Shown here: one piece after another, positions 1 to 64,000 of the stretch
Layout: the number at the start of each line of letters is the position of its first letter
How positions within the stretch are numbered: position 1 is the stretch's first letter
Position numbers and translations under genes: made by a program
Assembly: GCA_012295275.1 (NCBI GenBank)
Contig: CM022673.1
Span: 16,988,001 to 17,052,000 of the forward strand
DNA length: 64,000 nucleotides
Direction: 5' to 3'
Origin: Chrysomallon squamiferum
Lineage: Eukaryota > Animalia > Mollusca
Notes under the pieces: model-generated
What the model was told of the DNA's origin: nothing
What the model saw: the letters and a program-made list of their open reading frames with translations, nothing else
Databases searched by the model: none

Positions 1-1098
1 TGTCAAATTGGTTAGAATAGAAATAGCTAACAAGATTTGAACCAGGGATCTCTAAGGCTTAACATTTTAAAAAATAAGCTATACCCCGCTCCCTTTTACT
101 TCTGGGAAGTTTAAGATGTTGTAGCTGCAGCACAGGACTGTCACATCAAATCAAAAAGTACTAAAATTTCTTTTCTTTTTCATCCTTAACTTTGTGCTAC
201 ATTAAACCAATGTCTGGTTTTTATCACCAGTGTTGTACAAATTAGAACAATGTTCAAAGATCACAGACCTAGACTAGCAAGATGGGAGTTGGCCTGGGCC
301 TTTGAAGACTTGGTTCCGTTTGATAGTTTGGCCTGCAGATGTTTTAGCCAGTTACAAGTATATGAACCAGTTCATTGGGGATATTTAGGAGAAGATGATA
401 AATCTGACTTTGATGTAATGCTCCAGTGAGACATGAAACAAACTAAGCCCACAAAGAAGATCACAAGTACATATTTTTACTGTAGGAAAAAAATAAAATA
501 AAATAAAATAAAACTAAAAAATAAAATTCCATTTCTCTTGTTTAGACAAGCAATATGTTACTTTGACTTCTGTGTCAAGAACTAAAAACAAGAGATAACA
601 AATTAGGAAGTAAAACAAAAAGTGAGAGAGAAAAAAAAAAAAACAAAAACCAACTATTTTGATGTGTGCAATATGAATAACAACAAATTTTCAACAAATA
701 TGTTGTGTATGTGTGTCAGTTTTATCTGTGCATATTTGTTTTTTCTGTTTCTGCATGTATAAAATTTTAAATACTTTTGCTTTTTCTGAAAGGTTTTAAA
801 AGGTATAACACAATAGGCATACTCAGCTTCTGTGAATGAAGGTGTACTGGGTGCTGGGTGTGGTGTCCAACACAACAGTATGAGATGTATTAAATACCAG
901 TGATATATACCTTTGATCAAGCAGTGTTTTGAAAAAGTGAAAGAAAGTGTACACACCCAATGTATTTCTGGGAATATCTGCATAATATAATACATGTTAT
1001 TTTACAGATACAGATGTATGTACATGTGTGTGTGTGTGAATGTGTGTTTGTTTGTGAGTGTTGTTTATTTATTTATTAATCTTTTAATTATAATGTAT

Positions 1099-1100
<2 letters not shown>

Positions 1101-1190
<90 letters not shown>
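1101..1190. repeat. (CT)n(AT)n compound microsatellite
   Basis: Read directly. Confidence 0.95.
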
Positions 1191-1193
<3 letters not shown>

Positions 1194-2110
1194 AATAATA
1201 ATAATAAAAGCAATATTTTTAAAAATTTAAACTTTTAAAAACAAATTAAACAACTATCAGTGATTTGTATTCTTCATCTTCTTCCAAGACTTTATTTCTA
1301 ATTAAGCAAACAGGAAATGATAAACTGGGCAGTTTGAATATTCTTCTAATTAACTGCTATATTTAGAACAGTTTACACTCCAAACAAAGTAATGTAAACC
1401 ATAAGTATTACAGTTGCTAGGATAAGTAAACAGCTATTAGGTAATCCAGCTGATTTGTTCATACAAGTTTAATTAAACAGTAAAACAGACATTGCCAAAT
1501 TAGTGTATGATGTATCAAGTGTTTTATCTAACCAAAAACATAAAAAATAGAAAATAAAAGATGTATTAAATATAAAATTAAATATAATTGTCAAAACACT
1601 TTATATTAGGGTGTACAGACAATGTAATGTATATAAATGTGTGAATGTATGTATATATATATGTATTTCTCTGAGAGTGTGTGTGTGTTTTGTGTATGCC
1701 TCTATATATGCATACATGAAAATGTTTCACATATAGAACTATTTTTCCAAAATTAATTCTTCTTCTTCTTTATTAACTGAAAATACAAAGATTAATTATT
1801 AAAGAAAAACACAATTAGGAGTCATCACTTGCTGAAATAAAATAACTAGCGATGCGAACTGACTTAGTCTTTAAAGACTTTTTGATGAAATAATCCATTA
1901 CCTTTTTCCCCCTTAAAACAGAATCTTTTATATTCTTGGCACCACAAAAAATCCCAATAAAAAAGAAAGAAAAGAACTCATGTAAGTCTGTTATCTGATG
2001 CAGTAAATAAAATTTTGACTCATGATTTTCTGTATGCCAATTTTTTTAAATGAAAGTCAGTTAACACATGATAAATTCACAACAACAGAAAGAACAAAAA
2101 AAAATATATA

Positions 2111-2113
<3 letters not shown>

Positions 2114-2181
<68 letters not shown>
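2114..2181. repeat. Poly(A) tract of about 68 nt
   Basis: Read directly. Confidence 0.95.
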
Positions 2182-2183
<2 letters not shown>

Positions 2184-2185
2184 AA

Positions 2186-2216
<31 letters not shown>

Positions 2217-3572
2217 GCCCCTTATCTTAGCAAAAATGAAACCACTGATATCACACTTCACACTTTACCAATACCCAACATGACCCTGTTTCCAGCTTGA
2301 ACCTTTTTCTTAGTATATAAAAATTATGAAAACAAAATATTACCTCATGTACTACATGTTCTACTGAAACATTCTGCTCTTTAATATACATGTTATTATA
2401 ATCTGAGTATGTATTTCTACCACAGATTTCCAGTGTGTCTACTTTCAGTATGATTACCTTGCTGGTATATATATATATATGTGTATGTATCTTGATCGAT
2501 CACAAGCTAGCAGGTCAAGTGTGGAATATATGAAATAGTTTATATGCACTCCAGTCACTTGTAAAACCACCATTATGTGCAGCCTGCACCCATTACAAAC
2601 TGGATGGAACAGAGATCATACACAGGGAAAGCCATGCTGCTGAACATAATTGTGTTTTAATGTGTTTTTAGCCTAACCTCCTGCAGTGATAGTTATGTAT
2701 GGATATACTGTTATTAACATAAAATATACATGTAAAGGTAACAATTGTTTAACATAATTACACACTTAGATAAACCTGTATAAAGTTCTATGTTCTTTTT
2801 GTGTGTGTATATGTACAAATGTATGTATGCATAATCTATATGTATGTGTGTGTGCATTTGTGTGTGTGTGTGTAAATGTGTGTGTGTGTGTGTGTGTTTG
2901 TGTGTGTGTTTGTGTGTATGCATGCATGTGAAGCATGTATAAGTGTGTTTATGTAATATATATATATATATATATATGCAGGCTCTATGTATATCCATCA
3001 TCAATAAACAAGATGATATCGAGAAATCACATGAAAAATTGCTATGTATTTACAGTGTTTCAATATCCTTTTCTATGTTAAACATAAGCAAAAAAGGACA
3101 ACTGTACCATTAAAGTAGCTCTATGGTATTTGCTATATTTATGTCATACTTTATTATTAGTTTTTCTGGAGAGCAGAAAACACTAACAGAATATTCACCT
3201 GGAAGTATACAAAGTATTAATGCTGCATATTGATGTCTTCACTAAAGACAAATACAATTTACATAACTGTGCTAATTTCACATGACTGAAGAAAGCTTCT
3301 TTCAGTAAAATATAATCATGAATATACTAAGATCAGCACAAACCAAAGATGCCATGGAAACAAGATAAGCATCGTCAGGGAGACGTAGCTTTCACTTGAG
3401 GTAGAGAAGTAAATTTATAATGTACAGTGTTATCTAAGCAGACAGGTGCTAAACTTTGCCAGTTTATATCAGATGACACTTTGAAATCTGTTAATGGTGT
3501 AAGAGACCAAAGCAGAATGATACTTTTGTTGCAAAATAAGCCACAGTTTGCAAATCTTTAAAAACATTAAAA

Positions 3573-3599
3573 AAATAAATAAATAAATAAATAAAAACA

Positions 3600-3642
<43 letters not shown>

Positions 3643-3647
3643 AAACA

Positions 3648-3702
<55 letters not shown>

Positions 3703-3707
3703 AAACA

Positions 3708-3745
<38 letters not shown>
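3573..3745. repeat. (TAAA)n with periodic AAAACA interruptions
   Basis: Read directly. Confidence 0.95.
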
Positions 3746-3747
<2 letters not shown>

Positions 3748-3811
3748 AAGTAATAAAAATCATAAAAAACAACCCTCATTTTTAGTAAGGTTTCTTGAAG
3801 AGATGTGTTAG

Positions 3812-4066
3812 AGATCAGTGGTTAGAATGCATACTGATGTGAGATGCACTGTAATTTTTCCAGTTCCAGCAGTGCTTTCCTGTAAATGTGTTTTCCTACC
3901 TATAAAAAGGTGAACATAAAAATTATCTTAATTGAATAAAAAACCCAGCTCATGAGATGGCTGCAAAAGATTTCTCTCCTCATGTACATGATCTTTAATC
4001 ACATATGTGATGCTATGTAACTGCAAATTTTAAAACATTCTTAAAGCAGCATTAAATAAAATATTT
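3812..4066 (+). mobile_element. Decayed tRNA-derived SINE
   Basis: A-box-like TCAGTGGTTAGA, TTCCAGCAGTGC core, ends TTAAATAAAATATTT; related to 18195-18420; resembles from memory a gastropod SINE family. Confidence 0.5.
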
Positions 4067-4563
4067 ACACTCTAATTTCCTTTTAGTAAACTTTACAGTT
4101 AGGAAAGAGAAAAGCATTCTTAAACTCAGCATACCTTACCACTTTTTTGTTATCATGCAGTAATTAAACACACGAAAAATACAGTGACTACCACAGCAAT
4201 TTTCACATATTCTGTCACTTTAGTTTTTTCTTTGCTAAGCCATGGTTTAGATCTGACTGGAAGTAACGCAGTAACCTTTTGTCTGTGTTTTGCCCTGTGG
4301 GGCTGTATGATATTTTGACCAAAATATTATTTACTTGCTCTCACAGAACAGTGCTGAGACTATCTGCCTTGTTCATCAGTAAGACAATATTATCTTTACA
4401 CTGGAAGTCTTTATCTTCAAACACACAGATGACAGACAGACACTAAAACTGATTGTTAATGTAACAGGCACCACACCTGGTACATGAACATGAATGTAAA
4501 AATTATCTTCTGTATAAAATTTTAAATATGCATGGATTAGTATATGTCTCAATTATATATATA

Positions 4564-4613
4564 TGTGTGTGTGTTTGTGTGTGTGAGTGTGTTTGTGTGT
4601 GTGTGTGTGTGTG

Positions 4614-4671
<58 letters not shown>

Positions 4672-4684
4672 AGTGTGTGTGTGT
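4564..4684. repeat. (TG)n microsatellite
   Basis: Read directly. Confidence 0.95.
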
Positions 4685-4685
4685 T

Positions 4686-5153
4686 TTAAGATTTGAATAG
4701 TCTCTGTCTTATACGTGTTTGATTAGACTCTGCACATGAACAATATTTGGGCACACACTGGCACAGAAAGACAAAGTCCAATCATGACCTCACAAACCCT
4801 GTCAGATGCCATTGATGAAGAAGGAAGATGTTACTGTTTGGCCATTAAGACAACCTTGAAAAAGGTTGCCCAGTAACTGAGGGTAATCATCACTTCCCAC
4901 AAAGCACAACATTCTTTGTCAGTCATCATTTTTGCATGTATGTATGTATATATGGATGTATTATGTATGTATGTATGTATGTGTGTGTGTGTGTATGTGT
5001 GTATGTATGTATGTATGTATTTAAGATGTTTTGAATATTCTGTCTTATGTACATTTGATTAGATTCTGCATGTAGACAATATCTGGGAATGCATGGCTCA
5101 GGAGGACAAAGTCCAATCACGACCTCACCAACCCTGCCAGATGCTGCTGATGA

Positions 5154-5155
<2 letters not shown>
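4686..5155. repeat. Diverged ~135-bp direct repeat pair
   Basis: TTAAGAT..CTGTCTTAT..TTTGATTAGA..GACAAAGTCCAATCA.GACCTCAC..ACCCTG.CAGATGC at about 4686-4820 and 5021-5155. Confidence 0.75.
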
Positions 5156-5195
<40 letters not shown>

Positions 5196-6184
5196 TATGA
5201 AGTGTGAGTGTGTGTATGCAAGAATGCATTTTTATATGTATTTATTTATTTAAAAGTGTGTAGATGTGTATATATATGTGTGTGTGAGTGTGTATGTGTG
5301 CAAGAATTTATCTATTTATCTATTTATTTATTTTGTCTACAATGTTTATATAAATGTCTTTGTACAAGATAGTTCAAAGTATTATTCAATCATTTTGAGT
5401 CAATGAACAGGTCAGTACTGAGCATTACACCTGCAGTACCTGGCATCCACCCAACTGTACCTGTCTTACCTAGAAACACAGATCTGTGACGAGCAGAACA
5501 CACAGTTTACCTACATTGAATTCCTCTTGCATCCTCTGACCTTTGTTTCAGGTAACTGACATTTCAGTTCTTTGTTTTCTGAACACACATGTTATATACA
5601 TGGTTTACACCTCAGCTTCCACACACCACGGATTAACATAATACAGGTGAGAGGTAAGACGTAAACCATTTACAGGTGTGTCTCTGATTAAGATACATCA
5701 CATTATGAAAATGGTTTATCTTTAAAGGAGAACTGTTTAATTTAATTCATGTATGTATGTGTATATATGTATGTATGAATGTGTATGGATGGATGTATGT
5801 AATTTAAACACAGAAATTCACATTCAGCAGGGTTTTGTTCACCATATTGATGCATATGCCCATGTCAACACACATATTCAATCTGATAAACACACCTGTA
5901 CCCATGTTGACATTCATATTAAACTTCATACATACCCCAGTGTTGTTTAAATCACAAGTCAAGTTACATAACAGATCAGGAAATCAAATATTTCAATTTA
6001 TGTTTCTTGTCATGAAGTATGACTCAGCAAAATTAAGATCTCATGTCAAATAGATATTTAGGATATTATACATGTATGCTTCTATGACAGATATATCAGA
6101 CACATTTATAACAGATGAATTTATCATGAAATCAAATATTACCTACTAAACTAATATATATAATCACACTGAATGCATGTATGT

Positions 6185-6185
<1 letters not shown>

Positions 6186-6239
<54 letters not shown>

Positions 6240-6266
6240 GTACAGACACACACACACACACACACA
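6186..6266. repeat. (CA)n microsatellite
   Basis: Read directly. Confidence 0.95.
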
Positions 6267-7135
6267 AAATCACACATATATATCTTGTTATTAAGCATGT
6301 ACTTAAAGTAAATATTAATGTCCAGGCAATCACATTCACTGAATGTAATATTATGAGTATTACTTATGTACATATAGCATACAGATGAAGCCAGTACATG
6401 TGTATTAAATCAGTTCTAGACTACTGGGTCTAGACTAATGAATTCAGTATTATTAATATAACATATCTTCATAAATATAAATATAAATAGAGCCAAAATA
6501 TGCATTAAATCAATTAGGAAATTCCATGCTATCACATGTTAAATAAGTCCCAGTTATTTCAACCCTATAAACTGTGCAGAAAGCTTCACGGAAGGATATA
6601 TATGTGGTACTGTATGTGATGAATATTTATTTGCTCAGAGCTACATCCATGTTGATCTAAGGATATTAAATCAAGCCAGTACTGTCAGCAATTTGCTAAC
6701 AGTGCCTAAACCAACATACAGCACTGCATATTCTGATCTCAGTGTAATTAACAGAGAAAAGAATACAGCGTTTTTCCCATTCCACTCCTGTCATAATTCA
6801 CTAGATTTTTCTTATTGTCTGTCACGCTTCGTTTGTCTCCGCTTGTGTGTACTCTTTGACTGGGACCAGCTAATATCATGCTCCATTCCCATCATGCTGC
6901 TGCTTATGTGTTTATGTCAATGGCATTGGACTAATAATTGTGACAGCAATGTGAAATATGTTAATACAAATCACAAGTGATCCTAACCTATCAGTGGCTG
7001 CAATCTGCAGTGAAGACAAGCTGCTGTTTTTACTAGGTAGCATGGTAAAATATCTCCAATGAATGCCACATACACTTCCATCAGGAATTGGCACCAAAGA
7101 CATAACAGTTTCTGAATGTAATGGCATCTTCTAAT

Positions 7136-7139
<4 letters not shown>

Positions 7140-7205
<66 letters not shown>
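7140..7205. repeat. (GA)n microsatellite
   Basis: Read directly. Confidence 0.95.
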
Positions 7206-7210
<5 letters not shown>

Positions 7211-10200
7211 AAACAGAGAAATGGGATCAAAACAAATTAAAACAGCAAAAATCAAAACAATTGAAAAAAAGAAAGAGAGCAAGAAGAAATAAACGAAAGA
7301 CACCCAAGAACTAAATTATTTTTCATTCATTCATTCAAAAGAAACCAACAACAGCAACTACAAGAACAACAACAAAACCCATTAACAATAATGATCATAC
7401 TATGGTAAAAAATTATGCTTTAAAAACTATAGAATTTAGAATCTGATAACAAACCCTTTTAACACTCAGAGGTTAATCTAGGTATTAGATGTAGTCTGAA
7501 CTGATAATCTTATTGAACAAAAACCATAATACTACAACACATTATGCAGACCAGATACTGTGTATTGTATCTCTTGTAACTAGTTTCTATAAAAATGACG
7601 TGACATGATATCCAATGCAGTGACGTTTAATGTAGCAGTTGCTTTAGGAATGCAGCAAATAAATCTGTTCTCTCAGGACACTGGGAGTGATCAGCTGCTG
7701 GACTTACCCTCAGTTATTAGTCATGCATTTTAAAAGTAGCAGTAGAGCCCATTCATCTCTGTCTGAGTTCATTTATTTTTACTTGTTTAATGTCTGTTCC
7801 TCTTTTTTAAAGCACAACCTTCTTTAGATATATTCAGAAAGACTTTTGTTATCATTGCTAGTCGTCTGCAAACAGTGAAAAAAATAGTTCAAGAATAATG
7901 GTTTCTGTATATTTAGAACTCACATTTAATTTCTGCTAAACTAAAATATATATGGAAAGATGTGCACATAAAGATATACCTATATATAACAAAATATTTA
8001 AGTTAGTAAAGAGATATGCTAAAAGAGTAAACTGTACTTTTTAGATGAATGTTTAAAGTTTCAATAAGTTAATTCTGTCTGCTCACTGAAGAAGATATCA
8101 TTACAAAATGTGCATGCACTAAAGCTGATTTTCTTAAAGGGTATAATTTATAAAATGGTGTAATTTCTGCTGTATTGGTGAATCAGTTCTTTCAGTGTTT
8201 GTTTTTAATCATTTCCAAACAATAAACTTGTATTACCATAATGTTAATGTTTATAATCATCATAATTCCTTTTAAAAAGAAACCCAGTTAATAATATTTT
8301 CATATTGTTCCAGTTCCTTTAAGTATTCAGTATCAATAATGGTAATAAAGACTATAGAAATTAAAAATATAATAATAACAAATAAATAAACAACACATGT
8401 TACTAATAATATTTATAAGCAGGAAAACAAAAACATCTTTTGTAAATAAAAAGTAGTAAGAACAACAACAATAATGAGAACATAAAGTAAAAGAAAGAAA
8501 ACAAAAGAAGAAACCTGATACCAATTGATGAACACATGTTATTTACTAGCAGAATAATTCCTACCTTTAACAGACCAGGACAGGGAAGGGAGAATCGTTA
8601 CTATCTGCAGCCAGCCACTTCAAAGTGGTTCTGTGGTGCTCCTTCAGTTCATCTGGGATCACCACAGCACAGAAGAGCTGGCAATGTAATTAACCCTGGC
8701 AGCAGAAAGTCAGAGAGCAATTTTTTATGGCAGCCAAATGACAGAAAGTGATGCCACTGACTTATCATTCAGGAAACGGCAAACAACACTGGCATCTTTT
8801 TCCAGCCATAGAATTCACATGCAGGCAATTAATTTCCAGCTCTCTGGCTGGGAGTGTAATGGGCAAGACAGCTTCTTCTGTTTCTCACTTTTTACAAAAA
8901 TAGATAGTTCTGGACACCTGTACCTCTCCATCTTGGACAGAATTCTTCAGTGAAGAATGAGTGTGTCCATCAAAGGCCTGCTTGGATAGTGCATCTATAG
9001 ATACACATTAAAATGTACTAAACCCTACCCATATCTTATATTTCTGTTTTGAAAGCCACTATTATAAAAATAATATTTTTTATTGTTTATAAATGATTAA
9101 AAACAAACATTGAAAGAACACATATACCAAAACAGCAGAAATCATATCATTTTTTAAATTATACCCAGTAAGCAACTAAGTTATATCTTCCTTACAGAGC
9201 TGACAGAATCAGCTTATTCCTGAAGTAGAAACTTGTTTTTGTCAGGTGAATGGTGGTGCTGCTGACAAACTTGCTGAATAGTGTCATCATGTTCTTAGTT
9301 GCTTGCGGCTGTCCACACTGTCAAGTAAGTACAAGACTGTTTCCAAAACATGCTAGCTTGCACATTTCTCTACTGCAAGTCTGCTAAAAATGTTATTCAC
9401 TCCTACCCATCCATATTGTTTTATTCAGAATAGAACATTCCTGGAAGTTAAGCATAAAGTTTATGATAAACTTGTTTGATATTTCAGTGCTGGAAGTATT
9501 GGAATAATTATTCACCCAGAGCAACATGTACCTGCCTGTTTTGGACATTTTGATAGTGTAATGTGAGATTCTGTCCTAGACAGGCTTGCTTGAATAATTT
9601 CACTGATGGAACTATGCCAGAAGTCTGTCAAACCTATATAACACCTGTACCAAATAAAAGTTTTCTTTTCTTTCATCTTTCTTGGATAACATGTTTTTTT
9701 TTTCTTATCTCTGCTTTTTTTCTCTCTCTATTCTTTTGTTCAATTTACATTTTTATCAGGATATTAAAATCTGGATTCCGCTGAAGAAACATTTTCTTTG
9801 TTTCTAAACCTTTCTTTCTCTACCATTAGAATGTTTCCCATTCCAGCTATTGCCCATAAATAGACATTAGCAAAGACAATGGGATATGTTTTGTTTAGTA
9901 GAAAATTAACTTATACAATATCTCTTGCTTCTAATGACAAGATGTCATAAAAAAAAAAAAAAATTAAAAGAAACAAAAAATCATATTTGATATCCAATAG
10001 CAAGAGTGTAAAAACTATAAAAACCCAGTCAGGATTGCTAACAGTGAAAGTTAAACACTCAGCTATGACTTAAATATTTATCAATATTGTTATCATAACT
10101 TATCATTTTACCACATTTTCCTTCCACCATTTTTATTTATATTCTTTGCCTTCTCATTTTTAATTTCTCTCTCACTCACTTAAACACACATAAACACACT

Positions 10201-11392
10201 ATAAAAATACTTTCATTTTCCTTTTTTCATTGCTTATCTGAAAATATCAGTCTCTATCTTGTTCTTGTTTTTTAATGTTTCTGCTGCTTTCCATGCTTTA
10301 TATAAATCATTCTTATCTGTCTTATTCAGGTGCATATTAGTCACAAAAATACTGATTCACTTAACAAAGAGCTCAGATTGAAGAGGAGATAACTCAGACT
10401 GACCAGTAAATGAAAGTAACCCACCACTGCTTCCAATTCCGTTTGTTGATGAATGTTTTTCATTTACAAATCAACCATATGCCTCTCCTATTATATTTCC
10501 CCTTTGAAAGAGAGTTCAGTGAGGGTTTCAGGAAAATTCTGCCTGTAAACATTGTTATTGTCCCAGCATATCTTTAACTGATAATGAAAAAATTCCATTC
10601 TGTTAGCCTGGAGAATTAATATACATCAATATTTTCTTTATGCCTGTTGACTGATTTGGCATTTATTTGTTGACATAACTCCCACAACTTTTGGTTATTT
10701 TGCAGTCATTATGGAACAGAACAAATCCAGGTATTTCTGGTTGCAAAATATTTAACATGTCTATAGCAAATTTAGTAGTTGAGCAGAATAGCACTTAATT
10801 TTTATTTAGTATTAGAGTTTTCCTGAAGTGAGTCATGTGATAGGATCAAATCTCCTCAAAGACAGATCAGTGTCTTCATATCTCACAAAGCATTACAGGT
10901 CAATCCTTAGCCCATCAGCCAATTTCTGCTCAAGGCTGAGATCAAATAACGAGCAAAATATATATATAATAAATATATATATATATATATCTGAAAGATG
11001 TCTTGGTAGTTCTTTTCATAGAATTTATCATTATAAATTTTGTAATAGCATGACCTTAAAATGTGCTGAGCTTCAATTATAATATATAACCACAAATATA
11101 ACTGTAAAATTCTCTGTCTTTCAGTTCCTCCCTCTCTCCCTCTCTCTCTCTGACTCTAAAATGATTTTAACAAGTGGTCACAATTTGTTTGGCCATAGGA
11201 TAAACAATTTTTAAATATTAATAATTATTCAGTTTCAATCATGTCAAGAGAAAATCATGCCATGTGTTGCTTTCCTCAATTCAATTAACAGAAAACTTTA
11301 TAATTATGAATCTATCACCAGCCAGGAAACCACATATGACAGTTTTTAATTTAGGTGCCACTAGCAGTAACAGAAAACTGTCCAGCATGCTG

Positions 11393-11604
11393 CAATAATG
11401 AATGATCCTGTCATTCACTATTCCTAAGACAAGCAGTCTAACCACTGGACTATATCTCATTGTTTCACACAATGTTGGCAGATTTGACAATTAAAAACAA
11501 TAATGAATGATCCTGTCATTCACTATTCCTAAGACAAGCAGTCTAACCACTGGACTATATCTCATTGTTTCACACAATGTTGGCAGATTTGACAATTAAA
11601 AACA
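11393..11604. repeat. Perfect 105-bp tandem duplication
   Basis: CAATAATGAATGATCCTGTC...GACAATTAAAAA starts at 11393 and 11498, identical by eye. Confidence 0.92.
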
Positions 11605-12302
11605 GCCTGTTGAAGTGCTGCTGATTTAAACTGTTCTCATTTTCTTTGAAAATCACCCTTAAATACAAAACACATTTCTGAGTGGAGAAGTATTATCAGC
11701 TAAGTGCCTCCAATACAAACTCTAGAGTTGTTAGTAATTCATTTTTTATAAACATTGTTATAAGCAACAGCCGCGGCAAATATCAGTGATATGAGACCAG
11801 TCTGTGTTAATTTATATTTTTAATTGGATAATTAGTTTAACAGCACAGATGTTTAATTAATATAGAACAACTTGATGAGAGCAGAAGTAATAAATAAATG
11901 AACAAATATTTAATGATTTTTTCAACAGTAATAAATATGAAACATGTGGCATTCATATAACCTCATGTAAGAAATGAAACCTGCTGCCAAGTTTTTCATG
12001 AGATGCTGTTTTTAACAGCTTAGCACAGACAGGATAGTACATACAATGACCTTTGACGAACTATGTGAAATAGCCAGTGTTCAGCTTGTAATCCAAGAGG
12101 CTGTGATTTAATGTCAAAACTGGACACAAATTCCTGACACATTTCACAATCACATATTTTTAATAAAGTTAAACAAGCAAAGGTTGGTCTTGATGAATTA
12201 TAACAAATACAACAATCCTTTTGTAATAAATAAAATGTATTTATATTCATTCTATACCATATTTTACTAAGAAATAATTGACAAGTCACTTGTAACTAAG
12301 CA

Positions 12303-12650
12303 AAATGTATTACATTTATTAGTTTGTACCATTTGAAAGTAAAAAAGTACAATAATTGTAACTTATTATGGTATACACAATGTATTTATGTGATTATATA
12401 CAGAATGTATTAACTTGATGTTTTGCAGAATGTATTTACTTGGTGGTAAAGAGAATGTATTTATTCTGTAGTATATACAATGCATTTACTTGATGCTACA
12501 CTGAATGTATTTATTTGATGGATACATAATGTATTTACTTGATGATATAAAAAATGTATTTATTTGATGGTGTACTCATTATATTTACTTTATGAAATAC
12601 AAATGTATTTACTCCAAAGTATACAGAATATATTTACTTGAAGATATAAA
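12303..12650. repeat. Degenerate ~26-bp tandem repeat
   Basis: Recurring AATGTATTTACTTGATG core. Confidence 0.75.
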
Positions 12651-13546
12651 CAATATAGGTAAAGTTATCACATTAAGCTAACATAATTTTAAGTAAAAGA
12701 ATAAAAACAGTATAATTACATTTACATTATATACTTTTTAATAAATACCATCAGTTTCTCATTTTAAGATTAAAATAATTTCTTTTTACTGATGTTTTGA
12801 GTGCATCTTCTAATTACAGGTAATTGTATATGCTTTGTTTTCGTTTAATAATTCACTAGGTAGAGTTTAAAACCACACAAAAATACATTAACCAGGGGAA
12901 AAAAAAAAAAAAAAAAATAAAAAAAAAAAAAAAAAGAAAGGAACCCCCCCTCAAATTAGCTAGGTAATAAATACTAAAAAAGAAGAAAGAAAAGAAAAAT
13001 GTTATTAGGTAGATGAAACATATCCAAAAAAAACCTATGTTCTAGGAAAAAGTGAACCAATGTAAAAGTTAACAGAGTATAAAGGTAATTTCATAGGTAA
13101 TATAAACATGAAACAAAATGTAATTCAGGTTAAATAATTTTTAAAAAGATAAAGTTTTCACAAAATAAATAAAACATAATTATTATAGTAAAATAAATAA
13201 AATATAATTATTTAAATAAAATGAAAAACAAATTAACCATAAAAAAAAAAAAAAAAAATTGTAATTAATAAGATAAAAAAAAAATTAAATTAAATTAAAA
13301 AAAGAAAAAACAAGTTATAAAGAGTATATCATTTGATTAAACAGGAATTTTTTTTTTTTAAAAATTAAAATTAAAAAATAAAATATAAAAAATATAAATA
13401 GGCAGGTACAATAAACAAACAAATATATATATATATATATATATTTACATACATATATTTCCAAGCAAAACAATTATATTTAATAAAACTAATAATTCAG
13501 GTGTGATAAAATAAAAAATAAAAGATACATAAAAACAAAATCTTAC

Positions 13547-13724
13547 CCATAATACATCTTGAACTTCATCAGCACAGATCTGGTACGACATTGTACCATC
13601 ATGGTACCTGTGAGGAGTACCATAATTCATTCTGTTATATTCCATGAACCTAAACCATGTACACCTGATAGGAAACCCGCTGAATAACTTCCAACTGACC
13701 AAACCTGGATATATCACCTTTCTT
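13547..13724 (-). CDS. Candidate exon of the unidentified - strand gene (acceptor and frame uncertain)
   Basis: Strong donor TGG|GTAAGA at 13547/13546; one frame open across the exon (RKVIYPG...DEVQDVLW); alternative internal acceptor ctcacag| gives MMVQCRTRSVLMKFKMYYG. Confidence 0.3.
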
Positions 13725-13900
13725 CTGAATGAAGCACTAACTATTTAGATATGAATCATCCACACGATCATGGCTGCTAAAAACTAAACACTGACAGATC
13801 AAGAACTTTTTTTTTTCAGTAACAAAAAAATGAAGAAGAAGAAACTAGTTTTAAAAAAATGGTGAAGATTTTAAGAAGTACAGTTGCTGAGACTACATAC

Positions 13901-14050
13901 TAAAGTTGGTGAGAGACACCAAGGAAAAAGGCAGCACATCCCACCAGTGACCTGACCAGTTTGTGGAATTTTCTTCTGGTACGGCTCAGAAGGTGATAAA
14001 CTCCCATTCTGTTTACCACATGTAGAATACCAGGCTCTGTGAGTAGGAAA
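13901..14050 (-). CDS. Candidate 150-nt exon of the unidentified - strand gene
   Basis: tgtag| FPTHRAWYSTCGKQNGSLSPSEPYQKKIPQTGQVTGGMCCLFPWCLSPTL |gtatgt; phase 0-0, raised GC; no recognisable homology. Confidence 0.35.
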
Positions 14051-14207
14051 CTACACACACCGGCATGAAAGGGAAAGGTGTGCAGTATGTCCCATGGCAC
14101 GGTTGCCAAGATACCAAACAGTTATAGCACTGAATATTAAAATCATTATCTGCACAGACAATTTGAAACAGTTACTATTACTTGTATTAAATGTGTTTTG
14201 TATGTCT

Positions 14208-14318
<111 letters not shown>

Positions 14319-15199
14319 TAGAAAGTGAGAGTGTGGGACTGATAATGAAATAGAAAGAAAGACAGGTGTGAAAGAAAAATAAGGGTAAAGATTAATATTA
14401 AAAAAAGGCTCTGTAATAAAAGCAATATGAATTGATACCACTATTGGATTATTAGAAACTAACAACAAATGCTATTACATTGTCTGCTGAATAATATATA
14501 TAATAGTCAGTAATAAATGATACAACATGAAGTAAAAGGTTTAATTAAACAAGTGCTTTAACATCTGCTTTCTTAAATATGGTGGTTTTAAAAAGTATAT
14601 TTATAACATTCTGAGCAAGGCATTTTCTTTTAACACATATTTTCTTGAAATGATAAAATTTTAAAGAGATTTATTTTAAAACCTATTCCTGTCCACCCAC
14701 ACAATGTGAATAATTTTCTTTGGAATGTAAAAGTTACTCACAGATTTTAAGTGGGTAACAAATAAGGTTTCTATTTTTGTTATCTAAGTGTGTATAATAC
14801 AACTGATATCGAACCTGTGGCATAATAAAGTACTCAATGCATTTTTTTTACCCATTCTTTTTATCAGAAAGTGTATATTTCTTCTGGCACTACATATACT
14901 ATACTTTATGTAATGAATGAATTCTTGAAAGCAGTCTGTCACACCCAGAAATAGAAGCAGTTAGTACGACGAGTGTGTTAAAAGACGTGTGTATCACATG
15001 CTTATTTTGGAGTCTTTCAAGAGCAATAAACTGAAAGTATTCCTGCACTTCCTGGCTCTATTATTAGCCGTTAGTATGAGAGAGAAGATGAGCCAGTTTC
15101 ACAAACCTACTTTCTCCATCAGTTCCTGTTAGCATCACACCCGGACAGTCTAAAAATAGACTGTAGAACAGAACCTGGAGGGGGGTGAAATAATAGGAA

Positions 15200-15510
15200 G
15201 CAAGTGGTATTAGTAATTGAAATTACTGTGCAAAAGAAGTAATGCCAGAGGATTTAAATAGATATACATAATTATGGTGTACATCAGTGGAGGTGTAACT
15301 GATTGAGATGTAAATAATACAAAATGCTCAAGATACAAATAATGGAAACTACTGGAGCAGTAAATAAAGAAAAACGATATAATTATAGATAATGTTAATT
15401 AATGGAGATGTGGAAATTACTGGAGATACAAACAATGGAAACTGAGAGAGAGATACAAGTAGTGGAAATTGATAGAGATATAAATTAATAATGGAAACTA
15501 CTGGAATCAA
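15200..15510. repeat. Degenerate tandem repeat
   Basis: Recurring TGGAAA(C/T)TACTGGAGATACAAA core. Confidence 0.55.
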
Positions 15511-16273
15511 AACATAAAGATTAAACAAAAATATAAAAGAAATACAAGAAAAGAGTTAAAATACAATACATATTTTAAATAACTTATCACCAAAGTAAAT
15601 ATAGAAAACATAAAACATAATTTTCTAAAAAGTTATTCAAATTAACATCAGATCAATTCAAACAAGAATTTACTGGTATCTTTTTATTTATCAGTGTGTC
15701 TGTAAATAAACTTTAGTTTCACATTTCTCTAGATTAAATATCACAGTTATTTAACTGTTGGTGGTTAATTAATGACACATGACACAAATCACACATTATC
15801 TATCTTTCTCTGGATTAAATTTCACAATGAATTGTTGTCTCTATTAATTAACATAAAAGAAAATGTTCTTTCCCCTAATCTGACTCTACTCAATGTGATC
15901 TTAATTTTTAATTTCAAACCTTATTTATTTGGTTTTACACTGAACTGTATTTAACATAAATTAATATTTTAAATGTTGAGCACAAGAAAAGAAAAAAAAA
16001 AAAAAAACTTTAGAACATGTTTTTGGTTTCATGTATGTATGTATGTATGAATGTATATGTATGAAAATTTATGTATATGTATAGTTAAATATGTATATAT
16101 GTGTGTATGTGTACACATACGTATGTATAATTATAAAGAGATAGTGAACATTTTTATGAATTAATTTTCTAATTTTTTAAATTCTGTTTTTAGTTGCCTT
16201 TTTTTTATATATATATATATATATATTTTTTTTTTTTAATCAAGGCAGATGTTAATTATCCTGAAACAAGTGA

Positions 16274-17620
16274 GACACTGAGTCTGAACACATTGAGGGT
16301 CTGAACACATCGAGAGTCTGAACTCTCTCAGTCTAAACACACTGAGAGTCTGAACTCACTCAGAATCTGAACACACTGAGAGTCTGAAATCACTGAGAGT
16401 CTGAACTCACTGAGAGTCTTAACACACGGAGCGTCTGAACACACTGAGAGATTGAACTCACTGATAGTATGAAGAACATACTAAGAGTCTCAACTCACTG
16501 ATAGTCTAAACACATCAAGAGTCTGAACTCACTCAGAGTCTAAACTCACTGAGTCTGAACTCACTGAGAGTCTGAACACACTGAGTGTCTGAACACACTG
16601 AGAGTCTGAACTCACTGATAGTATGAACATACTAAGAGTCTCAACACACTGATAGTCTAAACACATCAAGAGTCTGAACATACTGAGAGTCTGATCACAA
16701 CCGAGAGTCTGAACTCACTGACAGTATGAACATACTAAGAGTCTGAACTCACTGACAGATAGTGAATCTGAACAGACTAACAAGCGTCTGAACACACTGA
16801 GAGTCTGAACTCACTGATAGTATGAACATACTAAGAGTCTCAACTCACTGATAGTCTAAACACATCCAGAGTCTGAACTCACTGAGAGTCTGAACTCACT
16901 GACAGTATGAACATACTAAGAGTCTGAACTCACTGAGAGTCTAAACACATCAAGAGTCTGAACATACTGAGAGTCTGATCACAACCGAGAGTCTGAACTC
17001 ACTGACAGTATGAACATACTAAGAGTCTGAACTCATTGACAGTCTGAACACAATGAGTGTCTGAACTCACTGAGAGTCTGAACACACCGAGAGTCTGAAC
17101 TCACTGAGAGTCTGAACACACTGAGAGTCTGAACTCACTGACAATATGAACATACTAAGAGTCTGAACTGACTGACAATCTGAACACACTGAGTCTGAAC
17201 ATGAGAGTCTGAACTCACGGAGAGTCTGAACTCACTCAGAGTCTGAAATCACTGACAGTATGAACATACTATGACTCTGAACACACTGAGAGTCTAAACA
17301 CATCAAGAGTCTGAACTCACTGACAGTATGAACATACTAAGAGTCTGAACTCACTGACAGTCTGAACACACTGAGAGCTGAACTCACTGACAGTATGAAC
17401 ATACTAAGAGTCTGAACTCACTGACAGTCTGAACACACAGAGTCTGAACTCACTGACAGTATGAACATACTAAGAGTCTGAACACACTGACAGTCTGAAC
17501 TCACTCAGTCTGAAATCACTGACAGTATGAACATACTATGACTCTGAACACACTGACAGTCTGAACACACCGAGAGTCTGAACTCACTGACAGTCTGAAT
17601 TCACTGAGAGTCTGAACACA
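16274..17620. repeat. 17-bp minisatellite array, about 80 units, with higher-order structure
   Basis: Consensus CTGAAC(T/A)CACTGA(G/C)AGT; recurring variants ATGAACATACTAAGAGT, CTAAACACATCAAGAGT, CTGATCACAACCGAGAGT. Confidence 0.95.
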
Positions 17621-18194
17621 TTTATGCAGCTGGGCCAATTGGAATTCTAAAGTGGTTGTGAAACCAACATTACACCTGCCACACTTTTTTAGTGCACTGA
17701 GGAAACCAACAAATACTTTCTTATAGAAATGTAAAAAAATAAAAAATTAAAAAAAATCTTAAAAATAAACTTTTGTACCAGTAACATTGACAAACTTGTT
17801 TTTCCTTGTTAATTAAATCTGGCCTTCAAAGAACATTTAAATGTATTTATACATTTTAATTTTAAATTTAAAAAAAAAATAAAAATAAAAATTACAGACA
17901 GTTTGATAATGTCAGTTATAATGAGAGAGAGAAAAAAAATTAAAAATAAAGAATAAAAAAGGCAACACAGAACAGACTGCTGAAATTAAATTGGTTTAAA
18001 ATAGCCATATCAGAACAGCTATTTTAAGAAAAGGGAGATAATTCATTACCTTCTGACACCTAATTTGTCAAAATGAAATCTCTTGAAAACAGACATATTT
18101 ACATGCAATATCAACAGAATCTGTTAAAGGGAGTCATTCAGTAAGATGTCAAAATAATAAAATGACTGAATTATTCATGATGATAATAAAATTT

Positions 18195-18420
18195 CTCAGT
18201 GGTTAGGGCACTCGAGTAAATAATCACTAGTGTTCCTGATAGGCCATTTCCTATTCCAGCCAGAGGCTCAAGATAGATATATCAAAGGCCATGCTATGTG
18301 CTTTCCTGATTAAGACAGGCAGAACCTAAAGAAGCTATATGAAAAATGGTGATAGCAGGTTTTCATTCCATATCATCATTTTATGAAAACCTAGCAACAT
18401 CACCAATAAATAAAATATCT
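18195..18420 (+). mobile_element. Decayed tRNA-derived SINE
   Basis: CTCAGTGGTTAGGGCACTCG head, then GGCCATTTCCTATTCCAGCCAG...TATATCAAAGGCCATGCTATGTGCTTTCCTG core. Confidence 0.55.
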
Positions 18421-18522
18421 AAATTTAATTTACATATGTATATGTGCATATATGTTTGTGTGTGTGTAAACATTGCAAAAACAAACACTTATTAGAATAT
18501 TTAATGTAAATAATAAAATGGT

Positions 18523-18566
<44 letters not shown>

Positions 18567-19369
18567 TAAATTTATATTCATCATATTTCCTTTAAACACT
18601 CAAACCAAATAAAACATTATAGTTAATACACCTCTGGAATATATAATGATATTTAACTGCATCAATAAACATTACCATCTCATAATCACCATAATAGAGT
18701 TCTTCCATTGATTTGATATAATAATCCTTCTCCACTTAAAAAGAAACAACCTGGTTTGTTTACACTGTTATAATAAAAATAATAAATGAAAACCTGTTTG
18801 TTAATCTGAGAGATTTAAAGAAGTCAGGGACATGGTGGATTGGATTACAGCTTGAAATCACTTCATTGTATTCATGCAGTGGGATGCTACTGATCTGCAT
18901 TTAAAGACTGGACTGGACAATGACCTTTTTGCATAAATTACTTTCACTTATAACTGTTGTGTTAAATAATACACAGCAAGTATGGACAAACATAAAGCCA
19001 GCTAATAATGGCCTTGATATGTCTGTCCTTTGAAATACCCCATGAATAGTTTATCAGACGCCATTTTTCTGCAGTCTGTTGAAAGAGAATTTACCCATTT
19101 TGGGGGTCATTTTTGTTTTTCCTGGTAAAAGATTTTATTTTTATTGCTAAAAACAGCTGGATGTAATAAATGTCAAATATGCCAGAATTACTCTATAAGA
19201 TTTCCATCAACAGAGGAGGAGGCAATTGAGTATGATAATTTAAAACTAAGATATGCAATACTGATATCTGTATCTATTAAAATATAAATTATCTTTTACA
19301 TAAATAAACAGACATGCCTTTTATTCTGAAGCACTCATTCCTCACTTTAATGGTCATTCATCTGCAATT

Positions 19370-19535
19370 TAGCCAATTTCTCACAGACTGTTATTAAAAA
19401 TCATGGTGTATGTTTTCCTGCCTAAGCAAATGAAAAAATGTACTGGGTTTCTTGGAAATCTAATTACCAAATGTTAAGCATACAATAACTGATGACAAAT
19501 AAAAAAATAGATGTGCTGTTGTACTGAACTTCAAC
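19370..19535 (+). mobile_element. SINE remnant (core and tail)
   Basis: CATGGTGTATGTTTTCCTG core as in other copies, then AAAATGTACTGGGTTTC..AATTACCAAATGTT tail. Confidence 0.4.
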
Positions 19536-20485
19536 ACTACAAACTGTTTGGTACAGTATGTATTAGTACCAGTGTGAGATAACTAGGATATTGCACAGTC
19601 AGCACCATGCCACATTGGTTATTATTCACCATGTATGGTTCACAATACCAAAGATCTGATAGTTGATCTAGAAGAGGATGCTTTCTTTACTTCTTCATGA
19701 AAGTGCTAATGACCTGGTTACAGACAGGTAAACAAATAAAAATATACCTGTAAACACAACCTGATCCAGTAAATATTTGTGGAGACAAAACTGAATGTTT
19801 GGTTTCATAACATTAATAAAAGTTTGCCAACAGAAGTCAGTATGACTTGACTTCCAGTAAGAAGATTAAACCCCATTGTGTTAAAATCAGCTCAAAGACT
19901 GATTTGTGTTTCATGGTAGTTGTGTGTCTCCAGTAAACAGAAACTGAGAGGATGGAAATGTCTTTGAACAAACAGGAATATGTTTACTGAAACATCTGAT
20001 GAAAGTGTATTAAAAATTCATGAGAAACACAGAACAGTAAACAAATAGTATGTGCCAAAATTTAACATTATCAAACATAATAACATGAAAATTATTGCTT
20101 GTTACAAGGTTCTATTTTGTTAAACAGGTAAGAAGAAAGAAAGAAAGAAACATAAATATTACCTGAAATCGTCATAATAATATCTTAAAGTGTGCATGTG
20201 GTGGACTAATAAATGGTCAAATAAAATCCATTATACTTTCAAGTTATTATTTCTAAGTTACAAATTTTGAGAGAATACATTAAGGACTGACAAACAGATA
20301 TGCTGGTGAGGTATGATGTCTAAGGTAGTCAAACAGATACAGAACTATGTGTCTAAAAATAAATACAAACATACAGACATCAAATTAGATAAACTGATGG
20401 ATAAATGATGGATAAATAATGAATAAATTTTTTTTTATAAATAATAATAAATAAAGAAATAAAGAAATAAATAAATAAAGAAATA

Positions 20486-20517
<32 letters not shown>

Positions 20518-20535
20518 AATTATTCAAGTTCTCAC

Positions 20536-20592
20536 CTGCTCTTGCTTGGATGGGGCAACAGTAGCTGATTTTTTTCCAGTGGACACTTCAGT
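20536..20592 (-). CDS. Unidentified gene: 57-nt symmetric exon
   Basis: ttttcag| TEVSTGKKSATVAPSKQEQ |gtgaga; phase 0-0, same composition as the 27306-27470 exon. Confidence 0.6.
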
Positions 20593-20638
20593 CTGAAAAA
20601 TTAAAAATTAAATTATTCATATATTAATACCACTATTA

Positions 20639-20641
<3 letters not shown>

Positions 20642-20698
<57 letters not shown>

Positions 20699-20787
20699 CA
20701 CTCACATACACACACAAACTATATATATATAAACACACACACACACACACACAAACTATATATATATATACACACACACATACACAC
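20642..20787. repeat. (CA)n/(TA)n compound microsatellite
   Basis: Read directly. Confidence 0.9.
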
Positions 20788-22904
20788 TAAGAAAAACTAC
20801 ATAAATTAATAAACTGTAAAATGAAATCACAAGTAACAGATTTTTTAAAATTATTATTTTATAACAGTGTGAACCAGTGTTACTAAAAGATTATAGTACA
20901 TTTTTATTTTGCCACATCAAACAGTCTCTGTTAACTGTTACAAAATACAGTCTCAGCCCTCTTTCCCACTGTACTCAGTTAACATACAGACATACAGCTG
21001 AATCAATATCAATATGCTTCACATAGGATTGATAAAATATGTAAATGCAAAAAGTACATGGTATATCAAACACTCAGGTTGGCTGTAACTGGGACATGTC
21101 ATTGATACTACACCCATGATATAACCTTAAAGACACAGGATAAGCACAACAGATAAAACAAATATATTTCTAGTTATAAATTCCATTAGGCTCACTGAAC
21201 TTATTTGATATAAATAAACACTTTAGACTGGTAGAAAATAAGTGTAAAATTCCTCCAATAAATAAAACAGACACAACAAAATTAAGACAAATGTTTTTCT
21301 TCACCAGTTTATTTGACCTTGAAAAGTTTAGGAAATTTATGACCTGGTACTCTGAGGTTTAACAAAGTTATTAAAAGATCAATGGATACTGGATAACTCT
21401 ACTGGTAACAAATAACCATTATTCATGTTCTGGAATTCTTTTATTCTCATCATTCTAGAATTACAGTACTAAATGTGGTTCTAGATTATTTAAATGTTTA
21501 ATCTCTGCAATTTCTGACCAGTCTAGACTTACAAGAGGTTGTTTGGACACCTTATCTGATCAGTGCCTGTGAAATACTAGAAGTATATTACAGTGTACTG
21601 TAATAATATCAACTAGTTAAAACATTAATGAGGAATACTAAGGTTTGCCATAAGCTTTGAACTGGCATATTTCAGTCATTCATGTTAAAACAAACTATCT
21701 CTATAAATACTATTTAACAAATTAATATAATGGTAATATTTTTACTTTTTAAATTATTTTAAGAAAATATTGTAGTTTCTTTTGACTATATAGGACATTA
21801 TTTTATGATATTTCATTATTCATAACTTCTCGTGGTCAAAGTATTTTCAAAACAATATCACCATAAATCAAGGAAATGATTAAAAAAGAAAAAGAAAAAA
21901 GTGGGACCCAATTTGTGTAGCTATGGTGTGCTGTTTGTAAAGACTTTTAAACTGCAGTAGAGTTCCTCTTAAGTGCAGCAACTCAAAGCCAGGGAAATGT
22001 TTTTTATTTGTATTCTTAGATTCAAAGTACTCTTTTTATTCCTTTTAATGACTGTTTTTCTTTCATAACTACAAGCAGAAAAAAAAGTAATAAATAAATA
22101 AATATAATAAAAAGAAAATTAAAAATTAAAACAAACAAACAAACGAAAAAACAAAACAAAAACATTATGAACAATTCAGTTGTCAGTGTTAATCTTCACC
22201 TGTTGCTCTGAGCTGGGAAATGTAAGCTCTGGGAAACAATGTGGATTCTGCACATTTAAAGAGTCAGCATTGAGTTTCCCTACTTTGTAAAACGAAGCCT
22301 TTCTTATCTACTCAAACATGTCAGTCACACCAGCTGTTGGAAATATTCACAACTTAACTACATGAGGTGTTCTTTTCTGCTGCTTTCATTCTCTCCTCAC
22401 ATCTCACTCTTCTGTTTGTGTGCTGTTTAGTCCTACCAGCCACACAAGATACCATTTTATTATTTTTATTTTTTTTTTTTTGTTTCACTGTTTGTTGTGT
22501 ATTGGGGTTTTTGTTTTTTTTCCATCCCAGTATTATCTACAACATAACCATATCAAATTCATTCTGGTATATTTTTAAATTGTATATTCACAACAGTAAT
22601 ATCCATATAAATTTATATTTTCTTTTTATATTCTTAATGTTTTAAACAATAGTATATACAATTATTTTTGTTTGAAAACAGAAAAAAAAAAAAAGCAATG
22701 TTATTTTATTACATAACAATGCTATTTCACTTTTATATATAATCTTGATTTAATACTGTTTTATTTTACACATTTCTTTTTTTTCTGTTTTTTATAATCT
22801 TATTATACTACAGTATTTTTATGTCTCATTTTATTTTTAAACATTTTTAGTCATGATAAATTACAGTTTTATTTTTAGGATTAATTTACCCCTTTATTTA
22901 TAAA

Positions 22905-23235
22905 CATAGGCTATTTCCCACTGCAAGCAAACATTCCACAACAGATTTGTCATAAACCATATTTTCCAGACTATGGAGAAGTGTGTGCTAAAGATCAGTT
23001 GCAGTTAACTGAAGAAAAAAAAAGAGTCCATCATGCACTTATCCAGTTAATGAACTGGCTGCAGCACTGGAATATAATGCCTGTCTGAAACATAACATGC
23101 TGCAAGATCAACCCTTCTTGGTGGACTCACTGGACTATTTATAAAATCCTTTAGCTGGTATATCTAAAGACCAGAGCATGTGTCTATGAAGGAGAATGCA
23201 GAAAACATTCTGCTATTAGCAACATAAGTAGACTA
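22905..23235 (+). mobile_element. One or two highly decayed SINE remnants
   Basis: GGCTATTTCCCA.. and GGACTCACTGGACTATTT..GGTATATCTAAAGACC segments similar to the 18195 copy. Confidence 0.35.
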
Positions 23236-24491
23236 TATAACCTCCAGAAGAATATATTCTGACATATCATAATTACAAGCCATCTTCATATTTGATATCT
23301 ATATATAGATATGTTAATGCTACAGTATTCTGATATGGTTTTGAACAATTAATATGCATTCAGTTGTGTATTAATGATTCTAATAAACAGTATTCTTCTA
23401 GAATATTACACATTTAGCAAAAACTTTAGGTATTTATGTATTTTAGCCTTTACTCCACTAACTACAGATTTAAAAAGTGTGAAAATGATGAGATGCAATA
23501 TCTTAATACAACACTCCTGTGTTGAATAATACAACATGTAATTCATTGTCACAGTAAAATACAGCTATGGAATAAAATTCAACATGTGATACTCATTAAC
23601 TAGTAAACTAAATCAAGATATGCTTAATTAAGTGTAAGATGTGAAATTATGTATGTACATGCATGTTAGTCTGTGAATGCTTGTTGAATATATGTATTTA
23701 TTTATGTATGTATGTATGTATGTATTCATGTATGTATATATATATATAAATGTGTGTGTGTGTGTGTGTGTCTTTATTTATCTATGTATGTGTAAGTTAA
23801 TGTATGTTGCACATGTACAAACGTATATTTGTATAAAGGTATGAATGATCATGTATAAGTATAGATAGATGAGTATATATATGCATGTATATGTGTTTGT
23901 ATGTTCATAAGAGAAAGAAATCAAGTAAATTAATTTATTCATTTTTTGACTCAGTCTTTAAGATGTTTTGTGTTTACCAAACTACACCAGAGGACATTTT
24001 ATGAAAACTAATATATACATACCTTTCACAGTACAAAACATGGGTAAACCTTCAGACTGTCGGGTACTAGCCCAAACACAGCACTGGGTTTCAAGATCAC
24101 TGAAACGGATGTTTTATCCTACTAACCTAATAATTCAGTAACCTAAAACCATCAAAGTCATCTTCTAGAACATTTGTACTTGAAACCTTTATATCCAAAA
24201 TCAGTGAAATGTTAAAGGAATCAAGAGAAATATTAAACTGAAAACTGAAAATATTAATCTTGATTATTACATTGAGTGATCCATAAAAAAAACCTATTAA
24301 AATTATTAATTGTACTATATTACATAAAGTCAAATCTGGGATAAAATCAGTGTAACATATCAAAATTTAAGTAACTATTATAAAGCAGGTTACAAACTCT
24401 CATATTTCACAATTTAATATATGTAATAAAACAGAGATTCAACAACATATTATTACACCAATTCAGTTATTAAAAACTTAATTGCCCCTCA

Positions 24492-24492
<1 letters not shown>

Positions 24493-24552
<60 letters not shown>

Positions 24553-24560
24553 CACACACA
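24493..24560. repeat. (CA)n microsatellite
   Basis: Read directly. Confidence 0.95.
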
Positions 24561-27305
24561 TGTGTATATACCTATCTGGTTGATTATGTATTGTATTATT
24601 ACATAGGTCAAAGCTGTCACTGATATGTAACATTACAAAGACGTCATTATAGTTGATATCTTATGCGAGTGGTTTATAAGTATGATACATAATGTCACTG
24701 ATGGTGACTGCTGCTATTTAGAAATGAAACTGGCTATTTTTTATTATTATTATTTTTTTTAGCAACAGCTTTTATATTCTGAGCTTCTACTGTAATTTTT
24801 CAAAGTTTATTAATGTTGAATATAAAGTAGCTAAATATATAATTTATAGATGAAAAAAGCAAGAAAAAAAAAAATGCTGGATATGTGCCAACACACCCAA
24901 CTTGTACTGTCACCAGTCATTTTTAAAATGCTATAAATTAATTTTAAATGGTTAAACAGCTTGTATCAGTTTACAAATTATATTTTGTAACTTTTAATTT
25001 TGTAAACATCAAAAGTGAAAAAAAAAATTAAATTTTTTTTAGAAGAAACAAAATATAAAAATTAAAAGAAATAAAGAAAAAACAAAGAAGAATTAAAGAT
25101 AGAAAGATGAAATAAATAAAGAGAAAATAAAAAATAAAAATGAAGTGAAGGAAAGAAAAAGTAAAGATGCAGTAATAATGAAAAACAAATAGAAAGAAAG
25201 AGAAAAGAAATTTTTAAAAGATTTTATGTATTCATCTAGGGCCAGATAAAACTGGTTAAAAAAATGGAGTGTTGTTGAAGCTGATAACTTTTTTAAAATT
25301 ATTCTTTCAAACTTTGCAACTCACTGAGAGAAGACTTGACACTTATAAAAATTACTGATATAAATAATAATGTTCATGTTTTCATTTTTACTCAAATAAA
25401 AATAAACATTTTTTTTAAAATTTATTAAACAAAACAATTTATTAAACAACATAACATTAACAATGTATTTAGTAATACAATGAAAATCTGAAAGATTTCT
25501 CAGTTTTTTAGCAAGTAATTTCTGTGACCTTTTAATGTTTGTATTTATTGGTTTATTTAAGTGACTATAAAAATATACCACATTATTCTTGAGATGAAAA
25601 TATTACAAAGAAATAAAATGCAAGTTTAAAATAAACTTCATGTTAGTTCTGTGTTCATTTGTACAGCAGCTTCACATGGAATCAAGAGTTGTCAGAAATG
25701 AAGTCTGTCAGGCTGTTAACTTTATCATTTAAACCTTATTTATTTTTAAATCTTTAATAATAAAGAATTTAAAAAGCAAAGGGCTGATGCAAAATAAAAA
25801 AAAAAGGAAAGTGAAAAAAGCCAGAAAAACGGAAAATGTATAAAATAGTTCTGTGTCTGGAATTTGAGAAAGATATTCAGTAAGGCAAATAAATACCAGC
25901 ATTTTTGTTTTTCTCACACATGTATTTGTGGACTGGAGCAAGTTCTTGCCCCCATTTTTTTTTTCTTCATAATTAAATTCATTTCATGTTGAAAATTAAA
26001 CCTCAGCCTAACATAGTGAATGTGTTTTCTCATTCCTAATACATAAATCATATTTAGAATCTATTCATTATTACTGATGAATGATGACTCATATTACAGT
26101 AGTTCTTTAACCTCTAATTTTAGCATTTTCTCTTTTATTTAATCATATTTGACTATAATATACTAATCAGAAAAAATTAAGGACTGAATAAACATTTGTT
26201 TTCAAACTGTGGTTTCAATGTTACTCTGTGATATGCAAATGATTTTCAGCAGAAACTAAGCTGATTTTAACAAACTACATCCCCTTATCCTGAATATGAT
26301 CTAGAATTTATAAAATCTCTGCCATTATCTTAATTCTTCTTCTTCTTCTTCTTCTTATTATTATTATCATTATATATTTATTTTTTTTTTTTTTTTTTTA
26401 GCTATGTTACTCACAAAAAATAAGATCTCATCTCATTATAAAACAATTCTGAACTTCAGGTTAAAACTCCTGAATGATCTGGTTGGTAAAATAAGAAACA
26501 TTTAGCTTAGTTAGTCTGGAATTTGTTTGTGGGGAACTCAAGATTAATACATCTGATTTAGTGTGTGCTTCTGCTGTCTGCTGCCCTAGAATTAGCTCTA
26601 TTACACAACACGAAAAGAGTGGCTGAGATTATATTTATCAGATTTCATTGTAAATATTTCTAAGTCAGCAACATGTTAATCATCTTTTTTTATACGCTTG
26701 GTATTACCATGGATTCAGTTCGGAGTAAATCATAGAAATTTTTTTAAAAAGAATTTTTGAAAAAAGAAAAAGTGAAAGAGAGACTTGATACCTAGCATGT
26801 GTGGACAAATATGTGCATACTTGGCAGTCAAGTATGACAACTTTCATGAGAATAAACTTATATGTTAAGTATTAAAACAGTTTAATTTTTAATTCTATAT
26901 TCATTGTATCTATGGCTTATAAAACCCCTGTTACTCCTATTTATCTAATATTTTATCATTATTATTATTATTATTTCTCTAATATTTATCATTATTATTA
27001 TTATTATTATTATGATTATTATTATTATTATTATTTCCTTAAAACTGAAACTACCACTTATTAATCATATATTTCAAACATAATTGGAAAAGGGTTACAG
27101 CAAGATTTCATGCAAAACAAATTAATTACATAATATCAATAAATTCATAATAACTATATCATTAGAGAAAAACGATATTTTCACTTCTCACAGAAATTGT
27201 CATTTTTAATTATCTTTAATAATACTAGGCCATGAGGTTTTTATTTCTGAGGAATAACTATTACGTTGTGAGAAATCTTACAAGTAAGTAATACGTTTAT
27301 CTTAC

Positions 27306-27470
27306 CGGAGTTTTCTCCCCCTTTGAACTTGAAGCTTCTGATTTTTTTATCTTGGAATCTTTCGATTGATCAGTTTCACTTTTCGATTTGTTTTCGCTCA
27401 CAGTTTGTACTCCATCCTTAGTATCCTCTTCTTCTTTGCAATTATTGTTGGTTACAGGGGCTGCCTTCTT
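27306..27470 (-). CDS. Unidentified gene: K/E/S-rich low-complexity coding exon
   Basis: Open frame KKAAPVTNNNCKEEEDTKDGVQTVSENKSKSETDQSKDSKIKKSEASSSKGEKTP, donor CCG|GTAAGA phase 0; in frame with ATG 27611 only if the CAG acceptor giving exon start 27460 is used. Confidence 0.6.
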
Positions 27471-27607
27471 CTACAAATATAAATAAAATTAAATGCAGAA
27501 CAAATACATATTCGTCCGTAAATAAAACAATCATATGGAAAGTTCAGAAGAAGAAACAAGTTTTGCAAAAATTAGTGAACACATTAACACACGTACAACT
27601 AATTTAC

Positions 27608-27671
27608 CCATTTGCGTAGACACTGTCCGTAAAACCAAAAACGTCACAAATGTATGGCGAATGACTCAGAC
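27608..27671 (-). CDS. Unidentified gene: exon carrying probable start codon (ATG 27611-27609 plus one base)
   Basis: Acceptor ctttag|, ends AAATGG|GTAAAT. Confidence 0.5.
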
Positions 27672-27785
27672 CTAAAGAGCAGAAAAATGTATCGATATAA
27701 ATAAAAATAATTCTTTCAAACCTTAGAATTTGCACCCTGGAACTCAGTATTTCCCGCTTCCCCCATTCCCTGTACTCGCCCTTAC

Positions 27786-27920
27786 CGCTGACACAGAACT
27801 ATCGCGTTTCCCAAAGCCGTTCCTAGTCTGTCAAAACATCCAAGAGCTTGGCGAAATTGTTCAACTTAGCAGACGACACATATGGCACGTGCTAGGGCAG
27901 TGCGAGATTATGTTACACGC
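27786..27920 (-). other. Probable non-coding first exon of an unidentified gene divergent from LMF2; 5' limit uncertain
   Basis: Donor GCG|GTAAGG at 27786/27785 in CpG-rich DNA; 114-nt intron ending tttttctgctctttag at 27672. Confidence 0.5.
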
Positions 27921-29302
27921 ATGTAATACAATGATGGAAAGTAAATACAGCTATGAAGTACGCTGCATTCGGTGCTAAATGAAATGATGTTTCGCACTGT
28001 TGCTGATAACAATAGTACTCGTATTGTTTTACAAACAACTTGTATTACATTAACAGATACTGCTCTAAGAAATAAGCCTGTTAGATTTTTGGGGTTTTTT
28101 GGTGGGGTTATGTTTGTTTTTAAAAACAAGACGGGGTGACTAGCTAATTTAATTTCGGCGGTGAAATAACTTCTGACTGGTGTAATGACACTGAATATAA
28201 ATCCAAATCTTTAAGGAAATAAAACGGTCATTATTGTTATGATGATGATGATGATTAATATTGTAATTAATTTAAATAATCAAGGAAATATGTTTTATTC
28301 CATTGTTTTTGTGAGACAAGCACACACAGACGTACAAATATTTGCACACACGGACGCACGCATGAACACGTATTGTTACAAATACATCGCCGGAAACATT
28401 GTTAATTATTTATAAACATTTCCATGGCATCTGTCTCACTTTGAACTATAAAACTAAAATTTGTCATAATGTTTTGAATTGTGTCATACAGTTCACTAGA
28501 ATACAGGAAATAAACGTCACTCAGTCAACTGTATATTTTTATTGTTAACGAAACCCGTCTCTTCATAATCAGGCTGGAAATGTTAATAATTATTTATATA
28601 TATTTTTTTATTTTCACCTTATGACAAATACCATTAATTTTGATGAAAACTCGTTGCCAGTTATGATCTGATAAGTGATATTAAGAAGTAGTCTAAATAC
28701 ATACTGCATACTTCCAAGATATGTTTTATTGGATTTTGCGGGTCAGTCTTAATTAATAGCAAATATAATGGTATGACACAATAGTTTTAAGGTGTCTAGG
28801 CGCCACAATTTTCCCCGTATAAGTAAAGTCATCGGATAGAAGGCGGACTGATTTCTTCTATTTTTGTCAGAAAAAAACCAACAACAAAGGTATTTAAATC
28901 ACCACATATGCTTTGAAGTATTATTTTTTTGTCAAGCTTGATACATAATAATGATACGTCGCCCAAAACAATAAAACTATAACTTCTAATATAAAGAATT
29001 ATACAGTATTACACTTTTTTCATACCCTCACAGATACATTTTAAATAATACTTTGTTGTTTATTGCCATATCTATTTCAGATCCATTGCATATTAATGTT
29101 TCCTTTAAAAACTTGAAAGTGTCTGCCAATAATTCTGCGAAAGTGTCAAGTTTATTTATTAATTTTTCATTCTGTTAAAATAAATGTCACATCTTTTTTT
29201 CAAGCTGGATGGATACTCTAATTATATGGAGGAATTACACAAAAGGAATCTTGTTCTAGTTTCAAAGAGAATTCCCATTTCCGGAAAACTCGAAAATTGA
29301 AA

Positions 29303-29396
29303 ATGTCGACTATTACATATACTAAAGATTTCTTTTTATGGTGCATGTCTGTTATCTATCTGTTTGCATTTTCTTCGTTATATGTGCAGATACCAG
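29303..29396 (+). CDS. LMF2: LMF2 exon 1
   Basis: ATG at 29303; [31 protein letters not shown](G); donor CAG|GTACGT, phase 1. Confidence 0.93.
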
Positions 29397-32300
29397 GTAC
29401 GTTTAAATTTATCAACACAATATTTTGAATTATTTTTTTATTTTATTACAACAGTATAGGTATGTGTATTTCTGCCGGAACTGCGTCCGCCATTTTCTGC
29501 CAAATCCGTGTGATCGGGATTTCCCCGATGGCGAGTGGTGTCTCTGCGTAAATCGCTTCTCGTTACTCAGGGGTTGGGAGTTTCGGTTATCCCTGATGGT
29601 ATAATTAGCGGGAAATTCCCGTATACTCACTCGTTTTCGAATTTTTCAATTCGGTCAATTGGTTCGTTTCGGAGGAGAGTTCGAAAATTTGTTTCGTATT
29701 CAACACGTTAAAATCGGTCGTTTTCGATATCGGAGGATAATCTAAGATAGATGGAGGCGAAGAACAATATTTAATTTTATTATATGTGAATTTATATTGA
29801 AATCTGACACAGCAGCTGAAAAAAACTGCACACGCCGGACAGAGGAGCTGTAACATCGAAATGGCTTCAAAATCAAACATGGCGGATGAAAATTCAAGTG
29901 AAACAGAAGTGATTTCTACCCTCGATTTTTAATAGCTTGCATTTTTAATAGCTTGATTTGAGAGGACTAGTTACCATCTATCTTCAGTCCAAATTTCACT
30001 AATAAAATTTCATTATTAAGAAAGTTACATGCATTTTAGTGAAAAACAATAGGATTTTGGTTACGGCATTGTAATGCAAATGGCGGAAATGCATTAAATA
30101 ATAGGACAATTAATTAGTGTTAATTGAAAACGTTAAAATGCTGTAACTTCCTTAATACTCAACAGAATCACATGATGTTTGTTGTCTTTTATAGGGTTTT
30201 TAGAGTTCTTTTCAGCAATGTTATTTATGTTGAAGTTGGTAGTGTTGAAGTTGGTAGAATTTTTTGTCCACATAAATTATTGTTTGTTAGGTTGCTGGTA
30301 CCTTAATTAATAACTTCTTTTTAATTTTTACAAATATAATCGATAGCAGAGATTGGCATTGGTCTTCACTGAAAATTTCATCAAGAAAGCTTGCTTATTA
30401 ACAAAGATAGAGGGGAAAATGTTAAAATATTACTATTTTTGGTCACAAACCTCTAATGACTTATATAGCGTTTAATCGGAAGAAAAAAATTGCTTTTCAG
30501 GGGGTTTAAAATTGCTGCTACTTCCTTAATTTTTTACATATTCACTTGATCTTGGTATCATTTTAAAGTGGTTTACAAACTCTACCCAACTGTCTTATTT
30601 ATTTTCAGATTAGTGGGGTTTGAAAAATTTATCCACATACCTAAACAGTATTTTACATACAATAAAAATCGATCATCATCATGATCATGGGTTAGTCATT
30701 TCAGCGGCCCAATTTCAGATTTTCACTTTGCCGGTTCTGTGAACTCCCAAATGTAGTTCTCATTTATAATTTTGAATAGTTATTTTGTATTTTCTAAAGT
30801 ATCATTTTGACCACAACCATTTTGTTTCTCAGCTAAATTTATTTCGATGAGCTGTAAGCCTGTAGGCAGTGTAACAGGGTTAGCGAGAGTACTGCTATTA
30901 GTATTACCCTTTTCAGTGTAACGAGTGTTAAGCTTTAGGTCGTTGTGAGTAGTAACTAGAGATGGTAGAGTAAAAATAAAAATAAATGAATAACGATCTT
31001 TGACATTACTGATTGTTTTCGGTCGGGACATTGTGTCATGTTATAATGTCATTTGTGCAAGAGATTTGAAAAGCGCATGTTCCAAATTTGGAGCTCATGT
31101 CAGTGTCTAACACCAGTTCGACTATTGTTATATAATATTTTATTATTATGTTGCTTTTAGTAAATTGGTTAATTGTTAATTTACAGTATTTATTTTTAAC
31201 TTATTTATTTAAAGGGAAAAATAAATTTATAGTAAAAAATTTGTCTTTAAAATAACAATAAATAAAGTTTACACTTTAATATTAATATTTGATAACAGAT
31301 TTTATGCAGTGAAACACTTGATATATATTCAGCACAGGTGCAAAACTGATTCACTCTTTCTCTTGCTATTTCTCTCTCTCTGTATACATGGCAAACATTT
31401 AAATTTTTTTTATAGAATCTCTTATCAAAGTGATATTAAATAAGCTAAATAGCTGTAAATTTATATATATATATATTATTTTATTTTGTATCCAGTTACG
31501 GTAAACAAAAATAATAGTTTATCAATATACATAATCAGGCAGAATCATGAAGAATGAGCTTTCATTTATATTATAGGCATATAACTAAATTTTATTTTCT
31601 CAAAATCACATATAAAGAAACAGAAATAATAAATCTTTTAAATATATATCTCCAGTGGTTTCCCCAGCATTTGTGAAAGGGATGGTGGGAATCAGTGTAA
31701 CTGGTGCAAGTTAAACGAAGGAATGGTACAGAAAATGTTCAAATTACTCCTATAAATAATTGCATCAAATGCATTAACTGTTAACAAATTTATTTTATTT
31801 GCAATTACATAAAATCAAAGTGTCTGTGTCTGGTGAGTTTTGTCCAGATGTTCTGTGAATTATATTCTTTACATGAATATATTTATACAAAATAATAAGC
31901 TTCTGTACATGTTGTATATAGGTGTGTGTGTGAAATGTGAAAAGTTTTCATTGCACTGAAAGTAAACGATTGCCACACAATGTGATAGTGAATACAGAAT
32001 AGTTATGAGAATGTGACTTTAATTGTCAATGCGCTGTTGATAATAATTATTTTTATATTAAGTGGATCGAGCGCATATGTGTTTTCAAAGGATGGAGATA
32101 ATATTTTAAAAAGTTATTTAGGTATCTAGAATAAAATAACTGCTGACCCCAAAAGTGCAAAACAGTGGCATGACAACCAGTCTAAATAAACGGATGCAAG
32201 ATATTGTATTGATAAATATTATAATATGCAACATGTATGCATACCTAAAAAAATAAAAAATTAAAGAAATAAAAATTAAGACCTGTGACTGAGTCCAGTC

Positions 32301-35300
32301 AGGTCTGAATAGTATAAAATATTATTCCATTAATTACATTTTTGCTGAGTTTATATTAATGTTTTAGTAAATATATGCAATGTACCTTAATGAACCAGAC
32401 AATAAAAAATTGTAGGTAAGTTTGCAGCTGTTAATGTCAAAATGAAAACCAAAACCAGAATTATCATCTACCATTTATAAAAAAAAGTTTAATATTGGAA
32501 TTTATGTATTTGACTCTTTGGACAGAACAAGAGAAGAAAAAAAAAAAAAAAAACAATTTGGTTCAATAATTAACATTAAATATAGAATGGTTTACAAGGA
32601 TAAATTTGTTTAATATTAGCTTGTTAAGCTTTTTTTTTTTTTTTTTTTTTTATTTGTTTATTTTTATTATTATTTTAGTAAATCAGTAAAAAGTAATATT
32701 AGATGTTTTAAATTATTTAATATTGTTCTAAATTATAAAGTATTATTCTTCTGTATCACATTAGAGAATTATAGACATTCAGAAATTATTTACTTTTGAT
32801 AGCTTTGACTTAATTTGTCTTCTTCTTTTTTATTCAGGCTTGTATGGAGATAATGGTTTGCTGCCTGCTCGCAATGCACTGACAACATGTAAGTTGCATG
32901 TTTTCATGTTTGTTAAGGGATTACATTAATTCTGTAACACCTCCTAAACAATGTAAATTAGTTTTCTTTTATTTAAAAGGTATCTGATTGCCTTTAATAC
33001 ATAAAATTAATATTATTGTTTATCACAAAATGTAATAATTCTAAATAAAAGTATTTTTTTTATATAAAAATAGCTGTTGATTAATTTATTTGAAAACTTC
33101 TTTTCACAATTGTCAACACTTGTCAACTAATATTTAATGTTTATTTATTCATTTGCTTATAAAATCCTTGTTTAAATGAACTAAAATGTAAATATTAAGT
33201 AAATAAAAATAAAGAAACAAATTTATATATATAAATAATAATAATATAAATAATAAAAGAAAGAAATAATTATATTTTACAAGTTATTAATAATTTGTAG
33301 CGGCAAACTCATGGCAGGAACTTCTGGAAGGACAACCAACTCTTCTCAAACTGACGCCAAAGCTTGGACTTGATATTGTTACCTCCATGGATCTGTTGTG
33401 TTTGGGTGGAATTTTGATTTCTTTCTTCTGCATGGTGTCAAGGAGAGCTCGTGATGTTGTGTCCTTCACCTTGCTGTGGATGTTGTACCTCTCACTGTAT
33501 CAGGTTAATCAATTTTCTTACTTTTAAATATTTGTGTTTAACTACTTGAATAAGTAATATCTGAGAAAAATAAAGAACATGATATTTTTGTGTCAGTTTA
33601 AATGTGAGTTTATTTAGTTACTGATAAGAAAAGTTGAACCAAGATCTTCTGTGTGAGAATCAAGCTAACAGTGACTGGGAAAATATTGTTAGTTATTAAC
33701 AGATTGAGTACTTGGTAGCTAATAATAATATACAAAATGAATATTTGAATATGTATGTGCTATATCTGTGTGTGTATATATATATATTGTTAGTTATATC
33801 AAATCATTTGATTACTGAATTAAAATGTTTTAATATTTATAGAATTGTTTCCCTTTATCAAGTTTATGGTAATATATATTAAGAATTCTGTAGCAAGGTA
33901 AACAGATGTTAAAGATATTGAGATAGATACGTTTTGCTGGAACAGATGGTTTGAATATCTGGAAAGGAAATTATTTACATTTTATTCCCAATCCTTATCA
34001 TACAGATTAGTCTATAATACTAAACTACTGGAATAAAATTATCACTATTTGTATCAACAAACCTTGTTTTATTCTTAGAAACAAAGTAAACAGATTTTTT
34101 TTTTCAAGGATTTTAAATATTAAAGAACAATAACAACAGTAATAATACTGTGCAACCTCCCTGTATTATGTGTATCAGGCTCTAGAGGGTAAATGTTTTA
34201 CTAATGAGAATTGAATGTTTTATTTTCACTGTATTATTATATTATATTTCTTAAGTAAACTGACTTTCATAGAATAATTTATTTAATTTTTCTTTCATAT
34301 AGATCTCAGCTGTTTTCTTTTATGGTTTAATTATCACATAATTGTTAATCGTTTTGATATAATTGTTAACTGTTTTGTAAGAAAATGTCACCATAAATAT
34401 TAAATTATTAGGCCTACTAGTGACAATTATCTTATTATTATAATTTTATTTTGTTTTACCTTTTCAGGTTGGCCAGACTTTTATGTGGTTCCAATGGTAA
34501 ACACTTTTTAAATTATTATTTTTTACATTTTCAGTGTTCAGAAATCTTTAATAAATTTATTTTATTTTACTTTACTTTTTAAAAAAATATTTCATTACAG
34601 AATAAATTATCAACACATTTTCTTTCATTCCTCCCTCTATATTAAACTGAAAACCACTAAAACTAAAATAATTTGTTGAAAAATCAGACTAGTTGATAGT
34701 GGCAAAAACTTTCATTTGTTATTATGGTTGCCTTCCATAAAAATAAAATGATCATTTGGAAACCTATATTTATTTTAGAATGTACTTAGTAATGATTTGA
34801 AGTATTTTTTTATATTATTGTTCCTTGAGATGCCTGTCTCACTTGTATAAAACTTTAACATTATTATTTTAATTCTGCTCCCAGGGATATTCTGTTGCTT
34901 GAAGTCGGCTTTTTAACTTTAATTCTGGCACCTTTTAACTTCAACCTGCTTCAGAAGAGTCGCGAACCCACTCACCACCACCACGACACCATCAACATGT
35001 GGCTGGTGAAGTGGCTGCTGTTTCGACTTATGTTTGCTTCAGGTGTTGTCAAACTGACGAGCAAGTGTCCCACCTGGTGGGGTCTCACAGGTAACATACT
35101 TTATTTACAGGTAATCAATATTATTTGTTTCATTCATCATCATCATGTATACTATGACAAGAGAGTTTTATGTACTGACAAAAAAGGAGAATAAATCCAA
35201 CATATATATAAACATATTTTAAAATCCTAATACCTAATCCATGAATCTGACAGCCAAGCAATGATTTATGTATGTTACAGGGAATATGTAAAATTCCTGA

Positions 35301-36754
35301 AAATTTAAAAAAATACAGTGGTACCATAACTTATGAATTTAATTTGTTCAGTGGCTGAGCCTGTAACTCAATATTTCGTATCAAATCAAGTTTTCTGACT
35401 GAAATTAATTGAAATACCATTAATCTGTTACTTCTTCTCAGCACTGTCCTTTGCACACACTTTTGTGGAAATGTGACAAAATACTGCACAAAATGCAAGC
35501 ACAACACAACTGAGATGCTTCCACAGTGAGGTACCCACATGAAGTAAATAAATGAGACACTGGAAGCTGGGCAGATGTTGTGTTGTTTGTTGCATCAACT
35601 AGCAGTGGCATATCTGAAGCTTGCTCGTTACTCATATTTTGGCTCACAACTCAAAGCAAAAAATCTGCTCATAAGTTGGAAAACTTATAAGCTGGTGCAC
35701 TCATAAGTCAAGGTATCACTGTATCTGTAATCACTGAACTGTAAGTGATGTTCCTAGAGTTGGGTGATTGTCTGTGGGAAACTTAGGCATCCACAGAACC
35801 AAACAGTCCCTATGTTTTATATAACCCTTAACTGGACAGTTAATCTATTATAGTTTTTTAATATCTCTGTTTTATCATTTGGAAAATAACAAATAATAAC
35901 TAAAATAACATTGTGATGTTATATATTTTATGTTTCTTTCAGCTCTTACATATCACTTTGAATCTCAGGTAAGCTGTTCAATTTTTTTTTTTTTGACTAT
36001 TGACAGGTGTCATTTTATGTTCATGAAATAAAAATTGTTTTGTTTTAGTAGCTGTTATTTCTGATGTCTGTGACTTCAAAACGTGCTGAAATTTTATACA
36101 TTTTATAATTTAAGTTTTTTATATAAAAAAATTCCATTATGTGGACATAATTTTATTTTTCTTATTCTTTGCATAATTAATATTTATATATTCAAAAATA
36201 ACATGAAACATTCAGATTTTAATTGACTTTTCTGATAAAACTGTGTTTTCGATTTCGGGACATTTCAACATCTTTTGTCATTTCTGTGTTTTTCTAACAC
36301 TAAGTTAATTAAAATCTATTTCTCTTTTTTATTGTATTTGAGTTTTTCTTATATTAAATTAAAATCCATTTTCCTCTTCAGCGTATTTGAGTTTTAATAG
36401 GATTCAATTAAGACGTTTCCATTTTTTAGTTTTTTTTTTTTTCTTGCACGAAAGTAATTTAAACCTATTTTTCATTTCAGTACATTTGAATTTTTACAGC
36501 ATGAAACTAAGATGTCTTTACCATTTTGTTTTTTGTAGTATTAGAATTTATCTAATTATAAGCTTTTTTCTGTTTCAGTGTATTCCAACACCTTTAGCCT
36601 GGTACTGGCATCAGAGTCCAGTCTGGTTTTTAAAACTGGCATGTGTTCTGACATACGTTATAGAGATTCCACTAACCTTTCTCTTCTTCATACCAATACG
36701 CTCTCTCAAAATGTTTGCCTTCATCTCTCAGGTAAGATTTGACGCATGCACACA

Positions 36755-36813
<59 letters not shown>

Positions 36814-39800
36814 ATATCTTTGGTTTTATAAGATTCCATAAGAAGGTTTCATGTGCAGGCCATGATTGGTTGATATTTTTAAGCAGGAATCCCATGTTTG
36901 GAATATTCTGTACTGAAGTCACATTTTGTTTGGATATGGATAGTTACTGATTGAAGTCTCAGTGAGTTATCTGTAGAAATTGTATATTATATACACATTC
37001 TATTTGTTTTGCAATTAATACTCAGGAAACCACTAAGCTTTGTGCCAGACTTTGTGACATGACTAGAGTAACAAAACCTTGACATATTTTAACAAATACG
37101 TTAGCACTTGTCAAACATCAGTTACCACCTGCTCACCTGTTTTACATGTGAACCTGTTGACTTTATTTTATGTTTTATGCGAGACTAATGATTGATTATT
37201 AAGGATTATATAATTTACTAGCATAATTTTAAATTAAAAAAATAATTGCTGTTTAAGTTTTTTTCATTTATTTATTTATTTATTTTATATATATTTTTAT
37301 GTTTTAAGTTTTATATTTTTCAACATTCAGTCACATATGAATTCTATTCTTATTAACCAAATGTGATAAGTGCATATCATGCCATATGACTTTAAAATTT
37401 AAATGAAATTTTAAATTAAAAAGACTTAACGATCCCATCATACTACTCAAGATTTAATGTTTTTGTTTTTCCTTTGTAAAACATTTCTTCTTTTTTTAAT
37501 CTAATTATTATTTTGTGTTTAACATACATTTTTTTATAACTTTCTTTTCTTAGAAATGTTAAAATAAAGTGATGTAAATTAGAAGAATCACATGACATAT
37601 CCAATACTTACAAAAAAAAAAAAAAAAAAACCCTCAAATAGTAAGTTGTTTTTCAGCTACAGTTGTTAACAGTATTAATGAACAAAGAGGAAATTGTTTT
37701 CATAAACAAAAAAAAATGTTATTATGTTTGGCAGCAGTATTTGTTTTTAAGATACAAACAGTTCCAGCAGTATTATTTTCCATATAATGCAGTTTATACA
37801 CTATTCAGTCACAGTGTTAAACATACTGATATGTATCATGTATGTAATACAAATACTGACAGTAGAATTTTATATGTATTATTTTCCCCACCGTTAAAAT
37901 AGTAAACTAGATTGCATTTAATTTATTATCATTTTATCTTTTAGAAAAAGGTAAATAATGATAATAATAGATAAAAAAATAATTTATAAAATAATATACA
38001 TTTTAATTTTTATCCTATAAACATACTTTTAGTATTAATGTATGAAATAAACAGAATATTCTTCACCAATCACAGATGGTACAACTGATTCTAGTAGTAA
38101 ATTTATATTTAATTTAAAATTGATATAGATCAGAGTGGATAACAAACAAGGTTAGGTAAATATATTTTGTATGTTTATTAATTTTTAAATTTGGCTGTTC
38201 ACTGACAAGTATTTACTGGTATTTTCAGTTTAATTCTCTTAGAATTTATTTTTCTTTGTCAGTCTTGTAAGTATTCCATGCAAATGTATTCTTATAGAAT
38301 CAATTAGACAAAAGTTGTTGCTTTGTTGTTTAATTAGAAATGATCGAATGACTTAAATACCAGTAATTTAGTTATTTGAATAGCAATAATTCAGTCATTT
38401 GATTGACAGTAATTTCAGCCTTTTAAATTAAAATGATTTAATCTTAATTTTAGTCATTCAGTTACTGGTATTTACATCATAAATAACAGTAATTTAACAA
38501 TTTAAATAATAATAATTTAGTCATTTACATAACAATTTGAAATAATAAAAATTTATTATTTTAAATACCAGTAACTGAATTACTAAATATAAATGCTTTA
38601 GCCATTTAATTGAAATAATTAAATAAATTTGATTTAGCCACTTGATTGAAAGTAATGGTGTTATTTAAATACAAATGACTTTGAGCTGTCTGTGCCTGGT
38701 CTGCTACATGTAGACTCTGTTAGATGAGAACTCACTCTCATATGTCTTCCTGCTGACTCAAACCTGACACATGGAGATGTGGCAACATGAGACAGAAACT
38801 CTGGACTTTTCATTGGAATGTTGAGAGTCCAGTATAGTCCAGGATAGCGAATCAGCATGGAGTTGATTATTTGAATGAATTCTGTGGCAAGCTCCTGTAT
38901 GGAATGAAAGTCAGGACCTCGGACAAACAGTTTTACAGAGTCCACTGTTTTGATCATGAGGACTTTTTCATTGTCTGATTCTGCATATACACAGTCACAC
39001 CAGTCTATTCTCTCTAGAACAAGGTCTTGGATGGAAGAAACCATTTTTTCAAAGAGGCTCTTAGGAAAATGGAAGGGAAAGCTATAAACTACTGAAAGTT
39101 CTTTGTGATGAGACTCAACATTTTCAGTCCACAGTTCTGACAGTTCTGATATATTTCCATCATCCTTGTTGTACCATGGTATGACCATCAGCGGACGTAT
39201 GTATAGTCGACAAGTTGGAACATCTGGCTCTGGAACAGAATAACACAGGTCAAGCAAGGGAAGTAATTCTAACAGATCTTCCAGAGTGTAATTGTCCATG
39301 TTTTGATAAAACCACAGGCAATTGAGAAATGGTCTACAAACTTGTCCTTTCAGCAAAAACATTTTTCTTGCTTCCTCAAATTCCTCTTCACTCAGATTTC
39401 CTTTGCTGCTGAAAATGTTGTTCATGGGTTTCTTCATGAATTCTTTGATGTCATGACGATACAGAGAAGATACTATTTCAACCAGAATCCTTGGCTTATG
39501 GAAAAGAATTTCTGAAAGTCCTGTGACATCAAAATACCACAGAACCTCACCAATATCATGTAGATAGTTGATGCAGTCTTCAAGGTTTTTGTCTTTAACA
39601 TTGTAGTCCTTGCCTATTTCTACAACCTGATCCCAAAGGAGGTAGTTTCCTCTTTGTTGCTTCAATTTTGAACACAGCTTGCCCCAGGCAGCAGGAATCA
39701 CTCGCTGGGCATGAGGAAACAGATTTATATCTATAGCAAGATGCTCCAACTCATCCACAAGCTGCTGGATTCCTTCAAGAGTTTGAGAAGTACTTATTAC

Positions 39801-42800
39801 TGAAATGTTTGGTAATACTTGTACATGACTGGATGAAATTTCTTTCAGTTTATTTCTACGTACTGTGAGCAGTTTGATTGCTGCATTTTCAGCTTCATAA
39901 TGTTCTTTTTCTGTGGCAATTTGTATTTCTGCTAATTCCTTCTCAACCTCTTTGAGTTCATCTGCAACAGTCTTTCTGTACTTAGCCAGATATTTCTGTA
40001 ATAATTCACTGACTTCTTCCACTAGACCTTCTCTGTCATATTCAGACTTGCCTCCTTTTGACTCTGGTATGTCCATCAGATCACACTGAGTAGCTATCAC
40101 TTTGATTATAGCACCAGGAGCATTTGAGTTCAGAATATCTATCCACTGTCCTAAAGCTCTGTGGAAACGACTGGGGGTGAAGGAAGCACCATTGAAAACT
40201 AGTAAAATGAGAGCTTTGGAGTCTAAAAACAAAGGTGTTGTTACATGATAAATTTCAGAACCTCCAAAATCATTTAGCATAAATTCCACATTATTGTCAG
40301 TTTTCCAAGGTCTCTGTCGAAGAACTCTGGTTTTATCTTTTGGTCCTTTGGTCATCTTTGACCGTCTGTAGACTAGAGTGTCAACAAGACAAGTTTTTCC
40401 TGCTTGAGATTCTCCTAAAACCAAAATCTTTTGTCTTTGCAGGTTTTCAGTCTTTATGATGGCAAGCTTTTTAAGATAGTCAAAAATCATTTCCGGTTTT
40501 TCTGTTCTCCAGATCTCAGGAGGTGGTTGTTCCAGTGGGTTTTTGTACAGCCACAGCCCGTACTTCTGTAGTTTCCTATAGCTGTGAGCCACTGTGAGCT
40601 TTGACAGGTTGTACAACTTCATGGGAAGCTGTTTGATGAGATTATTAGTTAGATCCAGTGTCTCCAACTCAGTCAATTCACAGATTTCATTGGGTAAAGA
40701 TGTCAGCTGGTTCTCCTCAAGAATCAGCTTTTTCAATTTGTAAAGTGTCTCAATTTCTTTGGGAATCTGACTGATTCTATTTCTGGACAGATCAAGTTCT
40801 TCCAGATTAAAGAGCAGACCAATAGTGTCAGGAATCATGTCAAAACTGTTGTTGTTAGCTCTTAGGATTTGAAGATTGATTAGACGACCAATCGATGGTG
40901 GAATTTCAGTCATTAAATTTGAGGAGATATCTAAGACTCTCAGATGTTTTAGACCATATAGTGTGTTAGGTAAAGTCTGGAGAAAGTTGTGACACAAATA
41001 GAACTCTAGTAAACCAGTGTTATACAGGTCTGGGACATTGTTTATCATTGTATTCTCTAGGTCCAATACTTCTAAGGCGGGTAACTCAAACACTACAATG
41101 GGAATGTGTTCAGATTTGATCTGCCCTTTCCTCAGCAGATTTTCCATATAATTATCAATGACACCACAAAAGCTCCTATAGTTTATAGCCAGGACTTTGA
41201 GATTTGGAATTTCAGGTAGAGTTTCTGGCAGACTCTCAACTGCATTACCCCACAGGAGTATTTCCTCTAACTCCTGACAGTAAGCTATCTCTGGAGGAAG
41301 AGAGGAAATGTTTGTCTGTTGCAGATTCACTTTTCTTAAAGCAGTAAGGTTTCCAATGTCTGGTACAAGGATGTTGATTTTGTTTCGACTGATATCCAGT
41401 GTCTTGAGACTGGTCAATTTCCAGACAACTGGAGGAATGAAAGGCATGTTGCACTCAGATATTTTCAGATGCTGCAGACCTGTCAACATTTCCATGTCTG
41501 CTGGGAGACCTCCATAATCCTGTGAGTGGCTACATCTAAGTCCATTTCTGCTGAGATCCAGTTTAGTGAGAGCGGTCAGCTTCTTTATGTCTGGAGGTAT
41601 TGATCGAAGATTATTAGAGGCCAGGATTAGTTCACCAATATCCTTGGCTGGGAAATGAAAAAATAAAGCCACATTTAGTCTTTGAAATATAACAGTGTAT
41701 TATTTTCCTACACAAGTAATGGAAAAACTTATATCAAAATATTGTAAATTTCTAAATATTTATGGTCAATTCATAACTCATCTGAATTATATATTTAACT
41801 ATTATTTGTTTAGCAGAGAAAACTGTTATTGATAGTTATAACAGATCTGCTAACAAAATATCAACATATTATCAACAAATTCGATTTACCTGTAAACAGA
41901 GATGAAGGAATTCCTGTCATTCCTTGTCCAGACATGTCAACAATCTTCAAACCATCATCAGTCAGCTCTGCTTGATTTGGAGTTTGCCGTTTCTGTGCTG
42001 ATATTCGGCCATCTCTGGAAGTTTTGGGTGGGGACTGAGAGGTTTGGCGGCCATCTTTATTTTTTTTCTGAGCCGATCTTGATCTTGCTGAACCTTTACC
42101 TCTTACAGGTGACTTTGAGGGTGATTTAGAGGGTGATTGGCTCTTGCTTCTGGAGGTAGGCCTCTCAGGGGTTCCTCTCTTGGACCCAGCACTCCGCTGT
42201 TTAGGTGAGGCTGATTTTCGCATTGGAGATGTGCTGCTTTTCTGAGAGTCTGGGTTGGGGGATTGCTTCTTGCCAGTTAGAACTTGTGGAGGACTTCCTT
42301 CAGACATATCTGTCTCTCTTTTCTCAGTAGTAGACCTGGAAGAAAATGGAAAAGGATGTTAAAGGAAATAATTTTGTTTATCTTAGATGTTTTATTACAG
42401 GTATTATTTATTTATAAATGATGCTAAGATTGTGTTAAAATGGTTAAATAGCAAAATTGAGATGGATCACAGTTTCAGATTTTTGCAGTAACTATCAATA
42501 TACCATATGTACTTGCAAACACAAATACAATTATATGTTTGTTATTAACAGTTTCAATTTAAAACAATGATACTTATTTCTAGAAAGGTTACTTAACTGA
42601 ATACCTTCAGATATATTATTTTCACACTGTTAATGATAGTAGTCCTTTTAGCTAAAAAATATGACTATAAACAATAATGTAATTTATCCTGAATCTGAGA
42701 CACTGTTAAATTCTCTTCACTTCAGTAGTTAATTAAGTGTATTTTATTTTATGAGACATTGCACCAAGTAGTAATAAATAGTTTATTGTCATGTTAATAA

Positions 42801-45800
42801 CAGTGTTGATGTAATCAGCTCATTTACTGGCTCTGCTGTTGTATACAAAATGAGTCTATTGTCTGTGTTTGTAAAGGTGTGAATAACAAGTATGGCTGAC
42901 AATTTGGTTCTGTGTTATGCATGAGCAAACACAATAATTTCAAAACCTGGTATATGTTTTAAGTACTGTTAACATTGAGGTAACCTGACAAGAAATAAAA
43001 TATATTAGTAAAATAATAATATCAACAGTAATTGTAAACAGAATGACAATAACATTCATAAATATTGAAATAAAAAAGTATAAAATATATATATAATACA
43101 TAATACTCTCAGACATATGCAGACAAATATATAGAAATAAATATACAAGTATGTGAACACATGCACCTACTTCCACCTAGAGGTATATAAACACAGGTAC
43201 ACATGCATGCAGATAATACTTTAACCATACATATGAAGAAAAACAGGTTAATTTGGTAAAGGACACACACATTAAATAAGAAAAGACTAATTTAAAGGTA
43301 GAATATTATCTTAGTATTTCAAAAAATAGTAGAACAATACAAATGTTAATAAAAATTTATCTGTACTGTTCAAAGTACTTACCTTCTTGTTTTACGCACC
43401 AAAGACCCGTATGTTCAGAAGTTGACTAAATACACGTATCATATTCCACATTAAATAGTTCCATTAGCTTTTCATATTTCCCATGCTACCGGTAATACAT
43501 AAGTTTTGTACATTAGCACTGACAGTTTCAAATCTAGCTCTGTAATTGTTTACTTTTCAAACTTAGGCTTGTTGACTGTTAAGTTGTGACCAAGACAACA
43601 ACAAAGATACCAGCTCCACTAAAGCTTGCAAGTCTGAGAGCTTTGTATTGGCTAAGAGGACTTAAGTCTTGCCTTTGTAACAAAATGTTAACTGGGATTT
43701 GCTTCGTGAAAGAAGCTATGGTAGATGTTAATCCTCTGGGGTTAAACAGATGAATAGTATACCAAGTCATGATTGGGAAGTGTTTATCAGAGAACTTAAT
43801 AATTGTTAATGGATTGAAGTTCATTTATGAATAGTTTTGTTAATATTTAAATCTTGTTTTGATTTTGTATTAAAGTTATATATTTAAAAAGAAAAAAATT
43901 AATTTTAATTTTTAATGTTGATTAATAATCTGGACAGAAGAATACTTAGAATTATTTTACAAATTAATAATAATATTTAAAGAAATATCATTAAGAAACA
44001 TGCTTTATTAATTAAGTTGTTTTGTTGTTTTTTGTGAGGTTTTTTTAATATATTTATTTTATATGTGTATGTGCATTCAAAGTATACAACAAGCAGTTAA
44101 TTTATTATAAATTGTCTGATTTGTTGTTAATAAAAACAAACTAATATCTCTGCAGTAAACAAAAGACCAGTCACTGTTAGATTTAGTTACATTGTTGACA
44201 ATAAGTAAGTATATTTTCAGTTATATTTTGTTCAGAATTTTCAAAACATTTCAGATTAATATGTTCAGCCACATGAATTTAACATTCACAGGTCTTGAAT
44301 GTTTTCTTTCTGAAAAAGAATGGTGCAGATCATAAATCTTTTGCCAAGAATGCGGTGGGATTATGTTTAGTGTGGACTTGAATATGCATGGAGTAATTTA
44401 GCACTGTTAAAAAAAAAATTAAAAAATTGTTTGAATCATAAATCAGTCTGCAGTGTATTGCAAAATTAGGTTCAGTATGTAAGGAGTTAATTTTGTATTT
44501 TTATAAAGTTGTGTGTAAACTGGACTACACCATATAACTGAATTATGATGCAATTCAGTCTAATATTCTTGGATCCCTAGATGTTTCTATAAACAAAAAT
44601 GTGAAAGTGTGCACAGTATATTGTAATTTAGTCTATGTATATGCAGAGTATTTTGTTCAGAGAGGTTACGTGGTGAATAGTTATTACATTTGATTTCACC
44701 TCTATTGATAAATAATATGACCTATCTAAAAATAGTTTTAATTTGTATGTTCCTTTGGTTTAATGTCTCTTTTTTTCTTTCACATTAGCAGATAACAGTA
44801 TAGTTATTCTTTAATTCAGTTTCCTTGGTTTTATCCAAGTAATGTAAATGTGCATGGACAAAAACACAGACACAGATAGTCAGACAGACAATCAGACATA
44901 CCCACACATGCATGCACATAATGCATAAACTTGCATATACATACACACACATTCAAACACACATAGACACACAAAGACATGCCGTTATTGTAACACTAAC
45001 ACATACACCAGTTATATCAAAGGTGTTTAGTATTATCTGGAGTGGTAGTTTGGGTTATCCCAGTATCTAAGGTAAACAGAATGTGTGTCTACATGCAGAC
45101 AGATTATAGCTACACACAGAATGGTTTCAGGCTTGAGTAGATTACTATAATCTTATAACATGTTAGACGAGTACTGACTTGTATTTACACGATCTCTCAT
45201 AATAACTGTATTTTACTACCTGTATTAAATAGTCACACTTAGCTTGTAAAATTACCCCTCAGTGCTGGATTATTGAACAATGTGGTATGTGATGCCCTGT
45301 TTTGTTTTGTGGTCCTTTGTGGCTGATTAATCTTTAAATCATCAATTTACCATTAAAATGTTCTGCACTGACAAATGTTTTTGCAGTAATGTTCTGATGT
45401 AATAACATTTTTATAACACTAGTCACATATACAAAAAAATAAAAAATAAAGAAAATAAAAAGAATAAATAAATGTAAAAATATAAATAAATAACACAAAA
45501 AATGAATAAATAAATTTAGAAAAAGTTAAGAGTGTAAAGATCTCGGGGACCAAGTACACATATGTTAATAATATCTCTGTAGGTCTTTGTCAGCTAATCT
45601 TGTTTTCGTTGTTGTCAGAGGCAATATAGTGAGTAGTGGATTAATATAATACACTTCCAATATGACCACATTAGTGTGTGTTGTGAAAAAAAAATTATTT
45701 ATTGATTATGATTTAATAAGTTTTTTTATTCACACTTGATAGGTTGGCCAGGGTCTTATGTCTATTGATCTTTCTCAGTCAGTTTATAAAGAATCAAAGT

Positions 45801-46597
45801 TTAATCCTGGGTGTATATATTGATTTGTTGTATGTCTCTCCATGTCATTGTAGTCCCATGGGTGTTTGATTTGAACAAGACCCCACCCCACCCATAATAA
45901 ATAATAAATAATAAAAATAAATATATTAACTAAAATTTCCTTTTTTATATTTTTATGTTTTAGTATGATTTATTTATTTATTTATTTATTTAGGATCACC
46001 ATATTCTTGCATTCCATGCTAATCCATTGAGTTTACACTGTGATGCAATAAATTATTTAAGGAACTTCTTGGTTTTATTTTAATACTGAATATTAACTCT
46101 GGAAAGGACTGATATCAAATCATAACCTTTCTTTTAACATTTAACATACCAGAAATGTTGATATAATAATGAAATTTGAAATCCTGAGACTATCATCTTC
46201 TGAATTTGATATTAAAAACCTTCTTCTTTCTAAATTTTATTTTCATTGTCTTGTAGATGTTGTTAATTTACAGAATATTTTCACTCTAGTGATTAAAATA
46301 GTTTCTTTAAAATATTGAAAATAATCACAACCCTCCTGTCCATAAAACTCCCCAAACAAAATGCAGTGAAAAAGACAAGTGTAAATTTTTATTGTGTTAT
46401 ATATTATTATTTTTTTCTTTCAGGTTTTACTTCAAGTTCTGATTCTTGTGACAGGAAACTACAACTTCTTCAATCTCCTCACCATTGTGTTGTGTTTCTC
46501 TCTCCTCGATGACAGCTTCTTTTTCAAATCTACATCGGGTAAAGGTACTTTATTTATTTAATTATTGTTGTTTATTTTATATATGTATATACTAGTG

Positions 46598-46641
<44 letters not shown>

Positions 46642-49600
46642 ATGTATTTTTTATGTTTTAAAATTTAGTTAACTTTCAAGGAAATAAATTTCAAATTAAA
46701 AAAAAAAATAAAAACAGGAAAGAATTATGTTATCATTAATACTTAAAATCAACATTTGCATTCCATTTGCACAAACTTGTGATCATATTTCCATTTTCAT
46801 TCCTTTGATTATTTGATTTGTTTATTACTAACTACATGCTTCTATTTTCTGTGTATATATGTCTAATCAGTTTAGATGAAATTCTAGGGCATTTCATTGT
46901 TATTTTTGTTTTTTCACCAGGTGGAAAAAAGGATTGGTCCATCATCAAATTCCTTGCTGAACTGATTGCCCCAGTGGTCATTCTTGGTTACATTAGTTAT
47001 GGAACAGTGAAATACTTCAAACTTCATCTAAATCCAGATTACACTGTCAAGTCCAGTGTAGGTCAGTACTAGACAGTTAGTGATATAGAAGATGTGAGGT
47101 TTGTTATAGGAAATGTTGATTTTATTAATTATTTTGGTCACACACTTATTTATCAATATAGGTCAACATAGCCATAAGTTTCTGAAGTCAAGATAGATCA
47201 ACAGTAGCTATTGAAGGATACATTGGTCATACAGCTGTGTATTCAGTATATTTCTGTAACAGTCATTGTTGGTTACATTATTCACTTGGCCATTGTTCAA
47301 CATAGGTCAACATTAGTAATTGTTGGATATGTTGGTCATCAATCTCTGAAGTCAAGATAGTAGTTATTGAAGGATGCATTGAGCATACAGCTATGAAGTC
47401 ACTGATAGTCATTGTTAGATACAGTGGTCACACATTGCAACGTCAAGATAGATCATTGATAGTCATTGTTAGATACACTGGTCACACATTATGAAGTCAA
47501 GATAGATGACTGATAGTCATTGTTAGATACACTGGTCACACATTGAAGTCAAGATATGTCACTGATAGTCATTGTTAGATATAGTGGTCACACATTATAG
47601 AAGTCAAGATAGATGACTGATAGTCATTGTTAGATACACTGGTCACACATTGCGACGTCAAGATAGATCACTGATAGTCATTGTTAGATACACTGGTCAC
47701 ACATTGTGAAGATAAAAATGGTCACTGATTGCCATTAGTTGATACTTTGGTCCACAAATTTTGTTTTTTTATTTTGTTTTATTACAGAAATGTTACTTTT
47801 GTATTTCAGGTTTCACAGAATTAGAGTTTACTCGGTGGTTACAGTTTATTGTTCCTGTCACCATTCTGATGGGAATTGTCACTCTGGGCTATGAAATAGT
47901 CATGGCTATTCTCAGGTATTTCCCATTATATGTGATCCTCTAAATCAGGTGTGGGCAAACTTTTTAAAACAGGGGCCATATGGATCTTATAGAAAAAGCA
48001 TGAGGGCCAGAATATAAAATGAGAACAAAAAAGATTTCAAAATGTGTATTTTTATGTAAAAAGTAAATTCACTTTTAACAAATGTTAGAAGAGTTAATGA
48101 GATTGTGTTGCATACCATGAAGCAGCAATTCAGTGTCAGGCTTAATTGATGTGGTGCACAAGCAAAGAACGTCATTTAGGTGGTGGTCAGAGAGTTATGA
48201 ATGAAGGCGATACTTTGTATATTGCATTTTTGAGAATAGTTGTTCACAGCAAAATGTGATTCCGAACATAGCTGCAATGTGCTGAATATGTTTAATAAAT
48301 TGTGGAAATTTACCAGATGGAAGGATGACATCATGTAAGAAGGAAAGGGGAAAAGAAGTGCACAACTTAGCTTTTAATTCAACATTGCATCGCATATCTA
48401 CCAACTCCATCAGCAAGGAAGCTGAAGAATCATCCACTGGGATTTCAAAAGGTGCACTGAACAATTTGAAATATGCAGATAGTGGTCGAATACCTTCATT
48501 ACAACTGACATGACATCAATGAGATTTGCAGACTTGCCACATACGGATTCTTGCTGGATGATGCAGTGCAGTTTATGGATGGTCTGATTGTGTCCAAGAG
48601 CCTCACAAAGCGCAAAGAAGCTGCACCTTTATTCTCTCCTGTCACCATCACTTGTTACACTTGCATGACGGGAGAGATCAAGGTAGTGATGTTCCACACA
48701 CTGAAATAAGGCATTGAACATCTCTTTTCCACTGTGGTGCCATGTAATGGAACAATCTCAACGAACTCTTCAGGTACCTTGAGGGCAGAAATAACACCAC
48801 ATATGAAAACAGCCATTTGGGCTGTTTCTTTCATACCAGTGCTATAGTCAAGAGCAAGAGTGAAGGTGACAAAGGTCGAGCACTTACTCTTTAATAAGTC
48901 TTGCTTACTGTCTGACATCTCCTCAACGCAACACTCATATTCTCCATGACCAAACTTTCTGGGCAGATATAATTCATTAGAGTCATGAGACATTCCTTGA
49001 TAAAATGTCCATCAGAAAATAGCTTCATCCGTTGAGCAAGGAGTAGTGAAACTTCGTAACTGGTGCGTGTCACTTTTTCATCTGAGATATCTGTTTACAG
49101 AACATCAAAGTGCCCTTTTCAAGATGGACTGACAGTTTTGCGATGGCATCCTTTGTCTCAGAAGCAGACATTGAAACATGACTGACTGCTGGAAACTGAC
49201 AGAGAGTAAAAAGCAAAAATGCAAAAACCAGTTTGGTTCATGACAGCAAGAAGTTAGCATGGTTCAATTTGCCTGCTTGTGTAACTGAGACAGGATTGAA
49301 ATAATGATCATTATAGTTTGCATATTTTGAGCAGTCATTCAAAATTCAGATGCAGGCATTACTGATTTGATGAGCACCTTCAAGAAGCCTTAAATTTAAA
49401 ACTTGTGTGCGACTTGAGTAAAAAAAATTGCTCTGTCAACTGACTTTATTTCATTGACTTTTATTTTGCTGTCTCGCAGGCTGGATGGCAATGCTAATTG
49501 TGAACAGTTTGGCGGGCCAGACAGTAAACCTTTGCAGGCCAGAGTTTGCCTGCCCCTGCTCTAAATCTACTGTTGTAGTAAATACACTGCATGAATTTGG

Positions 49601-50108
49601 TAACTGAATAAGACATAAAACTTTATTTGTAAATTAGTGAGTAATAATTGCCTGATAAGAAAGTCCTGTTTAAGTAAATTCCTGAGATCTACTGATTTTC
49701 ATTTTCTAAAACTGCTACAAAGTGGATAGTTTAAAATGTAGATTATTGTTTAATGCTGATAGCTTACTGTTTAGATTACTGATAAGTTTAAGATGTAGAT
49801 TATTAGTAAGTGTTGTATTTTCAGGTCGTGCCTGGAAGAACAGAGCACAGTGAAGAAGGGTCTGGCTGTGTTTCAGTGTGTTCTCTTTGGTTCTCTTGCA
49901 GCTGGCATGTTTGCTATTAGCCTGGTGAGTAGCCACTTTACATGCACACAGACACATACAATTATAATCACACACAACCATTTGTATATACAGATACCTG
50001 TTGCATATACCTACACCATAACACAGACACATATAGATACTGATTTATCCTTTATATTACAGACAGACAGATATTTATACAAATGTAGATACATGTATGC
50101 ACGTGCAT

Positions 50109-50173
<65 letters not shown>

Positions 50174-53100
50174 TACATGCACTCATAGGCACACACAGAT
50201 ATATGAATACTGATGTACACTTTACATTTATAGACATACAGATATTCATGCAAACATATAAAGATGAACATGCACAGTCATATCACATCACAGTTTATTG
50301 GAACTTTTGTATATTTATGACAAAGAAAACAAAGTAACAAAAAGAAAACCCTATTACCCTTCCTTACCTAAAAGAAACTGAAAAAATACCTCCCTACAAA
50401 ATCCCCAAAATCAGCATGTACATATAAAAAAATGTTTTTGTTTTTGGCACACATTGTTTGTCCATCCCAGATAGTCTGAATCTTGTGTTTTTCACATCTT
50501 TATCATCAGTGCAATAACACCATTGTACATAAACCCTACCAGTCTTCTGTACTTTGGGTATTAGATATATGTAAAACTGATACATAGAAACCTTCACTGG
50601 TAAATTTGCTATGCTCTGATTTTAGGGTAGTTGTAGGTCCCTATTCATAAAACCTACCAGATGCTGTTGTACACTGTTAAACAAAACATGACTGATTTGA
50701 TTTGTTAAGTTATCCTAGTTAGTTATTCGGCCCAAATATATCTGTTGACCAATATTGTTTATTTTGTAAATAATATGTTGTTAAACACAGCCGGTCCAGA
50801 TACATCTATCAACAGTTATTCATTACCCACTTATTATCTACACTATAAACTCCTATAAACTGTAATACTGACACCTAAAGGTATTTGTTTGAGGTGTCTT
50901 TAAAGTATTCTAACAAATTATTAATTGACCCTGCTCAAATACTATATACATTATAAGTAATATTGACACCTGAATGTATTTTTTTGAGGTGTCATTAAAC
51001 AAGGTGTTCATTCATTTGTAGGTACCCTACACAGTAATTAATAAACACTACCAGAAACGGCTGTCTCCCACTATTCGTCAGTTCCATGTCAAGACCCGGC
51101 CTTTTCATCTCACAAGTGCTTATGGTCTCTTTAGAAGGTACCTCAAGTGCCAGACCAGTGCAGTAAGGCTAGGAAATGGTCCTTTCTTTCTTCTTTTAAA
51201 AAAAAAAAAAAATAAAAATATAAAATAAAAAAAAAAAAAATAAAATCAATATTTCTTTATTTCCAAAAAAAAAAAAATTTAAACTCGACAACTGTTTATA
51301 TATTTAATATGAAATTGTTTGAATTTAGAACAGGGTGAATATTTTTAACACTTCATTTTGATTCATTTATTTTATTCATTAATAAAAATAAATGTGTTGA
51401 AGTCATGTGTATATCATGAAATATGTACGAATGTTTTTTTTCTCTTGCATTAAACTTTTTTAGTAAAACAAAAAAAAATTAAAAATAAATTGTAGAAATA
51501 AATTTAGAATAATGAAACAAAACTAAAAAGATAATAGAGATAATGAAGTAACATGCATAGATACAATAAGACAAATGACCTTGCAAGTAATTAATTTAGC
51601 TAAGTAAAATCAGTGCTAAAAACAGAATTAGCAAAAAAAAAAAAAAAAAAAATAATAATAATAAAAAAAAAAAGAAATAAGAAGGTATTTACATTTTAAA
51701 ATAATGTAATATGCAATTGCACATCAGCAGTAATAAAAAAAGAAACAAAGAACCATTTCCAGTGTCTTTCTGCAGACAGAAAGCATGGCACGTTTAGTAA
51801 ATAATTGTGTTAGACGTTTGTTTATTGAATGTTGTTTATTAATACCTACTGAATCTTTAGTACAAGACACAGGACACACCAGTCCACAGATACCCCTGTA
51901 TCCTTCCTCCTGTAAAACCACACCCACATCCGTAATGGAGCATCAAAGTAAAAATCTGTTTTTGCCATAAGTACTCAGATTTTGTGTTTTCATTGGTAAT
52001 AATCATTGGTTTTAACAGTTTTATTATTATTTTTTTTTTATCCTTGTGAACAAGGTCATGTTGCCTGGATTTTGGTGTTCCGTCTAATACAGTTACGGTG
52101 TTAAGTGTTTTGATTTGTGTATGCTACATGTGTAATTTGCAGGTTCCCCATACAGTCATAGATATGAAAACCCAAGGAACAGTTTGGCCCAGCGTGCGAT
52201 CGTGGCACGAGAAATTTGAACCATTCTTGATCACAAACTCCTATGGCTTGTTTAGATCGTAAGACAATTTGTTTTTGGCATGCTTGGTGTGTGTGTGCAG
52301 ATGTAGATTAGAACACTGCAGAAATAATTAGTAAATGTATTTTCATGTAATAACAGATTGAAGGGCTTTAACAGTAGGAATTTCAGTGCTTTGATAGATT
52401 CAGCCCGGAAATAAAATCATGAAAATAGTTAACACAGATAGTGTGTGGGTATAATTAATAACACTTAGTATTTGGATAAAGTAATGTAAATTAATAATAT
52501 TTTGCATGATGAATAAAATGAATTTACTATGAGTATGTGTGTGTCTGTGTCTATATATAAACCAAGCATTAGTTATAGAAATGATAATTTATAGTTACAA
52601 GTATTTAATGAAAATATTTTTTTAATTTTATTTTATGTATAGCAAAATAACATTACTAAATTCTTTGCATTTTATTAAGAGTATTTTTAAAATGTAACTT
52701 TACTAACAAGATAATAAAAAAAACTACTTTTACAATTATTTGCACCATATTTATCAAATATTTCTAGCTCTCTAATGCTGCTCACACTTTTTTTTTTTTT
52801 TTAATTTAATTTAATTTAATTTAATTTAATTTAATTTTTATTTTATTTATTTTTATTTATTTAATTATTTTATTTATTTATTTATTTTATTATTATTTTA
52901 TATTTTATTTTTTTGTGACTACAAATTAAAATTTCTAATCCAATTTTGTGTCAGGCTGTGGTGGATTATCTCCCTTACTTATCTGTGGTTGGTGTCTATA
53001 GTAATACATGCACAAAATGTTTTTAAGCCTCTGTTTATAGTTTTAATGTTTTGTTCTTTAACTTTTCTTTTTTTTATTACTAACATTTTGTATTTTGTTT

Positions 53101-54314
53101 GTTTGTTTATTCATTTTGAATAATCTTACTGACAGTAACTTGAAAGATGTAAAATAAAGGTAATGAAAAGAAATAATAATAATAATTCCAGGCCTTCTGA
53201 TTATTGTCTTTATTTATTTTTTTTATTATTTAACAAAAGTATAATAAATAAATAAATAAATAAATAAATAAAAGTAATAAAAAAATAAAGTAAATTTTTA
53301 CAACTTGAGTTTTAAATAATTGTTTGCCTTGACAAATATTAACTTGTTCAATATAAATTATGTTTTTGCTTATACTGTGTTTAATAATAGCTGATTGTTT
53401 GTGTGGTCTGTACTCATGGATCTATTTAAATAAAAATAATTTTAAATATTTAATTAGCATTACATTAAAAACATTTAATTGTTTTATTATTATTATTTCT
53501 AACTGACCTTTCTTTGAAATAATTTTTATTTCTATGTTTATAATTACAAAATCTTTATACTCTTTTAATACACTCAGTTTCTCTGTCTGTCCATTTCTTT
53601 ATATGCGTAGCCACCATACAAATGTACCATTATTATTGTAATAATTATTGATTTTATTATCTGTACATGATTATTTTGTAAAGTTATTATTATAAAATAA
53701 TTAACTTTTTTATATATCAATTGTTAATTATTATATAGCCTATAGCTTTACATAAGTGTACTGCTCATGTTGTAATAAGCATGAACTATCTGAATTGTTT
53801 TAATTATAGAATGACTGGTGTCGGAGGTCGTCCTGAGGTCATCATTGAAGGCAGCTACCACAGTGACAATGGGTTGGAAGGAGTATGAATTTATCTACAA
53901 ACCAGGAAATGTGTCCAGACGGCTACCAATTCTTAGTGAGTTTCTGTCACCATACAGGATTTCTAGAAATTAAAATGACATGAGTTTAATAATGAAAAAA
54001 AAGAAGGGCGAAATCTTCAGTGTACCAATATATAAATATTTTTGAATTGAAGTGAATGATAAATGTTAATACCAACAGCCTTTTAGTCTGATAATTTAAA
54101 TATTATTTGTTTTGTTTTGCTGATTAATATGTTTGTATGATGTTTGTTTCATTAGTAATTTTTGTTTTATCTAATTGATATTTTATTTAAATTTATAATT
54201 TATTTGTTTCATTCTACTTAATTTTTTATTTTCTCATAAATTTATTTATGTATTTCTTTTCTTTTCTTTTCTGTTATTTTTGGTTTATTTCATTCTGCTT
54301 TATTTTATTTTATT

Positions 54315-54389
<75 letters not shown>

Positions 54390-55800
54390 TTGTGTGACAG
54401 TTCCACACCAGCCACGCTTGGACTGGCAGATGTGGTTTGCGGCACTTGGTAATTATCAGCACAATCCATGGTTGCTGAACCTCGTCTACCGGCTTCTCAC
54501 CAATGAGAAAGATGTTCTGGAGCTGATAGAGAAAAACCCATTCCCTGACAAACCACCCAAGTACATCCGCGCAACCCTCTACCACTACCACTACACCAAC
54601 GCTGATCCCACTAGTAACAGGTAGTACAGTTAAATACTGAGAACTAGTAAATGTTTGAAAAATAACAGATAAATGTTCAGAAATTAATATATTAAAAATA
54701 ACAGTGAAATATTCAGAAAATAATTAATGTATGTGTGTGTGTATGTATAAATGATGAAGTATGGAGGTTTTTTCTTTTTTTTTAATTAAATGTTTGCTAT
54801 GTCCAGTTAGATACTGAACATTTTTTTATTACAATGACAGAAATACTTTTTCAGTTTTTTTGTTAACCTAAGATCAAGTCAAAAATATAGTCACATATTG
54901 TGAAGTATTTCTCTAGCCACCAGTTTATGGGTTGTTTATATTTGTATGTAATCTTATCACATGACTATTGTACTGTATGAGATTTAGAATTGTTAATTAT
55001 TTTTGTTTTTCTCGGCAGATACTCAAAGACAAAATGGTGGATACGCAAAAAGAAAGCTGACTACTTACCAGCGTTAGACCTAGAAGAAGAAGGTTTAGGA
55101 CAATATATTAAATCTTCACACATGACAAGGGTATGAAACATCTTTTGTTTACTTTTTTGTTTCTGTGGGTTTTGTTATAAACTGAAATTTTTTTATTTTA
55201 CTTTTACTGTAATAAGAAATATAACTATAGTGGTAGTAATTGTAGTAGTAATAATAACAATATAAATCATTATTGATAAATGCAAGGTGAGTGATCTCCC
55301 TTATTCAGCAAATGGTTGTTAAATGCAATGTGGATGTTCTCCCTTACTTGGGAGATGATAGATTTGTGGATTATTATTTGATAATAATTGACAAAATAAA
55401 AGAACAAAAAAATTTAATATTTATTATTATTCTGGTCAATTTTAAATTTTCACTTGCTTCATCACAAAAGAGGTGAAAATATTATAAAATATAATTTCTT
55501 CTTTTATTAAATTAAAGAAGACTGTTATTCATTTATTGAAATAAAAATAATGTGTTCAGTAACAAGTTTTTTTATTTCTTAAGATATAATTAAATAAAAT
55601 AAGATAATAAAATTTCAAAGTTGTTGCCTTTCTGTCCGTCTGAGTCACTTAAAAAAGTGATCAGTGTTAATTTGTGATTTCAGAGACCAAAAAAGAAAGC
55701 AACTACGATGATAGGGAAAGCAGTGCAGTGGCTACGGCATCAGATTGGACAGCCTGAGGGTTTCAAGTTTATCATGTCAATCTTTGCCTCGGGGGTCTAG
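29303..55800 (+). CDS. LMF2: Lipase maturation factor 2 gene, whole span, 16 coding exons (exon 12 present as two alternatives), about 640-650 aa
   Basis: Spliced translation gives [124 protein letters not shown], all collinear with LMF2 as I recall it; all introns GT-AG with matching phases except one internal +1 frameshift near 53871. Confidence 0.96.
29457..30643. mobile_element. Unclassified non-autonomous DNA transposon, about 1.19 kb, in LMF2 intron 1
   Basis: Terminal TAGGTATGTG / CACATACCTA inverted repeat flanked by direct repeat AACAGTA on both sides; CpG-rich interior, no transposase ORF. Confidence 0.7.
32838..32888 (+). CDS. LMF2: LMF2 exon 2
   Basis: ttcag| (G)[16 protein letters not shown] |gtaagt; 51 nt, phase 1-1. 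Confidence 0.92.
33301..33503 (+). CDS. LMF2: LMF2 exon 3
   Basis: tgtag| (S)[24 protein letters not shown]...[11 protein letters not shown] |gttaat; phase 1-0. Confidence 0.92.
34468..34496 (+). CDS. LMF2: LMF2 exon 4 (29 nt)
   Basis: ttcag| VGQTFMWFQ(W) |gtaaac; phase 0-2. Confidence 0.92.
34885..35090 (+). CDS. LMF2: LMF2 exon 5
   Basis: cccag| [10 protein letters not shown]...[26 protein letters not shown] |gtaaca; phase 2-1. Confidence 0.95.
35316..35721. mobile_element. Tc1/mariner (Tigger/pogo-like) MITE, 406 bp
   Basis: TA on both sides; TIRs CAGTGGTACCATAACTTATGA vs CAGTGATACCTTGACTTATGA (18/21). Confidence 0.82.
35943..35968 (+). CDS. LMF2: LMF2 exon 6 (26 nt)
   Basis: ttcag| (A)LTYHFESQ |gtaagc; phase 1-0. 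Confidence 0.92.
36579..36731 (+). CDS. LMF2: LMF2 exon 7
   Basis: ttcag| [17 protein letters not shown]...AFISQ |gtaaga; 153 nt, phase 0-0. Confidence 0.95.
38350..38600. repeat. Degenerate ~25-bp tandem repeat just 3' of the ROCO stop codon
   Basis: Recurring AATAACAGTAATTTAGTCATTT-like unit. Confidence 0.55.
38661..41647 (-). CDS. MFHAS1/MASL1-like ROCO protein (LRR-Roc-COR, no kinase), large terminal exon
   Basis: Open 2987-nt exon after acceptor ttcccag|; about 15 LxxLxLxxNxL repeats, NPLEQPP cap, P-loop GESQAGKT (40392-40415), G3 NDFGG, G4 ATQCD, COR-like [12 protein letters not shown] and [12 protein letters not shown]; stop TAA 38661-38663. Confidence 0.92.
41890..42307 (-). CDS. 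MFHAS1-like ROCO protein, first coding exon (basic S/K/R/P-rich N-terminus and start of LRRs)
   Basis: ATG 42307; ends [18 protein letters not shown] with donor CAG|GTAAAT, phase 1, joining in frame (G+CC=Ala) to the 41647 exon; total 1134 aa; acceptor ttcttccag| puts exon start at 42335. Confidence 0.88.
43383..43500 (-). other. Probable non-coding first exon (5' UTR) of the nested ROCO gene; 5' limit uncertain
   Basis: Perfect donor AAG|GTAAGT at 43383/43382 on -, in-frame TGA and no ATG upstream, small cluster of CpGs in otherwise CpG-poor DNA. Confidence 0.55.
46424..46544 (+). CDS. LMF2: LMF2 exon 8
   Basis: ttcag| [40 protein letters not shown] |gtactt; a second in-phase donor gives an end at 46538. 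Confidence 0.92.
46921..47061 (+). CDS. LMF2: LMF2 exon 9
   Basis: accag| [46 protein letters not shown] |gtcagt; phase 1-1. Confidence 0.9.
47404..47726. repeat. ~54-bp minisatellite, 6 copies, with degenerate copies back to about 47130
   Basis: GATAGTCATTGTTAGATACACTGGTCACACATT...GTCAAGATAGAT starts at 47404, 47458, 47512, 47564, 47619, 47673. Confidence 0.92.
47810..47915 (+). CDS. LMF2: LMF2 exon 10
   Basis: ttcag| (G)[34 protein letters not shown](R) |gtattt; phase 1-2. Confidence 0.9.
47946..49558 (-). mobile_element. Decayed, internally deleted hAT transposon (Buster/Charlie/SPIN, GTF2IRD2-like transposase)
   Basis: TIRs CAGGTGTGGGCAAACT / AGTTTGCCTGCCCCTG (13/16), perfect 8-bp TSD CTCTAAAT; broken ORFs [37 protein letters not shown] and [16 protein letters not shown] (hAT dimerisation motif). 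Confidence 0.92.
49825..49924 (+). CDS. LMF2: LMF2 exon 11
   Basis: ttcag| [33 protein letters not shown] |gtgagt; phase 2-0. Confidence 0.9.
50110..50169. repeat. (CA)n microsatellite
   Basis: Read directly. Confidence 0.95.
51022..51137 (+). CDS. LMF2: LMF2 exon 12a (alternative)
   Basis: tgtag| [38 protein letters not shown](R) |gtacct; 116 nt, phase 0-2. Confidence 0.88.
52143..52258 (+). CDS. LMF2: LMF2 exon 12b (alternative)
   Basis: tgcag| [38 protein letters not shown](S) |gtaaga; 116 nt, phase 0-2. Confidence 0.88.
53810..53935 (+). CDS. LMF2: LMF2 exon 13 (contains apparent +1 frameshift)
   Basis: tatag| [21 protein letters not shown] then, after removing one base in GGGTT (53871-53875), [20 protein letters not shown] |gtgagt. 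Confidence 0.9.
54316..54389. repeat. (TCTA)n microsatellite abutting the LMF2 exon 14 acceptor
   Basis: Read directly. Confidence 0.95.
54401..54620 (+). CDS. LMF2: LMF2 exon 14
   Basis: gacag| (I)[23 protein letters not shown]...[22 protein letters not shown](R) |gtagta; phase 1-2. Confidence 0.95.
55019..55130 (+). CDS. LMF2: LMF2 exon 15
   Basis: ggcag| [37 protein letters not shown] |gtatga; phase 2-0. Confidence 0.88.
55684..55800 (+). CDS. LMF2: LMF2 exon 16 (terminal coding exon)
   Basis: ttcag| [38 protein letters not shown] (TAG 55798-55800); true stop may be 55830-55832 if the G5 run is miscalled. Confidence 0.8.
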   Translation, partial: RPKKKATTMIGKAVQWLRHQIGQPEGFKFIMSIFASGV

Positions 55801-57482
55801 CAGTCAATGTGTTAAATTTGTACTTTTTTTAGAAGTTGCAGGATTTAAAAATTCTTGTGTGAATTTTTACAGATAATAGGTGCTAATAATAGGTTTTGGG
55901 ATTTCATTTGAGTGCAGAATTGATAAAGCTATGTTTGTGTTTGTTAGGAAATGTGATTTCATAATGTGTTTTTTACTATTATCATTAATGTTATTTTTTA
56001 AAGCATATCACCAAATCTTTCAGTTATTAATTATACAAATAAATATGTTTAATTATTCTAATTTTAATCCATTATTTAGCACTGTTTTTTGTTGCTTTTC
56101 ATTTTAATGTTTTATTTTGAATGTTTTTCATTACCAGCTAAATTTGCGTGAGAATGTACTTGTGTATTGCATGGTTTTTACTGCCAACACATTTTATTTG
56201 CTACATTGTTTAATGTATCACTGTTTTTATTTTTGTCCACCCTGCCATTTTGAAAGAGCAATTCATTCACAGGCATAATATAATCTATTACAATTCTACA
56301 TTTGTGCTTTTGAGCAATTGATTTTACATTCCCTTTTTACTTTTATTTATTTTTATTTTTTTAAATAACTGTCTGTAGCAAAGTCATGATTGTTTTCATA
56401 AAGTCTCAAGCATTAAATAATGTCATTTCAGTTTGCTACTTTGTTAATGTTCGTTTTTTAAACTGTTTAAATTTTTATTATTTTGCGTTACTTTTTGCAT
56501 GTTGTTTTCTCTGTTTACTGTTATGTCTACATATCTGATGTAGTTTTGAGATGTGAGAGCCTGAAGATCTTTTGCAGTAGATCTAGTTTTTCTTTATCTT
56601 TTCACTTTACAATTTTTCAAATATTTTAGTTTAAATAGATTAGTGAAATCCATTTGTTGTATATGTTTAAATATGTTAGTAGTTCATTATTATTATTATT
56701 ATTATTTTAATCTATGAAAGAACTTCGGGCTATCCATATTTTAGGTTAGTAATAGATTTGTCATTTATCATGTGTCATGTGTATTGTGTGTTTTGCAGAA
56801 CACACCTTTGGACACATTCTGTTAAAAGAACTCAATCTGTTTACAAATCTTTTGTTAATGCATTTGAGCCAGGCCAGAGCATCCTGTTTAAGTTCTGACA
56901 AAATTATTCACATTTACAGATATTGCAATAAATGATGTGTTTGTATAAAGTGAAACTAGCACAAATAGATTCACATTTATAAAACACCTTTGATATCTGC
57001 CCTTCATGAGTTGGGAACTAAACATTTTTAATAAAATATTTCTTAAGTCTTCTTATAAACAATTCTGGATGTAAGTTTATAAGTCTGAGAGCAATCTATA
57101 TGTAATACCTTGTTGATAATATTATCATGTATAAAAGTCAATAAAATTGATAACAATAAAGTCTTGGTTTGGCTATAAGAAGTAAGAAAAGGGAATGCCA
57201 AGAAGAACAGATTTTAAGACTTGACATTTATCTGTGTGGTGTAGCACTTGAACAAATGGAGAACCTAAACTCAAAATATTGCTGAATCCATGTTTAAAAA
57301 TCATATTTATTGGTAAAAGTCATTTGAAATTAAATTTTAAGTTGTAGTTAATATTTAAAACACAAAGTGTTAAAAGCTAAGTATGTTTTGTGCAGTTTGA
57401 TTTTCACTTAAACATTGTGTCTTCTTCAAATCAGACCAAAGATGATTAGGTAGAGCTGGTTCTGCTTAAAATGTATAGAGAA

Positions 57483-57823
57483 CAGTGGTGGCAAAACATG
57501 ACACACGTGTCACTGCTGACCTGCAAGGCCATTTTCAGTACACATGCGACACAGAGTACCTTGGACATTGATTTAATATATTCTCGAATATTTTTGGTCA
57601 TGTAATTTAAAAGTTAATAAAAGGGAATTAAAAGTAGTGGGTGAGAACAGAACTTCTTGCTGTACTCCAGTAACATTTATTCCTATTTATATACTATAGA
57701 AAAGTGAATTCTGGAGCAGGATCTGTGATAACAATATAAATTTAGAAGCGGCACACATCGATGTAAAAATGACTAAGATATAAAACTATATTCATGCCTA
57801 GCAACAAAGTTTTGCCACCACTG
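57483..57823. mobile_element. Non-autonomous hAT element (MITE), 341 bp
   Basis: Perfect 15-bp TIR CAGTGGTGGCAAAAC / GTTTTGCCACCACTG; 8-bp TSD ATAGAGAA / ATATAGAA (7/8). Confidence 0.88.
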
Positions 57824-60800
57824 ATATAGAATTTGTCTTATTTTTATTTTACTTGATCAGTTTGCTTCCATTGTTTGTGAAGAGAGAACCACATTTTATG
57901 GAGTGCCTTTATAATAATGAAATCTCAAAATAAATAAATAAATAAATAAAAACTGGGTTCAAAGACACTGACAGCAATGACTTGTGGATTTAAACATATT
58001 TACTTTTATTTTATTTTTTCCGATGAAGGCTGTCTTTCACCATTTGTTATCTTTTATTGAAATTATCAGCCAACTAAGCAGATATTTCATAGCTTCATCA
58101 TATTACTTTCAGAGTTTTTATAAGAGTTTGGAATGGGAAAAATGTATCAGTGTTTTCTAATACAGTTCTTCCATTTGTAAAGTTGTAAGGTTGATAACTA
58201 TTTTTACATACTGTTACTTTTCTGCATGTTTGTAGCATAACTCAAATTTTATTGTTTACTGTACTGATTTAATTAAAATGGATTGTATTAATCTTTTTAG
58301 AGCTGACAAAATTGTGTTGTTAGAGAAAAATACTTTGTAAAGAACAAGAATCACTAAAGCTGTATCAATACTCAGTTGTCAACTTGTGCAGAGATGTATC
58401 CTGAATTTTGATTGGCTGTGTCCAGCCAGTGATAAAAGTGATTGTATTTATCTACTTGTCAAGAGATTGAGACTACAAATTACTGGCCCCAAAGTGTATT
58501 ATACAATTAATTACATATTGAAATTTTGTAAATTTTTTAAACTGAATAATGTTACAAAATTACGTTCAGATTACCTTTCAACTGCACATTAAGAGTTTAA
58601 TTTGAAATTAGAGCAGTTTTTGGATTTTAATTAGGATGTTTGTTATCTCTGTAATGAGTTTATGTAAGATGATGACAGCAGTGTATAATTAAATGTGTTT
58701 TGTGTAGATAATGGTTTTTTAATAAAATGATTAGTGTATGTATTTGAAAAGTTGGTTGTGAATGAGAAGAGGATAATTTTGAAGTGTCTATGTGTTCATG
58801 CAAAAAATAATTTTCTGTTTATTTTTAACATGAATATATATTTACCAAACAACCTCAGTAGCATGCTATTTTATATCACTTTGTAAACATTAAGACACTT
58901 CTGTACCAAGTTTTTCATTATATTTAATGTTAGAACATAGTTTTATCTGCAAGTATTTTTACAATAGCTTTCAGGGAGTGTTGATTTATTAAGCTTTTGC
59001 ATGCTAGTCATTAACAACACCAAAAATGTATCCACATATTACCATGAGTTTAAGTTTTTAAATCTCTTTGAATAAAATAACAATTATGTTCCACCCACTT
59101 CTACACTTTAATAAATCCACTGAAAGAAAATGATTTAAAATATTTATGGTTGTGTTTACCTTTTAAAAACATTAAAGGAAAACTGAGATAGTATAACCTT
59201 CTGTATTGCTGTTACATGAGAATTATATTTAAAAATAAAAACAAAAAAAAAAAAGTCCTTAATATGAACTAGCGTAGTTGCCATGGTTAATTCCCGAATC
59301 TGGCAGTGAGATTATAATACATCTTAATTGGACACGCCAGTTGTTCCATTACTGGCAGTTTATTGCTCACCTTTATTAATTGGTGTTCCGCCACTTAATT
59401 GATGTACTTTTGTTAAACAGCATTTTGTCCACAATTTGAAAGCACATTCAGTCACACTTTACACACGAAATGTCCCAGAAAACGCTCCACCGCAAGCTGA
59501 CAAGTAGAAAGCCGTGTCCCGGTTACACGTAACGTACTCCAATTCCAGCTGAAAGAGCTTGTGCTTGTCTTCTGGTAGTATTTCCTGTCCCCAAATTTTA
59601 CTGAGATAAAACATTAATTTCATGTCTCCAAACATTAATTTTCTTGCAGTCTCTATTCCGGCTCACCTCTTCTCTTCACTGCTTATTAAGTTTAATCTCG
59701 TTAATCGCCCCCTCTGTTCTTCACACATCGCGTTATCCCCATGCGTCTAAATTGGCCTTAATTGCTCACGCCAGTTTTTCCGTTTCTGGAAGCGGATTAT
59801 AACAACTCACCGCTTTTCTAATCTGGAGATTGCCAATTTTGGGAACATACCATTGCGATTCTGTATTCGATTGGAAATAACAATAGCTGATGTTGCCAAA
59901 TAAATAAAACAAATAAATGTATTTCTGTTTTGAGGGTTTGAACAGTAATAGCAGTGAATGTCATTCAGTTTGAAAACATTTCAACAACCTACATTAAATT
60001 CAGATAACATAATGGCACTGAAATAAAAACGTGTGTTATTCAGTTTAATTGTTTCAGAACCACAATGTATTGTGTAATAGTTTTGTTTTTAAATAGGTGT
60101 ACTATCTGTACAGTTTTAAGTAAAACGTTGTTTACAACTTGTTGTTTTGTTTTAATTTATTCTTACGGTTTATATTTCTAACAAGCAGCTTAGTTCACAG
60201 ATATTACATGATTATTTTAGCCAGTGGTATTAAAAAAATAATTAAAAAATAGATATTTCTGTTGTTAAGCATTTTCATAATTAGAACATTCGAAAGTTCT
60301 TGTTCCATATGTATAATATCTTCTGTAAAAAGGATATTGTAGTAATAAAGACCGGTATCTGGAAAGAAAATATTGATAAGCAAACCCAGAATGAAATCAG
60401 CTGAGATATTTTGTTGACAAAGATTATCATATATATGTCTTCAGTCTTACCTAATGTAGTTCAGACACTAGAAAACATCTCAAGAAAAATTAACTAGTCA
60501 TTCTGTTGTTAACAATATAGGAAATAAATGGAACAGATGTCTGAAATGAGCATGATGAAAGAGTAATTCGTGTAAACGTAGAATAGCCTTGAATTTCCAC
60601 GATAAAAAGGTTCATAAACCTATGTGAAATGTTATCTCCATAATCCACAGGACAAAAAGGTCATTTTTTCATTAAATCTTATCAGCTATAAATAACTATA
60701 AATCAATTAACTCTACTTATGAAACGATTCATAGGAAATAATAATTCTAACCATTTTGACAGTTACTTAGTGTGTGATTGTCCTGCATGTTATGTGACAA

Positions 60801-61974
60801 TCATTATGTATAACCGTTTTAAATGTTTTTGTTAATGAATAATGCATAATGTACGTATATCAAAACTAAAATTAAATAAAACAACAATAATAAAATCAGT
60901 AAATCAAAAAGACAACATTGTCACTACAAAACAATGAGAAAAATGTATTCTTATATATAACATAATTTTTGTATTGCAAACGACGTTAATAACATTGTCT
61001 GTCTCTAGGTCGAAGTCTAGTCACTGTAATAAAATAATTTTAGTTAAAGTTACAGAATTGTGAAGAAAAACAATTTGTCATAATTTTGACAAAGGCCATT
61101 CAATTCTTCTGTCACGCAAACATCTTAACGTGTAATTTACTCCCTGCTATTTACAGGATATGGAACAGAGTTACTTTCTCTTGTTACCGTAGCGGCCGAC
61201 TCGCAGAAGATCCATGCATTTCCGGTCAGATAGTCCCATGATAGTTAATGGTTGTCAGCACGAACTAACGTAAATGGCGGAATGTTGGTGATAAATTTCT
61301 CTGGTAGCAAACCGGCTGTTCAGTTTGTTGACCTCGCCATTACATTAATACTTTTATGGACCACATTGACCTGGACATAAAAACCTCTGCTGTGGTCAGT
61401 ATGTTCTCTCACTATAAGGTACAAAAGAACAGATCTCTGGCTAATAGCATTACACAATAAAATTTACATTCAGACTCGACATAAAACGATGTTGTGGTCA
61501 GTGGACCGTGTCCGTTTCTAAAAATAAAAAGGTCTCTGTTTTCTGCGATAAAATTGCATTTTCATCGAAACTGAAAGAAGGAACAACATTTTATTAATTA
61601 ATCATAAGTCTCTCTATATATATATATGTTTATTTGTTCTGTAAAATAAAATTCATCCCCAGTTTACAATCTGTTTAATGGTATTCTGGTTTTATAACTG
61701 TTTTTGTTATTGTGATTACCGGGGTACTCACAATTTCTTCAGGCTGACAGTTTGACGAATACTTGGATGATTTATAATGACAGAAAAGATTATGTCCGTC
61801 CACCTTTTCCACCAGTGAAACTCGGATCGGAGCTAAAGAAAATAGTAATTATAATAGTAGTAAACAATATTACATCTCTCTCTTTCTCTGACTTTACTGA
61901 TTTTAAAACACTGAATTTTCCACTAATATATATATATATATATATAGTTATTATTTCTGATTAATTTTATTATT

Positions 61975-62014
<40 letters not shown>

Positions 62015-62099
62015 TTAATTTATTATTATTACAACTTTTTTTTTTTTTTTTTTTTATAACAAATGTATTAAGCAAGATAATTAGGTTATTTTGGGATAT

Positions 62100-62552
62100 T
62101 ACTAACGAAACAGATGCATCAATTACTTCCGTCTTTTCGGTGAGATCGTTTCCTAAGTTTTGTCACACAGAACGCGAGAGAGGTACACACGTCTGAAACC
62201 GAAGTAAGCGTCAACTACTCGGCTACGCAACTGGTACTACGGAAATGGCCGGAAATTGGAAGTCCGAAAAGAGCGCAGTTGCATGTCGGGAATGCGAGTT
62301 ATCTTTAGGCGATGTGTTTTCGGACCAAACTCGGAAGGAAGCACAATCTGGTAAAAATATCTCGTGACGGGACAGCCTAAAGTAGAGATCAGTGTAAATT
62401 CACTTATAGGCTGTGGGATGCCCGAGATCAGAGAGTGTGTGACACACTGCAAATGAAGGAAACAAGCAAGTAAATAAACACAAACAAATGAAAAAGAAGG
62501 CAATCGAAATACAAACACACAAATGAAAAAGAAAGCAATCGAAATACAAAAA

Positions 62553-62583
<31 letters not shown>

Positions 62584-63530
62584 AATGAAATTAAAACAAA
62601 CAAATAAATAAATAAAAAGGCAAATGAAATCAAAAATAAATAATTAAATAAATTAAATATTTTAAAAGCCAAACAAACAAACAAACAAACAAACAAATAA
62701 ATTCTGAACTGTCTGTTAAAATTTAAAACAAACAGGTAATTAAATAAATGTTAACATTTGCTAAACAAAAATAAGAAAAAAATGAAAGGAGGTTATTTTA
62801 AAAACGTTCAGTAAATAATCCGTTAATTTTTATATACCATTTAGTATATTTAAAAGTGATTTTTGTTGTACACTGTTCACTCATATCTTAACTGATATAT
62901 AATTACATAATAATGATGATGATAATGATAATGACGATTATGATTATGATGTTTGTTTTGAAACCACGTCAAAATATGGACGGTTCATGTTTTCCCAACC
63001 CTGACCTCCACTTCGTCTTATTGAAATATGTTTCAATATAATTTGCTTATTTTAAATTATTCTTCTTATCAGTATTAACACCTAAATACGACTCTTAATT
63101 TTAGTCCAAGTCAAAATATTTACAAACAATCCATTCTTGCTTTGCAGAATAACTGATAAAAGACGGAGTTTTTATGTAACCACGTGTGTCCTAAATCAAT
63201 GTGAAACTTAAACGCGCCGGACACTGACGTGTTGCACAGAGTCGTGACGATAAATCACTGGTGATTGTTTTCTCCAGATTCTCAGATCTGACGACCACGG
63301 CGTTGAGAGCAAGTCCGTGTTGGCGGTCGGCGGAAGGTGAAGGTTAAGTAGACGAGACGTCGATACTCTTTAAGTGAACGCCGTTGTTAGCGTTGCGGCT
63401 GTTGTCGTTAGACGTGCCACATGTCAGAGAGGAGAACGTAGTGGTTAAGTATTTCAAATCTCCCTGCAGCTTAGAGATCAGATGTCTAGTGGCCTTTCCG
63501 TACTTAACAATGCGCAACACTATACTCTGT
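62100..63530. promoter_or_regulatory. CpG-rich promoter-like region of a further gene not resolved in this window
   Basis: Two GC/CpG-rich patches (about 62120-62450 and 63160-63520) with several CGGAA/TTCCG ETS-like cores and TGACGT. Confidence 0.45.
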
Positions 63531-63692
63531 GTGTGAATTGATTAACGAGTAAAACGATCGAACTGTTCACACTGACACACGCACACACACACACACACAC
63601 ACAGGGGGAGAGACAAAGAATGAGAAAAACAGATAGACAAATGTATGGGAAAGAAGGAGAAAGAACTGGTAAGAGAAAAGGTAGGGATGACA

Positions 63693-63694
<2 letters not shown>

Positions 63695-63758
<64 letters not shown>

Positions 63759-63787
63759 GAGATACACATGTAAATTTTAAAAAGCTA

Positions 63788-63845
<58 letters not shown>

Positions 63846-63850
63846 GTATG
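63695..63850. repeat. (GA)n and (TA)n/(TATG)n microsatellites
   Basis: Read directly. Confidence 0.9.
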
Positions 63851-64000
63851 CCTAATTTCAGTTTAGTTGAAATAAATAAAAACAAACAAAAATGTAAAAA
63901 TATCCTAAAAGCTTCCTGTATTATCCATTATGAATTTCCTTTTTCTTCTCTCTTTGGGAAAATTAAGAACAAAATATTGATTGCATTTATGAATAATAAT

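What the first reader, a model, noticed from the sequence alone, without database searches (positions are those of the whole stretch)
38661..43500. Intact MFHAS1-like ROCO GTPase gene nested antisense inside LMF2 intron 7
Seen: LMF2 intron 7 (36732-46423, by far its largest) contains a 3-exon - strand gene (UTR exon ending 43383; 42335-41890; 41647-38661) encoding 1134 aa LRR-Roc-COR with no kinase. Established: this architecture and motifs ([13 protein letters not shown], helical insert within Roc, [24 protein letters not shown]) match the MFHAS1/MASL1 branch of ROCO proteins, linked to innate-immune signalling; vertebrate LMF2 is not known to me to host such a gene. Inference: a lineage-specific nested arrangement implying transcriptional interference or anti-correlated expression, and easily mis-annotated as a split LMF2.
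Basis: partly seen in the sequence, partly recalled or inferred. Interest (0 to 1): 0.7.

Follow-up and report, generated by a model that had tools for sequence, protein, structure and literature searches.

The report
Ancient ROCO gene nested inside LMF2
An intact, spliced gene for a kinase-less ROCO (LRR-Roc-COR) protein lies backwards inside intron 7 of the LMF2 gene of what is likely a marine snail; the same layout appears in bivalve-like and annelid-like contigs, so it is likely over 500 million years old, and the protein groups apart from vertebrate MFHAS1 as a likely separate, unstudied branch.

Summary
LMF2 intron 7 (36732-46423) holds a 3-exon minus-strand gene for a 1134-aa LRR-Roc-COR protein without kinase. 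RNA contigs show both ROCO splice joints in 3 of 3 RNA runs laid, and LMF2 exon 7 running into exon 8 in 2 of them. The nesting is not specific to this species. Three contigs from other animals (one bivalve-like, two annelid-like) carry the ROCO orthologue antisense against LMF2 exon 7 or exon 8. In 20 of 21 named species (molluscs, Lingula, Tubulanus) both genes share a scaffold, and six LMF2 models begin at exon 8. The protein is not the orthologue of vertebrate MFHAS1: trees put it in its own group (100/100), AU tests reject the union (p 0.002 and 6e-5), and it lacks the CxxC tail. Its LRRs are better conserved than its GTPase, which fits a fixed cellular partner better than pathogen sensing (inference). 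Interference and anti-correlated expression were not testable. Verdict: a real, old nested pair of the synapsin-TIMP kind, not found in the papers searched. In passing: a conserved mutually exclusive LMF2 exon pair.

The parts
43383..43521 (-). ROCO exon 1 (non-coding); 5' end not defined, at least to 43521
   Evidence: donor AAG|GTAAGT; RNA contig of X2 covers 43381-43521 and joins to exon 2
41890..42335 (-). ROCO exon 2; ATG at 42307; encodes a basic Ser/Pro-rich N-terminal tail (8 SP, 6 [ST]Px[KR], 27 K+R in the first 120 aa) and the start of the LRRs
   Evidence: no Pfam hit
38661..41647 (-). ROCO exon 3 coding part (to stop); 3' UTR runs on to about 38595
40596..41645 (-). LRR region (exon-3 residues 1-350)
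   Evidence: Pfam LRR_8/LRR_14/LRR_4; AlphaFold solenoid; mean identity to 25 relatives 64% (1-170) and 55% (171-350)
40080..40430 (-). Roc G domain, G1-G4: GESQAGKT, conserved G2 Thr, DFGG, TQCD
   Evidence: Pfam Roc E 3e-13; alignment A1
39831..40034 (-). two-helix insert inside Roc, between G4 and G5
   Evidence: predicted helices 538-578 and 584-605; least conserved part, 22%; similar span in vertebrate MFHAS1 and most related ROCOs
38775..39728 (-). COR domain; ends without the CxxC motif
   Evidence: Pfam COR-A; model pLDDT 92; VIA Z 17.5, rmsd 5.5, 249 aligned to C. tepidum COR 3dpt
29303..36731 (+). LMF2 host, coding exons 1-7 (29303-29396, 32838-32888, 33301-33503, 34468-34496, 34885-35090, 35943-35968, 36579-36731)
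   Evidence: open frame and GT-AG; Pfam LMF1; RNA joints for exons 5-6-7
36732..46423 (+). LMF2 intron 7 (phase 0), host of the ROCO gene
46424..55760 (+). LMF2 host, exons 8 to last (46424-46538, 46921-47061, 47810-47915, 49825-49924, 12a, 12b, 53810-53935, 54401-54620, 55019-55130, last exon from about 55685)
   Evidence: Pfam LMF1_C; exons 1-12a are 77% identical to Gigantopelta aegis LMF2 over 446 aa
51022..51137 (+). LMF2 exon 12a, likely mutually exclusive with 12b (116 nt)
52143..52258 (+). LMF2 exon 12b, likely mutually exclusive with 12a (116 nt)

Best explanation
This is an intact, spliced, kinase-less ROCO gene nested antisense in LMF2 intron 7, an arrangement likely inherited from the common ancestor of molluscs, annelids, brachiopods and nemerteans and likely kept passively, whose product is predicted to be a GTP-binding switch that holds a conserved cellular partner on its LRRs. 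Steps. (1) Shown: both genes are whole and spliced, on opposite strands; LMF2 splices exon 7 to exon 8 across the ROCO gene. (2) Shown for one flank each in three other contigs, inferred for the rest (about 0.95): the same intron hosts the orthologue in bivalves and annelids; brachiopod and nemertean show linkage only. (3) Supported by trees (about 0.9): the protein belongs to its own orthogroup (molluscs, nemerteans, brachiopod, rotifer, unnamed others), a cousin and not the orthologue of vertebrate MFHAS1. (4) Inferred from the family (about 0.75): Roc binds GTP and its nucleotide state controls COR-mediated oligomerisation, as in other ROCO proteins; with no kinase, the output is binding of partners. 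(5) Inferred (about 0.6): one main copy per genome and LRRs more conserved than the GTPase point to a fixed endogenous partner, with the basic SP-rich tail as a likely phosphorylation-controlled anchor. (6) Inferred (about 0.6): the nesting persists because neither gene can be moved without a duplication followed by a loss, not because the two proteins work together.
For: Gene structure and RNA joints. Domains and fold: (top Foldseek hit C. tepidum LRR-Roc-COR, E 3e-30). Other genomes' DNA: L001 has the ROCO on + and LMF2 exons 7 to 1 on - at 6272-11913; L002 has exon 7 at 8227-8382; L006 has exon 8 onward at 5793 to about 1059 and ROCO 5' exons from 7063. The intron boundary is the same (phase 0, after SQ, before V/M-LLQ). 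An LMF2 tree puts L001 with heterodont bivalves (99) and L002 and L006 with siboglinid annelids (97) (quick tree, partial rows). Same scaffold length for both genes in 20 of 21 named species, 9 of them under 5 Mb (tally 96); neighbouring accessions or locus tags in 8 species. A duplication in Tegillarca copied both genes (KUTeg_023675/77/78/82). Trees: core group 100/100 on Roc-COR and on LRRs alone; AU p 0.0023 and 6.2e-5. Identity to hagfish MFHAS1 30% (LRR) and 24% (Roc-COR) against 47-55% LRR identity to rotifer, nemerteans, brachiopod and chiton. CxxC after COR in 0 of 28 core rows and 28 of 33 other rows. Conservation by part: LRR 64/55%, Roc 48%, COR-A 48%. No conserved non-coding match between intron 7 and the 13 loci.
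Against: No contig from another species spans both flanks; 3 of 13 loci held LMF2 exons, each on one side. Shared scaffold and adjacent accessions show linkage, not nesting; M. galloprovincialis did not match (98 Mb against 0.49 Mb records, likely different assemblies). No named annelid or cephalopod ROCO of this group turned up, and both searches scored only about 8,000 candidates. The trees are unrooted (no LRRK, DAPK or bacterial outgroup), the core group was drawn, and vertebrate MFHAS1 is represented by hagfish records plus one unnamed relative. G4 is TQCD rather than T[KH]xD. No biochemical or expression data bear on steps 4-6; retention over so long a time is itself an argument for selection. 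Copy number was read from search hits, not from whole genomes.
Confidence: 0.65

Rival explanations
1. The nesting is kept by selection for shared regulation: the ROCO promoter or enhancers in intron 7 also act on LMF2, for example by driving a short LMF2 transcript from exon 8 onward, as the nested ceh-10 does for its host polq-1 in C. elegans.
For: Retention across several phyla at one intron, whereas only 25-31% of orthologous host/nested pairs are kept between human and mouse (PMC11694760, passages). The precedent is in PMC12274878 (abstract). The ROCO 5' end lies about 2.9 kb from exon 8 here and the first LRR exon about 1.3 kb from it in L006. Both mRNAs are in the same libraries.
Against: No conserved non-coding sequence was found between intron 7 and the loci (few informative loci, blastn only). 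The public models that start at exon 8 have unrelated or missing starts and look like annotation splits. LMF2 is an ER membrane protein and the ROCO a likely cytosolic one (recalled and inferred), with no known link.
Confidence: 0.2
2. The protein is an innate-immune sensor or signalling scaffold like vertebrate MFHAS1, and nesting gives it expression opposite to LMF2 through transcriptional interference.
For: Same domain architecture as MFHAS1 (PMC6337361, passages). ROCO proteins are linked to immunity in humans and brown algae (PMC4104024, passages). Interference shapes nested genes in Drosophila (PMC5174743, passages).
Against: Not the MFHAS1 orthologue. LRRs are the best-conserved domain and the gene is not expanded in the hits seen. 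Anticorrelated pairs were rare in mammals, and old nested pairs are reported to have settled. The Aplysia immunome paper mentions ROCO only for TIR-domain proteins and never MFHAS1 in its main text (PMC9334734, passages).
Confidence: 0.12
3. A recent, lineage-specific insertion (for example a retrocopy) into this snail's LMF2 intron.
For: Most of the CDS lies in one 3-kb exon; nested genes often arise as retrocopies (PMC5174743, passages).
Against: The gene has two introns, and the acceptor before the first LRR exon is at the same place in L001, L002 and L006. The arrangement is shared across phyla. Annelid-like copies have further introns.
Confidence: 0.02
4. Assembly artefact, or two separate LMF fragments flanking an ordinary gene.
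For: Some public annotations split LMF2 here; exon 13 of LMF2 is frameshifted in this sequence.
Against: RNA contigs join exon 7 to exon 8; exons 1-12 form one open frame 77% identical to full-length Gigantopelta LMF2; the window has no N; the same layout is in other assemblies.
Confidence: 0.01

Closest known systems
Synapsin-TIMP nested pair (PMC2825198, passages)
   Same: A protein-coding gene held antisense in the same host intron across distant animal phyla, with no shown reason for retention.
   Different: SYN-TIMP runs from cnidarians to mammals; LMF2-ROCO is shown here only for molluscs and annelid-like contigs, linked in a brachiopod and a nemertean, and LMF2 is not a host in the human or mouse tables.
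Vertebrate MFHAS1/MASL1 (hagfish records P0333, P0349; review PMC6337361)
   Same: LRR-Roc-COR without kinase; a 90-residue span between G4 and G5; loose motif likeness.
   Different: Only 30% (LRR) and 24% (Roc-COR) identical; separate groups in all trees; union rejected by AU; MFHAS1 has a CxxC tail that this group lacks; this group has a basic SP-rich N-terminal tail in molluscs.
[quoted passage not shown] Haliotis XP_071104926, Lingula XP_013397007)
   Same: These are the true orthologues: the window protein groups with them and they lie next to LMF2.
   Different: Nothing essential; the name is an automatic label, and I found no study of them in the searches made.
Chlorobium tepidum Roco, LRRK1, LRRK2 (solved structures)
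   Same: LRR-Roc-COR fold: Foldseek E 3e-30 to 6hlu; COR Z 17.5, rmsd 5.5, 249 aligned.
   Different: No kinase, WD40 or ankyrin parts; an extra two-helix insert in Roc; 15-21% identity.
ceh-10 nested in polq-1 (C. elegans; PMC12274878, abstract only)
   Same: Opposite-strand nested gene in a housekeeping-type host.
   Different: There the nested gene was shown to induce a short host transcript; nothing of the kind is shown here.

Membership tests
ROCO proteins | Roc domain directly followed by COR | tested here: met
   Pfam Roc and COR-A above cut-offs; COR model matches C. tepidum COR, Z 17.5
ROCO proteins | G1-G5 nucleotide-binding motifs present | tested here: met
   G1 GESQAGKT, invariant G2 Thr, G3 DFGG, G4 TQCD with Asp kept; G5 only loosely assigned; G4-G5 vary in Roc domains (PMC6337361)
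ROCO proteins | GTP binding and hydrolysis | not testable with these tools
   needs biochemistry
ROCO proteins | COR-mediated dimer or oligomer | not tested
Kinase-less LRR-Roc-COR (MFHAS1-type architecture) | N-terminal LRRs, Roc-COR, no kinase | tested here: met
   the frame stops about 50 residues after COR
Vertebrate MFHAS1 orthogroup | forms one clade with vertebrate MFHAS1 | tested here: not met
   AU p 0.0023 and 6.2e-5; unrooted trees, two vertebrate-type rows
Vertebrate MFHAS1 orthogroup | CxxC motif and tail after the COR core (feature read from the hagfish rows, not from a paper) | tested here: not met
   absent in the window and 0 of 28 core rows; present in 28 of 33 other rows
Vertebrate MFHAS1 orthogroup | long insert between G4 and G5 | tested here: met
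   96 residues here, 88-90 in vertebrate rows, but also 64-120 in most other ROCO rows, so not diagnostic
LRRK1/2 and DAPK1 | protein kinase domain (plus WD40, or death domain) | tested here: not met
   no such Pfam family on either coding exon; transcript and stop defined
Opposite-strand nested gene | whole gene inside one host intron; host spliced across it; both transcribed | tested here: met
   the exact 5' end of the ROCO transcript is not defined
Anciently conserved nested pair (SYN-TIMP kind) | same host intron in distant phyla | tested here: met
   same phase-0 boundary in L001, L002 (exon 7 side) and L006 (exon 8 side); no single foreign contig spans both sides
Young retrocopy | intronless, restricted to one lineage | tested here: not met
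   two introns, one acceptor shared with three other loci
Transcriptional interference pair | mutually exclusive or anticorrelated expression | not testable with these tools
   only bulk contigs of one study; depth cannot rank genes

The most novel reading that the evidence does not exclude
An unrecognised fourth-type animal ROCO subfamily of spiralians, hidden under the label 'MFHAS1 homolog', has been locked antisense in LMF2 intron 7 since the Cambrian because its promoter is shared with the host, driving a short LMF2 transcript from exon 8 that includes the equally ancient mutually exclusive exon 12a/12b, so that the locus works as one regulatory unit.
Probability: 0.12. Interest if true: 0.7.

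Novelty: new member of a known kind. Interest (0 to 1): 0.42.

Why it matters
Nested pairs usually turn over fast (25-31% kept between human and mouse, PMC11694760), and few are known to last across phyla. This one gives a second-type test case beside synapsin-TIMP for whether old nestings are traps or are selected, with many genomes and RNA sets available. It corrects two annotation habits: LMF2 is cut in two at this intron in several public gene sets, and the nested protein is labelled an MFHAS1 homologue although it belongs to another group, so immune or cancer functions should not be carried over. A 2014 review (PMC4104024) states that only deuterostomes have MFHAS1; the result agrees with that in the strict sense while showing a conserved kinase-less ROCO in spiralians that it does not cover. 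The protein is a compact natural model of a kinase-less Roc-COR switch. None of this is a new mechanism.

Tried and rejected
Own-genome search: no genome is held for this window, so copy number in this species is untested. X5 (kind unknown, second study) shows none of the splice joints and barely covers the ROCO coding part; the tool warns that such a hole proves nothing, so I drew nothing from it. Contig depths (LMF2 above ROCO in all three runs) were not used to rank expression. Of 13 loci, six (L008-L013) are other LRR proteins and four (L003, L004, L005, L007; 1.7-4.0 kb) hold the orthologue but no LMF2 exon. The third protein search gave only 10 hits and no named annelid, cephalopod, ecdysozoan or deuterostome member of the core group; absence there is not shown. 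Several deep core rows (P0210, P0223, P0227, P0252, P0202, P0208) have no names; two ESM Atlas searches gave only generic ROCO and MFHAS1 clusters. The idea that COR-B is cut short and cannot dimerise was dropped: Pfam COR-B covers only model positions 2-78 in Lingula, but the COR model aligns to the end of the C. tepidum COR (629-940). Top PDB sequence hits to LRRD1 of the sperm axoneme and SHOC2 are LRR-only likeness and were not taken as evidence of a ciliary role. No Rfam match in 29000-56500. No conserved non-coding DNA between intron 7 and the loci. Earlier findings of this scan: none in three look-ups. Literature: LMF2 + MFHAS1 gave 2 papers, seen as listings only, on human disease topics; ROCO + MFHAS1 + mollusc 0; the two full names together 0; searches gave no title or abstract on this pair or on the LMF2 exon pair. 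The library lacks most subscription papers, and supplements of synteny papers were not searched.


Full report
Observation. The window is A+T-rich animal DNA without N. The host gene on the + strand is LMF2: Pfam LMF1 and LMF1_C hits, and exons 1-12a form one open frame of 446 aa that is 77% identical to Gigantopelta aegis LMF2. The closest named ROCO relative is from Haliotis, so the source is likely a marine gastropod; no genome is held for it. Intron 7 is 36732-46423, 9,692 nt, the largest of 15 gaps measured. On the - strand it holds a 1,012-codon stop-free frame. Pfam gives LRRs, Roc and COR-A above their cut-offs and no kinase.

Transcription. Five public runs hold the stretch, four on record as RNA from one study. 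I laid three RNA runs and the fifth run. Both ROCO introns are skipped in 3 of 3 RNA runs, with CT..AC ends, which fixes the - strand; one contig of X2 runs from 38601 through exon 3, exon 2 and exon 1 to 43521. LMF2 exons 5, 6 and 7 are joined in 3 of 3. The laid stretch did not reach exon 8, but in X1 and X2 the LMF2 contig continues at 36733 with letters found in the window only at 46426, the start of exon 8; X3 had no such row among those printed. Seven RNA variants listed in the ROCO CDS are four silent and three conservative changes (45 further variant rows were not printed). So the gene is intact and expressed, and LMF2 splices over it. Contigs cannot give levels or cell types.

Is the nesting lineage-specific? 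No. A scan of metagenome contigs with an alignment of the ROCO gave 13 loci, seven with the orthologue. Three also hold LMF2 exons, all antisense. L001 has the ROCO followed by LMF2 exons 7, 5, 3, 2, 1. L002 has it followed by exons 7 and 5. L006 has exon 8 and all later exons upstream of the ROCO 5' exons. The boundary is the same: phase 0 after SQ in L001 and L002, and an acceptor before MLLQ in L006, against ISQ and VLLQ in the window. A quick LMF2 tree puts L001 with Ruditapes, Mya and Dreissena (SH-aLRT 99) and L002 and L006 with Lamellibrachia and Ridgeia (97); these rows are partial, 17-47% of columns. No foreign contig spans both sides. For named genomes I compared the scaffold length given for the ROCO and for LMF2: identical in 20 of 21 species with both records, including a chiton, Lingula and Tubulanus, nine of them on scaffolds under 5 Mb. 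Accessions or locus tags are neighbours in Aplysia, Lymnaea, Liolophura, Mizuhopecten, Physella, Bulinus, Nucella and Tegillarca. Of 23 LMF2 records that I picked largely for odd length, six begin matching at the exon-8 start (Candidula, Nucella, Bulinus, B. pfeifferi, M. coruscus, Lamellibrachia), and a B. glabrata piece ends near exon 7. The split of these phyla is older than 500 million years (recalled). LMF2 and MFHAS1 are absent from the human (13,089 rows) and mouse (7,561 rows) host/nested tables of PMC11694760, where control genes were found (supplement search; one table and the PDF were too large to read).

Is it MFHAS1? In architecture yes, by descent no. A search of 50%-identity representatives with the Roc-COR part returned the orthologues first and vertebrate-type MFHAS1 far down: P0333, named hagfish MFHAS1, and P0280, unnamed, 50% identical to it. 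A FastTree of 148 rows, a careful IQ-TREE mixture tree of 44 rows chosen from them and (two searches were unfinished runs with the same split) and a tree of the last 275 LRR residues alone (30 rows) all set the window protein, molluscs, Lineus, Tubulanus, Lingula, Brachionus and several unnamed proteins apart at 100/100, while hagfish MFHAS1 sits with a Branchiostoma protein and other ROCOs (99/97). Forcing the two together is rejected (AU p 0.0023 under LG+G4, 26 rows; 6.2e-5 under the mixture model, 20 rows). Limits: no outgroup, the group was drawn after the first tree, and Brachionus has a long Roc-COR branch. Identity to hagfish MFHAS1 is 30% over the LRRs and 24% over Roc-COR, against 47-55% LRR identity within the group. 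A CxxC motif after COR is in 28 of 33 outside rows and 0 of 28 core rows (of the five outside rows without it, two end at the COR edge). The insert between G4 and G5 is shared with vertebrate MFHAS1 but also with most other rows. The review PMC4104024 (passages) says only deuterostomes have MFHAS1; that is consistent.

How the protein likely works. AlphaFold gives a confident LRR solenoid, a Roc domain with a two-helix insert and a COR domain (mean pLDDT 85; COR alone 92). The best structural matches are C. tepidum Roco, LRRK1 and LRRK2. G1, G2, G3 and the G4 Asp are kept. For ROCO proteins, C-terminal COR mediates dimers, and human MFHAS1 binds GTP with low GTPase activity and changes oligomer state with nucleotide (PMC6337361, passages); I infer the same here. 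Across 25 relatives the LRRs (64% and 55%) and the LRR-Roc linker (73%) are better conserved than Roc (48%), COR-A (48%) and the insert (22%). Most named species gave one cluster; Tegillarca and Patella caerulea gave two copies. This pattern fits a fixed endogenous partner better than a diversifying pathogen receptor (inference). The N-terminal tail is basic and SP-rich in molluscs, less so in nemerteans; I read it as a likely phospho-regulated anchor (inference).

Why it stays nested. Three hypotheses are standard: co-regulation, interference, neutrality (PMC5174743, passages). In mammals most pairs show no relation and anticorrelation is rare (PMC11694760, passages); old pairs are reported to stabilise (PMC13343718, passages). 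I found no conserved non-coding DNA (weak test). I favour passive retention at about 0.6, with shared regulation as the main rival; a nested gene can drive a short host transcript (PMC12274878, abstract). The data here cannot decide this.

Comparison and novelty. The closest precedent is TIMP nested antisense in synapsin from cnidarians to mammals (PMC2825198, passages). The LMF2-ROCO pair is a new member of that kind as far as ten searches of an open-access library show; it is visible in public annotations and may be listed in synteny supplements that I did not search. The Aplysia immunome paper does not name it in its main text (PMC9334734, passages).

Side finding. LMF2 has two copies of exon 12, both 116 nt and starting in phase 0, so that using both or neither shifts the frame. 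RefSeq isoforms X1 and X2 differ only there in 4 of 4 molluscs checked, and the annelid-like L006 has both copies. This is a likely ancient mutually exclusive pair; it was not checked by reads in this species.

Verdict. Real, intact, old and unremarked, but built from known parts with no new mechanism shown. Interest 0.42.

Noticed in passing
window 51022-51137 and 52143-52258 (+); L006 4152-4265 and 3695-3820 (-): Duplicated LMF2 exon 12 (116 nt each), likely mutually exclusive; RefSeq X1/X2 isoforms of Gigantopelta, Physella, Aplysia and Liolophura differ only there, and an annelid-like contig has both copies. One B. pfeifferi model includes both. No paper on it.
   Followed up: partly
window 53810-53935 (+): LMF2 exon 13 has a 1-base frameshift relative to Gigantopelta LMF2 (two tblastn frames), which stops the frame early; likely an assembly error, not checked by reads.
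   Followed up: partly
L004, L005, L006, L007: In these contigs the ROCO orthologue is split by extra introns, whereas the window, L001 and L002 have one long exon: intron gain or loss inside a nested gene.
   Followed up: no
P0023, P0188, P0085, P0096 (Tegillarca granosa): Locus tags 023675 (LMF2), 023677 (ROCO), 023678 (LMF2), 023682 (ROCO): the pair appears twice in a row, by tandem duplication or an uncollapsed haplotype.
   Followed up: no
Octopus and Argonauta LMF2 were found but no named cephalopod ROCO of this group; loss in cephalopods is possible but the searches were capped.
   Followed up: no
window about 27300-27630 (-): A gene head-to-head with LMF2, about 1.7 kb upstream of its ATG; a short first coding exon and a charged low-complexity second exon; no Pfam hit.
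   Followed up: partly
window 48195-49011 (-): Broken ORFs in LMF2 intron 10 that look by eye like a DNA-transposon remnant (recalled likeness); no Pfam hit.
   Followed up: partly
window 47399-47756: Tandem array of a 54-bp unit, 6.7 copies, in LMF2 intron 9.
   Followed up: no
P0210, P0219, P0223, P0227, P0252: Deep, unnamed members of the same ROCO group; their phyla would fix how far beyond Spiralia the group reaches.
   Followed up: partly

Follow-up and report, generated by a model that had tools for sequence, protein, structure and literature searches.

The window analysed here, a stretch of 64,000 nucleotides of the Chrysomallon squamiferum genome (contig CM022673.1), contains on its forward strand a gene for a lipase maturation factor, LMF2, the main features of which are listed in the Table. 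The gene model was obtained by mapping the nearest named proteins, those of Gigantopelta aegis (85% over exon 14), onto the window, and the assignment to LMF2 rather than LMF1 follows the source names of the best hits. The numbering of exons 12a and 12b in the preliminary description fits this model, in which a small exon 6 occupies positions 35943-35968. PF06762 and PF25179, which are lipase maturation factor domains, were found in the Gigantopelta orthologues and assigned to the individual exons of the gene in the window. An extra base at 53868 shifts the frame of exon 13; since this base is absent from all four sequencing runs considered below, the frameshift is an assembly error. A second coding indel error probably lies near 55790, as judged from a different frame that continues the Gigantopelta C-terminus. 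Intron 7 of LMF2 harbours a nested antisense Roco-type gene (LRR, Roc, COR-A; 1012-aa open frame) at 38661-41699 (-), which probably also includes 41861-42358 (-), and intron 10 contains, at 48050-49500, a repeated element that is matched by divergent contigs from several runs and is likely a transposon remnant.

Table. Features of the LMF2 locus. Positions are counted from the first letter of the window.
Feature	Position	Strand	Remarks
Whole LMF2 coding span	29303..55832	+	about 16 exon positions; end assumes a second likely indel near 55790
Exon 11, constitutive	49825..49924	+	phase 0 at its end; covers most of the final TM helix ahead of the luminal domain
Two 43-nt direct repeats, 88% alike	50862..50999	+	each with a short inverted repeat
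Exon 12a, class A	51022..51137	+	donor AAG|GTACCT; joints in X6, X7, X8
Intron between 12a and 12b	51138..52142	+	1005 nt, GT-AG
Exon 12b, class B	52143..52258	+	donor ATC|GTAAGA; joints in all 4 runs
Exon 13, constitutive	53810..53935	+	starts in phase 2; one extra base at 53868 in the assembly

A check of the sequence showed that exons 12a and 12b are, as first described, each 116 nt long, stop-free and of phase 0-2, and that both are preceded by AG and followed by GT. The reported 18 identical residues were also recovered, but they have to be set against the 38 fully encoded residues rather than 39; residue 39 is a split codon that reads R in 12a and S in 12b. Throughout this study, exon classes are labelled by this split last residue (R = A, non-R = B), and residues 1-38 were scored. 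The counts of charged residues given previously (8 K/R and no D/E in 12a, 4 K/R and 3 D/E in 12b) agree with our recount. At the nucleotide level, 60 of 116 positions are identical, including 12 of the 38 third positions, and the 60-nt flanks of the two exons (22/60 and 16/60 identical) are unrelated. Third positions and flanks are therefore at about background level, which indicates an old duplication kept at the protein level, in line with the initial proposal. That both copies have been retained, as was also proposed, is borne out by the orthologous isoform pairs found across molluscs.

The use of these exons in transcripts was followed in contigs from four runs (X6, X7, X8 and X9) of two studies, two of which are recorded as RNA; the other two are guessed to be DNA, yet carry spliced joints. 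Exact GT..AG joints were found at 49924-51022, 51137-53810, 49924-52143 and 52258-53810. Exon 12a was joined to both exon 11 and exon 13 in three of the four runs (X6, X7 and X8), and exon 12b in all four, X9 containing only the 12b form, which is carried by a single 3671-nt contig. The postulated mutually exclusive use is supported by RNA-derived contigs, which join exon 11 to either 12a or 12b, and each of these to exon 13. Neither a 12a-12b joint (51137-52143) nor an 11-13 joint (49924-53810) was present among the 15 of 32 joints listed, all from contigs, which drop rare variants. The short side of each joint in X6, X7 and X8 measured 27-32 letters, as is expected where an assembly graph forks, but near or under the 31-letter bridging bar. 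Contig depths for 12a/12b were 30/45, 13/11, 15/38 and 0/45, which are not expression values. In addition, unspliced contigs connect intron sequence with the start of each of the two exons, and one amino-acid-changing variant of 12a was observed in one X8 contig.

As had been pointed out, inclusion of both exons or of neither shifts the reading frame, and we located the resulting stops at 52159 (both in) and 53834 (both out), which precede the last junction by 556 and 432 nt, respectively. By established rules, premature stops at such distances invite nonsense-mediated decay, and this applies to both forms. We lean towards the view that nonsense-mediated decay would eliminate transcripts with both exons or with neither, and that the choice of exon would be set by splicing signals; the reading frame together with this decay appears to be the only safeguard evident from the sequence. 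Steric hindrance does not fit the length of the intervening intron (1005 nt), with branch-like motifs at -30 and -56 from the 12b acceptor and the nearest upstream AG at -39. Incompatibility of U2 and U12 sites does not fit either, since the four introns are all of the GT-AG type and none of their donors conforms to the U12 consensus. Docking-selector duplexes did not clearly stand out, the best cross-intron pairings reaching -21 to -27 kcal/mol as compared to -20 to -27 for shuffled sequences (3 shuffles per comparison), and Rfam gave no match within 49800-54000. The 43-nt element that is duplicated just upstream of 12a is a candidate splicing repressor. Its two repeats have a z-value of -2.66, with 2 of 200 shuffles being equally good, and the second repeat overlaps the branch-like motif nearest to 12a (-56).

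Isoform pairs that differ in the exon-12 segment were found in public annotations of 19 other taxa, which include gastropods, bivalves, a chiton, cephalopods, Lingula and a nemertean. Of 30 protein clusters examined, many of which were picked because they were named as isoforms, 17 contain forms that differ in this segment, with the substitutions limited to it; such a pair was seen in none of the six named non-lophotrochozoan clusters. The comparison of pairs covered 20 taxa including the window (8 gastropods, 7 bivalves, a chiton, 2 cephalopods, Lingula and Tubulanus), the Tegillarca pair consisting of two gene models, one of them run together. Three more Mytilus species, Octopus bimaculoides (redundant), a third cephalopod exon and the single-form taxa were left out. 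A single form is annotated in Haliotis (3 species), Dreissena, the venerids, the single-member Argonauta and Owenia clusters and two further clusters, one of which is not scorable, where absence from the annotation does not equal absence from the genome. A database search with exon 12a alone gave no match, the query being too short.

Several of these taxa show peculiarities of their own. Octopus and the Sepia cluster each have three exon-12 variants, the third of which (P0045, P0152 and P0180) changes the near-invariant YGLFR to YGSL(E/Q)R, and the cephalopod B exon also has a form with a 13-residue extension. The single forms of Haliotis (P0021, P0166 and P0167) and P0027 combine a B-like body with R39, an outgroup-like combination, which may reflect either loss of 12a or an annotation gap. 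Among the annelids (P0061, P0011 and P0017), the exon of Owenia is A-like and ends in R, and that of two siboglinids ends in M, a hint that both exon classes may be present in annelids as well. In Lingula (P0144, P0038 and P0142) the forms differ in a second segment of constant length, which has 16 substitutions in residues 199-248 and is skipped in one form; this segment is a probable second duplicated exon, and its counterpart in the window, an exon near 36580-36732, is present in one copy.

The two classes differ at a few defined positions. Position 26 is acidic (D/E) in 19 of 20 B exons and in none of 20 A exons, while H29 is present in 17 and Q11 in 16 of the 20 A exons. Furthermore, A is more basic than B in 19 of 20 pairs, with one tie, the mean net charges being +5.0 for A and +1.45 for B. 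D26 occurs in 9 and R39 in 12 of the 14 outgroup proteins, and in Haliotis E26 is combined with R39. It would thus appear that the usual single-exon state, an acidic residue 26 together with R39, has been split, such that A kept R39 and lost the acid, and B kept the acidic residue and lost R39. The R-to-S change that turns YGLFRRMTG into YGLFRSMTG was correctly noted before. It is not a decay of the family motif: residue 39 is S also in Clytia and Trichoplax, V in 21 of 25 bacterial LMFs, and non-R in every B exon. By the genetic code, R39 requires the exon to end in G, and S, T, V or M requires it to end in C or T. Since residue 39 thereby determines the two final exon bases at the donor, it may serve as a splicing signal. 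Across the LMF family, the middle of the segment is poorly conserved, so that much of the divergence between A and B may be neutral.

For structural analysis, the Gigantopelta A and B isoforms were used as stand-ins for those of the window. Their predicted models had pLDDT values of 92.4 (A) and 91.5 (B) and showed essentially the same secondary structure. In these predictions exon 12 (residues 410-448) covers the end of TM helix 384-415, helices 417-421 and 425-437, and a linker into the beta domain, and PF25179 begins within this span, at residue 439. In LMF1 the corresponding domain lies in the lumen (PMC11526315). The top 15 solved-structure matches of the LMF2 models were all vitamin K-dependent carboxylase (GGCX), with a Foldseek E of 3e-4. 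GGCX was the top fold with Z 14.7 (rmsd 6.7, 354 aligned) as compared to 6.5 for the next family, and a wide structure search gave Z 11.4 versus 7.3; these scores are only modestly above the noise level for a largely helical protein. Profile comparisons linked LMF to bacterial HTTM proteins (94.5%) and HTTM to GGCX-like proteins (98.6%), the direct LMF-GGCX match being 0.3%. K182 is invariant in 72 of 72 rows and aligns with the motif lysine that is K218 in human GGCX, where it is described as the catalytic base (PMC12647623, PMC12589487). The same two reports place Y395, M401 and M402, residues involved in binding glutamate and vitamin K, in the linker after the last TM helix of GGCX. By the predicted models, the tail of exon 12 takes the same place in the chain as this active-site linker and likely borders a carboxylase-like pocket.

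A profile alignment of the C-terminal half, linker against HTTM/GGCX, was non-significant (probability under 1%) and placed YGLF opposite the HTTM W-x-M-F motif, and the Y-to-M spacing suggests a different register. The register of the linker being ambiguous, we therefore assigned no residue-level GGCX equivalents in exon 12. F and Q stand opposite the Glu-binding N159 and H160 in the LMF-GGCX alignment, which is also non-significant. With E up to 1, a Pfam scan of the Gigantopelta orthologues matched the two LMF families and no other, PF05090 and PF22777 included. PDB sequence searches with LMF2 or its profile found no relative, and the only lead in the ESM Atlas, an HTTM domain protein at 0.79, was below the chance bar. 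As judged from the models and profiles, LMF2 shares the GGCX/HTTM fold, but it is not filed as a carboxylase proper. We also observed that a DCC1-like thiol-disulfide domain is frequently fused to bacterial LMF proteins as well as to bacterial HTTM proteins (P0062-P0102), which is consistent with a shared redox role.

We consider it quite probable that the tandem pair is spliced one exon at a time, giving LMF2 isoforms of equal length that differ in 39 residues only. This segment, for which a membrane-proximal helix and a linker are predicted, likely borders the conserved carboxylase-like pocket and likely tunes what LMF2 binds or acts on. That the division of R39 and acidic 26 between A and B changes the charge beside this pocket with functional effect is put forward tentatively, our doubts slightly outweighing our belief. 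A rather unlikely alternative, in line with the client-facing surface of the preliminary description, is that the pair, equally real and old, alters a luminal surface that binds partners or clients, and not a catalytic or cofactor pocket. This would suit the finding that the C-terminal tail of LMF1 is luminal and needed for lipase maturation (PMC11526315), as well as the nature of the largest class difference, which is the above-mentioned charge on helix and loop. However, the conserved exon end corresponds in the models to the linker that lines the active site of the top structural match, and the available part of the review cited names clients only for LMF1.

It is also conceivable, albeit unlikely, that the two copies are functionally near-equivalent and have been kept by regulatory subfunctionalisation, each exon serving other tissues or conditions, with the last residue reflecting the donor-site sequence and not protein function. 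Being a split codon, residue 39 indeed tracks the exon-end base in its choice of R versus S/T/V/M, the predicted A and B folds are alike, and the single form in Haliotis, Dreissena and the venerid clusters means that one copy may be dispensable. What this does not account for is the behaviour of positions 11, 26 and 29: they are internal to the exon and keep their A- or B-specific residues from one mollusc class to another, within a stretch that otherwise evolves fast.

Regarding the age of the duplication, exons paired like with like (A-A, B-B) in 171 of 190 species pairs, where random flips reached a maximum of 135 in 1000, in 147 of 153 mollusc pairs and in all 56 gastropod x bivalve pairs (49/56 without columns 26 and 29). 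The partner from the same species was the nearest exon in 0 of 40 cases. Because the species are not independent, the pair counts show retention and not repeated origin. Since all 56 gastropod-bivalve pairings are like with like, the duplication likely predates the split of these two classes, which is dated to the Cambrian. A single duplication before this split, possibly even earlier, is very probable on these sequence comparisons. A tree of the exons, built on 38 columns, placed 17 of the 20 A exons in one weakly supported group (85/56) and the B exons scattered nearer the outgroups; no single branch set either class apart (5 changes for A and 8 for B). AU tests rejected no topology (all A together, p 0.243; window A and B as sisters, p 0.108; gastropod-only duplication, p 0.06).

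This last result leaves room for independent duplications in several lophotrochozoan lineages that converged on A-like and B-like exons, an improbable scenario for which the third copy in cephalopods and the exons of Lingula, which cannot be oriented as A/B (sum -21), may also be quoted; in the coq-2 paper, mrp-1 is given as an example that arose repeatedly in these phyla (PMC7434440). Against it stand the full concordance of the gastropod-bivalve pairings, the fact that an exon's own partner was never its nearest relative, and the shared A-then-B order in the window and in the run-together models of Biomphalaria and Tegillarca, so that separate duplications are plausible mainly for Lingula and Tubulanus. 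The idea that either 12a or 12b is an artefact of the assembly, an allele or a dead exon, which could draw on the at least one (probably two) coding indel errors of the assembly, the lack of 12a in X9 and its variant in X8, is largely refuted by the splicing of both exons in three runs from two studies, by the unspliced contigs that connect each exon with intron sequence, and by the separate Gigantopelta orthologues, each of which matches its own window exon best (74% and 71%).

To date, LMF2 has no established biochemical function in the literature examined. A two-state exon preserved in several mollusc classes, with residue changes that are reciprocal between its forms, marks a site of functional importance and provides ready-made variants for its study. 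The modelled likeness to GGCX, together with the invariant lysine at the catalytic position, suggests that LMFs may have enzymatic activity instead of acting as plain chaperones, a point of relevance to human LMF1 disease. A much bolder proposal, which we rate as a long shot, is that LMF2 would be a quinone-using enzyme of the GGCX/HTTM fold, in which a lophotrochozoan 12a/12b switch of Cambrian age remodels the pocket wall, possibly in connection with hypoxia and the coq-2 switch between ubiquinone and rhodoquinone. If this were true, the third cephalopod exon with its altered YGLF would represent a further state, and the system would be a natural structure-function probe for an orphan family of ER proteins. 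[quoted passage not shown]

Both splice forms are already present in automated annotation as RefSeq LMF2-like isoforms X1 and X2 (e.g. XP_041367322/3, XP_050408217/8 and XP_013397010/12), which are unlabelled as a switch and without a statement of orthology, A being X1 in some species and X2 in others. No paper on an LMF2 exon switch or an LMF-GGCX link was found in targeted literature searches, and genome-wide exon lists in supplements could hold the pair. The pair is real and old, and the switch is apparently undescribed. As to the protein, LMF2 resembles GGCX and HTTM proteins (PDB 9bvq and others; PMC12647623, PMC12589487) in its fold, in a small-Gly-x-x-Lys motif with an invariant lysine, and in the linker from the last TM helix into the luminal beta domain. 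It differs from GGCX in that identity is about 10% with an rmsd near 7 A, that there is no HTTM or VKGC Pfam match, and that the Glu-binding N159/H160 are apparently not kept, the alignment being non-significant.

As to the exons, the LMF2 pair agrees with the descriptions available of tandem duplicated exon substitutions and mutually exclusive exons (PMC9741552, PMC8373072): its members are homologous, of the same length and phase, used one at a time and ancient, and would fine-tune one region. Compared to known mutually exclusive exons, the LMF2 pair is restricted to lophotrochozoans in the clusters examined. The closest parallels come from two other genes. Exons 6a/6e of coq-2 (PMC7434440) are likewise used in a mutually exclusive way, in a membrane enzyme that molluscs and annelids possess, and differ between classes at a few residues close to the core; unlike the LMF2 pair, they are reported to represent a proven ubiquinone/rhodoquinone substrate switch and to occur also in nematodes and flatworms. 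The duplicated exon 10 of the oyster alternative oxidase (PMC5589949) also gives isoforms of the same size, one more conserved and one derived, but is described as terminal and stress-induced, whereas exon 12 of LMF2 is internal and shared across classes. Ancient mutually exclusive duplicated exons are a known class, for which coq-2 and alternative oxidase provide the mollusc precedents.
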